DNA of 64,000 nt, from NCBI GenBank assembly GCA_965218095.1, contig OZ244587.1, positions 544,001-608,000 of the forward strand, in the 5' to 3' direction. Below the pieces are notes generated by a model that was not told where the DNA came from, searched no databases, and saw only the letters and a list, made by a program, of their open reading frames with translations. The DNA comes from Candidatus Poribacteria bacterium. GTDB taxonomy: Bacteria; Poribacteria; WGA-4E; PCPOR2b. A program made the position numbers and the translations under genes. How positions within the stretch are numbered: position 1 is the first letter of the stretch; the number at the start of each line of letters is the position of its first letter. This document shows, in pieces, positions 1 through 64,000 of the stretch.

Positions 1-328
1 GGTCTCCCGACTTGTGATCCAAAGAGGCGGGAGAATCTCAATCTGATGTCTTGGGGTGTGGTACGCCTGCCATTTTCTTCGAGTGAAAGCCATCTCCCTT
101 TCCTTCGACCAAACGGTAAGGAATTTTTCCCCATCTAGGTAATCCAGTGAACTTTTAGGGACAATAAACACGCTACCTGGTAAACAGTACACTTCACCTT
201 GTAAAATCAGGGTAGCCAATCCTTTTGCTCGGTACTTTTCCTCAATTAGGTCTACAATTGGAAAGTCCATGTGGATAAGTTTACCACATCTTTCATCTCT
301 TTGCACTTTGTTTTAACATGAGCCAACG

Positions 329-649
329 ATGCTTCTCATTTATCTCACGATAGCAATCGTCTCGGTTTTCATTGGCGCTGCGGTTGCCTTTTTTATTTTG
401 CGCGGAAATCCGATTTTATTCTCTGCGATTCTGGGCTTCACAGCCAGCGCAGTTTTGGGGATAATCATCTTTCAGCTCTTACCCCATCACTATGAGGAGT
501 TAGGATTTATAAGCCTTTTCATCATGGGGCTTGGTTTTTTGACAATCTTTCTGATTGATGAGCGTATCATCCATCAATACGCACAGTTGAGCTCACGCCG
601 AAGCCAAAAGCCATGTCCGATGGATTTGGCAATCCATCGGAATCTGTAA
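329..649 (+). pseudogene. ZIP/ZupT-like metal transporter, N-terminal fragment
   Basis: Three hydrophobic helices; GFTASAVLGIIIFQLLPH resembles ZIP TM2; only 106 aa. Confidence 0.45.
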
Positions 650-1383
650 AATGTGTATACCCTCCCATTGACCAATACAGAATTAACTCAATAACTCTCT
701 TTCAAAAGCACCATTCAGGATAGGGCCTCTTCGGATTTTCTTAATGGAATCGTGCAATTCACTTTCGTCATTATTCTGAATTGAATATCGTATCCCCCCA
801 AATTCACGCTTTTCCCAATGGCGTTGAATACGCTTCCTAAACGCGGCAAGATCTACTTCTCTCTTTGATGCATAATCAGAAAATACAGCTTCGAGAAAGT
901 CTGAACCTAGATAATACAGTGGGGCAAAATCGGAAGCGGGATCTCCTAGACGACAAGCCTCAAAGTCAATGATCCCGACAAGATGCTGCAAGTCTTTCTC
1001 CAAAAGGAAATTCTCATACCATAAATCACCGTGAATAAGTGATGGCTCGAACATGAAATTTTCTTCACCTTCCTGATATACTTTCCACCATTCAACGACG
1101 AGAGTTTGTTCACTTGTACTCAAGATGCGCTTCAGAGTCGGTAGCACATCCTTCTTCAGCTTTTGATCTTCTTCAAAAAGATCTGGGTGTTCCAGCCCAA
1201 ATGATCGGGCATCTAATCCGTGTAAAGCTACCAGAAAATTCGCGATATCAAGCGCAAGAATGGGTAGATTGGTTTTTCTAATCAACTCTTTCGTCAGCGT
1301 TATTCCATCAATCTTGGGATAACACAAGACTCCAAAAGGAAATGCTTCCGATGACTCAATAAAGTACTGAGGCGTAGGTATTT

Positions 1384-2488
1384 GAGGGGTGCTCATAAGT
1401 CCCCTTATCGAAAGAGTGTAATCAGATGTGTTACATTTCTCAGGGGTCTTCCCCAAATAGAATTGACTAACATAGCCAGTTGCAGTAAAACCACCCCCAG
1501 CATCAAAAAGGTAGAGACATTCGCTTTTCGACTCACCGGCAATTGCTTATGATTGGTATGGGTCGATAGTAATTGGCTCAACAATCCAAAGATAGGTTCA
1601 ATAGCAACCTTGCGCTTGTGTTGATAGGTCTGCAACTGCGCCGATTGATTCACCGCTTCAACATAACGCCGTGCCCGCTGACTCTTTGCGCCTCTGACGG
1701 GAGTGATTAGCAACAGTCCCTGGTTCGCCAAGTGTTGGGTACGTTTCAAGTCGGTATAGCCGGCATCAGCGACTAAATACCCGATGTTCTGTTCAAGCAG
1801 TGTGTCGAGTTGTCGGTCAAGGACGGCTTTTTCACTCACACACGCGGTGTCAATGGCACTCATACGAGGCAATCCCTCTATAGAGACGGTCAGATGAAGC
1901 CCATAGCCGTAAACCCAACCGTGATAGTGACTCTTTGACCAACTGGCGTCTGTGTCAATGGCACGGATGCCAGTTGGGATGCGATTGGCATTTCTATCCT
2001 TCTGATGCCAGACGCTTCCTTTTGCCTTAAACAGACTTTTGTCTTGGTAAACCACCTCTGGAGGTGAGTCAGGTATCAAAGTCATTCCCACATCACCGAG
2101 ATACCCGATGAACGCCTCTAGCTGGTAAGCGAGTTGTTTGTAGCGTCGGCAAAGGGTTGCCCGAGACGGAACACATGCCAGTTTAAGACGACACAGCCAC
2201 TGCGGGTGTAGCTTGAGCCATCTGTGTTGTGCCTTAAAGCGATGGAGGCCTTTGAGCGTTAAGATGGCAAAAAGGACAATCAAGCAGTCGTCTGTATACG
2301 ATTTCGGACGTCCATGGCTCTCAGGTGGCGGTGCATGGCTGGAAGCGTTGAAATGGTCAAGTTGTTCAAACAAAAATGTGATATAATACGTACTGTCAGG
2401 ATAACCCATGTTATAATCCTCTCTTTCTTGCACGTTAGATTAGATTATAACCGTTATCCTGACTCAAGTCTACTTATGAGCACCCCTC
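1384..2488 (-). mobile_element. IS element with DDE transposase (IS4/IS982-like superfamily)
   Basis: TIR GAGGGGTGCTCATAAGT / ACTTATGAGCACCCCTC; 8-bp TSD AGGTATTT at 1376-1383 and 2489-2496. Confidence 0.92.
1405..2433 (-). CDS. DDE transposase
   Basis: DTDASWSKS..GWVYGYGLHL, ADAGY and RKVAIEPIF motifs; homologous to 59459-60469. Confidence 0.88.
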   Translation of the reverse strand: MQEREDYNMGYPDSTYYITFLFEQLDHFNASSHAPPPESHGRPKSYTDDCLIVLFAILTLKGLHRFKAQHRWLKLHPQWLCRLKLACVPSRATLCRRYKQLAYQLEAFIGYLGDVGMTLIPDSPPEVVYQDKSLFKAKGSVWHQKDRNANRIPTGIRAIDTDASWSKSHYHGWVYGYGLHLTVSIEGLPRMSAIDTACVSEKAVLDRQLDTLLEQNIGYLVADAGYTDLKRTQHLANQGLLLITPVRGAKSQRARRYVEAVNQSAQLQTYQHKRKVAIEPIFGLLSQLLSTHTNHKQLPVSRKANVSTFLMLGVVLLQLAMLVNSIWGRPLRNVTHLITLFR

Positions 2489-2821
2489 AGGTATTTCACA
2501 GGGGAGCAGATCGGCTATTTGAGGTAAAATCACCTTGTCCTGTAAGAATGCTTCGGATGACTTCGAATGTTTTCCAATCAGGACAATGTATTGGCCATCT
2601 GCTTCAATTGCGATACTGCGAAAACCTTCCCCAATGAGTTTCAAATCTGCGATCTCTAGGTCAGTCAGTTCTGTGTTAAGAGCTTTTTGGATTTCATCAA
2701 GCTTGCGTGTGATTTTGATTATGTGAGAATAAGCATCAGTGAACATTGAGATATTGGGAAGAGAGTAGTGGCGTGTCTTTCCTCTTTATATTTTTGAAGT
2801 TAGCCCTAAAACTACCATGGC

Positions 2822-2912
2822 ACAGAACGTTCTCGCCATTTGCGAACCCGCGAAGTGGGTTGCCGTCAGGCCAAGGAGTGTAAGCGACGCAGCGCAAGTG
2901 GACGTGTTATGC
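2822..2912 (-). other. attC-like recombination site (family A)
   Basis: Minus strand GCATAAC..CCACTTGCG..CGCAAATGG..GTTCTGT; R'' GCCGCATAAC is the exact complement of this cassette's start GTTATGCGGC at 3513. Confidence 0.7.
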
Positions 2913-2993
2913 GGCTCCTTCAGGACCGAAGCAACCAAAGGAAGCGAAGGGTTTGCAGGTTAGCCCCTCTTGGTTCGTGCTTTTTCAAACAGA

Positions 2994-3413
2994 TTACTCC
3001 GCGAACGTCTTCTGGCCCGTTTCCTTCTGTTTTCGCCTCAACTCTGCGATCTCTTCGTCTGTCAGACTTTCTCTGTCCGTTACGATAGTCTGTTCGATCA
3101 ATTCCAGCTTCAATTCCCGGTTAGTGAGCCACTCCCAGCGATCGGCATTTGCTGGGTGGGGATGTGGATGCACATCATCAGGACCAATCTCATCGGAAAC
3201 GGCATAGAGATAACTAGGCGTGACGCCGTTATGCTTCACTTTACATTTGTCAGATAGAGATTCACCTCCGGTAGACATAGAGACAAGTGAAGGTCTGTGA
3301 GAGAATGCTTTCGCCACACTCTTGTTCTGTGTGATTGAACTTCCGCCCCGCAGTTTTGTCAGCTTTTGCTGAGAACCATGATACCACGTAAGACTATAGT
3401 CGCAATCTGACAT
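2994..3413 (-). CDS. Hypothetical cassette protein (WYHGS motif, possibly ADP-ribosyltransferase fold)
   Basis: 139-aa ORF with GAGG RBS lying between two attC-like sites. Confidence 0.6.
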   Translation of the reverse strand: MSDCDYSLTWYHGSQQKLTKLRGGSSITQNKSVAKAFSHRPSLVSMSTGGESLSDKCKVKHNGVTPSYLYAVSDEIGPDDVHPHPHPANADRWEWLTNRELKLELIEQTIVTDRESLTDEEIAELRRKQKETGQKTFAE

Positions 3414-3506
3414 CAGTTACCTCAAACTCTGAGCAGGAAAGGGAAAGGGCTACACCCTTTGCCAAGGTTTCGATTGAAAAAAATGGGAGCCCAGTCTGCT
3501 AATGCC

Positions 3507-3596
3507 GCATAACGTCTTCGCCGTGCCCAAACCGCGAAGTGGTTGGGCGGAGGACCGCATGGCCCAAAGCCGAAGGCACGATGGCCGCGGTTCTTC
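3507..3596 (-). other. Degenerate attC-like site (family A, R'' lost)
   Basis: GCATAACGT..AAACCGCGAAGTGGTTG..CCAAAGCCGAAGG aligns with 7148-7236. Confidence 0.5.
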
Positions 3597-3665
3597 GTCT
3601 ATGTCAGCGGCCTTCCCCAGGCGACTCTTGTTTCTAAGCCAGCTATCCGCTCTTTGACCCGTTGC

Positions 3666-3755
3666 GCCTAACGTTTAATGGTTTTCGAACCCGGAGCGTA
3701 GCGGAGGGTTGCCCGTAAGGGCCAAGGCAGCGCATGCCGCGCAGCGCTGTTCTTC
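3666..3755 (-). other. attC-like site (family A)
   Basis: + strand GCCTAACGTTT..CGAACCC..GGGTTGCCCGTAAGGGCCAAG..GTTCTTC. Confidence 0.55.
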
Positions 3756-3828
3756 TTTGTCTTCGAGGTGCATCGACAATGAGCACAGCGAGTTGCTCGC
3801 GACTTTGTGATCAAGCCTTCACCTCATA

Positions 3829-4161
3829 TCACCCATCAAGATATTGATTGAACCAATAGGCTGGCATGGTCGCACGTATAACCGGCCACCATGACTCCGG
3901 TACAGGGAGATATTGCCACTCGCTCGGTTCGCTCAAGTCTGTTGAGTGAGCGGGCATCACAAGCGTCCCATTTACGCCCAAGACTTCTTGAAGTGCAATG
4001 ATGGCTGCTACCACCCCGCCGCACACCCATCCCATCGTGCTCAAGGACGAGTGAACCAGCAATACCATCCCCGTTCTGACGCCAAGCGCACCGAGATTTG
4101 CCTGCAACGAGTCAATCGTGGCGGGCGTTTTCGTTTTTTGAACGACTTGACCTTCACGCAT
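3829..4161 (-). pseudogene. AAC(3)/YokD-family acetyltransferase, C-terminally truncated
   Basis: LGVRTGMVLLVHSSLSTMGWVCGG..GTLVMPAHS is the AAC(3) N-terminus; 110 aa, well short of a full-length family member. Confidence 0.85.
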
Positions 4162-4185
4162 TTGGTTGTCCTCTTGCTTGCATTC

Positions 4186-4266
4186 GCATAACGTTTTTGC
4201 GCCCCGGAACTGCGAAGCGGTTGGACGAAGGCGCGTATGCGCCGTAGCCAGGGCACAGTGTTACAG
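4186..4266 (-). other. attC-like site (family A)
   Basis: + strand GCATAACGTTTT..GAACTGCGAAGCGGTT..GTTACAG, 10 bp from the stop of the upstream gene. Confidence 0.6.
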
Positions 4267-4275
4267 GGCGTGGAC

Positions 4276-5004
4276 TCAAATGGATCGTTCAGGAAGGAGA
4301 TGGAGTTTGTCAGATGGCAGATAATCCTTCAGCTCCTCTAGATGTCTTATTCTCTGTTCCTCCAACTGAGCGTAAAGTGGGAATTCGGTGCCTTTCGCCC
4401 TGAACTCCACCACCAGAAGCCTACGCTCCCGATGCCCTGGGGTCACCGATCCGCCGTGGACGAGTGTCCCCGACAGCAGGGAGGCCTGTCCATGTTCTGC
4501 AAAAACTGGAACGGGGGCCCCGTATTCGAGATCAGGTGGTAATTGCTTGATTTCGTTGTTGTTGTCGTCTGGGTGATCGTCCATGTAGCGCATCACCTGC
4601 AAGTGACTTCCAGGTCGGTAGTACAGCGGGCAGTTGTCGGCCTGGATATCAGTCAGCCACACGAAAAAGCTACTCGGCATCGCAACCGGAGTGCTGTCGG
4701 AAGAGGAAGTTCCACACTTAAAATCAACGTGTTCCGGTTCAAGGGTCGACTGAGCGTTGGGCCTGGGTTTCGTCACCCGCAAGGACACGAACGCCAGTTC
4801 GACGGCCTCCGCACGCAGGATTGTCTTGGAAACGTTCTCGAAGAATGGATAGTAGACAAGCCTCAATAGTTCAGGTTGCAGGACGCTGCCTGTATACCAT
4901 CCGACAGAATCCCCCCGCCCTTTGGGGATGAAATCAGCATCATCGAGTGCTTCTATGGCCTCATTCGCAGCTCGGAGCAATGCACAAGGAAAGCTTGGCG
5001 ACAA
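4276..5004 (-). CDS. Phytanoyl-CoA dioxygenase (PhyH)-family protein
   Basis: HVD motif, WLTDI..PLYYRPGSH, LVHGG; the N-terminus may be frameshifted. Confidence 0.75.
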   Translation of the reverse strand: MSPSFPCALLRAANEAIEALDDADFIPKGRGDSVGWYTGSVLQPELLRLVYYPFFENVSKTILRAEAVELAFVSLRVTKPRPNAQSTLEPEHVDFKCGTSSSDSTPVAMPSSFFVWLTDIQADNCPLYYRPGSHLQVMRYMDDHPDDNNNEIKQLPPDLEYGAPVPVFAEHGQASLLSGTLVHGGSVTPGHRERRLLVVEFRAKGTEFPLYAQLEEQRIRHLEELKDYLPSDKLHLLPERSI

Positions 5005-5208
5005 AGTGACAAGACCAGCCGTATGGAATCTCTCAATGTCGGTTTGATCAATGCTTATATTTTACACCTGCTGTTACAGTGGCTGAACCGCTTCATTCAT
5101 GTCCTCTACGGTGACCACAGTGCGCGAACTGCCCCAAACAGTTGGGCGAAAATGCAACTTCACCTAGCTGTACCGGGGCCCGTTTGCCGCCGGCCAGCTA
5201 ACGGGACG

Positions 5209-5655
5209 TTATTCTTGTCTTTCCCAACCGAAACTTTCAAAAAACAGGACTTTCTGATAGTTTTCGAATGCCTGTCTAACATAAGGCACCATATTGGGCG
5301 GTAAATCGTGGACAGAATGCCAAGATAGGTCATCACACTTGTCTGGTTCTGCGTTGACGATGTCTCCGCTCCATCTGGAGGCGGCAAGGAAGAATGACAC
5401 CCGTTCATCCTCATCCTTCCTGTGCATAACCCCGACCACTTCGATATCCGAGGGCAGAATCTCAATACCGGACTCTTCCTTCGCTTCTCTGATCGCCGCT
5501 GCCTTGACCTCCTCGTTACCGTCAATGTGTCCAGCAATCACGCTGTAGTTACCATCCTCATACCCAGTATTGAAGCGCCTCAAAAGCAGGATTTCATTGT
5601 TGTTGTTCGTTAGAAAAATATGGGCTTCTGGAGTCAGCTTGAATTTGTCAGACAT
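5209..5655 (-). CDS. NUDIX hydrolase
   Basis: GHIDGNEEVKAAAIREAKEESG Nudix box; NAEPDKCDDLSW. Confidence 0.92.
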   Translation of the reverse strand: MSDKFKLTPEAHIFLTNNNNEILLLRRFNTGYEDGNYSVIAGHIDGNEEVKAAAIREAKEESGIEILPSDIEVVGVMHRKDEDERVSFFLAASRWSGDIVNAEPDKCDDLSWHSVHDLPPNMVPYVRQAFENYQKVLFFESFGWERQE

Positions 5656-5737
5656 CTACCGGCCTCGTAGAAGAAGCGCTTGAGCAGGAGAAGCAAGTGT
5701 GCATCCTACATGTGATTTGTTCCCAGACTCTAGCTGG

Positions 5738-5790
5738 GGCTAACGTTTTCGCGGCTTGCCGGAGGCCAAGTGCCGAATAGCGCGACTTAC
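5738..5790 (-). other. Partial attC-like site (R' half)
   Basis: GGCTAACGTTTTCGCGGCTTGCCGGAGGCCAAG matches the family A consensus with an internal deletion. Confidence 0.4.
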
Positions 5791-5834
5791 CTGATCTGAT
5801 ACGACGATTTTGCCTCCTGGTCTCTCAAGGTTGA

Positions 5835-6480
5835 TTACACATATCCTCGAACTGCCTCCGGGTATAATATTTTGGCGCCTGAGAGCACCTCAGCGTTCGT
5901 CAACCACTCAGTTTCCTGCCGGACCCCGTCTTCTGTTATCGGAACCTTAGGCATTGAATAAAATCGGTTTTCAATCTCAATCTCATAAAGCATCACCAGT
6001 TCATGACCAAGGTCATCCTTGTAATAAAATATATTGTCGATTGTGCAGAGATACCTGAATTGAAGAAGTTCCGTACCTAATTCCTCTCGAAATTCACGCC
6101 TCAGCGCATCAGGACGCGACTCACCATATTTAACACCGCCACCCGGAAAACGAAAGAAAAACTCTCTACTGTCAGGGTGCGTAAATCGCACCGCAAGCAC
6201 CCGATCCTTGTTCCGGACCATACCGAGAACAGTCGTGCGAATATGTTTCGTCCCGGGTTTCTGAACGAATGAAATCACATAGGAATCGAAAAAGCGCTCT
6301 TGGAACTCGGTTAGCGCCTTAATTTCATCTGCCCCATATCGGTCCACATGTCGTGAGACGACTAACTTATTCTCGTTGTCATCATTGCGGACAATTAGCC
6401 CAATTACGTTGCCCTCGTAGGAATCCAGAGGTTCAAATTCGCCCAGAACGTAGGCATCGATCTCTTCTCCATCCTCAGCA
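5835..6480 (-). pseudogene. Inorganic pyrophosphatase-like / NUDIX fusion, 5' truncated
   Basis: DGEEIDAYVLG..RNDDNENKLVV (PPase-like), then FPGGGVKYGESRPDALRREFREELG (Nudix); the ORF-track N-terminus reads through an attC half and the GNAT gene. Confidence 0.7.
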
Positions 6481-6538
6481 CCGCGCGGCGGTAGGGCGAA
6501 GGCGCAAGTGCGCGGCAGCGAAAATCGCTGTGTTAACC
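6481..6538 (-). other. Half attC-like site (R'' side only)
   Basis: Minus strand CGGTTAAC is nearly complementary to the GNAT cassette start GTTAGCCG (7154); shares GCGAAGGCGCAAG with family A. Confidence 0.5.
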
Positions 6539-6552
6539 GATTTGGAATTCTT

Positions 6553-7116
6553 CTATACCTTGCTCGAAAGGTTAGACTCGAAGTCAGATGCGACGATTCC
6601 GTAGATAGCCACGTCTTCAAACGAACCACACCTTTGTAGCTGCTGTCTCAGAATCCCCTCGAGTCTCATTCCCGCTTTTTCCATAACCCGACCCGAAGCG
6701 GGATTCTTGGTCATGTGACGTGCCTGAACCCGATTCAGATTGAGTTCCTCAAAGCCATACTGAACAAATGCCTGTGCAGCCTCAGTACAGTATCCGTTGT
6801 TCCAGAACGCCTTTCCGATCCAATAACCAAGTTCTCCGTACAGATGCTTTTGGTTGACATGAAGACCGATCGCGCCAATGAGTTGTCCACTAGATTCCAA
6901 AACGATGGCAAGGATGATTTCCGAGCCGTTCTGAAATGCCCCTTCATGGCTACCGATCCACTCTTCAGCCATCCTGTCCTCATACGGATGGGGCAGGTTC
7001 GGCACTGTTGCGGCCACGTCACGGTCCCCTGCCAACTTTTGGACGTTGTTCGCGTCTTCGAGTCTAAAAGGACGGAGGAACAAGCGATTTGTAGCTAATC
7101 TTGGCCAAGTTTTCAC
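6553..7116 (-). CDS. GNAT acetyltransferase, RimJ/RimL family
   Basis: LATNRLFLRPF, ELGYWIGKAFWNNGYCTEA, NPASGRVMEKAGM. Confidence 0.92.
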   Translation of the reverse strand: MKTWPRLATNRLFLRPFRLEDANNVQKLAGDRDVAATVPNLPHPYEDRMAEEWIGSHEGAFQNGSEIILAIVLESSGQLIGAIGLHVNQKHLYGELGYWIGKAFWNNGYCTEAAQAFVQYGFEELNLNRVQARHMTKNPASGRVMEKAGMRLEGILRQQLQRCGSFEDVAIYGIVASDFESNLSSKV

Positions 7117-7147
7117 GGGATAATGCCCTCCAGATCCTTTCCATTTC

Positions 7148-7236
7148 GGCTAACGTTTTGCTGGTTTGCGAACCCGCAAAGCGGGTTGCCGAAGGCAGAG
7201 GCATCAATGCGCCAAAGCCGAGGTACGGTGTTAGAC
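7148..7236 (-). other. attC-like site (family A)
   Basis: Minus strand GTCTAAC..GCCTTCGGCAACCCGCTTTGCGGGTTCGCAAA..GTTAGCC. Confidence 0.7.
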
Positions 7237-7252
7237 GCTGCGGTTCTTCGTC

Positions 7253-8047
7253 CTATGTCAGCGGCCTTCCCCAGGTGACCCTTGTTTCTAATTGGAAACT
7301 GAGGAGTCCCTCATCATCGGCAAAGTCAGACAAGATATGCGATAGTTCGGCGTCGAAGGCCCTAACGTTTTCCTCCCCCATGTGTTCCTTGGACATGCTT
7401 TCTCTCGAGTGAAAAGACTCAACATAGTCTGCTAGCGGTTGAGAGAAGTCAATCGGTGTTGTCCGCTTATCTCCAATTGGGTGTAGGTACCCTCTATTCG
7501 AGATCTCTTGAACCAGATCCATCTCCTCATAGTGCTTGTTGGTGGAATACTTGCGGATCAATGAAAGCTCTGCATCATGCCAAGGCGATCCGATAGGACG
7601 ATCTCCATCAATGATTACGAGGTGCCCATCTGTCGTCAGCACTTCCTTGAATCTCGGAAAAACCACGCTCCACTCCATCCAATGAATACTTGCTCCAGCC
7701 GTCACCATATGGTAGGGCGGATACAACCGCTCCTCCTCGACGCGTCCATTGATCCACCGGAGGTTTGGGTGATCGCCGTTGATGAGCGACTTCCCCACTT
7801 GGATCATTTCTCGCGAGAAGTCAACCGCATCAACTCCGTCTACGTGATCGACGAGTGACCGTGCTATCTTTCCTGGACCACATCCGACGTCTAGAACTCT
7901 CCCCCGCGATTCTCCCAGCAAACTTAGAAGTATCCTATACGTCTCATCTGGATAGGGAGGCCGGAACTCGTACGCTTTCGCCAAACTCCGGTTCTTGAAT
8001 CGGGATGCGTGATCGTCCCAGTATTGTCGTGGCCTTGTGGTTTTCAT
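7253..8047 (-). CDS. Class I SAM-dependent methyltransferase
   Basis: RPPYP, VLDVGCGPG, AVDFSREM, GASIHWM. Confidence 0.9.
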   Translation of the reverse strand: MKTTRPRQYWDDHASRFKNRSLAKAYEFRPPYPDETYRILLSLLGESRGRVLDVGCGPGKIARSLVDHVDGVDAVDFSREMIQVGKSLINGDHPNLRWINGRVEEERLYPPYHMVTAGASIHWMEWSVVFPRFKEVLTTDGHLVIIDGDRPIGSPWHDAELSLIRKYSTNKHYEEMDLVQEISNRGYLHPIGDKRTTPIDFSQPLADYVESFHSRESMSKEHMGEENVRAFDAELSHILSDFADDEGLLSFQLETRVTWGRPLT

Positions 8048-8050
8048 GTT

Positions 8051-9067
8051 TTAATCCTGCCTATTGGATAAACGCTTATATTCAAGGAATTTCTCTTGAA
8101 CCAAACCTTTGGCGAAGAGGCTCTTGCTCAGATCAAAGCCTTCCTTGATGGAGTCTGTCCGTCCAAAACAGTAGAAGGCTGCACCGGCATTCAAGCAGAC
8201 CATGTCCAGGATTGGTTCGGGAGTTTGGTTCTGTAAAAGAGATAGGAAGATTTCTGCATTCTCGTCGTTATCACCTCCTGGAATCGTGCTGTAATCCCGT
8301 TCAGTAATCCCGAAGTCCGAAGGTGTAATGTCATATTCTTTGGTCACATCTTCCGCCAGTTCAAATATATGAGTGGGTCCAGAAATTGAAATCTCATCAA
8401 TTCCAGGTTCTCCGATAACAATTAAGAATCGCGTACGTCCAAGGTGGCGGAGCACTTCTGCCAGCCGTCTGCCCATATCTACATCAATTGTTCCAAGTAT
8501 TTGATACTGAGGATTTGCAGGGTTGCATAACGGAGCGCTGAGATTAAAAATTGTTCTCCTGTCAGCTATTTGTCTGGCAGTTACAACCTTTTTCATCACC
8601 GGATGGTATGTGCGAGCAAACAGGAAACACATCTTCGTTCTGGCGAAAATGTCCTCTAACTGGTCGTCTTCAAAATCGAATTCACAGCCAAGTTTTTCGA
8701 GCAAATCAAAGCTTCCGTTCGGTCTCTTTGAACCTTTATTTCCGTGCTTGACAACTGGAACGCCACCGGCAGCCAAAATGAATGCAGCGGTTGTGGATAC
8801 GTTGAACCGATCCAAACCACTACCGCCCGTACCACATGAATCGATAGCGTTGGAGGGCAAAGAAACGAGTCTCGACTTGGCCAATAATGCTCTTGAAAAT
8901 CCGAGGATTTCATCGGCACTTTCGCCCTTTTCAGAGAGCGCTATAAGCAGTTCTGCTATCTGTCCGTCCGGTACATCATTTTCGAGTATTGCATTCAAAC
9001 ATTGTTCAGCCTCATTGGCTTGAAGAGATCCACTGGCTTTGAGTTTGTCAATGTATTTTGAAATCAT
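8051..9067 (-). CDS. trpD: Anthranilate phosphoribosyltransferase
   Basis: DSCGTGGSG..FNVST, KHGNK, GSFDLLEKLG, RTIFNL.PLCNP, GIDEIS. Confidence 0.93.
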   Translation of the reverse strand: MISKYIDKLKASGSLQANEAEQCLNAILENDVPDGQIAELLIALSEKGESADEILGFSRALLAKSRLVSLPSNAIDSCGTGGSGLDRFNVSTTAAFILAAGGVPVVKHGNKGSKRPNGSFDLLEKLGCEFDFEDDQLEDIFARTKMCFLFARTYHPVMKKVVTARQIADRRTIFNLSAPLCNPANPQYQILGTIDVDMGRRLAEVLRHLGRTRFLIVIGEPGIDEISISGPTHIFELAEDVTKEYDITPSDFGITERDYSTIPGGDNDENAEIFLSLLQNQTPEPILDMVCLNAGAAFYCFGRTDSIKEGFDLSKSLFAKGLVQEKFLEYKRLSNRQD

Positions 9068-9198
9068 GGGAAGCTTTTCCTGTTTACAAAAGAGCAGGAG
9101 GAAATAGTTCTGTGAGTTATTACAAGGTGTGTTAAGGAGGTTATTCTTTTTATTTTTCTCCCCCTATGCTTTTCCGATCAATACAAAAACAGTCTTTC

Positions 9199-9305
9199 GC
9201 ATAACATTTTGCCGGTTTGCGAACCTCGCGCTTATCGAGGGGTTGCCGAAGATCAAGCCGCTGCAGGACGGTGCAGGACGGTGCAGTGGCAGCCGGGTGT
9301 TACCG
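9199..9305 (-). other. attC-like site (family A)
   Basis: Minus strand CGGTAAC..CTTCGGCAACCCC..GGTTCGCAAACC..GTTATGC; R'' CCGGTAAC pairs with cassette start GTTTCCGG (10181); internal 10-bp tandem duplication. Confidence 0.7.
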
Positions 9306-9340
9306 GATGTGGACGTTCGGTTTCCTAGCTACTGAGTAGT

Positions 9341-10171
9341 TCAGACCTCTCGGACCCGACGAAGCAGTACGATTGGCCGATTAATCTCACCTGTTGCCTG
9401 TGATAGTGGCTGGTTCAAGTCCCAATCGTTCCACCAACCCACAAACTCGAACTCATCCATAGCGTCGGTTAGCAGGAGAAACTCCTGTGGATACATCACC
9501 CTTTGTAGGTCTGAACTAGATATCGTCAGGGATCGGCCGCAGTCTGTCACATTTAGAGTGGCCACTTCCTGGACAATCTGCTCGACGGGATCAACGTCCC
9601 TCAATGTGACGTTCACTTCGACTACGATCCCTTCCTTCTCCATTGTCCAGGACTGGCCCGTTTCTGAGAACGCGGGTGATTGACCAAATTGTACGCACCA
9701 GTCTAGGAGGTAAAGCGCTCCAGGATCGAGTGCCCTTGCCAGCGAACTGAAATGGCTAGACAGTTCCTCTGTGTTCCGTGCATACAGGGAGCCGAGCGCG
9801 ACGAAAGCAAACTGGTATGTTGTGTCCACGTTGAAATCTATCATAGAGGCTTTGTGAAATTCTGCTGTCCATGTACTTTCAGTAACCTTCCTTTGGCCGG
9901 CGGCGAGCATGTTTTCGTTCGTATCTAGCCCATGATACTCGTAACCCCGTCGGCACAATTCCCGAAGGTGCGGACTCGGACCACAGGCTAACTCCAGCAC
10001 TCGCCTCACCGGCACCTTGGCGAACCTCTCGAACAACTGCTCGAAACACGTTACCTCGTGAGAGATGTCACGAAATGAGAATGCCAGCTCGTAGTAATCT
10101 GGATAGTCGTAGAGTGCAGCGCTTCCGCTTTCAGATCTCATTTCTAAGTCTTTCACAGATTTAAACCTCAT
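9341..10171 (-). CDS. Class I SAM-dependent methyltransferase
   Basis: VLELACGP, GLDTNENML, LDPGALYLLD. Confidence 0.88.
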   Translation of the reverse strand: MRFKSVKDLEMRSESGSAALYDYPDYYELAFSFRDISHEVTCFEQLFERFAKVPVRRVLELACGPSPHLRELCRRGYEYHGLDTNENMLAAGQRKVTESTWTAEFHKASMIDFNVDTTYQFAFVALGSLYARNTEELSSHFSSLARALDPGALYLLDWCVQFGQSPAFSETGQSWTMEKEGIVVEVNVTLRDVDPVEQIVQEVATLNVTDCGRSLTISSSDLQRVMYPQEFLLLTDAMDEFEFVGWWNDWDLNQPLSQATGEINRPIVLLRRVREV

Positions 10172-10174
10172 TTC

Positions 10175-10293
10175 CGGAAACGTTATGCCGGTTTACGAAC
10201 CTCAAGCCTGTCGACGCGTGCCGAGAGGTGCCGAAGGCCAAGCGTCGTAGGAGCGCCGCATGAATTGCTGTGAATATGACGTGGATGTTATGC
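10175..10293 (-). other. attC-like site (family A)
   Basis: Minus strand GCATAAC..TTGGCCTTCGGCAC..GGTTCGTAAACCGG..GTTTCCG. Confidence 0.62.
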
Positions 10294-10365
10294 GACTGTG
10301 TTCGCTGCCGGTACCACATCAGTTATTGCAGAACTGACATTGCGACATTTTCGTTAATCCTGCTT

Positions 10366-10824
10366 TTAGGAATCCCTCTTGCGTAACCTCTGGTCAAGCT
10401 CCCAAAGAGCTGTTCGATTGCCTTCAAATCTTAGTAGTTCCACAGCCCGAGCGTACGTGAGCCAACGATATTCCGTGTGCTCATTGGAGATGATCAGATC
10501 TTTCTTCTGAACTTCAACCCCAAAGCAATACTCCGGAATCACATAGAGATCGCGACTCCAGTGTGGAACATTCTGGAAAGCCGTCACTGGAACGGAATTA
10601 ACAGTCTGCAATTCGAGGTAATGAGCATTCTCGGATATTCCCGCCTCCTCGAAGGATTCCCTCCGCGCGGCTTGGAGTGGGCACTCATCATCCTCTCCTC
10701 CACCGGCAATCCCTTGCCAAAACTCCGTTTGCTCGTCGCTTCTCAGAAACATAGCATATTGGACGTAGCTCTCTGTCCCCACATGGTAGGGGAACACAAG
10801 AACCTGGAAGGGTGCGCGAGCCAT
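10366..10824 (-). CDS. NUDIX pyrophosphatase (NudB-like)
   Basis: WQGIAGGGEDDECPLQAARRESFEEAG, SNEHTEYRW. Confidence 0.9.
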   Translation of the reverse strand: MARAPFQVLVFPYHVGTESYVQYAMFLRSDEQTEFWQGIAGGGEDDECPLQAARRESFEEAGISENAHYLELQTVNSVPVTAFQNVPHWSRDLYVIPEYCFGVEVQKKDLIISNEHTEYRWLTYARAVELLRFEGNRTALWELDQRLRKRDS

Positions 10825-10928
10825 TTGGGCCTCTTACCGTATATAGGATTAAGTCTCAGCTTTTGAGACTTTCCAGCTCCTCCTGCCTAAACTGAGGCTC
10901 ACTGGCGGCCACCATAAAGTGTACGAAA

Positions 10929-11547
10929 TCATTCTTGCGTTTTCCAAATTCCTGATAACCGTTCAGAAAGGGGAAATTCGCCGCGATCCAACGCACAATC
11001 TAATTCTTGAAATCCCTTCAGCAGTCTTTGACGTTGTTCCCGAGCAAAAGGGTTACAAATCTGGCTTTCCCAATAAGTGTCTGGAGCATTGTTCTTCAAA
11101 TGCTCAATCAATTTCATAAGATTTCTGGCGGCTGGGGATGATTGAAACCTCGCTCTGTCATAATCGTCCATCAAAAAATCCACTCGCGTGAAGACCGAAC
11201 CACCTGCATTTGAGAGCAGACATTTTCTCTTGCGCAACAATCCGAGCGGAACACATATCAAATGCCCAGGTTCTTGGATTCACATGTTCATTGACCTTTG
11301 AAATGACTTCATCCAGTGCGTGAATGGGCACGGCAATAAAAATGTATTGAGCGAAAGAAACAGTTTCTTCAAAATCGTTAACGGGTTTGGCCCCGATTGC
11401 TTCGATGTCTCCGGCAACGTTGCGAGTGGATGAAATGTGGACGTCAAAGTGTTCGCAGAAAATTTCCGCGAATCTTTGACCTATCCGCCCAAATCCGATG
11501 ACGAGCATTCGAGAATTGTCCATAGTCTGTTCGATTCCTTGTTTCAA
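10929..11547 (-). pseudogene. Prephenate/arogenate dehydrogenase (TyrA-like), split and internally deleted
   Basis: VIGFGRIG, IFIAVPI, DMCSAR and GLH in 11158-11547; TYWESQICNPFA in the other frame. Confidence 0.65.
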
Positions 11548-11701
11548 TTTGAGGTTTGAAAGGATTCAAGTGAATTTCCCTGCTCTGAAAGAGATCTCTT
11601 GCACTTCGGGCAACAAAAAAATCCGAAGGCATTGACAATTCTTTTTGGTGTTGGGGGGCGAAGGGAGGAGATTTTTCGCCCCATTTTAAGTTTTTGATTT
11701 A

Positions 11702-12521
11702 GGTTCTGTTGACATTTCAAGGGAGCCATATAAGAGTGGAGATAAAGCTGAGAAATCCAAAATAACGGACAGCTAGCTTCTCAAACCGAGAGAAGATACG
11801 ACGATACCATTTTATCTTGTTGATGAAATATTCAACCTGATGTCTCTCTTTGTATAAGTGTTTGTCATACGTTCTTTGGTCAACACGATGACTTTTGGGC
11901 GGTATCACCGCAATCGCTCCACTCGCCTTGATAACCGCGATAAAAGCGTCCGAATCGTACCCCTTGTCTCCAATCACATATTCACTGTTATATCCGATTA
12001 TCAACCCTTCCGCCTCAGTTATGTCATGTCTCTGACCGGGGGTCAGATGAGTTCTTAGGGGATTGCCTAGTCCGTCAACTGTGATGTGAATTTTTGTACT
12101 GAAACCGCCCCGAGACCGACCTAATGCTTGGTTTTCAGTCCCACCGTTTTTTTTAAGGCGCCCGCCGCACACGGGTGAGCGCGGCAGATTGTACTGTCAA
12201 CAATAAGCGACTCGATATCGGGGTCAGAGGCGAAGTGGGGGTGCATCTGTGTGAAGATACCTTTGTCACACCATCGAGCAAACCGCTTGTAGCGGGTGTT
12301 CCATTTGCCATAGGTGTCTGGTAGAAGTCTCCATTGAGCCCCACTACGAGTCACCCACAGAACTGCTTCGACGAAGCGGCGTGTAGCAGCTTCGTCGCCA
12401 ACATAGATGGTGGGACAGCTTAGAAGAAACCGGTATATCTTATTCCATTGTTCATCAGGTAAGGTTATTGGCATCATTCTTCTATTATGCCACAACCTTA
12501 TACTCAAATGTCAACAGAACC
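11702..12521 (-). mobile_element. IS5-family element (two-ORF, IS427-like), copy 1
   Basis: TIR GGTTCTGTTGACATTT, TA flanks; orfA 12121-12507 and orfB 11717-12172 overlap at TTAAAAAAAAC. Confidence 0.93.
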
Positions 12522-12593
12522 TAGCACCAAAGGTTATTCTAATTTTTATTGTGGCTTTCGTGTAATTGTGATACAATAGTTTCATTATTAGTA

Positions 12594-13534
12594 ACCCAAG
12601 TTGCTAGTAATTGAAAATCCATGGGTTTTCCATTAAAGTAGAGGTAATCCAAACCATAATACCTCAAAGGAGAAACCCATGGACATCCAAATTGCAACCA
12701 TTTTCTATCTCTGTGACAAGCTCTTAGAAGCACTCAACTCAAAACCACACCCACAAACGCAGATGTCTGATGCCGAAGTGATGACCACCGGCATCGTCGC
12801 TGCGTTGTTCTTCGGGGCAAACTTGCAAACCACTTGTGACTTTCTAAAGACTCATGGCTATATACCCAAGATGCTTTCAAAAAGTCGATTCAACCGACGA
12901 CTTCATCGAATTAAACCGATGTTCACCACATTGTTCAAAATCTTGGGACGAAGCTATGTGCAACTTAATCAACAGAAAATCTATGCACTGGATACCATAC
13001 CAATTGCTGTTTGTTCCGCATTCGTCGGTCAAAAATCTACACCGATAAGGCATATCGAGGCTATCAAGCGTCCAAACGTCGGTATTTCTATGGCTTGAAA
13101 GTTCATCTGCTAGTGACTGCGAGTCGACACCCTGTTGAATTTTTTGTGACCCCAGCCAGTACAGGGGACGTTGAAGGGTTACAGTGGTTTGACTTCGACT
13201 TGCCACCGGGCTATGGTGACAAAGCATACAATAATTATGAGATAGAAGATATTGTTACATCAGTCGGAGTCGAATTAAAGCCAGTACGCAAGAAGAATTC
13301 CAAGCGGCTGTATCCACCATGGGAGACCTACTTGGCTAATTACCATCGTAAGTCTGTTGAGACGGCTGGCAGTTTGATTAACAAACTGCTTCCACGTTCA
13401 ATCCATGCAGTAACGCAACACGGATTTGAATTGAAAGTGGTCTTGTTTGTATTGGCTAGCAGTATCAATCAGCTCTGAGTTCACTCACATATTCAGTTCA
13501 CTCACATATTCGATGAATAGGTCGCAACTTGGGT
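12594..13534 (+). mobile_element. IS982-family element with frameshifted transposase (12679-13478)
   Basis: TIR ACCCAAGTTGC / GCAACTTGGGT; 8-bp TSD TATTAGTA; MSDAEVMT, LSKSRFNRR, YFYGLKVHL and GDKAY motifs. Confidence 0.92.
13478..13511 (+). repeat. 17-bp tandem duplication AGTTCACTCACATATTC
   Basis: Two adjacent exact copies after the IS982 stop codon. Confidence 0.9.
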
Positions 13535-13650
13535 TATTAGTAAGACTTACGCACTTCAGATAGTAGTTGCCCGACTCATGGGACATCAGGCGCCGGTCTC
13601 GTTCGCCCGATACTCCATCGGGACTGACGAGACCGAGCACCCACAATTCT

Positions 13651-13678
13651 GTAGGGAACGCAGATCTGCGTTCACTAC
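13651..13678. repeat. GTAG-type REP-like palindrome
   Basis: GTAGGGAACGCAGATCTGCGTTCACTAC. Confidence 0.7.
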
Positions 13679-13728
13679 GAAACCGTGAATCCACGATGTT
13701 GTAAGGATTAGAATAACGCAAGTTGCTA

Positions 13729-14512
13729 GGTTCTGTTGACATTTCATCATAACCAGATAATCGCAGCAACGAAACTCAGAAACCCCAAATAGCGACCCGC
13801 CAACTTATCAAAACAACTGAAGATACGCCTATAGTGCTTGATTTTGTTGATGAAGCATTCCACCCGATGTCTCTCTCGGTACAGATGCGTATCATAGTCT
13901 CGTGACTCACGGCGGTTGATACGGGGACGAATCACTGGCTTTGCACCCATACGGGTTATCAACTGCACCAATGAATCCGCGTCATACGCTGAGTCGGCTA
14001 TCACATACTCACTGCTATACCCTTCTGCACAAGTCATGGCGTGGCGTTGTCTAGCCGTCAGCGCAAAACGTAATGGATTGCCTAAGCCATCAACCGTGAT
14101 GTGAATTTTGGTTGAAAATCCACCCACACTACGTCCGAGTGCCTGTGAGGCTTGACCGCCACTTGTCTTCAAAGCCCCTGCAGCACAGGGGTGAGCGCGG
14201 CAGATGGTACTGTCACCATATCTGGGTCGTTGACAAAGTGTTGATGCAGCCGTTGGAAGATGCCTTTATCGCACCAGCGAGCGAATCGTTTATAGACGCT
14301 GTTCCAACTGCCGTACTCTTTTGGTAGGAGTCGCCATTGACTACCACTACGAGTTATCCAAAGCACTGCTTGGACAAAACGTTTTAAGTTCGCTTGTTGT
14401 CCGGTGTAGACATCGGAATAGGTTTGCAGGAATGCTGCTATTTTTGACCATTGATTATCGGATAAGGTAAGTGTTGACATATCGTTATTATGCCATAAAT
14501 GTCAACACGTCC
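13729..14512 (-). mobile_element. Divergent, degenerate IS5-family element
   Basis: TIR GGTTCTGTTGACATTT / AAATGTCAACACGTCC with TA flanks; ORFs 13747-14172 and 14169-14480 are homologous to copy 1; region of the first catalytic Asp is deleted. Confidence 0.88.
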
Positions 14513-14536
14513 TAACATTAGTCATACGTTTCAAGA

Positions 14537-15787
14537 TTGACCCCGGCGCCAAAACGACAGGTTTGGCATGGGTCGAAAGGAATGAAAATGAGCATATATC
14601 AATCACCGTCGGTGGCGGATTCTGAGCCGATCTCTAAGTCTTACCGCGCCCCGGCCTTTGCTGACGCTAAGCCCAAGCTTGCGGCGCCCGGAGCCACGCC
14701 AGAACGGTTGGCCCACTTGAAGGAGCATGGTTTTGTTATCATCACCGACTTTGTCGGCAATCCGTGGATTCCCATTCTCCGGGAGGCGGGCCGCCGCGTT
14801 ACGGAGGCGTGCGCACCCGAGCAGGACTACAGCAAGATCGACTGCTCGAAGGGCTACGTGCACCGCGCGGGCGGCGATGAGCCGTGGGCAATCCGGGGCC
14901 TCATCCATCCCGCTTTCGGGGAGCCCAGCTTTGCCGAGTTCCACGGTTCTCCAGATTTCCTAAACTTCGTCCGCGCTTGGTGTCACAGGCTCGAGCCTGA
15001 GGACCTGACGATGGGTAACCTGCTACTGTGGTGCAATCCCCGGCATTACGAGAATAAGCTCGGTTGGCACCGAGACGTGACGTGGTGGGGCACCGGGAAG
15101 AGCTACTTCGCGCAGCAGGAGGTCCGAGGGGAGGGCCCTGAGGCGTATTCCGAGGAAGTTGAAAGGATCCGCTGGAAAGAAATCCGCGAAAATAATGCGA
15201 AGTCTCTCACGGAGCGGAACGGCGTGAGCATGTTCTTGGCACTCACCAACGACGAATGCCACGAGCTCGTGCCGGGTAGCCACGATCGGTGGCGCACGCC
15301 GTTTGAGCATGACGTGCTCCTGCCGAAAGCGATGAAGGACCAAGGTGTACCGTACACACCGAGTTGGAACGGCGAGGACCCGTTGCCAAACCAGGTCGCG
15401 ATCCGGCTCAAGGCTGGGGAAGCCCTCATCCGCAATGGCGCCACGATTCACACGGGGCACACCGTCCCCGAGCGCGAGCGCAACACGTTGTCAATCGGTT
15501 GGTCAAAGTGGTCAGGCGAGTTCACTGGGGAGCCGTCGGTAGCGGACGTGAGACACGCGTGGCAACTGGATCCCGCTGTGCGCGAAGCTTTGCCACACGA
15601 GTGGATGAAGACAGCGTGGGACCGTTGGACGGAAACACAGAAGCTGGGAGATACGCTCGAGGACCGGTACACGGGGTTTGACATCAAGTACATCAAAGCA
15701 GGGGAGGTCGTCGGTTGGCGCGGTGAGTTGGAGCGTCAAGCTGCGGCGGCAGGCGACGCTTGGGAACCCTTCCAAACCGCGGTATGA
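14537..15787 (+). CDS. PhyH-family dioxygenase
   Basis: HLKEHGFVII, GWHRD, VPGSH, IHTG; real start probably the ATG at 14582 or 14588. Confidence 0.8.
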   Translation: MTPAPKRQVWHGSKGMKMSIYQSPSVADSEPISKSYRAPAFADAKPKLAAPGATPERLAHLKEHGFVIITDFVGNPWIPILREAGRRVTEACAPEQDYSKIDCSKGYVHRAGGDEPWAIRGLIHPAFGEPSFAEFHGSPDFLNFVRAWCHRLEPEDLTMGNLLLWCNPRHYENKLGWHRDVTWWGTGKSYFAQQEVRGEGPEAYSEEVERIRWKEIRENNAKSLTERNGVSMFLALTNDECHELVPGSHDRWRTPFEHDVLLPKAMKDQGVPYTPSWNGEDPLPNQVAIRLKAGEALIRNGATIHTGHTVPERERNTLSIGWSKWSGEFTGEPSVADVRHAWQLDPAVREALPHEWMKTAWDRWTETQKLGDTLEDRYTGFDIKYIKAGEVVGWRGELERQAAAAGDAWEPFQTAV

Positions 15788-16099
15788 AGGTCGGCTACTC
15801 ACTGAACCGTAGGCGTAATTCCCACTGACCATAAACCCACCTGCCCGTGTGTAAGGACATCATGGTAACAACGCCCGAAGAACTGGCCCGTCAACGCAAT
15901 CAGGTCGGCACGGTGCTCCGTTCCGCCCAACAAGAAGGGAAGACACTCTATGGACACGACTGATCGGTTCGCACGGAAATCTCTACGTCAGCGAAGTTAT
16001 TCCGGAACGGCGGTTTCAGAAGTTCGCGCGAGTTTAATTATTGACTATACTTTCTGACTTTTGCCACACTTTCTAAAGGGTGGAAGGAGTAGCTCACGT

Positions 16100-16742
16100 A
16101 TGTCGAAAAAAAAGGTCGAAGGCATCACCAAGATAGCTGTGAGCAGCTCCAAGTCGCTCGCGGAAGAGTGCACAATCGACGACGATTCTTGCCGGAGCGA
16201 ATAGTTCCGGGAAATCGAGCATCATGCAACCGCTATTGATGCTGAAACAGACGCTGGAGGCGACGTATGACCCGGGACCGCTGTTGATTGATGGGCCGAA
16301 CGTTCAGTTTACTTTGGCAGAGCAATTTTTGTCCAAGTTAATCAGGGGAAAAGGGACAGATCGTTTTCAGATTCGGATTGAGACTCGTGAGTCTGATTTT
16401 TCTTTCTCGGTGACGACGACTTTCAGAAAGGGGCCGAGCGGAATTGAAATTGCCAAAATGAAGAGGTCAAAAAGAAAATTAGAGGCAGCCCCACTATTTC
16501 CCCCTAAGCATATTACCTTATCTCCTGAGATGCGGCCTGAAGAAATCAAGTCGCTGGCTAAGCAACGCTTGATTCCCATAGATTCTGATGTCGTGGGACG
16601 TTCACGATGTTTTTCGCGTTTTGAATCTCAAGATGGTTATATGCGCTCCAACCGTACTCCTAACCTTGAGTCCCATATTTTCAATAGTATTCACCTCCCC
16701 GGATTACGAGGCGATCCAGAGCGTAGCTACAAATTCAGTTAG
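16100..16742 (+). pseudogene. AAA/ABC-type ATPase (AAA_15/21-like), frameshifted and truncated
   Basis: Walker A LAGANSSGKSSIMQ lies just upstream of the listed ORF; RBS GGAG and ATG at 16100; no Walker B. Confidence 0.7.
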
Positions 16743-17007
16743 CAAACGGGCGTCCTTTTCAAATTCGTCTGCCTCTTTTCCGAGTGCTCACAGAATTTCA
16801 GTCGGGTATTGAATGGTTCGTGTGTCCATTTTCGTGTTCCTCCGTTAATTTGGCAATTCCACAACTGTAGAGAGCAACCATTGTTTTTAACGTTGGATAT
16901 TCATAAAAGACCTCGCCCCCAACAATTTCGCCAATAGTGAAGTGATAACGCTTTTTAGATAAAAAAATAGTAACCTAGCAAAGATCCGTTGGTTGGATAA
17001 TCGCCGG

Positions 17008-17046
17008 AAAAAGCCCGGTGAGAATTTTTCTCACCGGGCTTTTTTT
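17008..17046. terminator. Bidirectional intrinsic terminator
   Basis: AAAAAGCCCGGTGAGAA-TTT-TTCTCACCGGGCTTTTTTT. Confidence 0.85.
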
Positions 17047-17225
17047 CTGCCCATCACCCTTCCAATGTCTGTCACAAAATAGCCATAAAATCTCTGTCAA
17101 TTTGACATGAGATTCTCACAGCATCGTGACATCTAAAAGATATACTTATGCCCAGTCACTGAACACATTCGGATGAATTTGAAAAAGGAGGATTCCGACG
17201 GTTTACCCTCCACGGGTTCGGTAAT

Positions 17226-17783
17226 GTGACCAATATGACCGGCGAAGCACTCGAAGCGGAAAGTGACGCCGCCAGTGTTACCCGGTTTCTCAGTCCAGAA
17301 GATGGCGCGTGGGAGCCGATATGGACGGACTTGACCCGCCGCTCCGTGGTGGAAGTCGGTTATGTGCTGGGGCTTCAAGTTCGAGATGAAGTGAGGCAGT
17401 TGGTCAGGACGCTCCACCACAAAATCTCACAAGCGGATATCCGTCGAGCCTTTGTTGAAGTCTATTTGACGCAAGAGTTGTTGCGTCCGACACAAACGAT
17501 GTTGTTCGCCAACTATCCGAATCCATTCAACCCTGAGACGTGGTTGCCCTATCAGTTGGCTGAGAGCTCGGACGTTCGAATCCGTATTTACGATGCGACG
17601 GGACGTTTAGTCCGCGGCTTGGACCTCGGGTTCCAGACCGAAGGATATTATCTGGACAAATCCCGCTCCGCCTATTGGAATGGTCGGAATGACCTCGGTG
17701 AGCAGATGGCAAGCGGCGTCTACTTCTACCAACTTATTGCAGGTGACTACATTGCGAACCGCAAGCTGGTTATCCTAAAATAG
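17226..17783 (+). CDS. FlgD-Ig/secretion-tail domain protein, probably a C-terminal remnant
   Basis: NYPNPFNPETWLPYQLA..YWNGRNDLGEQMASGVYFYQL..RKLVILK. Confidence 0.8.
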   Translation: MTNMTGEALEAESDAASVTRFLSPEDGAWEPIWTDLTRRSVVEVGYVLGLQVRDEVRQLVRTLHHKISQADIRRAFVEVYLTQELLRPTQTMLFANYPNPFNPETWLPYQLAESSDVRIRIYDATGRLVRGLDLGFQTEGYYLDKSRSAYWNGRNDLGEQMASGVYFYQLIAGDYIANRKLVILK

Positions 17784-17800
17784 AACTCAGATATGGTGAA

Positions 17801-18748
17801 TCAAACGAGTGCCCTGAGTGACGCGCGCCGGATATCGTCTAGCTCCTGAGCACTGAAGACACCGGCTTGGTAGAGATTTCGATACTCTTCAGAGACGCTT
17901 TGACCGAATATCATCGGATCATCTGTATTAATAGTCACCGGTACACCATTATCAAACAGGACACGGATGGGATGAGAAGCCAGGTCTGGCACGGCATCCA
18001 ACATCACGTTGCTCGTTGGGCACACATTCAACTGAATCTGATTCTCGGAGAGCCACCGCATGACTTCGACCGATTCTGAGGCGCCAATGCCGTGTTGGAC
18101 TTCGTCCAATTCTAGGACTTCGACGGTCCGCTTTATCTCCGCCGCACCCCCAAACTCTCCAACATGTGCTTTCAGTTTCATTCCCGTAGCTTTTGCCTTC
18201 GCATACAAAGGCTTCACAGATTCGGGGGTACACGCTTCTTGACGGGAATACAGATCAATTGACTGAAACAGACCGAATTCTATCGCTTGGTGAGCCAACA
18301 TCATCAGTTTTGGATTGTCGGCACTCGTTCGGGAAAAGCCAAGCTCTGGACGCAGATCAATCTGTGTCCGATATCGGTCAACTAACGCCTCAATAAACAC
18401 CCTAAGCCCGGCTAAGCCATCTGGATAGTATGCAGTTATCCGAATGTCAAAACTCGTCTCAAACATAACAACGCCATCCTGTATTGCATCGTGCACCGCT
18501 GACGCTGCGATGAACTCAACACCTTTGCAGTCTTTTATGTGAGGGGCTAAGACCTTGGCTGCGTACTCGTGCATTCCCTCAAGTCCACTCATCTTGGAAG
18601 GAGCTCGCATCAGTGAGTATCCCAACCAGCGTTCCATATTCTCTAATCGTGTGCCGAAGTACGAATGACAGTGAACGTCTACTTTGGCTGCCCTCCTGAT
18701 AGCAGTCAGGTCATCGGTTGATAGTGCTTCCACAAAATCAATGCACAT
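17801..18748 (-). CDS. Adenosine deaminase-family protein
   Basis: DVHCH, AHVGEF, VQHGI, VCPTSN, INTDD. Confidence 0.88.
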   Translation of the reverse strand: MCIDFVEALSTDDLTAIRRAAKVDVHCHSYFGTRLENMERWLGYSLMRAPSKMSGLEGMHEYAAKVLAPHIKDCKGVEFIAASAVHDAIQDGVVMFETSFDIRITAYYPDGLAGLRVFIEALVDRYRTQIDLRPELGFSRTSADNPKLMMLAHQAIEFGLFQSIDLYSRQEACTPESVKPLYAKAKATGMKLKAHVGEFGGAAEIKRTVEVLELDEVQHGIGASESVEVMRWLSENQIQLNVCPTSNVMLDAVPDLASHPIRVLFDNGVPVTINTDDPMIFGQSVSEEYRNLYQAGVFSAQELDDIRRASLRALV

Positions 18749-18772
18749 TTAGTTGTCCTGTTGCTTGCATTC

Positions 18773-18916
18773 GCATAACGTTTATGTGTCTACGACGGCT
18801 TCTGTCCCGAAGGGCTGGCGCGTCATTTGCCTCTTTCTGCAAATGACGTGACAGAGGAAGCTGTGCCCGAAAGTCCGAGGGAGTGAAGCGACCGAAGCGT
18901 AGACACGGTGTTAACA
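18773..18916 (-). other. Long attC-like site
   Basis: Minus strand TGTTAAC-ACC-GTGTCTACG..CGTAGACAC-ATAAAC-GTTATGC with internal hairpins. Confidence 0.72.
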
Positions 18917-19098
18917 GATGGCATGCGCCGGGGTGGTCAAGGGGGCGGCCCAGGACGGCCCGCGTAGGGGTGCTTTTTCTGTTTTTGACTCCAGGTTTTT
19001 TAAATAGGATACCCACCCACCGACCTATAGCAGTCAGTTTAGAAATCAGCCAGAAAAAGGGCGGGAACGCCATCACTTTCTTTGTTTTTTCACTTGCA

Positions 19099-19212
19099 GT
19101 TTAACGGCCTGAGGTTCAGCGGCGCGCGATCTCACCTGCCGAAGCCAAAAGGTGCGCCAATTAGCAACCACGTAAGCGAAGGGAGCGTGTCCGCTCCAAC
19201 CCCTTGTTCGGG
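19099..19212 (-). other. attC site
   Basis: Minus strand CCCGAAC-AAGGG-GTTGGAGCGG..CCGCTGAAC-CTCAGGCC-GTTAAAC, canonical L boxes with an extrahelical G. Confidence 0.75.
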
Positions 19213-19246
19213 GCAATGCCGTTGACTCCCAGGCAATTATCTTCCG

Positions 19247-19580
19247 TTACGTGCGCTTGCGGCAGACCACGATAATGCTTCTGCTGGTGGCGCTCAACGG
19301 CTCCAGATTCCAATCTCCATACTGCCGTGCGATGCTGAAGCCATTATAGTATAGCAGTGCTGCAAGCTCCTGCGGGAAGGTGTAGCGCAGCGCGGTGCCG
19401 GGTGACTTTGGTGTGTCCCTCCTCGCCCTTGTGCCAGCGTCGGGAGGTCGTCCAGTGGAGAATCTGAGCCACAGGGTCATATACGCGTGTTCTCGACACA
19501 CGCACTTCGCGCCCGCTAGTATCAATAAAAGAAGGCCAATCTTGTTCTTCCTCGTTCGTCTTCATCCTTCGTAGCCTCAA
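19247..19580 (-). pseudogene. Methyltransferase C-terminal fragment
   Basis: YDPVAQILHW and LRYTFPQELAALLYYNGF..YGDW in two frames. Confidence 0.6.
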
Positions 19581-19663
19581 TACGAATGAAGTGTTTCAGA
19601 ACTTCGACTGCATTGCTTTCGCAGATTGTCTCATATCTCATTTTGGTATTCTACCTCTCTGTT

Positions 19664-19681
19664 TCCTAACTTGTATTAGTC
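19664..19681 (-). other. Possible second attI-like simple site
   Basis: Minus strand GACTAAT-ACAA-GTTAGGA followed by RBS and ATG; resembles 35609-35627. Confidence 0.35.
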
Positions 19682-19746
19682 GGCTACAGGACATTGTTCT
19701 CCAAACGTTCTATGAAAGGGAGAAGTCATATCGCCTGTTGCTCAGA

Positions 19747-21213
19747 TTAGGCCGAGAACGGATCGTCCACCCAGGGGTACTTGTTCAGGTCAACCCGGGT
19801 GTAGGGAATTTCTTTAAATTGAGGGGCGACCGTCCCCGGAGCCGACATATAGATAACTTCGGCGGCAATGGGGGCAAATGCACCGTAAAAATGGTGAATG
19901 GATTTCACCACCAGCAAGCGCATTTGCGACGGGTCGATGCCGAGCTTACTGAAGACCTGGGGCGATAATACCTGGCCGCGCTTGGTGTTGACGATGATGT
20001 CAACGCCCTGGCAATGGAGCCGCACGGCGTCGCCAACCTCGACAATGAGTGATTTGTTATCGTCCTGGGGCCATTCCTGTTTCATGTCTAAATGGATGGC
20101 AGCCACTTCTACCCTGATATCCAGGGGATCCCCCGAGGTAGGCCCCATCTTGCCGCCCAGCCGCACGTCTAGGGTGGCGCCGACCCCGGACGCTTTGGCG
20201 ATGTCGACGACTATTGGATCCCACATCATGCCCAAGGCGGTCTCGGTCACCCCTCGTCGCAACAGTTCCGCGAGGACGACGGTGGAATCGCTGGGGGCGC
20301 CGCCGCCGGCGTTGTCAGCCTGATCGGCGACCACCACCGGCCAACTGTCGATGGCCAGGGCCTTATCAAGCGCCTGGTCCACGGGCAGCGAATCGAAGTT
20401 CACCTGGTGGCGCAGGGAAAAGAAGCGGCGGCCCCACTCTTCGGCGAGTCGGTCCGCCTGTTCCTGGTCGCTGTCGGTGATGGCCAGCATCTGGGTGCCG
20501 ATGGAGGGGATGTCCGCCCAGGGAAAGCCGTGGACCAGCGACAGGGAGAGGACATTGTCTTTGCCTTCCTGCGCCAGCATATCGTCCACAAAGGTGCGCA
20601 GGGGACCATAGGAGGTTGGGTACGACCCGATCATGCGACAGTCGAACAAACCCATGGTCGGATTGGTTTCTCCGGCAGCGGCGGCGGCCGTGAGTTCGAA
20701 CAGGTTGCGGGCACAGTCGGCAATGTCCGTGTGGGGAAACTCCTTGTAGAGAACGATGACATCGGCCAGCTCGGTCATCTCCTGGGTCACGTCACAGTGC
20801 AGATCCAGTAGCACCCCTATTTTGGTTTGGGCGCCGACGAGCTGGCGCACTCGCTGCAGGATGTCGGTTTCGCATTCGTCGTAGCCGTCGGCCACCATGG
20901 CTCCGTGCAGGGACAGGAGCACCATGTCGACGGGGAGGATGGTTTCGAGGGCATCCAGGAATTCATCCCGCAGGCTCTCGTACACCGAGCGCACGGTGAG
21001 TCCGGCCGGCTGGGCAAAGGCTTGTAGGCTGAATGTCAGGTCCCAGCCGCGGTCTCTGGCCATTTCCTGAAACGCGAGGATGGCGGCGGAGAAAAAGAAG
21101 TCCACCCCGCTATCCGGATCGTTTGCACGCCAGACGTCATAGTCGGCCAGTCCGGTGGGCATGGGAGAGAAGGTATTGGTTTCGGTGGCTATGCCGCCGG
21201 TGTAGATGTGCAT
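19747..21213 (-). CDS. M81-family metallopeptidase (MlrC-like)
   Basis: ETNTFSP, LHGAMVA, DLHC, YKEFPHTD, DNAGGG; start taken as MHIYTGG. Confidence 0.9.
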   Translation of the reverse strand: MHIYTGGIATETNTFSPMPTGLADYDVWRANDPDSGVDFFFSAAILAFQEMARDRGWDLTFSLQAFAQPAGLTVRSVYESLRDEFLDALETILPVDMVLLSLHGAMVADGYDECETDILQRVRQLVGAQTKIGVLLDLHCDVTQEMTELADVIVLYKEFPHTDIADCARNLFELTAAAAAGETNPTMGLFDCRMIGSYPTSYGPLRTFVDDMLAQEGKDNVLSLSLVHGFPWADIPSIGTQMLAITDSDQEQADRLAEEWGRRFFSLRHQVNFDSLPVDQALDKALAIDSWPVVVADQADNAGGGAPSDSTVVLAELLRRGVTETALGMMWDPIVVDIAKASGVGATLDVRLGGKMGPTSGDPLDIRVEVAAIHLDMKQEWPQDDNKSLIVEVGDAVRLHCQGVDIIVNTKRGQVLSPQVFSKLGIDPSQMRLLVVKSIHHFYGAFAPIAAEVIYMSAPGTVAPQFKEIPYTRVDLNKYPWVDDPFSA

Positions 21214-21562
21214 GGGGCGCTCCTTTCTCTTCTGGGTGAATTCCAGTTTGGATATGTTCGTGGCGGTCTCGACTACCGGATCGATACTCAAGATGGCAAC
21301 CCGGGCATTGAATTTTCATGGGACGGTAGCGTTGAAATGGATCCGGCTCTGGGCCGGTGCTGGAGATGCGACGCCTTCGAGGTGCAATATAAGCCATGAT
21401 TTCGTCGAAGCGTTTTAGAGCGAATTCGCCCCCAGTTACCTCCCAAACTGCACAGGGCATGGATCAATAACAGAACAGTTGTCTGCGCAGAGCCTCAGAA
21501 CCGGTCGTGAGGATGCTACGCGATGGATTCAGGACAATTCTGATAATTCACACCCACCAGAA

Positions 21563-22396
21563 TCAAGGGTGATAAAACGGCGCATCGCCCTTGACGGTTA
21601 CACGTAGCCCGCGCCGGCGGTTGGGGTAGTAGTCCCACATGGCGTGATGCTGGGCACAGCGATTGTCCCAGAACGCCACTGAGTCCGGTTGCCACTGGAA
21701 GCGGCATTGGAACTCCGGCTGCTCGATATGCCCAAAAAGCATACTGAGCACTGCGTCGCTCTCGCGCTGCGTGAGTTGAACGATTCGCGTGGTGAAGGTA
21801 CGGTTTACGAACACCGACTTGCGCCTGCTGACCGGATGTGTGCGCACCACCGGATGCTCGGATCGCGGGTACGTTTTACCCTCATCCTTCACCGCCCCAT
21901 AGCGACCGCGATAAACGTGTTCGCCGTCATGCACCGCAGTCAACCCCTCAAGGAAGCCCTGCATCGTTGCTGACAGCGCTTCAAAGGCCGCATACATATT
22001 CGCAAACAACGTGTCGCCCCCCACCGGTGGTGTTTCGACCATGTAAAGGATCGTCCCCAGCGGCGGTTCGGGATCACAGGAAACGTCCGAGTGCCACTCC
22101 TCGCCAGCAATGCGTTTACTGTTCTCGTCCGTGTAGATTTCCATGACTTCCGGATGCCCCTCGACGAGTCTGGGCCAGGCGGGATGAATGTGCAGTTCAC
22201 CAAAATGACGGCCCAGCATCTTTTGTTGTTCCGGAGTCATCTTCTGGTCGCGAAAGAACAGCACGCAGTGGTTGGCGAGCGCAGTTGTGAGCGTCTCGAT
22301 CCTCCCTTCATTGAGCAACTGCGAAAGGTCGATACCATGTACCTCGGCACCGCAATGCGGCGTCACCTTCTTCAGTTCGAGTTCTTGTAGTTTCAT
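21563..22396 (-). CDS. tauD: TauD-family alpha-ketoglutarate-dependent dioxygenase
   Basis: WHSDVS, GGDTLFAN, HPVVRTHP, FWDNRCAQH. Confidence 0.88.
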   Translation of the reverse strand: MKLQELELKKVTPHCGAEVHGIDLSQLLNEGRIETLTTALANHCVLFFRDQKMTPEQQKMLGRHFGELHIHPAWPRLVEGHPEVMEIYTDENSKRIAGEEWHSDVSCDPEPPLGTILYMVETPPVGGDTLFANMYAAFEALSATMQGFLEGLTAVHDGEHVYRGRYGAVKDEGKTYPRSEHPVVRTHPVSRRKSVFVNRTFTTRIVQLTQRESDAVLSMLFGHIEQPEFQCRFQWQPDSVAFWDNRCAQHHAMWDYYPNRRRGLRVTVKGDAPFYHP

Positions 22397-22442
22397 AGGA
22401 TTTCTTTCTCAATTCACTCTATGCCCCTGGTTAGGCTGCGAT

Positions 22443-23210
22443 TCACGCGGCGTCGTAACACCGCTCCTTCAGAAACGCAAGCATTCGCATGCGTTTAGGC
22501 GAGGCGTCCTCGAATAGCTCAGGGGTGTAATATGCCCATCCCTTTCGTGAGCTGTCGCGATGATACAGATTGACGATATAGTCCTCTTCGTCCGACATAC
22601 TGGGGTTCTGTATGAAGTTGAGGTAGATGCCGCGACGGCGCATGTCGCCAAAGGCGGCGTGGTAGAGCTTGACGTTAAAGACCACGGCATCCCCTGGATC
22701 CGACTCGATCGGATAAGTGCCGGGTACACCCTTTCCTAGAGACAGTATATCGTCGCCGTATCGTTCCATCCGTTCCCTGAATGCAGCGAATTGACTGCCC
22801 GGTAAAACACTTAAACAGCCACTATCAGCGCGGACAGCGTCTAAAAACAACACCACCTTAAGGTGCGTATGGTCCTCAGAGCTGATGGCGTCGTGGTGCC
22901 AACGGGTGCCCTCGTAATGCTGGATGCCTTCGGATACGCTGAAGATGAAATCCTCGCCCACCAAGTCCTCAACGACCTCGTAAATGCCGTCGTTGTCCAA
23001 TAGCCGGTGATAGACGCCAGGATTATTCCGATAAAACGGCACCACCTGCTGACGCCTGGTGCCTTCGGCCCATGGCACACCGCCGTTCGCCTTGAGCATG
23101 GTTTCGTCGAAGGCATCAATGTAAGTCTGCATCTCATCCGCGGGTATTAACTGTCGCAGACAGAGAAACCCCAGCGTTTCGAATTGGCGTTTCTGTGTAT
23201 CAGTAAGCAT
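22443..23210 (-). CDS. PhyH-family dioxygenase
   Basis: FETLGFL, WHHD, GCLSVLPGS, PGDAVVFNVKLYHA. Confidence 0.85.
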   Translation of the reverse strand: MLTDTQKRQFETLGFLCLRQLIPADEMQTYIDAFDETMLKANGGVPWAEGTRRQQVVPFYRNNPGVYHRLLDNDGIYEVVEDLVGEDFIFSVSEGIQHYEGTRWHHDAISSEDHTHLKVVLFLDAVRADSGCLSVLPGSQFAAFRERMERYGDDILSLGKGVPGTYPIESDPGDAVVFNVKLYHAAFGDMRRRGIYLNFIQNPSMSDEEDYIVNLYHRDSSRKGWAYYTPELFEDASPKRMRMLAFLKERCYDAA

Positions 23211-23258
23211 GATCGGCCCTCGCTTCCTTTCGGATGGTGATGATCAGGTGAATCTGTT

Positions 23259-23287
23259 GTTGGGTTTCGTGCCTCAACCCAACCTAC
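23259..23287 (-). repeat. GTAG-type REP-like palindrome
   Basis: Minus strand GTAGGTTGGGTTGAGGCACGAAACCCAAC. Confidence 0.7.
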
Positions 23288-23323
23288 CTGCTAAAAACCA
23301 ATAACTTGGCGCTGAAGGCGCCG

Positions 23324-24125
23324 CTAGCCGGCAAGCAGGGATTCAACACGCTGCTTGAGTTCTCCGGCAAGTACACAAGGATCCCATTCCCAGTGAGACT
23401 TGCCCATCATTTCCACCGCCCAGACGCCGTCATATCCGGTGTTTCGAATGGCCGCGATTCCTTCCTTCAACGGGTAGAACATCCCGGTCATTATCACGCC
23501 ATTCCTCACCCTCTTTCTCGGTTGCATCACTAATATGCACAGACGCTATAAGCGTTGCATCCAGCCTAGATATCTCGTCCCAGGGGGATCCAGCGGCCCA
23601 GTGGTGAAAGGTATCAACCACAATTCCGATATTTTTCCGTTCTGTGGCATCGACAATTTCCAGCACTCTCTCCAGCGAACGGAAGGGCGTAAACACCACC
23701 GGTTCAAAACCCAGGCGAACGCCAAACGGGGCCGCAATATTGGCCAGTTCTTTCAATGTGTCTACCACCTTGGCTCGTATCTCTATCCACGGAAGGTCTT
23801 TGAAAGCGTTCAGCGCCACAACTTGGAGATTCTCACAGTTCAATGCCTGGGCGACCTCACATAGTCTCTCACAATCATTGTTGTACAGTTCATGCTGCGA
23901 CTTAGACTCCTGGCAGTCTATAGATGCCAGACGATTAAGCATATTGACTTTCGTCGAGCCCAAGACAGACGCCAAGTCGTCCACCCGGTAGCCGGCATCG
24001 AGATATCTTTCCAGCTTTGGCGCCAATATCTCAATTGCGTCGTATCCTGCTGACTTAACAATTCGTATGTCGGTCAGCATGTTTGTATGCAGGATGCAAC
24101 CGGCATGTAATCCTAGAAGTTCCAT
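23324..24125 (-). pseudogene. Sugar phosphate isomerase/epimerase (xylose isomerase-like TIM barrel), frameshift near the 3' end
   Basis: GYDAIE, LGFEP, DTFHH, VHISD, RDVLP; C-terminus GYDGVWAVE continues in another frame. Confidence 0.8.
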
Positions 24126-24251
24126 GTCTACACCTCAACTTACCCATCACGGATAAAGGGGTAAATGACGATGTCCCATCGACCACCAAAGAATTTATGA
24201 TGCCTCAATTCACCCACCAACCTCATACCCAGATGCGCGGTGATTCATGGT

Positions 24252-24399
24252 TCCTAACGAAAAAAGTTCAGTTGTCCGCTGTGCGGACGGGCACGGCGGG
24301 GGTTTGCCGAAAACGCTCGACGAACCGAAACCCAGCGCAACCCCAAAAATGTTAATAAAACCACAGCTCCCCGCCGTCAACTGCAACGACTGGTTAGGA
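24252..24399 (-). other. Solo attC site (family B, 148 bp)
   Basis: Minus strand TCCTAAC-CAGTC-GTTGCAGTTG..CAACTGAAC-TTTTTTC-GTTAGGA; homologous to 31719-31864. Confidence 0.8.
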
Positions 24400-24459
24400 T
24401 CATGATGGGTCGATTTCCCATTTACTCTTCGACCCACGACCGTACTGAGCCACTGCGGT

Positions 24460-26127
24460 TCAATCTCTAAACTGGAATGAGTACAGTTTCGCACGACGCA
24501 GGTAGAATTTCAGCTTTATGGTCTTGTCTTCCAAGCTGCCCAGTTCCGAGCCGCTTTTCCAAGCCATCGTATGACGCACGTTGTTACCTTTGAAGGCAAC
24601 ACACTCGGCACGGGTGAAGCCGCCAATGAGCGTAACATCGACTGATCCGTACATATTCTTGTATTCCAGTATTTCGACGGCCAATTCACCATCGTCAGCA
24701 TCGGCGTTGACCACCAGGCTGCCGCCATTAAACTTAAATGGCTTGGTAGTAAGAACGCCTGTCTCGTTGTCGGCCTCGAGGGAAACGAACCCGTCAAGCC
24801 TGAGTTTGCTCAAAGCTACCGCATTGTTAACGGGGTTAGTCCCAGATGGGAGCGGAGGCATTGGATTCGGGGCATGAGCGGTTTCCCGGCCTGCATAGTA
24901 GATCCATATCTCGTCACCCACAATCAAGGGGGGTTGAAACACATGGATCCACTCCCGCCTCTGGTCATATGGCTTCACCAGGGGCATAAAGGGTTTTCTC
25001 TCGCCAATCCTGATCCACCTCACTCCGTCTCGGCTGAAGGTCAATTCAACGTCCTCGGATTCCCCCTCCTCGGCGGTGGTGTGCACCTCCATATGGTTCT
25101 CGGACGAAGCCTGTGGTTTTGATGACCTTATTTTGTATTTGCGGTTGATACCTAGAAATCCGAAATAGACACCTTCGTATTGGAGGACCTCCATGTCATG
25201 GAAGGTGCCGCCGGTCTCACGGTCTTTTGCATCGGGGATCAATACAACCTCCGCCGGGGTCCAGTTCACAAAGTCGCGGCTCTGGCTGCGACCGACTATT
25301 CGAAGGTTCCCCGGCTTGGTGGGGTTAGAGGAGGGGTCAACCTCACCGAATGCAGCGAACATCCTCACTAACACCACGTAACGATCGATTCTGGTATCCC
25401 AGAAGACGTTGTTTTCTGTATCGCTTCGCAAAGGTATTATCGGATTGTCTTCATAGGGCGTCCAATGGATACCGTCGGGTGAATATGCTCCGTTGACCAT
25501 GAAGTAGGCCAAGGCAGGCGAGCCGCGGTAGAGCATCTTGTACTTTTTGGCTGGATCCTTTTCGACCGGGTCCTTCATGACGCAAAGGCCGTCAAGCATT
25601 GATCGTTGAGAATTCTCGTACGCCTTTCTCATCGACGGATCCCGCTCTGCGTCTTCTTTTGTCGGTGGGTCGGACTGAAAAATGACGTTGTTCGACCGCG
25701 AGCCTCGAAATTCCACTAGACCGAGCTGCGGCTTGGTCCAGACGACCCCATCCTCAGAGGTGGCATAGGCTGACGCTGCCGCGTTTTCTATTTCGTCGTA
25801 GCTTCTCACCCCATACCACATTTTGAACAGTCCTTGCTCGGTGTCATAGATGACGCTGCCGTATTGTGAAGTACGCAGGCCTTGCTCCCAAGGCTGATCG
25901 CAGTGCAGGACTGGGTTACCTTCGTACTTGACCGGTTGATTCAGAACACGTCTGAGGCCGTCCATCTCCTCGATGATAAAATCGTCCACGAAGAACTGCT
26001 TCTGGGTGCCAACGTGGCGATAATAACCATGCTTCCAGCCCCACCAGCCTCCGCCAGGGGCTGTTTGAGCTGCAAACAACAATGATGAACCAAGCAACAG
26101 AAAACATATCAATAGTAATAGGTACAT
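24460..26127 (-). CDS. Secreted beta-propeller glycoside hydrolase-like protein (GH32/43-like)
   Basis: Signal peptide; YATSEDGVVW, SPDGIHW, SRDFVNW, SRDGVRW; LRLDGFVSL tail. Confidence 0.75.
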   Translation of the reverse strand: MYLLLLICFLLLGSSLLFAAQTAPGGGWWGWKHGYYRHVGTQKQFFVDDFIIEEMDGLRRVLNQPVKYEGNPVLHCDQPWEQGLRTSQYGSVIYDTEQGLFKMWYGVRSYDEIENAAASAYATSEDGVVWTKPQLGLVEFRGSRSNNVIFQSDPPTKEDAERDPSMRKAYENSQRSMLDGLCVMKDPVEKDPAKKYKMLYRGSPALAYFMVNGAYSPDGIHWTPYEDNPIIPLRSDTENNVFWDTRIDRYVVLVRMFAAFGEVDPSSNPTKPGNLRIVGRSQSRDFVNWTPAEVVLIPDAKDRETGGTFHDMEVLQYEGVYFGFLGINRKYKIRSSKPQASSENHMEVHTTAEEGESEDVELTFSRDGVRWIRIGERKPFMPLVKPYDQRREWIHVFQPPLIVGDEIWIYYAGRETAHAPNPMPPLPSGTNPVNNAVALSKLRLDGFVSLEADNETGVLTTKPFKFNGGSLVVNADADDGELAVEILEYKNMYGSVDVTLIGGFTRAECVAFKGNNVRHTMAWKSGSELGSLEDKTIKLKFYLRRAKLYSFQFRD

Positions 26128-26139
26128 GACAATGACTCC

Positions 26140-27372
26140 TTAATCATTATTCTCATAGAACCATTTGACTGGTACAACCTTTATCTTGCATGCAACGTAG
26201 CCGACGGGGTCATACTTACACCCGTAGCCATAGGTTATTATCACCTTATCATTAAGGAACGTACAGGTCGGATAGGCTACGCGCAGAGCCCCGGGAGCTT
26301 TGTGGTACCGCTTGCGATCCTCGGGTTGATGGTATGTGCTATATTTTTTGGAATCGGTGTGGTAACGCTTTATCTCCGACAGTTCAACCCGGGTAACGTC
26401 ATCCAGGGATTCCAGGTTCTTGAAGCTCTCCCAAGTTTTTCCCTCGTCGCGGCTAATCGCGCAGGAAAGGCGATGGCGGGTGAGATAACGCTGCCACTCC
26501 TTGGACGAGGTCTGGTTCCAGATAACCAGAAGATCGTCCGTCGTAGGGATGCGCCTGACGATGCACGGAGTATCGCCGGAAACGAGCTGAGTCGGCTCGA
26601 CCTGCTCCCAAGTGTCTCCTTGATCCTTGGAAATACACTGGAACAGACGGTTGAGATTCGTCCTTCCCATTCCCAGCAGCCGACCGTCCTTGAGCTCCAC
26701 CACACTCCACTCGTCCCACATCTGTATTCCTTTGTAGTCGGCATCGAAGGGCACGAGAATAATAGTCTTACTTTCGTACCAGGTCTTGCCCTCGTCGTCG
26801 GAGTAGTGGGCGATACCGAAGTTGAAATCCATGTCCCCCTCGCCCATAATCTTGGCCAGCGGAGGAGACATATACGCCGGAGCAAGGATACGACCGCTTT
26901 TGAGCACAATAGCACAATCGTTTCTGACGTGATTGCCCCACTTGCGAGGACCTATCGCTGCCGGCTTGCTCCATGTCTCACCCTCATCCTCGGAGCGATA
27001 GAAGGTATCAAAACAGATCAGTCCGATAGCCCCGGACTTCAGTCTCAACAGGCTACAATGGCCTCCTTTGACGGATTCGCCGCCCTTAATCTTCAGAGAA
27101 AATAGCTCGCTCCAGGTCTTGCCGCCATCAGCAGAGGTAACGCCATAGGTCCCGCCGCCGGGGACTCCCTTGAAATTCCCGCCACGCCACAAGTTGGACG
27201 CCAGCAGCAACCGCCCGTCTTTCAAAGGCAGGACGCTGGGAACATAGGGTGATCCCCCGCACAACGCTCCCCCACCGATCTGATCCTCGATGGGGTAAAT
27301 CTCCCCGCCGAAGCTGATAATCCCCTCAAAGGTTTCCTGTGTCATAATATAACCTTTCGTATACAACAACAA
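26140..27372 (-). CDS. BNR/Asp-box sialidase-family protein
   Basis: Five Asp boxes (SADGGKTW, SEDEGETW, SDDEGKTW, SKDQGDTW, SRDEGKTW). Confidence 0.85.
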   Translation of the reverse strand: MLLYTKGYIMTQETFEGIISFGGEIYPIEDQIGGGALCGGSPYVPSVLPLKDGRLLLASNLWRGGNFKGVPGGGTYGVTSADGGKTWSELFSLKIKGGESVKGGHCSLLRLKSGAIGLICFDTFYRSEDEGETWSKPAAIGPRKWGNHVRNDCAIVLKSGRILAPAYMSPPLAKIMGEGDMDFNFGIAHYSDDEGKTWYESKTIILVPFDADYKGIQMWDEWSVVELKDGRLLGMGRTNLNRLFQCISKDQGDTWEQVEPTQLVSGDTPCIVRRIPTTDDLLVIWNQTSSKEWQRYLTRHRLSCAISRDEGKTWESFKNLESLDDVTRVELSEIKRYHTDSKKYSTYHQPEDRKRYHKAPGALRVAYPTCTFLNDKVIITYGYGCKYDPVGYVACKIKVVPVKWFYENND

Positions 27373-27563
27373 AATAAACAGTGTACTATATGAGCGAAAA
27401 GAATTTTGGATACACTATGTTGCTCCTGACATATCCCCGATTTATATGCCAAGTTCTGTGTGAGTCAGACCGGTTTCCTTCCGTGTGTTCCGGTCTTGCC
27501 ATCAAGGACAACTCCGGCAAAAGTGTTTTCTGCCTCTTTGGTGGTCAGGTAGCTGCTCCGTGT

Positions 27564-29429
27564 CTATTGCATGGCAGTTTTGAGGGCCTGGATGTGTCTG
27601 GCTGCCTCCTGGCGGAAATGATCGGCCTGGGGCTCCGTCCATTTGCCTTCGTGTGCCCCTTCCCCCCAGGGGATGTTGTCCATTGTGGCGTTCAGGAAGA
27701 CTTCCGCGTTATCGGCAAGCAGGGCGAGTTGGGTCCGTTTGTCGTTCGAGACGTTCTTTGAGGCGAGAGACTTGTGTGCCTGAGCTATCCAATGTTTTAA
27801 CGTCCGTGCATAGCGGGAGTCGTTGATGCCCTCGCGAATCGCCTCCCAAGGCACGGTAGGTAACAATGTGCCATCACGGGAGATGTAGGAAGGTGCAGCG
27901 TGTGCGTAACTCCTGCCCTCATTTCCGCGTATGAACTCGTCGTATTCATTTGTGTACTCATAGGGTCCGTAGTACGTCCACATCGTCATGCCGGTAGCCC
28001 CACCCTTTTCGGGCAAGAGTCCTGCATTGGTTCGCATACCCTGGTAGCCGTTGCTCGGGCTCAGCGACAATATCGCCCAAACCGCGGCTCCTTTCTTCCC
28101 TGCCGCGGCCAGGATCGCCTCATTGGTTTCCTTGTCAGCTAAGTTATCCAACGTGGTGTTCGCTATGTCCAACCACGGCAAGAGCTTCTGGATGACGTTG
28201 AGTTCGTACGCGGTGCAGAAAATCCGTGCGCTAGGAAGCGCCTGCTTGAGAATCGGCATCTCAAGCAGAGCCCAGTTCATAACCGCGTCGTTGAACCGTG
28301 GTTCATCAACGGGGTAATAGATTAGTGGATAGGGCCAGCCGGCTTGTTTTGCATGGGCGTCAATCTGGCGGAAAAGGTCCGCAAGCACGGGTTTCAGCGA
28401 TTCAGGATACTTGTCTACTTCGTAAAGCACGTTCTTCGTACCGTAATACCTGTGCGGTTTGAATCCCTTCTCCATACCAAACAGGAGTATAAGTTTATTG
28501 GAAAGCAACCGGGGATAGTAAATCACATCCTTAAAGCCCAACTCTTTGATCACGGGCATACACTGATCGGCATTGGGGAAGGTCAACTCCACTTTATCGC
28601 CCACTTTCTTCATTACCGGTTCGACCTTGCCGTCGCAGTACAGAATGCCGGTCATTCCGTGGTCCCGCATGTCCTGAAAAACACGTTTGGTAATAGTTCC
28701 GTTCCAACCGCCATAGTAATACATACCCCACCACATGGACTCGGCGAGCACAAAGTCAGGCACCCGGACGACAAGTTCCAGGTCGGCGGTACCGCCCTTC
28801 TCGGCGCTTATGGTGATCTTTCCTCGATAGCTACTTGCGGTGGCGTTTTTCGGCACGGCGATCGTCAACCAGAATTGCTGACTTTGGTCCTGCTCTACAG
28901 CCGGGGCATCTTTTTGTTGGATCAAGAGATGGGGAACCCGGTGAACTCGGTAGGACCCAAGCCTGCGGTATATTGATTTGACGATTCGAACGTCAATCGC
29001 TTTCTTGTCAACCCGTCCACCGCCTGCCGAGACCAAGTCGGTTACAGTTATTCGCACCATGCCCAGGTCCCTGATCGCGTAAATCGCGAATTGCACGTGC
29101 CGCTTTTCTCCGGCGGTGATCAGTGTTTCCAATGCCGAGGTCAACTCACCTCTCCGCGGCGCCGAGTTTTCAAATACCTCGTCCGAAGCCTTCCGCTGAT
29201 AAACGACATATCCCTGCTTTTTCTGGGCGGGTTTCCGCGCACGGGTCCTGAATACCGTTTGGGGCCTGATTTCGGTGTATTCCTCATCCTCGAAGATGAG
29301 TATCCTCTTGCCGTCCACTATCTTTTCCGTTACGTTTTGTGCCAAGGCGTTTGTCCCGACAAAGAAGGTCACGCAGAGCATACCGCAGATTGCCACAAAT
29401 CTTTCAAGGAAACGTGGGCGGTGCGACAT
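27564..29429 (-). CDS. Secreted glycoside hydrolase-like protein (GH123-like)
   Basis: Signal peptide; FWLTIAVP, YYPVDEP, WEAIREGINDSRY. Confidence 0.6.
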   Translation of the reverse strand: MSHRPRFLERFVAICGMLCVTFFVGTNALAQNVTEKIVDGKRILIFEDEEYTEIRPQTVFRTRARKPAQKKQGYVVYQRKASDEVFENSAPRRGELTSALETLITAGEKRHVQFAIYAIRDLGMVRITVTDLVSAGGGRVDKKAIDVRIVKSIYRRLGSYRVHRVPHLLIQQKDAPAVEQDQSQQFWLTIAVPKNATASSYRGKITISAEKGGTADLELVVRVPDFVLAESMWWGMYYYGGWNGTITKRVFQDMRDHGMTGILYCDGKVEPVMKKVGDKVELTFPNADQCMPVIKELGFKDVIYYPRLLSNKLILLFGMEKGFKPHRYYGTKNVLYEVDKYPESLKPVLADLFRQIDAHAKQAGWPYPLIYYPVDEPRFNDAVMNWALLEMPILKQALPSARIFCTAYELNVIQKLLPWLDIANTTLDNLADKETNEAILAAAGKKGAAVWAILSLSPSNGYQGMRTNAGLLPEKGGATGMTMWTYYGPYEYTNEYDEFIRGNEGRSYAHAAPSYISRDGTLLPTVPWEAIREGINDSRYARTLKHWIAQAHKSLASKNVSNDKRTQLALLADNAEVFLNATMDNIPWGEGAHEGKWTEPQADHFRQEAARHIQALKTAMQ

Positions 29430-29508
29430 TTGTCGGGTCCTTTCGTAATGTATTCTTGTCGGCTCAATTCACAGTGAGTGTTGGTAACGTGTTCACATCC
29501 GGTTAATA

Positions 29509-30027
29509 CTAATTCTTGATCAATATGTTACAAATGTGTATAATGTAATCTAGACCTTTGAACAATCCAAAGGGAATGAATCCCAAAATAAACAGCATCG
29601 GCAAGTCAAGCGCCGCGGCAAGAAAAGCCTTCCAACGCCCGTTATAACTTAGCTTCCAGCTAGAAAATAGTAGACCTCCGAGCAGCCAGAGAGAGTACAG
29701 TTGAAGAGGCAAGAAGATTATGCCGAACAAAGCAGCACGCAATGCGCGATTCACCGCTTCTTCAATTTCCGAGACGTCGGTAAACCCTTCCTCCACGTCA
29801 ATAGGAGCAATATCTGGCTCTTGGAGGAAGGCAATTGCCTGTTCGACATCGGGCTCGGCGACTTGCAATTTGATGCCACCGAGCGCATTGCTCAGATGCC
29901 AAGCCACGCCAACGGTCAATTCGTCAGCGAGAAAAACCGTCAGATCGTTGGCTTCGAGGACACTCTTGGCGAGTGAGGCATCGGTAGGCATTTGAAAGGT
30001 AGCGACTGTCACAAGCTTTTCGGTCAT
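29509..30027 (-). CDS. DUF2007-like membrane protein (cassette)
   Basis: LVTVATF..ASLAKSVLEAN..GGIKLQVAEPD; C-terminal TM helices; follows the attC R' site. Confidence 0.75.
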   Translation of the reverse strand: MTEKLVTVATFQMPTDASLAKSVLEANDLTVFLADELTVGVAWHLSNALGGIKLQVAEPDVEQAIAFLQEPDIAPIDVEEGFTDVSEIEEAVNRALRAALFGIIFLPLQLYSLWLLGGLLFSSWKLSYNGRWKAFLAAALDLPMLFILGFIPFGLFKGLDYIIHICNILIKN

Positions 30028-30043
30028 AGCGGTTTATCCTTCC

Positions 30044-30114
30044 TCCAAACGACCAAGCTCACCGGCGGCAATGGAACGTAGCGGAATTGCCGCCGGTGCA
30101 GCGCTTTGTTAGCC
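30044..30114 (-). other. attC site (family C, 71 bp)
   Basis: GGCTAAC-AAAGC-GCTGCACCGGCGGCAAT..ATTGCCGCCGGTGAGC-TTGGTC-GTTTGGA; R'' ATGGCTAAC is the exact complement of cassette start GTTAGCCAT (31725). Confidence 0.92.
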
Positions 30115-30121
30115 ATTTGTA

Positions 30122-31702
30122 TCACCGTTTTATCGCATCAATCTGAGCGGCACGCTTCTCTAGTTTTTCAGCTTTTTCGCTACGGTTCGTTGCTCTATAG
30201 AGTGCTGCAAGGTTGTTCAGACTTGCCGCCACATTGGGGTGGTCGGAGCCGAGCGCTTTTTCCACTATTGAGAGTGAACGTTTGTAGAGGGGTTCGGCTT
30301 TAGCGTAATTGCCTTGGGTGTCATAGAGTAGTGCAAGATTGTTGAGGCTTGTTGCCACATCGGGGTGGTCGGAGCCGAGTGCTTTTTCCGAGATTGAGAG
30401 TGCACGCTTGTAGAGCGGTTCGGCTTTGGCGTAATTGCCTTGGGTGTCATAGAGTCCTGCCAGATTGTTGAGGCTTATCGCCACATCGGGGTGGTCGTAG
30501 CCGAGTGCTTTTTCCGTTATTGAGAGTGCACGCTTGAGGAGCGGTTCGGCTTTGGCGTAATTGCCTTGGGTGTCATAGAGTAATGCAAGATTGTTGAGGC
30601 TTGTTGCCACATCGGGGTGGTCGGAGCCGAGCGTTTTTTCCTTTATTGAGAGGGAGCGTTTGTAGAGCGGTTCGGCTTTGGCGTAATCGCCTTGGGTGTC
30701 ATAGAGTGCTGCAAGATTGTTCAGGCTTGTTGCCACATCGGGGTGGTCGGAGCCGAGTGCTTTTTCCCTTATTGAGAGGGCACGCTTGAGGAGGGGTTCG
30801 GCTTTGGCGTAATTGCCTTGGGTGTCATAGAGTAGTGCAAGATTGTTGAGGCTTGTCGCCACATCGGGGTGGTCGGAGCCGAGTGCTTTTTCCGAGATTG
30901 AGAGTGCACGCTTGTGGAGGGGTTCGGCTTTTGCGTAATTGCCTTGGGTTCTATAGAGTGCTGCAAGGTTGTTCAGACTTTGAGCCACATCGGGGTGGTC
31001 GGAGCCGAGTGCTTTTTCCGAGATTGAGAGTGCACGCTTGAGGAGCGGTTCGGCTTTGGCGTAATCGCCTTGGGTGTCATAGAGTGCTGCAAGATTGTTG
31101 AGGCTTGTCGCCACATTAGGGTGGTCGGGACCGAGTGCTTTTTCGTGTATTGAGAGCGCACGCTTGTACAACGGTTCGGCTTTGGCGTAATTGCCTTGGG
31201 TGTCATAGAGCAATGCAAGATTGTTGAGGCTTTGAGCCACATTGGGGTGTTCGGGACCGAGTGCTTTTTCCCTTATTGAGAGCGCACGCTTGAGGAGCGG
31301 TTCGGCTTTGGCGTAATTGCCTTGGGTTCTATAAAGTTCTGCAAGATTGTTGAGGCTTGCCGCCACATTGGGGTGGTCGTAGCCGAGCGCTTTTTCGTGT
31401 ATTGAGAGCGCACGCTTGTACAACGGTTCGGCTTTGGCGTAATTGCCTTGGGTGGCATAGAGTGCTGCCAGATTGTTGAGGCTTGTCGCCACAGCGGGGT
31501 GGTCGGGACCGACACTGTTCTCAGCGACTTTGTAAGCTTCTTGAGCAACAATGACAGCACGCTCATATTTGCCTGCACGATAGAGTTTAACAACTTCCTG
31601 ATTCAGAATATCCCATTCTATGCCAGCTCCCTGTGCAAAGACATTTAATGCTCCGAGTTGTAAGAGCGAAAAAATCACTGTAACTAATTTTACAATTTTC
31701 AT
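30122..31702 (-). CDS. Secreted tetratricopeptide-repeat protein (kinesin-light-chain-type 42-aa repeats)
   Basis: Signal peptide; 10 full near-identical HPDVATSLNNLA..EKALG repeats plus degenerate flanking ones. Confidence 0.93.
   Translation of the reverse strand: MKIVKLVTVIFSLLQLGALNVFAQGAGIEWDILNQEVVKLYRAGKYERAVIVAQEAYKVAENSVGPDHPAVATSLNNLAALYATQGNYAKAEPLYKRALSIHEKALGYDHPNVAASLNNLAELYRTQGNYAKAEPLLKRALSIREKALGPEHPNVAQSLNNLALLYDTQGNYAKAEPLYKRALSIHEKALGPDHPNVATSLNNLAALYDTQGDYAKAEPLLKRALSISEKALGSDHPDVAQSLNNLAALYRTQGNYAKAEPLHKRALSISEKALGSDHPDVATSLNNLALLYDTQGNYAKAEPLLKRALSIREKALGSDHPDVATSLNNLAALYDTQGDYAKAEPLYKRSLSIKEKTLGSDHPDVATSLNNLALLYDTQGNYAKAEPLLKRALSITEKALGYDHPDVAISLNNLAGLYDTQGNYAKAEPLYKRALSISEKALGSDHPDVATSLNNLALLYDTQGNYAKAEPLYKRSLSIVEKALGSDHPNVAASLNNLAALYRATNRSEKAEKLEKRAAQIDAIKR
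30240..31500 (-). repeat. 126-bp coding tandem repeat, about 10 units
   Basis: Recurring CGGTTCGGCTTTGGCGTAATTGCCTTGGG at 126-bp period. Confidence 0.92.
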
Positions 31703-31718
31703 ATTTATATCCTTGTAT

Positions 31719-31864
31719 GGCTAACGAAAAAGTTCAGTTGTCCGATGAATCGGACGAGCACGGTGCCGGTTTGCCGAAAACTGTTCGGCAAACCAAAAAC
31801 CGCCACATACCAGAACCTAATAAAAACCGCATTTCACGCCATCGCCTGCAACGGCTGGTTCGGT
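31719..31864 (-). other. attC site (family B, 146 bp)
   Basis: ACCGAAC-CAGCC-GTTGCAG..CTGAAC-TTTTTC-GTTAGCC; the upstream gene's stop lies inside the site. Confidence 0.85.
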
Positions 31865-32064
31865 GCTTGGTTTTCTATCTGCTCATAGGATAAATCGGGA
31901 AGACTAGCTTGTTGACGAGCGTGTTCAACGGTCATTGCTACCAGATTTCCTGAAACATCCAAATCGATGTAAATATTTTCGTTAATCTCTTTCGTTTCAG
32001 CCACTTCGAGATCCGAAAATTCGACTAATGCCGTATCTGTCTCTGGAAAATACTTCACTTTCAT
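31834..32064 (-). CDS. DUF2283-family putative antitoxin
   Basis: MKVKYFPETDTALVEF..IYIDLDVSGNLVAMTVEHA. Confidence 0.82.
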   Translation of the reverse strand: MKVKYFPETDTALVEFSDLEVAETKEINENIYIDLDVSGNLVAMTVEHARQQASLPDLSYEQIENQAPNQPLQAMA

Positions 32065-32303
32065 CGATTTCCTCCCTTAAAACTCCTATCGAAAAAGGCA
32101 TTATGAACCGTTTCCCCATCTGCGAGTAAAATGACTCTGAGGAACTTATTTTCTTCTTTGATCTTTTTCCACTTTCTTATTCTGCCATCAGACTGAACTT
32201 CTGTATGGATGGGATTCTTGATAGTTTCTTCAATCCATTCCATCTTAATTTTGGCACGGTCAGGTCTTTGGCGCATGTGGAGAAAGTATTGGGTCAATTT
32301 CAA
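32061..32303 (-). CDS. DUF4258/RelE-like putative toxin
   Basis: 80 aa, basic; WIEETIKNP..LRVILLADGETVHNAFFDR; ATGA overlap with the DUF2283 gene. Confidence 0.7.
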   Translation of the reverse strand: MKLTQYFLHMRQRPDRAKIKMEWIEETIKNPIHTEVQSDGRIRKWKKIKEENKFLRVILLADGETVHNAFFDRSFKGGNR

Positions 32304-32331
32304 TTCTTTGCAATAGCCTCCGTCAAATCTC

Positions 32332-32429
32332 TCCTAACGCCAGAGGTGAGCGGCGAGTGACAGGTGTGAGACGCTCGAATTGGAGAAAAAACTGCGCTGT
32401 CACCTGCCAGCTTCAGCTCTTTGTTATGT
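32332..32429 (-). other. attC site (98 bp)
   Basis: ACATAAC-AAAGA-GCTGAAGC..GTGACAG..CTGTCAC..GCTCACC-TCTGGC-GTTAGGA, 1 bp after the GIY-YIG stop. Confidence 0.8.
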
Positions 32430-32430
32430 G

Positions 32431-32925
32431 TTAGTTTGAGTTTAGCCCAAAGGACCGGGTCCCAAGCTTTTTCTTGTACATCTGCTCGTATTTGATCGCT
32501 TTCAATTGCGTCAAGTCCTTCGGCAACGTTTGCAAGACCGTGAAGTTGAAATTACGCCCATATTGCGGATCACTTTCGACGAGAACACGAAGCTCTTTAT
32601 TGTCACCGTGAACGGTCTTGACGTAACGTCTCCATCTCCCCAACAAGCCGTGCTTCCCACTGGCGGAACCAACATACTGCATTCCCGTCTGGGTATCCAC
32701 AATCAAGTACACTGCTGCGACCGCAGACAACATAGTGTGCCATTCCTGATTTGCGACTGGGTTCTCTATAATCTCAACCAACTCATCGAAGGTGAGAACG
32801 AAGTCGAGATAACCCGGAAAGGGCTGTACACATCCTGGGGGCAGTACTTGAACAACAGTTTTGTCCGTCAGCCATTGATCCCATCGACGTGACTTGCCCC
32901 AAGCAATGACCACGCGGCGTTTCAA
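32431..32925 (-). pseudogene. GIY-YIG nuclease-family protein, 5' truncated
   Basis: AVYLIVD..QYVGSASG..GRW; no RBS/ATG, fused directly to a half attC. Confidence 0.8.
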
Positions 32926-32934
32926 ATCCTCAAA

Positions 32935-32968
32935 ATTTCACGCCATCGCCTGCAACGGCTGGTTCGGT
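32935..32968 (-). other. Half attC (R''/L'' side), identical to part of 31719-31864
   Basis: ATTTCACGCCATCGCCTGCAACGGCTGGTTCGGT matches 31831-31864 exactly. Confidence 0.8.
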
Positions 32969-33092
32969 GCGTTCACTAGATACTTTGATCAATTGCATGT
33001 TGCCAGCCACTCATTGACCCGTTTTTCGACGTTTAGAATAGCAGGGGCTTTGATTAAGCATGTGTGCCTTCATCGGTGTTTGTTCTATTAAA

Positions 33093-33163
33093 GCATAACG
33101 ATAAAGTTCAGTGGCGGCAATGGAGCGTAGCGGGATTGCCGCCGCTGCAGCGCCTTGTTAGGG
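33093..33163 (-). other. attC site (family C, 71 bp)
   Basis: CCCTAAC-AAGGC-GCTGCAGCGGCGGCAAT..ATTGCCGCCACTGAAC-TTTATC-GTTATGC; REase stop TAA lies in R''; GCGCCCTAAC complements cassette start GTTAGGGCGC. Confidence 0.92.
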
Positions 33164-34111
33164 CGCATTGTATGGCCCAAGGAAACGCGCACCGTTAAAA
33201 TGGATTAGGTGCGATGGGGCATCGGCTACCCACACTTCCGTTTCCCACGCGATTTCGCCGAGATACTGTCCCATGATGACGCGGTTTGGGAAGGCGCTCA
33301 CATAGACCAGCCCAGGTTTTGACCTAGCAAAGAGATTGGTGAGTTCGTCATGCCGCTTGCCATTGACGGGGCCATGACTGGTAACCGACTCAACCAAGAG
33401 CAGCCAATTCTTCTCGGTATAGTGCAGCACCACATCAGGCATCTTGCCGTGTGAATCCACACCGATACCCAGTTCGGCCAGCAGGTCCGCGTCGAAGTAA
33501 CCCCACTTGTCTCCAGTGTCGCCAACATAGACCAGCACGCCACCCGGTGCGAAGCGTGGAGCGAAGTTCTCAATGATGGCTCGAATCAGTTCGCTGTGCT
33601 CGCCGGGGCTAAGAGTGATTCCCTTCCCCGGTGAAATCTCAACCGGAATACGATTCTGCTCCCGCTCCTTGGCATAGCGGGCTACCAGAGTTTCGCGCTC
33701 GGCCAGATAAGCCGTCAGCGCGTCATGCCATGCAGAGGTGTTGAAAGTATGCAGCAGAGCCAGCGCGGCGGGTTCGATTTGATAGACGGCCTTCGGGCTG
33801 TTTACCGGACGGTCCGGCCTGTCCGGGTTGTAAAGTGCGATACCGGCATCGCAGAACTGGTGCATCGTTTGGCGACGAACTGTCTCGCGGGTGTTCGGTG
33901 CATATTCCTTGTCGTAGTGCTCTCGCGCCCAATCTATGATGGGCGTGATGCCTACAAGCGGGTTTTCGGCATCAGCCCAGGCTTTGCCTGGCGTGAGGTT
34001 CAGTAATGCCAGCAAACAGAGAGCGGAGCGCTCGTTCTGTTGCGCCCGTGGCAAACCCAGCGAAATGATGATCTGGTGAGCGGCTTCAATATAATCGTTC
34101 TTGTTGTTCAT
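33158..34111 (-). CDS. Type II restriction endonuclease, BsuBI/PstI family
   Basis: YAPNTRETVRRQTMHQF, LSPGEHS, HGKMPDVV..LVESVTSHGP, IAWETEVW. Confidence 0.9.
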   Translation of the reverse strand: MNNKNDYIEAAHQIIISLGLPRAQQNERSALCLLALLNLTPGKAWADAENPLVGITPIIDWAREHYDKEYAPNTRETVRRQTMHQFCDAGIALYNPDRPDRPVNSPKAVYQIEPAALALLHTFNTSAWHDALTAYLAERETLVARYAKEREQNRIPVEISPGKGITLSPGEHSELIRAIIENFAPRFAPGGVLVYVGDTGDKWGYFDADLLAELGIGVDSHGKMPDVVLHYTEKNWLLLVESVTSHGPVNGKRHDELTNLFARSKPGLVYVSAFPNRVIMGQYLGEIAWETEVWVADAPSHLIHFNGARFLGPYNAP

Positions 34112-35589
34112 TCGGCTAAAGTCCCTAGCTTGGCGTCAATCATGGTCTGCGTGAGTTCTCCTTGTTGCACGGCCCATTTGCCAATTTCAATGAGAGCGTC
34201 ACGGCTCGGGTACTTCATAAGTTTGAGGTCGGTAGCATTGACTTGCGTGTGACCGCTGAAGCATCGGTAATATTCATCAACGGCAGTTGAATTGAGGAAC
34301 ACGGCCAGCCCACGCGCCAACGCCTGTGGCAAGCCGCGCTTGTTCTCGTGGAAAAAATTTAAGTGGTTCTCAAAGCCCAGCATGGGTGCGTTATCGAGTG
34401 CGCTAGGGTCAACCACGCTCGCCACGATTCGGCGTCTCTCCTCCTTGGACGTGAAGCGCCGCACCACGCAATAAAAGCCGCTCGGATATAGCCATTTTTC
34501 GGTATCACCGTTGCGCAGGATAGCGTTTGGCTTCTTCCTACCGGCAACCGGCCATTTGGCGCCAATGCCGCTGAAATGGCACGGATAGAGCAAAGGCACG
34601 GAACCCGCCTCCGGCATGTCGCGCAAGTGCTCTTTCAGCCGGAAATCGATTACTGGGCCAGTCGAAACATTGATGCCAAGATCGGCCAGCGCGTAGCGGA
34701 TGATCGGAGCTAGTTCGATGGTGCTTTCGGGCGATAATGGCACACGGATAAATTGCTCCGAGTCATCCGGGAAAACGATCTGATCGAACGAGTATTTGTG
34801 GGTGGTAAGGTTGGTGAAGGTGTCATCGGCCGAAGTGGAAACTGTTACCGGGCCTTGTTGTCCACTACGCTCAAGTCGGATAATAATGTTCTCTTGCAAC
34901 ACTTTATCATCCTTGAATGTTTTGTTACGAGACTCGAAAAGATGCACGTGCCGGATGGCTGCACGCTCAAGGATGAAGTCACGAAACGGGCGGTAATACG
35001 GTCCATTACAGAAACTGCGCGGAATGATTGCCACGATTTGCCCGCCCGGCGCGGCTAGCGCGACAGCTAGCGCCACAAAAGCCGAATACAGATTCACCGT
35101 CTCGACGCCAACACGGCGTAAGGCTAAACGGTGCGATGAATTACTATTGATCTTTTTGTAAGGTGGGTTAAGGATGGCGTGAGTATATTTTTGGAGTTCT
35201 TCGGCGAAAAGGCTTCCAGAAAGCCAATCTACGGCGGCGTGTATAAAATCGACCTTTCGGATTGTCGGAATAAACTCTGGATTATTTCTGTATTTTTCCA
35301 ATGTTTGATTCAAATAGGAATGCAGAGAATCGTCAATCTCGAAAGCATCTAGCTCTACACGCTGAAAGTTAAAACCAGCGGCATCCCACCTTTCCAAGAA
35401 AGCGGCAGAAAGCGAGCCAATTCCGGCTCCCGCATCAAGCAAGCGACAACTGCCTTTGCCGTCGGGGAAAAGACTGGCCATGAAAGCCGCAGTTCTTGCT
35501 GATGTAAGAAACTGGCCGAACTGCGATTTTTTCTTCGCTTCGGTGTTCTTTGATAACCGCAATCTGGTTTGTTCAACCGTTGACAACAT
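34108..35589 (-). CDS. N6-adenine DNA methyltransferase, BsuBI/PstI (gamma) type
   Basis: GQFLT, LLDAGAGIG, ILNPPY, FSGHTQVNATDL; ATGA overlap with the REase. Confidence 0.92.
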   Translation of the reverse strand: MLSTVEQTRLRLSKNTEAKKKSQFGQFLTSARTAAFMASLFPDGKGSCRLLDAGAGIGSLSAAFLERWDAAGFNFQRVELDAFEIDDSLHSYLNQTLEKYRNNPEFIPTIRKVDFIHAAVDWLSGSLFAEELQKYTHAILNPPYKKINSNSSHRLALRRVGVETVNLYSAFVALAVALAAPGGQIVAIIPRSFCNGPYYRPFRDFILERAAIRHVHLFESRNKTFKDDKVLQENIIIRLERSGQQGPVTVSTSADDTFTNLTTHKYSFDQIVFPDDSEQFIRVPLSPESTIELAPIIRYALADLGINVSTGPVIDFRLKEHLRDMPEAGSVPLLYPCHFSGIGAKWPVAGRKKPNAILRNGDTEKWLYPSGFYCVVRRFTSKEERRRIVASVVDPSALDNAPMLGFENHLNFFHENKRGLPQALARGLAVFLNSTAVDEYYRCFSGHTQVNATDLKLMKYPSRDALIEIGKWAVQQGELTQTMIDAKLGTLAE

Positions 35590-35608
35590 GATGCACCTCC
35601 TTTTTGCG

Positions 35609-35627
35609 CCCTAACATAATATTAGCC
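35609..35627 (-). other. attI-like simple site heading the cassette array
   Basis: Minus strand GGCTAAT-ATTAT-GTTAGGG (L box, 5-nt spacer, R box GTTRRR) with no attC hairpin upstream. Confidence 0.65.
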
Positions 35628-35642
35628 AATACTTCTGTGCTT

Positions 35643-35671
35643 AATATATACTATCGTCAGGAAAAAGGCAA
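35643..35671 (-). promoter_or_regulatory. Pc-like sigma70 promoter
   Basis: Minus strand TTGCCT-17 nt-TATATT directly upstream of the attI-like site. Confidence 0.55.
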
Positions 35672-35782
35672 CAGAAAAAAGCGTGAGAAAACACTTGTCC
35701 AGTGTTGATGTCACTCTTAATGATGGAACCGATTTGGTTTCTGATGAAACGTGGCAGGTGGATGCTGGCGCCCCGATTGCAG

Positions 35783-35839
35783 GTGGGAGGGTAAGGCTCC
35801 CGCCAAACCTTTAGCTCCGCGGGAGCGTCGCCCTCCCAC
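35783..35839. repeat. REP-like palindrome
   Basis: GTGGGAGGG..GCTCCCGC..GCGGGAGC..CCCTCCCAC. Confidence 0.6.
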
Positions 35840-35911
35840 GGCGCGGCGAGGAATCAATTGTCGTACATTTTCTCCATAGACCCCCTGAACAGTTACGTTT
35901 CGGGATTGTCC

Positions 35912-37039
35912 TTACGTCGTCAGCAATTCCCGCAACCGATTGGAGACAACCTGCATATCATTGTCAATCAGGTTCGACACAGCGATGTGCAGGGAACCAT
36001 TACCGCCGTGCAAGCAGATACTTGGATCGCCGTCGAGTAATGTCTCTGAAATTTGTTCAGCGGTCTTGCCCAACCCACCTTCATCCAGTGTAATCTGCAG
36101 CCCATTTCCGAGTGTGTGTTCATCTAAGACCGTCGAGCAGGTGATATGGGGAACACCGTCCAGAGCATCCTGAATGGCTTGCGCTTTCTGCTGATGTTCC
36201 GCGATCCGCGCCTCGTGATCCATGCCAAACCACTCGCGCAAAGCCGCGACAACAGCAATAATCTCCTGACGGTCCAGTTTCAGTGGCCTGCCGACACAGC
36301 GCGACTCCTGGGTTTCATAGCCGATGAAGCTGTGCAGAAAGGCAGAATCCACCAAATCCTTGCGCCCGCACAGTACCCCCGTCGAATTGCACGCGCCGAA
36401 GTATTTCGCGCCGTAGCCGATAAGATCAGCGCCCGCCTCTGGATAGCGGCGCATCTGCTCCAAGGGATAGACCTGACTTGCCGCATCAACGATCACAGGA
36501 ATATCATGCGCTTTGCCGATGGTCAAAACCTCATCCAGCGGCACAACGCCCGCGTCGTTTCCGGGCGCAACGTAGTGGATGGCGGCAGTTTTGTCCGTGA
36601 TGGCGGCCTCTACTTGATCGGCGGTGGTATACTCATCGCCTGCCTCGATTATTTTTGCCCCGAAGATGGTCAGACACCGGTCGTAGTGGTATCGCTGGGA
36701 TTTTTGAATGACGATTTCATCTTTCATCCCTGTCGTATCCGGCAGTTGCTGAATTTTCTCCGGATCGCTTCCGGTCATACACGCCGCTGAACTCAGCGCA
36801 AGGGCTGCGGCACAGCCGGGTGTCACCAGAGCTCCCTCGGCGCCCAGAATCCCGGCGATAACATCACCCGATTTCTTCAGCAGTTCTTCCATGTCCGCGA
36901 AGTATCGGCTCGCGTGATTCATTGCTGCCTGAACCCCTGGTGAAGGTCTTGAGCCGCCGAGCACTGTCTTAAACCCTATAGCGTTGATGACAGGCTTCAC
37001 GCCTAACTCCTGGTAAACTCTAAGTCCATCTTGATTCAT
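35912..37039 (-). CDS. SelA-like PLP-dependent enzyme
   Basis: LGVKPVINA.G..TVLGGS, VIVDAAS, YGAKY, GRPLKL. Confidence 0.85.
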   Translation of the reverse strand: MNQDGLRVYQELGVKPVINAIGFKTVLGGSRPSPGVQAAMNHASRYFADMEELLKKSGDVIAGILGAEGALVTPGCAAALALSSAACMTGSDPEKIQQLPDTTGMKDEIVIQKSQRYHYDRCLTIFGAKIIEAGDEYTTADQVEAAITDKTAAIHYVAPGNDAGVVPLDEVLTIGKAHDIPVIVDAASQVYPLEQMRRYPEAGADLIGYGAKYFGACNSTGVLCGRKDLVDSAFLHSFIGYETQESRCVGRPLKLDRQEIIAVVAALREWFGMDHEARIAEHQQKAQAIQDALDGVPHITCSTVLDEHTLGNGLQITLDEGGLGKTAEQISETLLDGDPSICLHGGNGSLHIAVSNLIDNDMQVVSNRLRELLTT

Positions 37040-38123
37040 TGTTATCTTCCTTGCCCTGTATTAACAGGGGAATAAATTTATGGTTGGAACGTGGAAAAGG
37101 AAATTGATCAATCTGATCAACCGTAATCCAGCGATAATCTACCGGATCGTTCAAAGCCACTTCACCAGACTGATAACGACAACAAAAAACATCCATCACA
37201 ATCTTAAAGTGTGTGTAGGCATGCTTGACGCGGGTGAGGTATTCGGTGGGTTCAACCAAAAGGTTCACTTCTTCTCGAATTATTCGGCAACAAGCCTGTT
37301 CAGCGGTTTCGTCCGCCTTAATTTCGCCGCTAGGGAATTCCCATAACCCTCCGAGTAAGCCATCAGGTTTGCGTTGGGTGATTAAAATCTGGTCGTCTTT
37401 GTAGGCGATCCCCGCGACGATATGATACTCTGGAATCGGTTTGGATTTCCGATGGGTCGGAAATTCATCCTGTCGGGCAGTCTGAGAGGCGCGACAGAGT
37501 GTGTTCACCGGACAGACGATACAGGTCGGAGAATTCGGGCGGCAGACGGTCGCCCCCAACTCCATCATCGCCTGATTAAAAATTCCCGGCGCGTTGTGGT
37601 CTAATAGCAAATCCGCCTTTTCTCGAAAAATCGTCCTAGACGCCGATTGATTGACCGGTGAATGGATGAGAAATAGCCGTGCCAGCACACGTTTGACATT
37701 TCCATCTACGACGGCGTAAGGAAGATTAAGCACGATGCTCTGTACCGCCGCGGCGATGTACTCCCCCACGCCAGGCAACTTTCGGAACGTGGCATAATCC
37801 GCCGGTATCTCTCCCCCAAACTCCTGCGCGACAACTTTGGTGGCTTTGTGTAGATTCCGCGCTCTGGCATAGTATCCTAATCCTTCCCAAGTTTTCAGCA
37901 CGTCCTGCAAATCCGCCTCTGCCAAACTTTGAGCATCGGGGAACTTGTCCACAAATTTCTGGTAATATTCCAGCACTTTTTTGACCTGCGTCTGCTGAAG
38001 CATCACCTCGGAGACCCAGATGCAGTAAAGATCTTTGGTTTCGCGCCAGGGGAGTTTTCGATGATGGATCTCGAACCATTGCAGCAGATTTTTGCGAAAT
38101 TGTGCAATGTTTTTTGAAGTCAT
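37020..38123 (-). CDS. mutY: A/G-specific adenine glycosylase
   Basis: WVSEVMLQQTQV, WEGLGYYARARNL, VDGNVKRV, 4Fe-4S Cys cluster, LGGLWEFP. Confidence 0.96.
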   Translation of the reverse strand: MTSKNIAQFRKNLLQWFEIHHRKLPWRETKDLYCIWVSEVMLQQTQVKKVLEYYQKFVDKFPDAQSLAEADLQDVLKTWEGLGYYARARNLHKATKVVAQEFGGEIPADYATFRKLPGVGEYIAAAVQSIVLNLPYAVVDGNVKRVLARLFLIHSPVNQSASRTIFREKADLLLDHNAPGIFNQAMMELGATVCRPNSPTCIVCPVNTLCRASQTARQDEFPTHRKSKPIPEYHIVAGIAYKDDQILITQRKPDGLLGGLWEFPSGEIKADETAEQACCRIIREEVNLLVEPTEYLTRVKHAYTHFKIVMDVFCCRYQSGEVALNDPVDYRWITVDQIDQFPFPRSNHKFIPLLIQGKEDNNESRWT

Positions 38124-38202
38124 AGTCAGTTAAGCAACTTTCAGTATTAAAGTTTATCTTCTGAAGTGCCCCTTCGGCTGAGCTCACTCGACCGTAAATT
38201 GA

Positions 38203-39198
38203 CTACACATGAAACTCCAGAACATCCTCATCGTGAACAACGTCATCCCGGCTAACGGGTTGCCCATCATACCAGTTGGGTCCCCAGATTCGCGCGGACT
38301 TAAAGTCCTCGGCGAAATCCTTGTGCAATGCTCTGGCTGCATCAATCACCGTGCTGCTGATTGGCAGCACGATTGGATCTTCGTAATCGACGGGTTTGCC
38401 GGGGGATTTCGTGTAAACGCGCAAAATATTCAACTGCTCGTATATTGTTTTCTGCAACCGATCAAGCCCTTCGCCGGTGATGGTGGAAAGTGGGTAGATC
38501 TGGAAATCGTCAGCGTAGAACTCGCACAAAATCTCCAGTCGATCCGCGGCGCCACCTTCATCCGCTTGGTTCGCAATAATCCAGACTGTTTTGGTGAAAT
38601 TTGCACTGAACCCTTCATCAGCATCGTCTAACCTCCCCGCTACCCCTTCGATCTGAATCTTTGCTTCAGCTAATTTCGATTTGACGATTTCAACCTGATC
38701 GAGGACTTCATCGCTTGCAAGGCTGACAACCAGAAACACGAGATCTGCATTTCTAACGAGATCGAACACCCAGGGCTGGACGAAGTCCGGTGTGATGGGC
38801 GGCGTGTCGACCAACTGAAATTGGATATTCTCGTAAACCAGCATACCAACGACAGGTTCCTGCGTCGTATACGGCGTGGGTGAGACAGCGGGTTTAGCCT
38901 TCGTAAAGCTGGCGACAATCTGTGATTTGCCGACATTCGGAGTACCAATCAGCACGAGTTGTCCGGCGCCCTGTTTCGGTATATGATAACTGTGTCCCTT
39001 CCTCGACTGCTTTTTCCCGGCAGTTTTCTGCAGCTTTGCGATTCGTGACCGAAGGTCCGCCCTAACCTTTTCCGTCCCCTTATGCTTTGGCGTGATCCGC
39101 GTCATCTCCTCTAACAGTTGGAGTCGCTCGTCGTCAGTCCTCGCCGATTCCAGTTCATGCTTGAGTTTATAATATTCAGGAGGAAGATTTGCTGGCAT
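38203..39198 (-). CDS. DRG/Obg-type GTPase with TGS domain
   Basis: MPANLPPEY, PKHKGTEK, GTPNVGKS, YTT, DTPP, C-terminal TGS. Confidence 0.88.
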   Translation of the reverse strand: MPANLPPEYYKLKHELESARTDDERLQLLEEMTRITPKHKGTEKVRADLRSRIAKLQKTAGKKQSRKGHSYHIPKQGAGQLVLIGTPNVGKSQIVASFTKAKPAVSPTPYTTQEPVVGMLVYENIQFQLVDTPPITPDFVQPWVFDLVRNADLVFLVVSLASDEVLDQVEIVKSKLAEAKIQIEGVAGRLDDADEGFSANFTKTVWIIANQADEGGAADRLEILCEFYADDFQIYPLSTITGEGLDRLQKTIYEQLNILRVYTKSPGKPVDYEDPIVLPISSTVIDAARALHKDFAEDFKSARIWGPNWYDGQPVSRDDVVHDEDVLEFHV

Positions 39199-39312
39199 AG
39201 TAACAACCTCCGTTCGTATTGCGTGATGCGTATCTAACAGAATCAGCCAATCACCAAAACAGGAATAGTGCTAACTCCACAGCATCACGTATTACGCGTT
39301 ATATTTTACGTT

Positions 39313-40203
39313 TCATGCATCACGTCTCGGTTTCAGTCTGCCGTCGTGCGCAATTGGGTCTTCCCCGATCCACCGCTGGTCAACCGGCTCGGATGCCAAC
39401 TGATACCGTGTATCCGAGGTAATGCGGATGCGATTCACCGGCGAACAGTTATCGAGCGAACAGTGCATGGTGTACATGGTAAACATCAGCATGTCGCCCA
39501 CCTTGAAGTCCGTGGTGAGCCACCTGCTCCCAAACCTCTCCTGCACTTCTAGCGGGTTTCTGCTGAACCAGCCACCGGCATAAGGTCCATCGACATCGCG
39601 GTCAACATCCATCGCGCCATAAGTGTTTTTCAATGCCTCCAACTTGTGGGAATTTTCCAAAATCAGGAGCGTACCTTCGATCTTCAGCACGTCGCCGATA
39701 GGAATCCAGGTCGTGTACAGATTCTGCGTGCCGCGTCCCATGTACACCCAGTCGTAATGCGAGCCCGTCGCCCCGCCGACCTTCACGGTGCGAAGCCAGA
39801 TATAATCGAGCGATCGGACTTCACCGCCAAGGAATTTTTCGTAAAACCGGATCACATTTCCGCGATGCACAAGTGCGCGTATGGCTTCTCCTACACGGAG
39901 GTCTTTGTTAAACTGTTTGATGTCAACCCGTCGCCTCTCGGACTGACCGGACGCAATGCCCTCGATTAAGGGATGGTTAGTTGTGTCAATTTCTCCAATG
40001 GAAGCGAGTTTTTCTAAGATTTCGCGCCGCGCTGCCATAACGACTTCCTGATTAAGCACGTCACGCATGAACAGATAGCCGTCTTCTGCCATTCTTTGGC
40101 GTAATGCTCTCACATCGTCCAGAATATCGTTGGAGGCTCGCAGTTCGCCAAATTTTTCGGGACGGGTATCCAGTTCATAACCAAATGAAGTGAAGGAACT
40201 CAA
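39313..40203 (-). CDS. PhyH-family dioxygenase
   Basis: EDGYLFMR, HYDWVYMGRG, WIPIGD, MHCS, DTRYQ. Confidence 0.85.
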   Translation of the reverse strand: MSSFTSFGYELDTRPEKFGELRASNDILDDVRALRQRMAEDGYLFMRDVLNQEVVMAARREILEKLASIGEIDTTNHPLIEGIASGQSERRRVDIKQFNKDLRVGEAIRALVHRGNVIRFYEKFLGGEVRSLDYIWLRTVKVGGATGSHYDWVYMGRGTQNLYTTWIPIGDVLKIEGTLLILENSHKLEALKNTYGAMDVDRDVDGPYAGGWFSRNPLEVQERFGSRWLTTDFKVGDMLMFTMYTMHCSLDNCSPVNRIRITSDTRYQLASEPVDQRWIGEDPIAHDGRLKPRRDA

Positions 40204-40302
40204 AATACAGTCTCCTAAGCAAGTGGAACACGGGGTTGATGGTCATTCCAAACGACTGAAAGAAAATCTTCCCGTTTCCCGTAAATACCGGAAGCTTATA
40301 GC

Positions 40303-40413
40303 TTGACTTTGTTACATTCGTCCCCCGGCCCCGAATTCCCCGATGGGATCGGGACAGGCTGGGGGAGTTTGTGCGATTCTCCCCTTGGAGACGGGGCCGG
40401 GGAGGCAAGCCAA
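40303..40413. repeat. GC-rich palindromic MITE-like repeat, copy with a 21-bp insert
   Basis: TTGACTTTGTTACATTCG..CCCCCGGCCCC..GGGGCCGGGG; homologous to 41703-41793. Confidence 0.8.
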
Positions 40414-40469
40414 CAGTGGATCTGCCGATGAGATCTTTTAATCTAACAAAGTCAAGATAGACCTATGAC

Positions 40470-41669
40470 TCAGATCTGTTGGATATTCAGTTCAGGTAAA
40501 ACAGGACTATCTGCTCTGGGCAGATCTCCGAAGATTGGACGAAAATAGTCAATTCCTGCGTCCGAAATTTGATAATTTTGTGCATCATAAAAGCGGTGAT
40601 CTATCCGACGTGGGATGGCCCGACCTGCCTCATCAAGTTTAATCACCTGTTCTAAAGGGATCAATTTCGGCTGGAGCCCGTCTTCGGTGCGCATGATCGT
40701 TGCTACATGGTTGACTTTTCCTTCGGCGATTGCCTCGACAGCTAACCCTCCGGCTTTGAGCGCATAATCGCGATCTAGCGGTATCGGGCTGCCACACCGC
40801 TGGAGATACCCGATTATGAGATGCCGGAAGCTAGACGCTGGAATTTTCGGTGAGAGACGTCTTTTCATTGCTTCTGCAATGAATTCTGAACAACCGCCGG
40901 ACTTGGTGTGACCAAAGGGATCGAGCTCCTCCTTTGAACTTGTCATCAATTTGCCCTTTTGATTCCGAATCCCTTCCGACACAACGACGATTACGTTTCC
41001 TTTCTCGGCATATTTTTTCTCAATGGTTTCTGCTAACCGATCCGGTTCATAAGGGACTTCAGGCACGACAATCACATCCGCATGACCATAAGCCGACGAG
41101 AGTGTGAGCCAACCGGCATCTCGCCCCATCGCTTCAATGAAGAAGATCCGGTCATGCGAAGAGGTCGTCGTCCGGAGATCACGGACATAACGAATCAGGC
41201 GGCTTGCCGCTGTCGGGAAACCGGGGCAAAAGTAGTTGATAATCTGCGAGTAATCGATGGAATCCCCCTCGGGAGCATTGATACCGACATCGTTATCAAT
41301 GGTTTTGGTCACAAACGCTGTCGGGAACCTCTCCTTCAGCGCTGCGCCGACGGTAAGCGTATCGTCTCCACCGATGGCGATCAGTCCATCAATGTTGAAT
41401 TTGCGGAGATTATCAACGGCTTCATCCATCCTATTTTCGGCGATGAGATTGGTCCGCGAAGTTTTAAGTAATGTCCCGCCCTGATTTTCGTCAATTAGAT
41501 CTGGAGAGAGTGTGAAGTACGATCCGCCCTTCAGAATCCCTTTCCACCCCTTCATAAATCCAATCAGTTCAACACCGAGTTCCTCCGCCTTCCGCGCAGC
41601 GCCTTGGAGTGTCGCATTGATTGCACTTGTGTCTCCGCCGCCTGTTAAAATGCCAATGCGCTTAGCCAT
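40470..41669 (-). CDS. pfkA: 6-phosphofructokinase, likely PPi-dependent
   Basis: ILTGGGD, GGTLLKTSR, IGGDDT, KTIDND, EAMGRDAGW, GYLQR. Confidence 0.88.
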   Translation of the reverse strand: MAKRIGILTGGGDTSAINATLQGAARKAEELGVELIGFMKGWKGILKGGSYFTLSPDLIDENQGGTLLKTSRTNLIAENRMDEAVDNLRKFNIDGLIAIGGDDTLTVGAALKERFPTAFVTKTIDNDVGINAPEGDSIDYSQIINYFCPGFPTAASRLIRYVRDLRTTTSSHDRIFFIEAMGRDAGWLTLSSAYGHADVIVVPEVPYEPDRLAETIEKKYAEKGNVIVVVSEGIRNQKGKLMTSSKEELDPFGHTKSGGCSEFIAEAMKRRLSPKIPASSFRHLIIGYLQRCGSPIPLDRDYALKAGGLAVEAIAEGKVNHVATIMRTEDGLQPKLIPLEQVIKLDEAGRAIPRRIDHRFYDAQNYQISDAGIDYFRPIFGDLPRADSPVLPELNIQQI

Positions 41670-41702
41670 ATTCGCTCAACTCCTTTCAATTACCCTTTTA
41701 AT

Positions 41703-41793
41703 TTGACTTTGTTACATTCGCCCCCGGCCCCCAATGCTGGGGGGAGTTTGTGGAATTCTCCTCCCAGCATTGGGGGCCGGGGGGGCAGGCCAA
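41703..41793. repeat. GC-rich palindromic MITE-like repeat
   Basis: CCCCCGGCCCCCAATGCTGGG..CCCAGCATTGGGGGCCGGGGG; half copies at 50219-50252 and 57959-57989. Confidence 0.85.
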
Positions 41794-41796
41794 TCC

Positions 41797-42864
41797 TTAA
41801 TCCAACTCCGACAACTTAACCGGTCTGCCCGCTGTTGCCGAAAGATCGGCAGCGAAGATAATACGGTGCGACTCAAATGCCGTGTCGAAATCGGTCAATG
41901 GCATCGGTTCGCCCTCGCTAATGCTGTCGACAAATGCCTGAAACTGCGGTTCATAGGGGTGGTCGCTCACGTCTCCCGAATCAATGAGCGAGGTTTCGAG
42001 CATACTCCACCTATCCTTGACCATCCCCTTCAGTTTCGCCGAGTAAATTCGATTGTCCAAAAGGCTGCCTTCGCTGCCGACCAGATGAATATGGAAGTAG
42101 TAAGGCTGGAAGCAATCCACACAGGAGGTGACTTTCGCAATCCTGTCCCCCCCTTCAAACTTGAGAATCGTCACGCTCGTCGTTTTGTATTCATATGGCG
42201 CGAAATCCTTACTCTGCGATTGGGTGTGATAGCTCGTGACCTCCTCAACCTTCCCATCCATGAAGAACAGCAGGGCATCGAGCGCGTGGCAACCCCCGGT
42301 CAACAGAGAACTGCCACCGAAGTCTTTTTTGATGTTCCAACTGTACTGACCGTACCAGGGCCCAATCCCGTGGTAGTAATCCACCTCACCGAAGTGCAGA
42401 TCGCCGAGCAAGCCCTCATCAATGACGGAGCGGATTAGCGTAAAGTGCATGCTGTAGCGGCATTCAAAGCAGACACATACATTTACGCCGGCCTTCCGAA
42501 TCGCATCGCGTACCCTTTTGGCATCTTCATAAGAGAGGCAGATCGGCTTCTCGATGATCAGGTGCTTCCCCGCTTCTGCTGCGGCGATTGCTTGTTCGGC
42601 ATGAAAAGGGTGCGGCGTGCAGATGTCCACAATATGAATGTCCGGATCGGCGAGCATCGCTTTATAGTCCGTATAGGCTTTCAGCGGTGTATCGTACTGC
42701 TGCTCCAATTCCGCTTCATCACGCTCACGACGGGAACAGATTGCCGCCACATTTCCGCCCTGAACTGTCTTAAATGTCTCGATATGGGCGCCGGCGACCC
42801 AGCCCAGTCCAACAATACCAATGTTCAAATCACTCATTTTGCCTCCGAACCTCCTCCGTTTCAT
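41797..42864 (-). CDS. Gfo/Idh/MocA-family oxidoreductase
   Basis: [30 protein letters not shown]. Confidence 0.92.
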
Positions 42865-42887
42865 TTATATTTCAGTGATATCCTTCA

Positions 42888-42960
42888 GTTCGTAGTAACA
42901 CGGCGCCAAACGGCGATAAATTGCCCCGCTAGATCGGGATGCAAGCACCTAACTACGAAC
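42888..42960. repeat. GTAG-type REP-like element
   Basis: GTTCGTAGT..ACTACGAAC inverted ends. Confidence 0.55.
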
Positions 42961-42987
42961 GAAGTCAACGCTTTCTTTTTCTAACAG

Positions 42988-43067
42988 TGCCGTCAATTTA
43001 AGCCTTCCTATACTCTATACTGATTTTAAGTCTATGTCAACAAATTTTTCAGATCAAATTGACGGCA
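42988..43067. mobile_element. MITE-like element with TGCCGTCAATTT ends
   Basis: 12-bp TIR whose core is shared with 60950-61030. Confidence 0.6.
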
Positions 43068-43222
43068 ACACCGCATGTCGCAGTTCCGGTCAAAGTCGTT
43101 ATGCTCGGCAGCGACAATTCGTTAGATAATCCAATTTCGACAACGTTAAGCGATGAATGGGGAAGATACTGATTCACCAACCTCAAGCCAGATGAGTCTG
43201 CGAAAGAGCGAACATTTTCCTC

Positions 43223-43251
43223 TTGATCTATATCAGATATTGTTGTATAAT
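43223..43251 (+). promoter_or_regulatory. sigma70-like promoter for the TonB-dependent receptor
   Basis: TTGATC-17 nt-TATAAT. Confidence 0.55.
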
Positions 43252-43357
43252 CACCCAAGTCGATTCATGCTGTCACCGCCAGTGGACTGAAAGCAATCGT
43301 ATTAGACATTACCTTTCAAATTGTTCACTTAATTTTTCAAAATAACAGGAGGACCTA

Positions 43358-45850
43358 ATGAAACTCACGTTTTTGGTTTCACTTTCAATCGTTGTATTGT
43401 TTATTGCTTCGCTCAACGCACAAGATGCAGCGGAAGCACCATCCTCAACAATCGAACTTGAGGAAGTCATCACCGTCGGTACGCGGGTGCCGGAGCGGAG
43501 TCGTCTCGATTCACCGGTGCCCGTTGATGTCATCAGCGCAGACGACATCCGCAAGACGGGACATACCGAAGTGGGGCGCGTTTTGCAGACCTTAGCCCCG
43601 TCGTTCAATTTTTCGAGCTCCTCAATCAGTGACGGCACAGACACGCTGCGTCCCGCGACGCTCAGAGGTCTGGGACCCGATCAGGTGCTGGTGCTGGTCA
43701 ATGGGAAACGGCGTCACGGAAGTGCGTTGATTCACGTCAACACCTCTGTAGGGCGGGGCACAGCGGGCGTAGACATGAACGCGATTCCCGCAAGTGCCAT
43801 CAAACGGATCGAGATCTTGCGTGATGGCGCGTCGGCGCAGTACGGCTCGGACGCGATTGCCGGCGTCATCAACATCGTCCTCAAGGATGACTATGAAGGC
43901 AGTTGGGACTTCTCTAATGGTCAAACTTACGAAGGTGACGGCGAAACATTTATATTGGGTATGCATAATGGTTACAAACTCGGCAAAGATGGCACCCTTA
44001 ATTTGGCGTATGAAGTCCGCAGACGGTGGGCGACGAACCGCGCCGGATTGGCAGGTGTCGTTCAATTTCCCGATACCAAAATTTTGCCGGATAGCGACCC
44101 GGCCCAAATCCTTGCAGACCGCGGCAATAAAGAAGCGGACTTCGATCGGCGAAACTTCCGTATCGGTGACGCGGAATCTTATCAGCACGCCTCCGTCTTT
44201 AACTTAGAGTTGCCGATTGATGGCGTTTGGAAGGGGGCAACTGTTTACAGCTTCCTCAGTACATCAATTCGTGAGAATACAAGTGCGGGGTTCTACCGCA
44301 GAGCCAATCAATTAGACCGAAACCCACCCGGCTCTGCATATCCCGGCGGTTTTCTACCGTTGATTAACACAGATGTGACGGATCTCTCCATCGGAACCGG
44401 GCTCAAGCGGACGTTCGATAGCGGTTTGCGGATGGACACGAGTGTCGCCGCAGGCGGAAACGTCTTTGCGTTCAACGTCAGCAATTCGCACAACGCCTCG
44501 CGTGTCACGGCGGTCGGTATCAGCCCATCATCCGCCGACGCCGGCGAGTTGGCACTCTTCCTCGCCACAGCGAACCTCGATTTTGCGTTTCCGATGGATT
44601 GGGGGAACATCGCGTGGGGCGGCGGATTTCGGAACGACAACTACCAGATCAGCGCGGGCGAAGAACTTTCCTATAAGGATTACGACGGTCCCGGCGGCGC
44701 GGCGGGCGGCATACAGGTTTTCCCTGGCTTCCAGCCTGAGAATGAGGTGGACGAAAATCGGAACGCTTTCTCTTTCTACACCGATGTCGAAGTGCGCCCG
44801 ATCGAAGGGGTACTTGTCAGTCCGGCGGCGCGGGTCGAAAACTACAGCGATTTCGGAACGACGCTCAACGGCAAATTGGCGTTGCGCTACGAACCGCTCG
44901 AAAAGTTCGCCCTGCGCGGCTCGGCAAGCACCGGGTTTCGCGCCCCCTCAATGCAACAACTTTTCTTCAACAACGTCAGCACGCAATTCAACACAGTTGA
45001 TGGACAGCAAATCGCCCAAGAGATCGGCACGTTCCGCAACGATAGCGCGATCGCGGAAGCCGTCGGCATCCCTGCATTGAAGGAAGAAACCACGCTCAAT
45101 CTCACCACCGGATTCATTCTCCGACCGCTCCCTCGGCTGACGCTCACGACTGACCTGTATCAGATCGGCATCAAAGACCGCATCATCATTAGCGGACGTT
45201 TGGCGAGCGACGACGAAGGAATTCCGGCAAGCATCAGAGCACGACTTGCGGATTCGGGCGTTGCGGGCGCGCAATTTTTCATGAACGCCGCGGACACCCG
45301 CACGCAGGGCTTAGACCTCGTTGCGTCCTATGCGCAGCCGGTGTTCAATCAGGGGACGCTTGCGTTTAGTATCGCCGGAAACTACACGACGACGGAGATT
45401 ACCGATGTGAATCTCCCCGCCAATCTCCCCGATTCGCTTTTCACCGAGCAAGACCGCTCAATCATTGAGACGTGGCAACCGAAAGACCGCGTTTCGATTT
45501 CGAGCCGATATTCGGAGGAAAAGATTTCAGCGGACATCACCGTGCATCGGTACGGGGAGTACACAGTGCTCGATGGTGGCGAAAGCCAAACTTTCACGCC
45601 GAAGTATCTAACCGACGTTCAGTTTAGCTACCAATTTGGTAAATTCGGCAGACTCAAAATTGGCGCGAACAACCTGTTCGATGTCACCCCCGACGAAAAT
45701 CAGATCGGTCAAGCGCGAGGCGGGAAGATCTTGGACGCTTCGGGGAATGTGATTGTCGATTCGCCCGGCGTGTTCACCTATTCGCGGCGTTCCGCACCGT
45801 TTGGGTTTAATGGCGGGTTTTATTATGTCGGTTGGGAGAATGCATTCTAA
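43358..45850 (+). CDS. TonB-dependent receptor
   Basis: Signal peptide, EEVITVGTR TonB box, LRGLGPDQVLVLVNGKRR plug, RIEILRDGASAQYGSDAIAGVINI, terminal F. Confidence 0.95.
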   Translation: MKLTFLVSLSIVVLFIASLNAQDAAEAPSSTIELEEVITVGTRVPERSRLDSPVPVDVISADDIRKTGHTEVGRVLQTLAPSFNFSSSSISDGTDTLRPATLRGLGPDQVLVLVNGKRRHGSALIHVNTSVGRGTAGVDMNAIPASAIKRIEILRDGASAQYGSDAIAGVINIVLKDDYEGSWDFSNGQTYEGDGETFILGMHNGYKLGKDGTLNLAYEVRRRWATNRAGLAGVVQFPDTKILPDSDPAQILADRGNKEADFDRRNFRIGDAESYQHASVFNLELPIDGVWKGATVYSFLSTSIRENTSAGFYRRANQLDRNPPGSAYPGGFLPLINTDVTDLSIGTGLKRTFDSGLRMDTSVAAGGNVFAFNVSNSHNASRVTAVGISPSSADAGELALFLATANLDFAFPMDWGNIAWGGGFRNDNYQISAGEELSYKDYDGPGGAAGGIQVFPGFQPENEVDENRNAFSFYTDVEVRPIEGVLVSPAARVENYSDFGTTLNGKLALRYEPLEKFALRGSASTGFRAPSMQQLFFNNVSTQFNTVDGQQIAQEIGTFRNDSAIAEAVGIPALKEETTLNLTTGFILRPLPRLTLTTDLYQIGIKDRIIISGRLASDDEGIPASIRARLADSGVAGAQFFMNAADTRTQGLDLVASYAQPVFNQGTLAFSIAGNYTTTEITDVNLPANLPDSLFTEQDRSIIETWQPKDRVSISSRYSEEKISADITVHRYGEYTVLDGGESQTFTPKYLTDVQFSYQFGKFGRLKIGANNLFDVTPDENQIGQARGGKILDASGNVIVDSPGVFTYSRRSAPFGFNGGFYYVGWENAF

Positions 45851-45853
45851 CTA

Positions 45854-46625
45854 GGTTCTGTTGACATTTCAAGGGAGCCATATAAGAGTGGAGACAAAGC
45901 TGAGAAATCCAAAATAACGGACAGCTAGCTTCTCAAACCGAGAGAAGATACGACGATACCATTTTATCTTGTTGATGAAACATTCAACACGATGACTTTT
46001 GGGCGGTATCACCGCAATCGCTCCATTCGCCTCAATAACCGCGATAAAAGCGTCCGAATCGTACCCCTTGTCTCCAATCACATATTCACTGTTATATCCG
46101 ATTATCAACCCTTCCGCCTCAGTTATGTCATGTCTCTGACCGGGGGTCAGATGAATTCTTAGGGGATTGCCTAGTCCGTCAACTGTAATGTGATTTTTTG
46201 TACTGAAACCGCCCCGAGACCGACCTAATGCTTGGTTTTCAGTGCCATCGTTTTTTTTAAGGCGCCCGCCGCAGACGGGTGAGCGCGGCAGATGGTACTG
46301 TCAACAATAAGCGACTCGATATCGGGGTCAGAGGCAAAGTAGTGGTGCATCTGTGTGAAGATACCTTTGTCGCACCATCGAGCAAACCGCTTGTAGCGGG
46401 TGTTCCATTTGCCATAGGTGTCTGGTAGAAGTCTCCATTGAGCACCGCTACGAGTCACCCAGAGAACCGCTTCGACGAAGCGGCGTGTAGCAGCTTCGTC
46501 GCTAACATAGATGGTGGGACAGCTAAGAAGAAACCGGTATATCTTATTCCATTGGTCATCAGGTAAGGTTATTGGCGTCATTCTTCTATTATGCCACAAC
46601 CTTATACTCAAATGTCAACAGAACC
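45854..46625 (-). mobile_element. IS5-family element copy 2, with a 48-bp internal deletion
   Basis: Same TIRs and near-identical to 11702-12521; deletion between TCAAC.CGATG microhomologies. Confidence 0.92.
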
Positions 46626-46706
46626 CAGATACACGCCCTCCAAAAAATAAAGCGTGACGAACCCCGCTTCAGTCCATCACGCTTTACTTTGACGACGCCT
46701 GACGTT

Positions 46707-49145
46707 TTATTCGCCCTTCCGAATCACGAGTCGATAGTGCTGACCAATCTTCTTGGTGTCGGTAATCTCATGCCCGTCATTCGTTAGGCTCTTGGGGACA
46801 TTTTCAATCGGTTCGCCATCGTCAATCGTGATTTCGAGCAGCTGACCAACATTCATCGTCTCCAAACGAATTTTCGCTTGCACATAGTTGAACGGACACG
46901 CCACGCCTTTGAGGTCGAGGCTATCAACGATCTCCTCAACTTTCTCAGCCTTAGGTGGTGCTTTGGGGATGCGAGCCGGTCTGGCTTCTCGTTTCTTGCT
47001 TCCTGCTTCTTCCTCCTGCCGAATCCGCATACGTCCGTAGACGTTATGCGATTCTTCAACGAAAAGGGTCGCTTCTTCGACGCGGCGGTGGGTGAGCTCC
47101 CTATCAAAGGTGCTGGTATCCTCCTCAGCCGCCCTGAACAGATGCGCCCCAAAACCAGCGAAGAAAATTCCCGGCTCAAAGAACCGGTTTCGGAATTCCT
47201 TGACCGTCGTCTCGTTGTCAATGTGTTGCAGCCCTTCGGTTGTCAGCAGCGCATCTGCGGCTTTAATCATAGCTTCAAAGGCATGTTGAGCGGAGTCCAC
47301 ATATTCATCTCGTTCGAGCTGTAGCCCAGCCTCATAGATGAGCCGATCTGCTTCTTCAAGTATGAACGAGACCAACTCGACCAACGCCCCCGCGCACTCA
47401 CCGACGCCCGTTTTGAGTTGAAACTCCTTTGTATCGCCGGTGTCAATATAGTAACTGGGGTCTTCCTCGAAGGAGGGAATCTGGTCGTATTCGCGGAGAA
47501 TCGCCTTGATTTCGACCTTGCCGAGCCTCGTGATGAAGTCGGTGAACGATTCATCGTCATGCCGTTCATCAAGATACTTGCCCGTCAAGCGTTCGATGAG
47601 TTGTGGAATATTCTTGCCATGGATTTTTCCGGCGGCAAGTCCATAAGCATTTGCGTTCTCAGTGGCATGGCCGCCCAAAATGAGCTGGTAATACGGCGCA
47701 ATGTGTTCGCCCATACGCCTTGATGAACCAAAGAAACCGATGTTCGCAACGTGATGTTGACCGCATGAGTTGGGGCAACCGCTGATTTTGATTCGCAGGT
47801 CTTTGATCTCATCTTTCACACCAGTTTTGATGAAATGCTCTCTCAGGTAGGCAGCTAACCCACGGGAGGATGAAATGCCCAGTTTGCAGGAATCGGTGCC
47901 GGGGCACGCCGTAATATCGACTGTGCTTTCGGCGCCCGCCGCACCCAAGCCAATAGCCTTGAGCTCTCGATAGAGGGCCGGCAGATCGCTCATACTGACC
48001 CAACGTAGAACAAGGTTCTGCTCAACGGTCGTGCGGATGGTGTCTTTGACATACTTGCGGGAAATACTTGCCAACGCGCGAGCTTGGTCAGCGGTGATGT
48101 CTCCAAGCGGCAGCGTGATATTGACAACTGCGTATCCCGGCTGACTCTGCAGACGCACATTCGTCGCATGCCATTCATCAAATCCTTCCGGCTTCGCGGC
48201 TCCATTCAGTTGCGTCGGCGGTTTCAGCGGCGTTTCGTTGTATGCATCCAGATTATCCAGATAAGCTGTCCATGCGGGGTCATGGCGTAGTTGCTCACGT
48301 TCTTCAAGTACAAGACGACGAAATTCTTCAATACCGAGCTTTGCTACGACGAACTTCATCCGCGCCTTGTTACGATTTTTGCGTTCGCCGAGGCGGGTGA
48401 ACACCTTTGCAATTGCTTGTGAAATCGGCAGCAATTCCTCTTCAGGCACAAATTCATCAAAGACTTTTGCTTGGTGCGGCACAGCGCCAAGACCGCCGCC
48501 GACAAGCAACTTAAATCCACGCTTCGGCTTTCCATCGATCTCTTTAATGACGGCAACCGCACCGATGTCGTGCATGTATCCTAAGCCACAAGCGTGTTCA
48601 TGGCAGCCGGAGAACGCGATCTTGAATTTACGCCCGAAATCTTGTGCATCTTGATGTCCCAACAGAAACGCCGATAGCGCTTTTGAGTGAGGCGTCACAT
48701 CAAACGGTTCGTCGTTGCAGACACCAGCGAGTGGGCAGGCGGTGACGTTCCGAACCGCATTGCCACACGCTTCCTTGGTTGTAATGCCGACGGAAGCCAA
48801 TCGCCGCATTAACTCTGGCGTATTATTAATATCGACATAATGATATTGCACATCCTGGCGAGTCGTGATATGAATGATATTATCCGAGAATTCCTCAGCA
48901 ATATCGGCAAGCATTTCAGTCTGTGTCGCGCTTAGACCACCGAATGGGATCTTCACGCGAATCATCTGTGAACCATCATCACGCTGTCCATAGACGCCGT
49001 GACGTAGTCTAAATTCGAGGAAAATCTCCTCTGGCATCTGACCTGCCTGGACGCGACCGAGCTGCATCTCATAAATTTCAATCGCACGGGCGGCGTCCTC
49101 AGGAATTGCCTCTGCGTTAAAAGGCGCTAAACTTTCTGTCGCCAT
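46707..49145 (-). CDS. Ferredoxin nitrite/sulfite reductase with C-terminal HEPN-like and TusA domains
   Basis: GVYGQR, HITTRQ, RNVTACP, RKFKIAFSGC, CPGTDSC, SGCPNSCGQH; LDLKGVACP tail; start taken as MATESL. Confidence 0.9.
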   Translation of the reverse strand: MATESLAPFNAEAIPEDAARAIEIYEMQLGRVQAGQMPEEIFLEFRLRHGVYGQRDDGSQMIRVKIPFGGLSATQTEMLADIAEEFSDNIIHITTRQDVQYHYVDINNTPELMRRLASVGITTKEACGNAVRNVTACPLAGVCNDEPFDVTPHSKALSAFLLGHQDAQDFGRKFKIAFSGCHEHACGLGYMHDIGAVAVIKEIDGKPKRGFKLLVGGGLGAVPHQAKVFDEFVPEEELLPISQAIAKVFTRLGERKNRNKARMKFVVAKLGIEEFRRLVLEEREQLRHDPAWTAYLDNLDAYNETPLKPPTQLNGAAKPEGFDEWHATNVRLQSQPGYAVVNITLPLGDITADQARALASISRKYVKDTIRTTVEQNLVLRWVSMSDLPALYRELKAIGLGAAGAESTVDITACPGTDSCKLGISSSRGLAAYLREHFIKTGVKDEIKDLRIKISGCPNSCGQHHVANIGFFGSSRRMGEHIAPYYQLILGGHATENANAYGLAAGKIHGKNIPQLIERLTGKYLDERHDDESFTDFITRLGKVEIKAILREYDQIPSFEEDPSYYIDTGDTKEFQLKTGVGECAGALVELVSFILEEADRLIYEAGLQLERDEYVDSAQHAFEAMIKAADALLTTEGLQHIDNETTVKEFRNRFFEPGIFFAGFGAHLFRAAEEDTSTFDRELTHRRVEEATLFVEESHNVYGRMRIRQEEEAGSKKREARPARIPKAPPKAEKVEEIVDSLDLKGVACPFNYVQAKIRLETMNVGQLLEITIDDGEPIENVPKSLTNDGHEITDTKKIGQHYRLVIRKGE

Positions 49146-49242
49146 TATTTTCTCCTTCTCATTGATGGGGTTGGTATAACAAGTGAATGTCCTGAGTTCG
49201 TTTAATTGGAGATGTCCAAATCGAGGGGCATGCACACACGCT

Positions 49243-49302
49243 ATAGATGACCAATTTGGTCAGATTTATACGGAAAAATTAACGACCAATTTAGTTGAGT
49301 TT
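49243..49302. promoter_or_regulatory. Tandem Rrf2/IscR-type operator-like sites
   Basis: ATAGATGACCAATTTGGTCAGATTT and ATTAACGACCAATTTAGTTGAGTTT, 35 bp apart, upstream of the sulfite reductase. Confidence 0.55.
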
Positions 49303-49339
49303 ATTATAATATACATGATCTGATAAATCAAATTTATTT

Positions 49340-49368
49340 TTGACATGTATGTAGGAGTGCAGTATAAT
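49340..49368 (+). promoter_or_regulatory. Consensus sigma70 promoter
   Basis: TTGACA-17 nt-TATAAT. Confidence 0.75.
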
Positions 49369-49515
49369 AGAGCGGATCTGATAATTGTAGGCCGCTTTTC
49401 CAATCTACACCGATCTTTTGTCAAAGGTAAGGACATCTTGACCTGCAATTGCTTTGGTTTTTCTCCCACTCACCCGCCTACCCTTCCCACTTCCTGCTTA
49501 ATTATGCGATGCCCA

Positions 49516-50260
49516 ATGCTTGCAAAATTCAAACAGCGCAGTTATGAAGCCGAATTGATGGATGATTTCTCGCTTGTTGGTCCCGAAGTTGGATCAGACA
49601 TTAATGGAGCTTCGTCTGGTCAACGGCTATCTCGGTGGTTTGAGCGCAACGCTAGCCGCCCTGGCGCCTGAACTTCAGAGAGATCCAACGCGATCATATC
49701 GCATTCTCGATCTCGGTACAGGTTCGGCAGACATACCCGAAGGCATCGTGCGTTGGGCACGGAAACAAGGCATTCATGTGGAGCTCATCGCCACCGACAT
49801 CAACCCCTATACCTACGCTTATGCCCGTTGCTGCGTTGAGGATTTCCCAGAAATCGAAGTCGTTGCCGCTGATGTATTTCACCTCCCCTTCGCGGATGGC
49901 GCATTCGATTACACCCACGCGGCGATGTTCACCCATCATTTTACGCAAGAAGAATGCGCGGCGATCCTCAAAATTATGTATGCCAAAGCCACTCGCGGTA
50001 TGATTATCAATGATCTCCACCGTCACGCCTTCGCTTACTACTCAATCAAGTTCCTGACACGGCTGTTCTCCAAAAGCCACCTTGTGCAGAACGATGCTCC
50101 ACTCTCCGTCCTTCGTTCCTTTCGTCCGGCCGACATCGAGGAGTTGAAACGCAAAAGTGGAATTGAACTTCAGTATCAATGGCGTTGGGCATTTCGGTGG
50201 CTGATTACGGCAGATGTAATTCGTCCCCCGGCCCCCAATTCTGGGGGAGTTGTTCCATAG
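49516..50260 (+). CDS. Class I SAM methyltransferase, frameshift near the 5' end
   Basis: RSYEAELMDD in one frame; ILDLGTGSADIP, FTHHF, INDLHRH, DAPLSV in the listed ORF. Confidence 0.78.
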
Positions 50261-50532
50261 TCAAGGTAAAACGTAAAGATGTGGTAAAATAGAGAAAGGA
50301 AGGGAGATAATTTATGTCCCCAAATTTCCGCTTCGGATACCCATTCACTTTATGAAAAAGAGTGTGGAACACGATGATCAAAAGCAACCGAGATACAACA
50401 GTATTCCCAAGCAGGTTTCCCGTAAGGATTCGGATTAAAAAGAACCTTTTATCCGTTAGTCAGAGATCCGTTAGCCAAAAGAAGAAATTCGTGAAAATCC
50501 GCGTTATCCGTGTTCCATTCAAACCGTCGCTC

Positions 50533-50698
50533 TCCTAACTCTATGCAGTTGACAGCGGAGGCTGTGCTTTTATGGATGCTTTTGAGGTTGTGGTGGGTTT
50601 CGGTTTGTCGAACAGTTTTCGGCGAATCCCCGCCCCCGATAGATCGAGGGTAGGCTGTGCTCGTCCGAGAATCGGACAACTGAACTTGAGGCTTCGAC
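50533..50698 (+). other. Solo, decayed attC (family B) on the opposite strand
   Basis: TCCTAAC..TGCAGTTGAC..GGGTTTCGGTTTGTCGAACAGTTTTCGGC..GGACAACTGAACTT aligns with the reverse complements of 24252-24399 and 31719-31864. Confidence 0.75.
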
Positions 50699-50856
50699 GG
50701 CTCTTCTCCCGGGCATTGGGTAGTGAAGAGCCTTCACTACAGAATTGAAACGGAGAAGTTACCCCCGATGGTCAACAATGCAATCGACCTGCTAGATTCG
50801 ATTCCGTACTGGAGTGAAAGGGTAGCCAAACCGTAAACACAAGGGAGAGACAATCC

Positions 50857-52023
50857 ATGAAGATCAAAGATGTTCGCGCCATAGAAATCGAACTAAATCC
50901 AAAACCAAAGACGCCCCCTCGTCAACCCAGCCGGGCTGGAATGTTTAAGTTGAATCGGCCCATTGACCGTTATCTTAGGCCCGGAAATGAGCCGGGGTAT
51001 GTCTCTTATGTAGAATGGAAGCGACCTGCTTGTATTGTTACAGCGGAGGATGGTACCTGGGGGTTCGGCATTTCTGTTCATGGCGGCCCGGTGACCCGAA
51101 TCATCAATGATCATTTTGCCCCTCATTTGATGGGGGAAAATTGCATGGCGACCGAAAAATTGTGGGACATGATGGTCCGATCGTCAGCAGGCTTTGGTGC
51201 AACCGGCTTGACCAGTTACGCCATCAGCGCGGTCGATTGCGCTTTGTGGGATCTCAAAGGCAAGATTTTGGGGCGACCTGTTTACGAACTGTTGGGTGGC
51301 CCGCAGAAGGAGAAGATTTTTTGCTACGCCTCTGGCTTCGATCAGGAATGGTATATGGAGCTTGGCTTTAAAGCGACAAAGTTATTCACTCCCTACGGCC
51401 CGGAACATGGGCTAGGGGGCATGAAAAAGCTCGAAGAACTGGTCGCCAAAACGCGAGACGTGATAGGCGATGAAGTTGAATTAGCGTTGGATTCCTGGAC
51501 GGCCTTTGATGTTGAACATATGGTCCGTATAGCCGAAACCATGAAACCCTACCGCTTAAAGTGGATGGAGGATTACATCTCTGCGGATGACCTGGTTGGC
51601 TACGAGGCGGTTCGTCAGCGCATTCCCTGGCAAACGCTCGCTACAGGTGAGCACTGGTACATGCCAACGGTCTTTGCAGCGGCCGCTGGCCAGCGGCTGG
51701 TCGACATTTTCCAGCCGGATGTTTTGTGGTGTGGTGGCATTACGGCGGCGGTCAAAATTTGCCACATTGCCGAAGCGAATGGCATCTCCGTGATTACCCA
51801 CGGGGGAATGAACTATCCTTATGGCCAACATCTGGGCTTTGCCATGCCTGCTGTCGTTTGGGGCGAACGTTCCGAGGGGGTATCTGCGCCCGGTGTGCCT
51901 CTGGAAGAGATGGTCAAGCTGCCCGGCACGTCAGTCATCAAAGATGGATATGTTGCGCCGAGCGACGCCCCAGGTTTTGGCCTCGAAATTGACGAAGCCT
52001 GGATAGAGGGCGTGGTTGCGTGA
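50857..52023 (+). CDS. Enolase-superfamily (mandelate racemase) acid-sugar dehydratase, L-rhamnonate dehydratase-like
   Basis: SAVDCALWDLKGK..PVYELLGG, KWMED, TGEH, QPD. Confidence 0.88.
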   Translation: MKIKDVRAIEIELNPKPKTPPRQPSRAGMFKLNRPIDRYLRPGNEPGYVSYVEWKRPACIVTAEDGTWGFGISVHGGPVTRIINDHFAPHLMGENCMATEKLWDMMVRSSAGFGATGLTSYAISAVDCALWDLKGKILGRPVYELLGGPQKEKIFCYASGFDQEWYMELGFKATKLFTPYGPEHGLGGMKKLEELVAKTRDVIGDEVELALDSWTAFDVEHMVRIAETMKPYRLKWMEDYISADDLVGYEAVRQRIPWQTLATGEHWYMPTVFAAAAGQRLVDIFQPDVLWCGGITAAVKICHIAEANGISVITHGGMNYPYGQHLGFAMPAVVWGERSEGVSAPGVPLEEMVKLPGTSVIKDGYVAPSDAPGFGLEIDEAWIEGVVA

Positions 52024-52029
52024 GTGCTA

Positions 52030-52849
52030 GGTTCTGTTGACATTTCAACGGAGCCATATAAGAGTGGAGACAAAGCTGAGAAATCCAAAATAACAGACAG
52101 CTAGCTTCTCAAACCGAGAGAAGATACGACGATACCATTTTATCTTGTTGATGAAACATTCAACCCGATGTCTCTCTTTGTATAAGTGTTTGTCATACGT
52201 TCTTTGGTCAACACGATGACTTTTGGGCGGTATCACCGCAATCGCTCCATTCGCCTCAATAACCGCGATAAAAGCGTCCGAATCGTACCCCTTGTCTCCA
52301 ATCACATATTCACTGTTATATCCGATTATCAACCCTTCCGCCTCAGTTATGTCATGTCTCTGACCGGGTGTCAGATGAATTCTTAGGGAATTGCCTAGTC
52401 CGTTAACTGTGATGTGATTTTTTGTACTGAAACCGCCCCGAGACCGACCTAATGCTTGGTTTTCAATCCCACCGTTTTTTTTAAGGCGCCCGCCGCACAC
52501 GGGTGAGCGCGGCAGATGGTACTGTCCACAATAAGCGACTCGATATCGGGGTCAGAGGCAAAGTGGGAGTGCATCTGTGTGAAGATACCTTTGTCGCACC
52601 ATCGAGCAAACCGCTTGTAGCGGGTGTTCCATTTGCCATAGGTGTCTGGTAGAAGTCTCCATTGAGCCCCGCTACGAGTCACCCACAGAACTGCTTCGAC
52701 GAAGCGGCGTGTAGCAGCTTCGTCGCCAACATAGATGGTGGGACAGCTAAGAAGAAACCGGTATATCTTATTCCATTGGTCATCAGGTAAGGTTATTGGC
52801 GTCATTCTTCTATTATGCCACAACCTTATACTCAAATGTCAACAGAACC
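52030..52849 (-). mobile_element. IS5-family element copy 3
   Basis: TIR GGTTCTGTTGACATTT with TA flanks, 820 bp; ORFs 52045-52500 and 52449-52835. Confidence 0.93.
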
Positions 52850-52867
52850 TAGTACCTCGTGACGTTT

Positions 52868-52913
52868 GTAGTGGCGACTTCAGTCGCTTTCAGAGCGAAA
52901 AATTTGCCACTAC
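52868..52913. repeat. GTAG-type REP-like palindrome
   Basis: GTAGTGGCGACTTCAGTCGC..GCCACTAC. Confidence 0.6.
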
Positions 52914-52988
52914 GTCCGTGTGCAATGCTCTGTCTAGGCCGCGTGGCTTGAGGCGTCGAGCCAAGACTCGAAATTGCACAGTCAATCC

Positions 52989-54017
52989 TCACACGACCGC
53001 CAGCGCCGCGAGCAGGGCTTTGATGTACCCGACCGAATAAGCCAGCGCCTGCCCCTGGTCCGAGCCGTCCGTGCCTGGTATCAAGTGATAAGTGGCCATT
53101 GATGTCGCCAGCGCCTGGTCCGAACCATCCCCCTCCAGCCGGGGATAATGGTCGGGATTGACGCATCCGTCGAAACCGACCCGCCGCAGCTCCAACATAA
53201 TCTTGAACATGTTCATGTCGCCATCGTCTAGCAGGACTTCCTCGAAACCACCGGCGGTGGCAAGACTGCCACGGACGTTTCGGAAGTGGACCTCGAAAAT
53301 GCGCCCTTTGCGGCCGTAGTTGTGGATCTCGTCTAGCACCAGGGAGCTTCCGCCGGCCTCGGCCCGGGTGCCACAGCAGTAAAGATAGCCGACGCAGCGG
53401 CTAGGAAAGGCATCAATGATGCGGTGGAAGCCCAGGCTGCCCAGGGGAGCATCGGCATTCGGCGTGTCGGAAGGGTGCATCATCAGCTTCACGCCATACT
53501 CTTCGGCGACGGGTACCAGTTTTTCGTAGGCGACGCAGAGACGCTGCCACCAGAACTCCAGTTCCTCCAGCGGCGGAGGCGGAGACTTGTCTTCGGCCAG
53601 AGCCAGGCTCTCTCCCCGCTGGAGATAGCCGCCCCGGTGCACTGCCTCGTAGCGTTTGTTCATCCAGGGAAAGGTGTCGTTGGCAAAGATTACCCGGGCT
53701 AGCGGCGCGCCGGCCTCTCCAAGTACCTGCAGAGACTTGCAGCAGTTGTCCAATTCTTCATCAGCGCCTTCGTGGTCTTTCATGAACTTCTCGGACAGCG
53801 GGGGCAAACTGACCCGGTTAATGTCCAGTCCCCAGGAGCAAACCCTCTTTTTGATCTTGAGGAGCTCGTCCAGATCGAAGTAACCCTTTTCCGGTTCCAT
53901 AGGGACCTCAATGCCGTCTATGCAGTCTGCGCCCAACTGGGTGACTTTACGCAGGTAGGAATCGGAAAGGTTTTGGGCCCACACGGCTATTCTTATCATC
54001 ACTTTTACCTCCGTCAT
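52989..54017 (-). CDS. uxuA: Mannonate dehydratase-family protein
   Basis: LVPVAEEYGVKLMMHPSD, VHFRNVRG, DDGDMNM, PDHYP, AYSVGYIKAL. Confidence 0.8.
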   Translation of the reverse strand: MTEVKVMIRIAVWAQNLSDSYLRKVTQLGADCIDGIEVPMEPEKGYFDLDELLKIKKRVCSWGLDINRVSLPPLSEKFMKDHEGADEELDNCCKSLQVLGEAGAPLARVIFANDTFPWMNKRYEAVHRGGYLQRGESLALAEDKSPPPPLEELEFWWQRLCVAYEKLVPVAEEYGVKLMMHPSDTPNADAPLGSLGFHRIIDAFPSRCVGYLYCCGTRAEAGGSSLVLDEIHNYGRKGRIFEVHFRNVRGSLATAGGFEEVLLDDGDMNMFKIMLELRRVGFDGCVNPDHYPRLEGDGSDQALATSMATYHLIPGTDGSDQGQALAYSVGYIKALLAALAVV

Positions 54018-54077
54018 GGTGGTTGTGTGCGCTATGTGTCTTGAATATGGACACTATTGTCAACATTTTTATAGTCT

Positions 54078-54173
54078 TTAGAACGGTCTGGCTGAACCGC
54101 GTCCGCCCATGATATCGCTAAGAATTTCCGAAATGCAAACAGGGCAGACGTCGGCTCCATCCTGTTGTTAGGT
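54078..54173 (-). other. Isolated attC site
   Basis: ACCTAAC-AACAG-GATGGAGCCGACGTCTGCCC..GGGCGGACGCGGTTCAGC-CAGACC-GTTCTAA. Confidence 0.72.
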
Positions 54174-54219
54174 AGCTTCCCCCTTCGGCTTCCTTATCAA
54201 TCTGAATAAGGATACTATA

Positions 54220-56671
54220 GTGCGCCTCTGAGTAACTAAATGCAATGATGGTATGATTCCATCAATGGTAGCTTACAACCATAAGCCTCACCTTAACTGC
54301 GTTGCCAGAAATAGCAGGGTGGGAAGCAAAGGGACATGGCACATTCCTGTGAGGGAAGGTAGACCCTTGAAATCGGAACGTCAGGCTGAAGATGATAAGG
54401 TTAAAACGAAAGTTGAACTGATGCTTGAAGCCTCGTTACCTTAAAACAGGTTAATCTACAAGTAGGAGCCTATAACTAATAAAGTACAAGCATAGGATAG
54501 GTGCTTATAGTTCACATAACAAAAGGGGATATGTTGAAACTTCATATTCCTAGTAAGCCAACGCTTCGGGGTAGAATCAGAACCTAAGTCATCTACAAAC
54601 TTGCATTCAGTGAGATTAGAGGAATCCCTAAGTCAGCTCAATAGAGAAGATATGGGAGAGGAGATTGGATAGGATATTATGGTTGACCAACACGTTATAA
54701 CCATGAAATATCCAAGTACAATCAGAGTCAGCACTTTGAAAAGGATAACAATGGATTTCACCACAACCGATGAAAATCAAGTAAATACTTGTCAAACGAG
54801 TGGCTTTGGCATATTCTCACCTGAGAATATACGCTCATGTCAGAAATATGTCCAAACTATCCAATGTCGTCTGGACAAAGCGGTTGCAAATGATGATAAG
54901 TCCAAAATTCGATGGTACACGCATCTACTGAGTATGAAGTCAAGAGCAGTGAAAATCATTGCCATATACAATATATGCCAAGTTAATAAAGGCAAATATA
55001 CAACAGGCACTGATGGTATCTCAATGCCCAAAGATAGGGACAATAGGATTCAAGTGATGGAAAACCTCTTAAAGGATATAGACATTACTAAGAAGCCACA
55101 ACCTATCAGAAGGGTATATATTCCAAAGCCTAATGGCAAATTAAGACCACTAGGCATACCCACCATCTCTGACAGAATTACTCAGGAAATCATCAGACAG
55201 ACAATAGAACCTATCTGTGAATACCACTTCCTTCCATGCAGTTATGGATTCAGACCAAAACGAAGCTGTCATGATGCAATAGAAGGCTTACATAAGAAGT
55301 TAGCCAAAAGGCAGGCTTCAAGATGGGTCATAGAAGGGGATATTGAAGGGTACTTTGACAACATTAGCCACAACCACATCTTAGTAACCCTAGAGAAATG
55401 GCACACTCCATGATCTCTGACGAAAATCATCAAGGAAATGTTGAAGGCAAACATCATGAAAGACATGGAGCTAACTCCAACATCTGCAGGAACACCACAC
55501 AGGGAGGAGTCATTAGTCCCATGCTCGCCAATGTTGCACTCACATGCCTTGATGAATTGACATTAGAATATGCGATTGGTAAAGGGTCTAACCCTATTGT
55601 CAGATATGCTGATGATTTTATAATCACCGTCAAAAGTGAAGAAAAAGCATTAGCAATCAAGTCTCATATCAAGGAGTACCTAAAAGATGCCACAAATCTA
55701 ACACTATCAGATGATAAAACTCGAATCACTGAAATCAGTGAAGGTTTTGACTTCTTAGGATTCAACACTAGGAAATACAAAGATAAACTGCTGATTAAAC
55801 CATCTAAAGCAAATGTGGAAAAGTTCAAGTTAAATGTTAAAAAGGTTATCAAAATAACGGATGACCCTATAGAACTAATCCACAAACTTAATCCAATAAT
55901 CAGAGGGTGGGGAAACTACTATCGCCATGTAGTGTCTAAAGATACTTTTGATTATCTTGGAAAAATACTCTGGCAGAACACCAGTAAATGGTGTAGGAAA
56001 CGACACCCAAGAGGCAATGGACATTGGATTAAACAATACTACAAGATGGATAGAGGAAACAGATGGAGATTCAGTTATGAAGGTGCTATAATGGATAATA
56101 TCTATAGCATACCAATAAGGAGATTCATCAAAGTCCGCAGTGATAAAAGAGTTTATGATGCAAGTGACAAAGAGTACTGGGATACCCGTGAGTACGTTAA
56201 TGCTAAGAATAGCATCTATGGCTCAATAGAAACAAAGACGCTGTTCTACAAACAACGTGGTAAATGTGGGTATTGTGTACACCCAATCACAGACACTCAG
56301 GTGAGAGATAACACAATATATAAACATCACATGAAGCCAAGAAGTGAGAACGGGGACTGGAAGTTAGGCAACCTAAGACTCCTCCACGCAGATTGCCATA
56401 CCTCGCTTCATAGTATGTACTCACGCAAAGAAATGGCTGACCTCATGGACAAAGGTATAGATTACCTTCGCCTCATGAAGCCAGCCAAGTAGTAGCAGGG
56501 AGTTAATTACCACTATGCCTATTAGCAACTTTAAGGAGAACCTCAAAGAAAGGGGTAATTACCAATAAAAAGTCATATCATCATTTTTGACTGGGCAAGC
56601 CGTATGCGGTGAAAGTCGCACGTACGGTTTAGATGGGGGGAAAATTCCGCAAGGAATCTACCTATCCATAC
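54220..56671 (+). mobile_element. Group II intron (IIB type)
   Basis: 5' GTGCG; 34-nt domain V AAGCCGTATGCGGTGAAAGTCGCACGTACGGTTT with AGC triad; 3' AC; EBS1 TATAGT (54506) pairs with IBS1 ACTATA (54214); EBS2 CCTTA (54439) pairs with TAAGG (54207). Confidence 0.93.
54679..56492 (+). pseudogene. ltrA: Group II intron RT/maturase with HNH endonuclease, frameshifted
   Basis: RPLGIPTISDR, SYGFRPKRSCHDA, QGGVISPML, RYADDF, GFDFLGF, IRGWGNYY, C-terminal CGYC..HH..NLRLLHADCH; split near 55490. Confidence 0.9.
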
Positions 56672-56680
56672 TGAGAGCCA

Positions 56681-56908
56681 TCAGTTTGTTCTCAGTACGC
56701 AGGTTGTATTCTTTACAAGCACGACCGTACCAGTGGGAATATGCGTAACCCTGACGGCAGCGACATTGGGGTCAACACATTCAAAGTAATCAACGCGGTC
56801 GGAAGGGGCGGCACGAAACATGTCAATTCGTACATCCTGTGGGTCAAGTAGATTGGAAATCGCCTCGGAAAGGTCAAGATAAAAACGTCTCACAGATTTA
56901 TCTATCAA
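56681..56908 (-). pseudogene. Peptide-chain release factor (RF-1 domain)-like small protein lacking GGQ
   Basis: DVRIDMFRA..AVRVTHIPTGTVV; continuation CKEYNLRTENKLMAL in a shifted frame up to the intron. Confidence 0.6.
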
Positions 56909-56957
56909 TGCTGACTCCTCATCGAAAATTCGTGGGGTTCATACACTTTCTACTTTT

Positions 56958-57761
56958 CTAGCGGAAGCCCCACTCGATGAGTGGCTTCACCACCTGCTGC
57001 CGGCGCGGATGCGTACCGGCTAAAAACTCGGGGTAGTAGACCTGATGTGTCGAATAGAAGGGATTATTCCCTTGATACTTCAGATGGCCCTCATACAAAC
57101 CCTGATGGAAGGCGCGATGGGCTTCCAGCGTGGGCTTGCTGGCAAAGTTGAGGGTAAACATCCGCCGCCGGGAACCGCCGCCGAAGGATGCGTGATAGAG
57201 AAACTGGTCGAAGAACACCACGTTCCCTGGATGCGTTTCGATGGCGTAGGCCGGAATCTGCTCCCCAGTGAGGCCAAAGGGATACCGGGGTGGATTTTCC
57301 CGATGCTAGTACAGGACTTTCAACTCTGTCCACAATGGTTCCCGATGGGAGCCCGGTATCACACGCAAACAGCCCGAATGCCGCCTAACGGAATCGAGAT
57401 AAAACGCGATTTTGATGACGTTGCATGCCGGGATACGTGTGCCCATATCTGAATGCCAGGAACCGTCACCCACGTAGTAATTCCCGTCTCCGGCGATCCA
57501 GATGAAGCCGGGTCCGAGTAGGTCTTCAGTCACGTAGAAGATCCGGTCGTCTTCGATCAATCGGGAGAGGGCGGGACGGTGCTCGATTAAACTGAGGAGC
57601 ATCTGCCGCCGTTCGCCGGTAAAAGGTTTCCCCTCCCGCACCTCCTCCATGACCTCATCGAAGAGCCGACTGATTTCCGCCATCTCGCCAGGTGAAAAAC
57701 ACTGGCGCATCAGCAGAAACCCGAAGGTATCGAAATGAGCTTTCTGTTCTGATGTGAGCAT
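56958..57761 (-). pseudogene. PhyH-family dioxygenase, frameshifted
   Basis: FDTFGFL, WHSD, GCLRVIPGSH; second frame VFFDQFLYHASFGG..RRMF. Confidence 0.8.
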
Positions 57762-58049
57762 TGGTCTCTCCTAAAACTATAATAAATGTAATGGTCGATA
57801 GGATGATAGACACTTTTGCTTGGTAAATCCAAGCCGCAAATTGTCTGCCATCTTCCTGACCAATACAGTGTTTATCGATTTCCTCTCCCCCTCATGAGTT
57901 CAGGGGCGGACAGTTTTTTCAATTTCAGCGTTGATTCTAGTGAGGAGTCGCATAGAATTTCCCCCCAGAATTAGGGGTTAGGGGAGCGATTTCTGCGCTG
58001 CCTCTCCATATACCCTCATCTCCAATGCCTCCCCCTCTTCGCTGCCTTT

Positions 58050-59205
58050 TCACTCGACTTGCCAGCGGATACACATGCCGGCTCCGGTCATTGTCACGAT
58101 GGTGTCGTCTTCGAGGACGATGCTGGAGGCATAGCCACCGCCAACACCCCTTTGGTGTGAACCTAAAACAGTGCCCCCGGCAAGGGTCAGATTGTAGACC
58201 TCCGAGGTCCATGTGTTGCCTTTATCGTGGCTGACACGGGCAAGGACCTGCTGCCGCTCGTAGGGGTAGCGGTGGTCGTATGTCAGGATCAGGGTTCCGT
58301 CGGACAACTGAGATAGTTCGCCGTGGCACTCCCCGAACGCCAGGTCTGCGTCCTCATCTGGCGTCTGTCTGACAGGCCGAAAGTCGATCCACGTACGCCC
58401 ATCGTCCTCTGAGTCAGCCAGAAAGACACGCTTGCCGAAAGCAGCCAAAGGCGTATCCAGTTTTATGAGAGGCTGGTACCGTATGGCAGCGATGAGCCGC
58501 CCGGAATGGAGCCGCAGGATGGTTGTCTCAAAAGATCAATCCGGCAAAGGGTTCCTGTCTCCCCATGTGCGTCCACCGTCCGTTGACCTGAAAACGTAAG
58601 TGTTGGTAAAGGCGAAACTTCCAGGGCTTGTCCGGATGTTTCGAGTTTCTCTCTTTTTCTCTCGAACTCGTCCGGAGTCAGACCGGGCCGCTGGGGCCAG
58701 AGCATGGTCCTGTCCGGAAGTTCGGTCATCCGGTTCGAGCAATTTCCGACAGATGGAAAAGGCGACTTGTCGAGCTTCGCAGGTCCCTCCCAGGTCTCGC
58801 CGGCGTCTTCGCTGCGGATGACATAACACTCCTTTTCCAAGCCAGCTACGTCTTGTTCGAATGCCCACAGCAGAGCGCTGTCCTTCAGAACCCCAAATGA
58901 TTGGTTTCTCATCGTCCAGCGATAGCCCCAAAAGCGAAATTTCAGCGAGTCCCGTGCGACGGAATGGTAAAAAACTGCCACCAATCCAGCCGCTTCTCCG
59001 ACCAACTACGCCCGCCATCTGTAGAAGCCAATAAAACGCTTTCAAGCCCGGGTCCTCCCGTAGCAAACCCGGCGTAAAGGATCCTGTCATCTGTCATGCC
59101 GATGGGGGCGCCCCTACCGAAGGGGATCGGGATGAACTCGGCGGGGACCGTTCGGAGGGCGTCCCCATCCACTGTCACATTGATCTCGCCTGCTTCTAAG
59201 CGCAT
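58050..59205 (-). pseudogene. BNR/Asp-box sialidase-like gene with several frameshifts
   Basis: Asp boxes STDGGRSW, SEDAGETW, STDGGRTW, SEDDGRTW and SHDKGNTW spread across four ORF-track fragments. Confidence 0.8.
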
Positions 59206-59379
59206 ATCTTCACCTCTGCAATGCCTACTGAACTATCCACTAGCCTATTGGACAGATCATGATGTGAAAAAATTCGGGCTGAACAACGCGTGAGGATTCG
59301 GCATAAAATTTTAGGATTTTTCTGGAGGATAATCCTGTCGAAAAATTTCTAAAACCTGATACAATTAAGTGAATTAAGT

Positions 59380-60488
59380 GAGGGGTGTGCATAAATATAG
59401 TTGACATAATCAAGCCAAAAGGGTTTCCTATTGTTATCATAGCAAAAGGAGCCCCAATATGGTACAAAGACCAATGTTGGCTGATTATGTCACTCTTATT
59501 ATGCAACTCTTTGAGCAGTTTATGCAACACCGTATTGACAAACCAGGTGTCACACACGCAAAACCATTGACATATTCAACCACCTCGTTTATCATTTTCT
59601 TCATGTTGATGCAGTTTCACGGCATCTATGGCTTCAAAACGCAATGGCGGTGGCTAATCAATCACCCAGAAGTGTTACAAATGCTGGGGTGGCAACAGCC
59701 CCCTCATCGAACCACGATTGCACGTCGCTATAAGGCATTATATGAAGTGATAGAGGCATTTGTATTGTTTATCGGTCAGTATGCCACTGACTTGTCCCAA
59801 CAATTCAACTTGGCTCATCTGGTAGCCGACAAAAGTTTATTTAAGGCACGAGGACCCGTCTGGCATCAAACTGACCGCAAAGCAGGAAAAGTACCTAAAC
59901 ATCTACGCAACCTCGACACCGATGCCACGTGGAGCAAGAGTGGTTATCATGGCTGGGTCTATGGCTACGGACTTCACATTATCTGCACACAAGGTGCGTT
60001 CCCAACACTGATAACTGTGCACCGTGCGTCGGTCTCCGAAAGTTGGGCGATAGATGCTAAAGCGTCTGAGATTCTGACACAACTTTCACCGCAGACACTC
60101 ACTGCCGATGATGCCTATACCCAAGCAGACCGTATCCGTCGTTGGGCGAAGGCACAAGTCGCTTTGATTACCCCGGCACTTAGATGGACAAAGGGACGGT
60201 TTGCCAAGGCGTATCATCGATTTATCAACCAACCCAAGCAGCGTCTCTGTTTAAGCAAACGTCGCAGTTCGGTTGAACCGTTGTTTGACTTGATTGCTAA
60301 AGTGATAGGCACCACTCCTCAACAGAAGCAGTTACCGGTCAAGGGGTTTTTCAATGTACGCTGTTGTTTAGCTATCGGGGTGTTATCAGTGCAAGTGGCT
60401 ATGATTGCCAATGCCATATGGAAGTTACCTGCTCGCAATATCTCTCATATGGCGGCTGTTTTCCAATGAACTACTATGCACACCCCTC
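59380..60488 (+). mobile_element. IS element related to 1384-2488; transposase 59459-60469
   Basis: TIR GAGGGGTGTGCATA / TATGCACACCCCTC; 8-bp TSD AATTAAGT; DKSLFKA, DTDATWSKS..GWVYGYGLH. Confidence 0.92.
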
Positions 60489-60641
60489 AATTAAGTAAAC
60501 CTCGCCCTTTAGGGCGGAGAGGAATTGCCTAACTTTTAACTGACTCACTTTTCAACCGATTTGGACGGGGTAATAATCCTCGTCCCAAATCGGAAAACTT
60601 TAGCACACTTTAGTGACACTTTAGGCACTTTGTTTAAGCAC

Positions 60642-60930
60642 CTATTGACAGTGCTTCCCCACACGCCGTCGCCAATTGGCCACGGTGCGTTCATCGATTC
60701 CCAAGGCAGCCACAATCGTAGCAATGGGACACCTATACGCCAGCAGCGTAATCATCTGTGTGACAAAGTCGATTGCGAAGTCGGTAGAATACGGTGCCTT
60801 TGCTCTGGGTAAAGGTCTTGTGGCACTGATGACAGATATACCATCGTTGCTTTCGGCTATGAATACCAATGTTGCCACGACCAACTTTTCCTCTTGCCCG
60901 ACAGTCGGGATTGTGGCAGAATATCTGTTG
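60642..60930 (-). pseudogene. IS1-like transposase N-terminal remnant (zinc finger plus HTH)
   Basis: CHNPDC..YICHQCHKTF in one frame; ITLLAYRCP..IDERTVANW in another. Confidence 0.6.
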
Positions 60931-60949
60931 GGGAGAAATTTTCTGACTC

Positions 60950-61030
60950 CCATAGCCGTCAATTTAAGGGACGCTCTGCGTCGAACATCAGCGTAAAATC
61001 TGGATTTTCCCCTTAAATTGACGGCTATGG
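60950..61030. mobile_element. 81-bp MITE
   Basis: Perfect 21-bp TIR CCATAGCCGTCAATTTAAGGG / CCCTTAAATTGACGGCTATGG. Confidence 0.8.
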
Positions 61031-61039
61031 TACCAAAAG

Positions 61040-61927
61040 CTAATACCCCCTTTTCACATAGCCCCAGGTGGTTGTGAGTTTATCGGCAGGCTCAACAGCC
61101 AAAAAACTTAGGAAGTTCGTGCGAACCCCACCCGCGCCAAGCGCCTTGTCATACACCCGGACGATGCTGAGTGAACCGTTGAAGCTCTCCTCGTTGCGGT
61201 CAAAGTCAAGTTGTCCAAGGAAAACCATGTTCTGATCCATAACCTCAAGCACGAAGTCCACATCCACGTTGTGCAACTTTTGCGCCTTGCCATCTATGTA
61301 GGACTGGAGTGTTTTGCCATCACCGTTGTATTCAACCGCAAACTGGTGCCACTCTCCTGTTCCGATACCCTCTTCGGTTCTGAAAGTCAGAATTTTGCCC
61401 CGTGGCGCTTTGACCTTGAAGGCTATTTGCCCCGCTGCCCCATCTGTTACGACCATACGAATATACTGCACCTTGGGGGCATCGAGTTCAAATACGCGTG
61501 CCGCGGCGTCTACCTTCTCCGACCCGAGGCCGAAGTAGGCAAGTCCGTTCTCGTCACCCTGTTCCCACGCTGCGCCATTGCGCCTCAACCAGATCTCGAT
61601 GGTCCAGCTCGTCCCCAGCTTGAACTTCGAAGTGGTGCCACGTATGCTGCCGAAGGAGCTAGACGGCACCTCGCTGGTGTAATGTGCCGGCTCTCCACCC
61701 TCGGCCTTTACGTGTTTGGGCGGAGGTGGGATTTTCGACCAGTTGTCTGCATTTAGGGGAAATTTTCCGCCATCCGTGCCATCGTTCCCCCAAAACAATT
61801 TCTTAGCATTCTCGCTCTCAGCGTTAAGCTCTATCTGGGCGCCAGGGGCAACACCGAATGCCATTGAACTGGCCATTGTCAGGGCAAATGCCGCGCTCAG
61901 AATTGCAATTAGTTTCGGGTGTCTCAT
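61040..61927 (-). CDS. Secreted LamG/concanavalin-like protein with Poribacteria-type C-terminal motif
   Basis: Signal peptide, WTIEIW, GEWHQFAV, YIDGK, VRVYDKAL, AVEPADKLTTTWGYVK. Confidence 0.8.
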   Translation of the reverse strand: MRHPKLIAILSAAFALTMASSMAFGVAPGAQIELNAESENAKKLFWGNDGTDGGKFPLNADNWSKIPPPPKHVKAEGGEPAHYTSEVPSSSFGSIRGTTSKFKLGTSWTIEIWLRRNGAAWEQGDENGLAYFGLGSEKVDAAARVFELDAPKVQYIRMVVTDGAAGQIAFKVKAPRGKILTFRTEEGIGTGEWHQFAVEYNGDGKTLQSYIDGKAQKLHNVDVDFVLEVMDQNMVFLGQLDFDRNEESFNGSLSIVRVYDKALGAGGVRTNFLSFLAVEPADKLTTTWGYVKRGY

Positions 61928-62150
61928 TTTATATCCTCCTATGGGGAGAAATTTTCTAACTCCTTTTTGTGGGAATACATATTAGGCACTTTACTTAACT
62001 CCACACTTTATTGTGATGCTACCCGATTACTATACCACCAGCCATAAACCGAGTCAAGCGAAAATTGATCGAAAGAAGGAAACAGATGATGAAACGTCCA
62101 AAGGCGTTTCTTGGAACGTTGCGGCATCTGTTTCCGCTACAATTTTTGGC

Positions 62151-62179
62151 TTGACGACTTTTTAGGGACGGCTTATAAT
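62151..62179 (+). promoter_or_regulatory. sigma70-like promoter
   Basis: TTGACG-17 nt-TATAAT, about 330 bp upstream of the GMC gene. Confidence 0.55.
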
Positions 62180-62509
62180 TTACCCAGGTTGCTACCTTTT
62201 CCAAAAGAGGCAATCAAAGCGCGAATTTGTCCTTTTCGGAGGTTTTTGGAACCAGGAACTTAGCGTTGGGAACTAGGTGAGAGATTTCCCAAATCTGCAC
62301 TCAGGTCCCTAAATCGTGTGACGAAGATATGAGACTCACCACAACTGGCAAAAGGCGTCTGTATAACGCTTCTGGACTCCAGACTGGCGACAAAAAGTCT
62401 GGGGCGCATTGTATCAGGAGCGTCTGCTTCTATTGGAGCGCCGCTCGCCATTTTTTTAGGGTGTCCTTTGCAAGTTGCTTTGAACTTGCGCCCCTGCTGA
62501 GGAGGTTGA

Positions 62510-64000
62510 ATGGCAATGAAATACGACACAATCATCGTAGGAGCGGGCTCGGCCGGGGCCATACTCGCCACCCGCCTCACCGAGGACCCGGGTCGGTCTG
62601 TTCTATTGTTGGAGGCGGGGCCCGACTTCCCGGAGTTCGAGCAGCTTCCCGAGGAAATCAAGTATGCCTACGGCCAAGACCGCAACATCTGGGCCCGGGC
62701 CTTCGGTCACCATACCAAATTCGGCTGGGGCTACATAGCCAGGGCCACCGATAGCCTCCCCGCCATGTTCGTTCCCCGGGGGAAGATAGTCGGCGGCTCC
62801 AGCGCGGTCAACGCGCAGATCTTTCTCCGCGGGGTCCCCGAAGACTACGATACCTGGGCCTCCCTGGGCAACGACAAGTGGAGTTTCCAAGAGTTGCTCC
62901 CCTACTTTCGCAAAAACGAGGCCGACTCCGACTTTCGCGATTCCTTCCACGGGGACGCCGGACCCATCCGCGCCCGGCGTTTCAAATACGAGGCGTTGAA
63001 TCCCGAACACAGAGCCTTCTACGACGCCTGTCGGGCCGCTGGTTATCCGGACTGTCCCGACCATAATGACCCCGACTCTACGGGGGTCGGTCCGCTGGCG
63101 CTCAATAATCCGGACGGCATCCGTTGGAGCACGGCGATCGGCTACCTGAGCCAAGCGCGCCACCGCCTGAACTTCACTATCAAAGCGGACTGCCTGGTAC
63201 ACCGTGTGCTCTTTGAAGGCCCCGATAAAATCGGCGTTCAAAGCAACCGGCGGGCCGTCGGCGTCTCTGTGGAGAGCAGTGGTGAAATGTTCAATGTCTA
63301 TGGCGAGGAGATTCTCCTGTGTGGGGGAGCCATCGGCTCGCCATATATCCTCATGCTTTCGGGTATTGGGCCGGCCAATTATCTCAAAGAAGCAGGTATC
63401 CGCGTGGTGCACGACCTGCCGGGCGTCGGGCAGAATCTGAGAGACCATCCGCAAGTGTCCGTAACCTTGAGGGTAAAGGAAGCGTTTCTGCCCGATGGCA
63501 CGGAGCCTCGGCTGCAGGTTGGGCTCCGATACACGGCGCGGGGTTCCGACTCTGCTACGCGAGAGTGCAGACACCTTCGTAATGACATGTTTATCCTCCC
63601 GGCCTCTTTTGCCACCGAGGAGGGGTATCTTGTCGAATCCGACTCGGTGCCTCTGGGGTTTTACATCGTGGCCTGTATATACCTGGCCGCCGGCGCGGGC
63701 GAAATCAAGCTCACATCTTCCGACCCGCACCGACAACCCGCGCTGGACTATAACTACCTAGCAGAGTCCTTTGACCGTGAGCGACTGCGTGAGGCCGTGC
63801 GCATAATCATCGATTTAATCGACCACGAAGCGTTCAAAGAACTCATCGCCGAACGCATCGGACCGACGGACGCCGATCTGGTGACGGACGAAGCCCTGGA
63901 CAAGTGGATGATGCGCGAGGTCTCCACTAGTCATCACGTCTCATCGACCTGCAAGATGGGGCCCAGCTCGGACCCAATGGCAGTGGTCGATCAGTACGGT
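62510..64000 (+). CDS. GMC oxidoreductase (choline dehydrogenase-like), runs off the window end
   Basis: Absent from the ORF track; GGAGG RBS, MAMKYDTIIVGAGSAG, PRGKIVGGSSAVN, LMLSGIGP, VGQNLRDHP, TCKMG. Confidence 0.92.
   Translation, partial: MAMKYDTIIVGAGSAGAILATRLTEDPGRSVLLLEAGPDFPEFEQLPEEIKYAYGQDRNIWARAFGHHTKFGWGYIARATDSLPAMFVPRGKIVGGSSAVNAQIFLRGVPEDYDTWASLGNDKWSFQELLPYFRKNEADSDFRDSFHGDAGPIRARRFKYEALNPEHRAFYDACRAAGYPDCPDHNDPDSTGVGPLALNNPDGIRWSTAIGYLSQARHRLNFTIKADCLVHRVLFEGPDKIGVQSNRRAVGVSVESSGEMFNVYGEEILLCGGAIGSPYILMLSGIGPANYLKEAGIRVVHDLPGVGQNLRDHPQVSVTLRVKEAFLPDGTEPRLQVGLRYTARGSDSATRECRHLRNDMFILPASFATEEGYLVESDSVPLGFYIVACIYLAAGAGEIKLTSSDPHRQPALDYNYLAESFDRERLREAVRIIIDLIDHEAFKELIAERIGPTDADLVTDEALDKWMMREVSTSHHVSSTCKMGPSSDPMAVVDQYG

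Follow-up and report, generated by a model that had tools for sequence, protein, structure and literature searches.

How does a row of integron cassettes come to stand in a bacterial chromosome with no integrase gene beside it, and is such a row still alive? The question is raised by a locus of a sponge-associated Candidatus Poribacteria bacterium, whose closed chromosome of 6.35 Mb is a single contig (completeness 93.87%). The window, that is, the whole stretch of 64,000 nucleotides that was analysed, carries on its minus strand, between 29.5 and 35.7 kb (573.5-579.7 kb of the genome), a series of co-oriented genes. An earlier note, made from the sequence alone, had described it as an integrase-less integron which keeps attI and the promoter Pc. 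According to Cury et al. 2016 (PMC4889954), a set of clustered attC sites without an integron-integrase is named CALIN. Our analysis indicates that the region is probably a decayed CALIN headed by an attI-type site; it consists of the following elements.

35616..35720, minus strand: conserved non-coding module upstream of the crossover, recognized by homology to other copies
~35697-35681, minus strand: conserved box ACAAGTGTTTTCTCACGC in the module
35671-35666, minus strand: -35-like hexamer TTGCCT
35648-35643, minus strand: -10-like hexamer TATATT
35644-35622, minus strand: imperfect inverted repeat TTAAGC-N11-GGCTAA
35609..35627, minus strand: attI-type simple site GGCTAAT-ATTAT-G/TTAGGG, crossover between G35615 and T35614
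33099..35614, minus strand: cassette 1, type II restriction-modification (RM), with MTase CDS 34108-35589, PstI/BsuBI-family REase CDS 33158-34111 and attC 33093-33163
32941..33098, minus strand: remnant, the 3' end of another cassette with an R''-L'' half attC (~32943-32968), by homology and R1
32332..32925, minus strand: 5'-truncated Uzume gene uzuA, ORF 32431-32925, attC 32332-32429, by PADLOC and R1
31719..32337, minus strand: putative toxin-antitoxin (TA) cassette, DUF4258-like gene 32061-32303, DUF2283 gene 31834-32064, long attC 31719-31864
30044..31724, minus strand: TPR cassette, CDS 30122-31702 (526 aa, 11-12 TPR_12/TPR_10 units), attC 30044-30114
29509..30027, minus strand: gene of a DUF2007-like membrane protein beyond the last attC (Pfam DUF2007 22.8 bits, below cut-off)

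attC sites and cassettes

The assignment of attC sites is based on R1, a home-built covariance model derived from 14 attC-like repeats of this genome, which was run on the whole window with filters off. It confirmed that the co-oriented genes are separated by attC sites, namely four full sites and one half site. Three of the full sites are seeds of the model (33093-33163, 42.0 bits; 31719-31864, 102.2 bits, a long attC type of 146 nt; 30044-30114, 44.3 bits). The fourth, 32332-32429 (20.0 bits, E 4e-4), and the half site in 32898-32968 (15.0 bits, E 0.024) are not. The four full sites are separated by gaps of ~0.5-1.6 kb, so that at least two attC sites of the array stand closer together than 4 kb. 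Pairing was tested on the 14 sequences that had also supplied the structure: 89.4% of the cells pair, as compared to 27.6-49.2% with slid partners, and the observed pairing or covariation score was reached by none of 500 shuffles. The number of pairs changed on both sides (8 of the 34 modelled) was also reached by 48 of 500 shuffles. The 14-site alignment displays the features of attC: R''/R' (RYYYAAC...GTTRRRY) with AAC/GTT invariant, paired L boxes (helix 91.1% paired, both partners altered in four pairs), spacers of 5-7 nt that are unpaired, and one extrahelical base, which by direct reading is G on the coding strand. A strict two-motif search found 15 paired sites in the genome and one in the reversed control. 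A scan of the window with Rfam found only a group II intron.

The first cassette encodes a type II RM system of the PstI/BsuBI family: the REase possesses both BsuBI_PstI domains (BsuBI_PstI_RE and BsuBI_PstI_RE_N, 207.6 and 189 bits) and is adjacent to the MTase (Eco57I, 42.6 bits), which presumably belongs to the gamma-type N6-adenine class of this family. PADLOC scores are 685.6 bits for MTase_II and 523.1 bits for REase_II, and the two ORFs overlap by 4 nt. As the earlier note had seen, the start of the cassette, GTTAGGGCGC (35615-35606), complements its own R'', GCGCCCTAAC (33166-33157). The unit recurs in Anaerolineae (L058) and Thiohalocapsa (L060), where it starts with GTTAG(G/A)GCGCAAAGAAG and ends with GCGCCCTAAC plus attC; a variant with conserved boundaries resides in a Spirochaetaceae array with four attC matches (L080). 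Equal boundaries, behind or before attC sites, were found in L058, L060, L080, L057, and L056. This means that Chloroflexota, Gammaproteobacteria, Spirochaetota, and Poribacteria share a mobile PstI-type RM cassette whose boundaries are identical.

The next two elements had to be reinterpreted. What had been noticed as a remnant is indeed an incomplete piece: a different cassette has left its 3' end here, together with the R''-L'' half of the attC belonging to it. Over 161 nt, the piece shares 90.7% identity with C1:5567157-5567317, a place at which the attC is complete. The supposed GIY-YIG gene is the C-terminal part of Uzume UzuA: the PADLOC match (E 9.9e-64) covers only profile positions 114-278 of 278, the Pfam GIY-YIG score is below cut-off, and a full-length UzuA was not found, the 168 nt upstream of the ORF being the end of another cassette. 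The two genes of the putative TA cassette share 4 nt; the score is 53.7 bits for DUF2283 (cut-off 23) and, below its cut-off of 25, 19.9 bits for DUF4258.

For the TPR cassette (Pfam TPR_12, 681 bits), too, the start GTTAGCCAT (31725-31717) complements its own R'', ATGGCTAAC (30116-30108). Its start GTTAGCCATACAAGG recurs behind attC sites at 2412k and 2754k, where partial copies are located, and behind the attI core at 1562k: a paralogous TPR cassette (C1:1562539-1561488, ~89.5% identity) directly follows this second core copy. One may conjecture a host-interaction role of the TPR protein. No attC follows the DUF2007 gene according to R1 in the whole window, and its relatives, in genus g4, are distant (34-44% identity along 66-97 N-terminal residues); the gene may be either a cassette or part of the original flank. 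Defence cassettes are present, represented by the RM system and a broken Uzume gene (PADLOC). As a source of further defence genes, which the earlier note had expected among the neighbouring cassettes, the array is modest: the RM system is complete, Uzume is broken, and only the DUF2007 gene is left as an unknown.

The head site and its upstream module

The motif GGCTAAT-ATTAT-GTTAGGG is read at 35627-35609 and is followed by the co-oriented ORFs; R1 gave no attC match at this site up to E=10. Its 19-mer (TTGGCTAATATTATGTTAG) recurs with another sequence behind it at C1:1562535-1562553 (the TPR cassette) and in a metagenome contig (L152), where another cassette follows and an attC of 36 bits lies 1.5 kb downstream on the same strand. 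At C1:1562537-1562566, an identical 30-nt core precedes the other first cassette. With one mismatch, the 19-mer also exists in two other Poribacteria genomes (G006:C234 and G027:C169), near which R1 found no attC. Altogether, a left arm of 19-30 nt is joined to five different downstream sequences at the same G/TTAG in three genomes and one metagenome contig; for two of these five cassettes the left ends are known independently. The layout TAAT-N4-5-GTTAG is common to the head site and the five attI sites of the phylum that accompany intI genes or relics. Judged by these junctions, the interpretation of the head site as an attI, i.e. as a double-stranded site at whose G|TT cassettes are joined, is supported.

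The attI-type site makes up the final 19 nt of a non-coding, conserved module (~110 nt) with sigma-70-like hexamers. The module is homologous to L152 over ~105 nt (z=5.0, a score reached by 0 of 500 shuffles) and matches G006:C511 (87% over 93 nt), G069:C189 (85% over 88 nt), and G006:C705 (84%); a second copy in this genome is located at 1562k. The hexamers TTGCCT-17-TATATT are read, as described before, at 35671-35643 of the minus strand. They constitute a 9-of-12 match, and such matches occur in the region at chance frequency (5 found, 5.2 expected from shuffles); in 4-5 copies of the module, the -35 box has been conserved together with its spacing. RNA contigs covering the region stem mostly from relatives with 90-95% identity and give no evidence that this locus is transcribed; expression of the cassettes might be driven by a promoter in the module or be due to read-through out of the operon upstream. 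At a distance of 150-300 nt, which is typical of true platforms, no intI was found upstream of the module copies in the window, at 1562k, or in G006:C511, C705, C234 and G027:C169; upstream of the L152 copy none was found over 576 readable nt. Nor did a comparison of the module with the intI-attI regions next to intI genes or relics give significant similarity (z at most 2.3). Of the proposed kept Pc there remains a promoter-like element in a module that is conserved elsewhere; since the module lacks significant similarity to intI-attI regions, the element is better read as the module's own than as a canonical Pc.

What the module is for can be answered in two ways. The copies in G006:C511 and G006:C705 diverge 5 nt before the crossover and have no cassette, and a copy in G069:C163 precedes a large, ordinary-looking gene; because of these cases, the module could be a general promoter-bearing repeat which is only sometimes used as a docking site. 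As a more far-reaching possibility, to which we give about one chance in a handful or slightly better, it may be a stand-alone, multi-copy docking platform, such that an own or incoming integrase serves scattered modules in a "distributed integron" of Poribacteria. If so, each integrase-less module beside ordinary genes would seed its own small array, and the module itself may be spread by the integrase. The locus offers a concrete and testable case of how CALINs may originate, namely from a conserved integrase-less attI/promoter module in place of random secondary-site insertion or plain intI loss.

Integrase supply, decay, and origin of the array

A search of the genome with the profile TIGR02249 gave 12 matches at E<=10, none of them above cut-off and none in the window; the best carries seven stop codons. 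Hence, no integron integrase lies within cluster distance of the attC sites or adjoins the array, which agrees with the integrase-less state noted before. All that the closed chromosome contains of intI is four broken relics; at two of them (1055k and 1537k), attI and cassettes are still adjacent. The matches nearest to the array are the relic 1055430-1055824 and a weak one at C1:860703-861539, possibly a Xer-type recombinase. The search covered the single-contig assembly; an IntI may reside on a separate plasmid or phage. The SelA-like gene of aminotransferase fold (35912-37039) is likewise not separated from the array by an intI, as had been stated: the spacer from the stop of this gene (35912) to the crossover measures ~295 nt, and its 269 module-distal nt (35643-35911) are unique and non-coding, without an IntI-coding remnant. 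An assembly break beside the array is refuted by contig X1 record 5, which runs through 35476-37092 and shows 0 differences. The host gene order DRG-MutY-SelA-like is found in 4 of 10 relatives' loci, the adjacency MutY-SelA-like in 8 of 10. Within the phylum, intact integron integrases are rare (2 of 176 genomes above the family cut-off).

These data bear on the claim that the array is an active satellite platform, still capturing and expressing cassettes with an integrase supplied in trans. In its favour, neither the attI-type site nor the promoter-like module is damaged, and both are conserved; G006, a member of the same family, combines at least four module copies with one intact IntI (505.8 bits) on another contig, on which R1 found no attC (L158); and cassette relatives with 90-95% identity circulate in the same metagenomes. 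Yet the chromosome itself has nothing but intI relics, and G069 and G027 possess module copies without an IntI match at E<=1e-8. In addition, the array is decaying, as seen from a truncated UzuA, a halved attC, and a last gene which no attC follows. Paralogous cassettes in the genome are only ~89% identical, and the attI-RM junction is unchanged in a ~98% identical strain from another study, whose contigs span it (X3 record 21). Continued capture, as the earlier note had concluded, was not borne out, and an active platform appears unlikely. In the reading we prefer, an integron integrase would once have joined cassette circles to the head site at its G|TT, newest first. The outcome is, in this order, the PstI-family RM cassette, the composite of cassette remnant and 5'-truncated Uzume gene, the putative DUF4258/DUF2283 TA pair, and the TPR cassette, followed by the DUF2007 gene. 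The array would by now be frozen and eroding, because all intI genes of this genome are broken.

Two other origins deserve consideration. The array may be a piece of a once-complete integron that was split from intI by deletion or rearrangement, the module being the leftover of an ordinary platform. Integrase loss and rearrangement have been proposed as origins of CALINs (PMC4889954), this genome holds four intI relics, those at 1055k and 1537k with attI sites and cassettes beside them, and the box ACAA-GTGTTTTCT resembles AACAATGTGTTTTCT of the platforms in G006:C646 and at the own 1055k. However, no readable module copy has an intI at platform distance, the spacer is free of IntI-coding remnants, and the module has no significant similarity to true platform regions, which makes this origin rather improbable. 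Alternatively, cassettes may have been put by an integrase into an arbitrary genomic GWT site (attG), the resemblance to attI being accidental. Such insertion can give rise to single attC sites and to small CALINs (bioRxiv 10.1101/2022.09.11.507474), scattered single attC sites are many in this genome (34 R1 matches at E<=1), and the array adjoins conserved host genes. Against this, the left arm is not arbitrary, as the same 19-30 nt precede different cassettes at five places, and homology extends ~105 nt upstream in window and L152, whereas known attG sites have only GWT in common, according to the same preprint; we regard such an insertion as even slightly less probable than a split integron.

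Comparison with known systems

In class 1 integrons, the simple site of attI1 consists of two inverted integrase-binding arms around a spacer of 7 nt whose last base is G; the crossover takes place at G/TT. The copy at 1562k, GGCTAA-TATTATG-TTAGCC, has the same arm layout; the sequence here differs from attI1, there are no recognizable DR1/DR2 repeats, and no intI is adjacent. Our literature search found no paper with Poribacteria and integrons together in title or abstract; with the present analysis, integron cassettes are on record for this phylum, together with attC families and attI sites.

The array resembles CALINs as described in PMC4889954: at least two attC sites less than 4 kb apart, no nearby intI, small size, and a content of unknown and accessory cassettes. 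Like this array, 95% of the CALINs counted there are not beside an intI pseudogene. Unlike them, it has a recognizable attI-type site and a conserved upstream module; note that IntegronFinder, according to the same source, annotates attI by exact match and for classes 1-3 only. In chromosomal integrons that store anti-phage defence cassettes (bioRxiv 10.1101/2024.07.02.601686), defence genes are cassettes as here (type II RM, Uzume), where a putative TA pair is carried in the same way; the array described in this work differs from what is reported there by its truncated Uzume gene, by 4-5 cassettes instead of hundreds, and by its poribacterial host. Insertion into GWT sites, attG, was demonstrated experimentally by Loot et al. 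(bioRxiv 10.1101/2022.09.11.507474). Their SALINs likewise have cassettes outside a complete integron at G/TT beside host genes, and single attC sites are frequent here, too; attG sites as presented there share GWT and differ from att sites, whereas we find a conserved left arm of 19-30 nt and ~100 nt of conserved upstream sequence.

A close counterpart is a CALIN with its own attI in the Shewanella prophage M16-3, published by Qi et al. 2023 (PMC9892861). According to this report, the integrase-less array starts with attI, as here, and the end of that attI, ...CACTAATAAAATGTT, has the same CTAAT-N5-G/TT layout as GGCTAATATTATGTT. The same prophage also harbours a complete integron, equipped with the same attI, and an IntI that is intact, whereas no intact IntI exists in the chromosome studied here, and the poribacterial attI is, in contrast to the Shewanella case, part of a multi-copy module found in several genomes. 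The array is a further instance of a CALIN with its own attI, a kind already published; what is of additional interest is the multi-copy attI/promoter module without integrase.

The array and its attC sites

The window comprises bases 544001-608000 of a single-contig genome (C1) of 6,350,489 bp with a completeness of 93.87%. Direct reading of the minus strand from 35,720 to 29,509 bore out the earlier note's description of an attI-like site followed by co-oriented cassettes. The array is a real CALIN, i.e. a cluster of attC sites without an integron integrase, with an attI-type site and defence cassettes; this part of the earlier interpretation stands on the attC matches, a shared crossover and the lack of an intact intI, whereas the proposed present-day activity does not hold. 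Of greatest interest is the docking module at its head, which is conserved, occurs repeatedly and has no integrase.

For the analysis of attC sites, attC-like repeats were gathered genome-wide, and BLAST showed that the four intergenic hairpins have relatives in numerous parts of the genome. With a strict two-motif search (RYYYAAC-N5-GYTGYA ... TGARC-N5-7-GTT), 15 paired sites were detected in the genome versus one in the reversed genome; a loose pattern (AAC...9-bp stem with bulge...GTT) was dropped, as its 870 matches were mostly due to chance. In an alignment of 14 sites, 89.4% of the cells pair, compared with 27.6-49.2% if partners are slid by 1-3 columns, the structure having been derived from the same sites; the observed pairing and covariation scores were reached by none of 500 shuffles. 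Both partners change in no more than 8 of 34 pairs, a number also attained by 48 of 500 shuffles; the sites form one sequence family and not a widely diverged set. Their layout (R'' box, 5-nt spacer, L'' with one bulged base, variable centre, L', 6-7-nt spacer, R'; 71 nt in the short type, about 146 nt in the long type) is that of attC sites. In an alignment of all attC sites of the genome (A1), the single bulged L-box base is a G on the cassette-ORF strand. In class 1 and Vibrio attC sites, the bulged base is a C on the ORF strand and a G on the recombined bottom strand.

The covariance-model check proposed earlier was performed with a home-built model (R1, made from 14 attC-like repeats of this genome), which was run over the window with filters off. 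It placed four full sites and one half site in the array; the head of the array has no R1 match.

Features of the window (R1 matches and the group II intron)
33093-33163, minus strand: attC, seed of R1
32898-32968, minus strand: attC half site (15.0 bits, E 0.024)
32332-32429, minus strand: attC (20.0 bits, E 4e-4)
31719-31864, minus strand: attC, seed of R1
30044-30114, minus strand: attC, seed of R1
24252-24399, minus strand: lone attC of the long type (125 bits, highest in the window)
50533-50697, plus strand: attC-like site (62 bits; GTT lost)
54078-54173, minus strand: weak attC-like site (18.8 bits)
54679-56671, plus strand: group II intron (Rfam domain V/VI at 56595-56671, 63.6 bits)

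The lone attC lies 5 kb from the array, right behind a 555-aa gene (24460-26127) without Pfam match and with no integrase. The site at 50533-50697 has a methyltransferase gene on one side and an enolase-superfamily gene on the other; that at 54078-54173 is located upstream of a TIM-barrel/UxuA-like gene. The reverse transcriptase/maturase/HNH gene of the intron is broken up into two ORFs that overlap (54679-55413 and 55398-56492) and is therefore probably frameshifted. Genome-wide, where 150 of 1826 candidates were scored, R1 gave at least 34 matches at E<=1; most of them stand alone or in groups of 2-4 spread across the chromosome. This count is an underestimate, because R1 misses attC of another type beside an intI relic at 1537k.

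Boundaries and content of the cassettes

As the earlier note had stated, the RM and TPR cassettes each begin with the complement of their own R'' box, over 10 and 9 bases, respectively. The nearest relatives of the RM genes are found in closed 'Candidatus Poribacteria' MAGs; R1 detects attC sites in three of the 80 loci that carry genes for the closest relatives of the REase (57-89% identity). In an Anaerolineae MAG (L058) and a Thiohalocapsa genome (L060), the RM cassette starts with G|TTAG(G/A)GCGCAAAGAAGGAG and ends with GCGCCCTAAC plus an attC, and in L060 a different attC precedes it. Variants are present in two MAGs, one of Caldilineaceae and one of Poribacteria (4.7 Mb), and in a Spirochaetaceae array where R1 has four matches. 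These junctions of other genomes are independent proof of the cassette boundaries. On the chromosome of the window, the TPR cassette start, GTTAGCCATACAAGGATATAAATATG, also stands behind long attC sites at 2412k and 2754k.

The MTase/REase pair is a complete type II system of the PstI/BsuBI family according to Pfam and PADLOC, in agreement with its proposed role as a defence cassette. The ORF previously named GIY-YIG is indeed a cassette gene, but its identity had to be corrected to Uzume UzuA (E 9.9e-64). The match is limited to profile positions 114-278 of 278, i.e. the gene is truncated. The preceding 158-nt stretch (33098-32941) shares 90.7% identity with a cassette end at 5567k and includes the first half of that cassette's attC; through a deletion, the middle of uzuA has thus become attached to an attC half. 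The toxin-antitoxin pair matches DUF2283 and, below the Pfam threshold, DUF4258, and the TPR protein contains 11-12 TPR_12/TPR_10 units (Pfam). The DUF2007-like gene lies beyond the last attC and has none of its own; it is either a cassette or the original flank, and neither DUF2007 nor GH123 searches fixed the end of the array. Relatives of genus g4 keep the MutY-SelA-like adjacency with nothing of the array or of GH123/BNR downstream, so that these loci provide no empty site to compare.

The attI-type site, the module and the missing integrase

Beside intI relics of this genome and intI genes or relics of two other genomes of the phylum (G001, G050), array starts read (C/A)TAAT-N4-5-G|TTAG and are preceded by an inverted repeat, e.g. 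TTAGAC-N11-GTCTAA. The window site, TTAAGC-N11-GGCTAAT-ATTAT-G|TTAGGG, with the crossover at 35615/35614, has equal spacing. A published Shewanella-type attI ends with CACTAATAAAATGTT (PMC9892861).

The 30-nt core has one further copy in the genome (1562537-1562566). There, the sequence beyond the same G|TT is a paralog of the TPR cassette (about 89.5% identity) with its own attC; next come 104 nt left over from another cassette and then a host gene, and no intI lies close by. In metagenome contig L152, an exact copy of the 19-mer (GGCTAAT-ATTAT-GTTAGGG) precedes another gene, of 453 aa, and a same-strand attC of 36 bits. Copies with one mismatch in the Poribacteria genomes G006 (contig C234) and G027 (C169) precede NUDIX-like and glyoxalase-like genes, as named from their translations. 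In all five copies identity ends right after G|TTAG, which gives the appearance of an attI after different integration events; the joining of the same G|TT to different sequences thus argues for the attI-like site that the earlier note had placed at the array head.

Several candidates were rejected. Of three metagenome matches to the 19-mer, L150 lies inside a coding frame (LANIMLG) and L151 offers no downstream context, as the contig ends 21 nt past the match; a match in G069:C36 is coding as well. For the 1562k and window cores, similarity of the upstream flanks is limited to a 15-nt stretch, and the best shuffle scores just as high. An inverted-repeat filter for attI-like sites was not enriched (14 matches versus 13 and 20 in reversed controls); such sites were used individually only. 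A metagenome scan with a 23-nt pattern gave no match. An integrase-less attI-like site, CCGTCTAAT-TAGTG-GTTAGGC, of the type seen beside the 1055k intI relic, lies at C1:529797, 14 kb before the window; small ORFs follow, one reading like a HicB-type antitoxin, and R1 detects no attC nearby.

The site terminates a conserved non-coding module. The window and L152 are homologous over ~105 nt upstream of the crossover (z=5.0; 0/500 shuffles), and a 115-nt BLAST over the phylum identified further copies in G006 (C511, 87% over 93 nt; C705, 84%) and in the Poribacteria genome G069 (C189, 85%; C163, 79%); G006:C302 was added by alignment. Only BLAST matches below E 1e-5 were counted, since at E<=1 the 101 of 176 genomes that matched were noise. 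The conserved parts are ACAAGYGTTTTCTCACGC, a -35-like GTTGCC/TT box, a TATAYW box 17 nt on, and AAGCACAGAAGTGTTGGCTAATA. Where readable, upstream neighbours are ordinary genes. In the window this is the SelA-like gene; named from translations, the neighbour at 1562k is dioxygenase-like, those at C511 and C705 are divergent (MutS2 and a large outer-membrane-like protein, respectively), and that in G027 is co-oriented and hydrolase-like. A same-strand attC follows within about 2 kb in the window, at 1562k, in L152, in G006:C302 (20.2 bits) and weakly in G069:C163 (15.2 bits). The C511 and C705 copies diverge 5 nt before the crossover and have no cassette, and the C163 copy lies upstream of a large ordinary gene; these three speak against a purely integron role of the module. 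Its similarity to the DNA flanking intI genes and relics is not significant. The spacer that separates the SelA-like gene from the module contains, at 35770-35850 on the minus strand, a GC-rich palindrome (GTGGGAGGGCGACGCTCCCGCGG...GGCGGGAGCCTTACCCTCCCAC) with a single weak relative elsewhere in the genome, at C1:1847776.

The absence of intI beside the array was confirmed: the integron integrase profile TIGR02249 has no match in the window (E<=10). An intact IntI elsewhere in the genome, for which a search had been suggested, was not found either, as none of 12 matches at E<=10 exceeds the 265-bit cut-off; four broken relics are present. The top match (1536854-1537808) has 7 stop codons over three frames; other fragments lie at 1055k, 1226k and 2745k. 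The relics at C1:1538030 and C1:1225268 carry nearly identical attI sites (TTATACGGAATTTTTTCCG(T/C)ATAAT-CAAGA-G|TTAG) with different sequence after them; the pair is a duplicated platform with different first cassettes. An assembly break as the cause is contradicted by a metagenome contig identical to the window across 35476-37092, and the absent intI is therefore not an artefact. Two of 176 genomes of the phylum have an IntI above the cut-off; among 41 related genomes an intact one occurs only in G006, which also contains several fragments, and in G069 and G027 no IntI match reaches E<=1e-8. This only intact IntI of the family lies on the 14.9-kb contig G006:C646 (L039/L158), with no attC by R1 on the contig and no TAAT-N5-GTTAG site in the adjoining 400 nt; it may represent an integrase without array, in a genome with at least 4 integrase-less module copies.

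Present state of the array and comparison with known systems

Everything points to the array being a frozen relic in its own genome: an intact integrase and a terminal attC are lacking, a gene has been cut short, an attC is halved, the paralogs are old (about 89% identity), unusual joints are explained by other loci or genomes, and junctions are spanned in contigs of X3, a public sequencing run of another study. These contigs, about 98% identical, cross the module-RM junction (35350-35707, 7 differences) as well as the far end of the array (27517-30094). The present activity assumed earlier is thus contradicted by the missing integrase, the decayed parts and a junction kept in a ~98% identical strain.

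Pieces of the region are present in public runs including sponge metatranscriptomes; none of the RNA contigs matched to the region demonstrated transcription of this locus. The joint 31720>35611 was rejected as an excision product, as its short side has only 25-30 letters and it has the form of the 1562k paralog. The joint 35605>31721 (long attC, then RM cassette) was rejected as deriving from this locus: its depth in the public run X1 is 45.8, versus 3.6-4.9 for the strain flanks, and it belongs to other, more abundant genomes with the RM cassette behind a long attC. The joint 30092>33142, between two similar attC sites, occurs in a single X3 contig (depth 3.7, side 21) and may be an assembly chimera.

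Our literature search found no description of a multi-copy, integrase-less attI/promoter module and no paper on integrons in Poribacteria. CALINs as such are defined and common; 95% of them have no intI pseudogene in their vicinity, and they have been proposed to arise by rearrangement, by loss of the integrase or by insertion at secondary sites (PMC4889954). Experimental secondary-site (attG) insertion sites have only GWT in common (bioRxiv 10.1101/2022.09.11.507474). Defence cassettes are reported for chromosomal integrons (bioRxiv 10.1101/2024.07.02.601686), and a CALIN with its own attI is known from a Shewanella prophage (PMC9892861).
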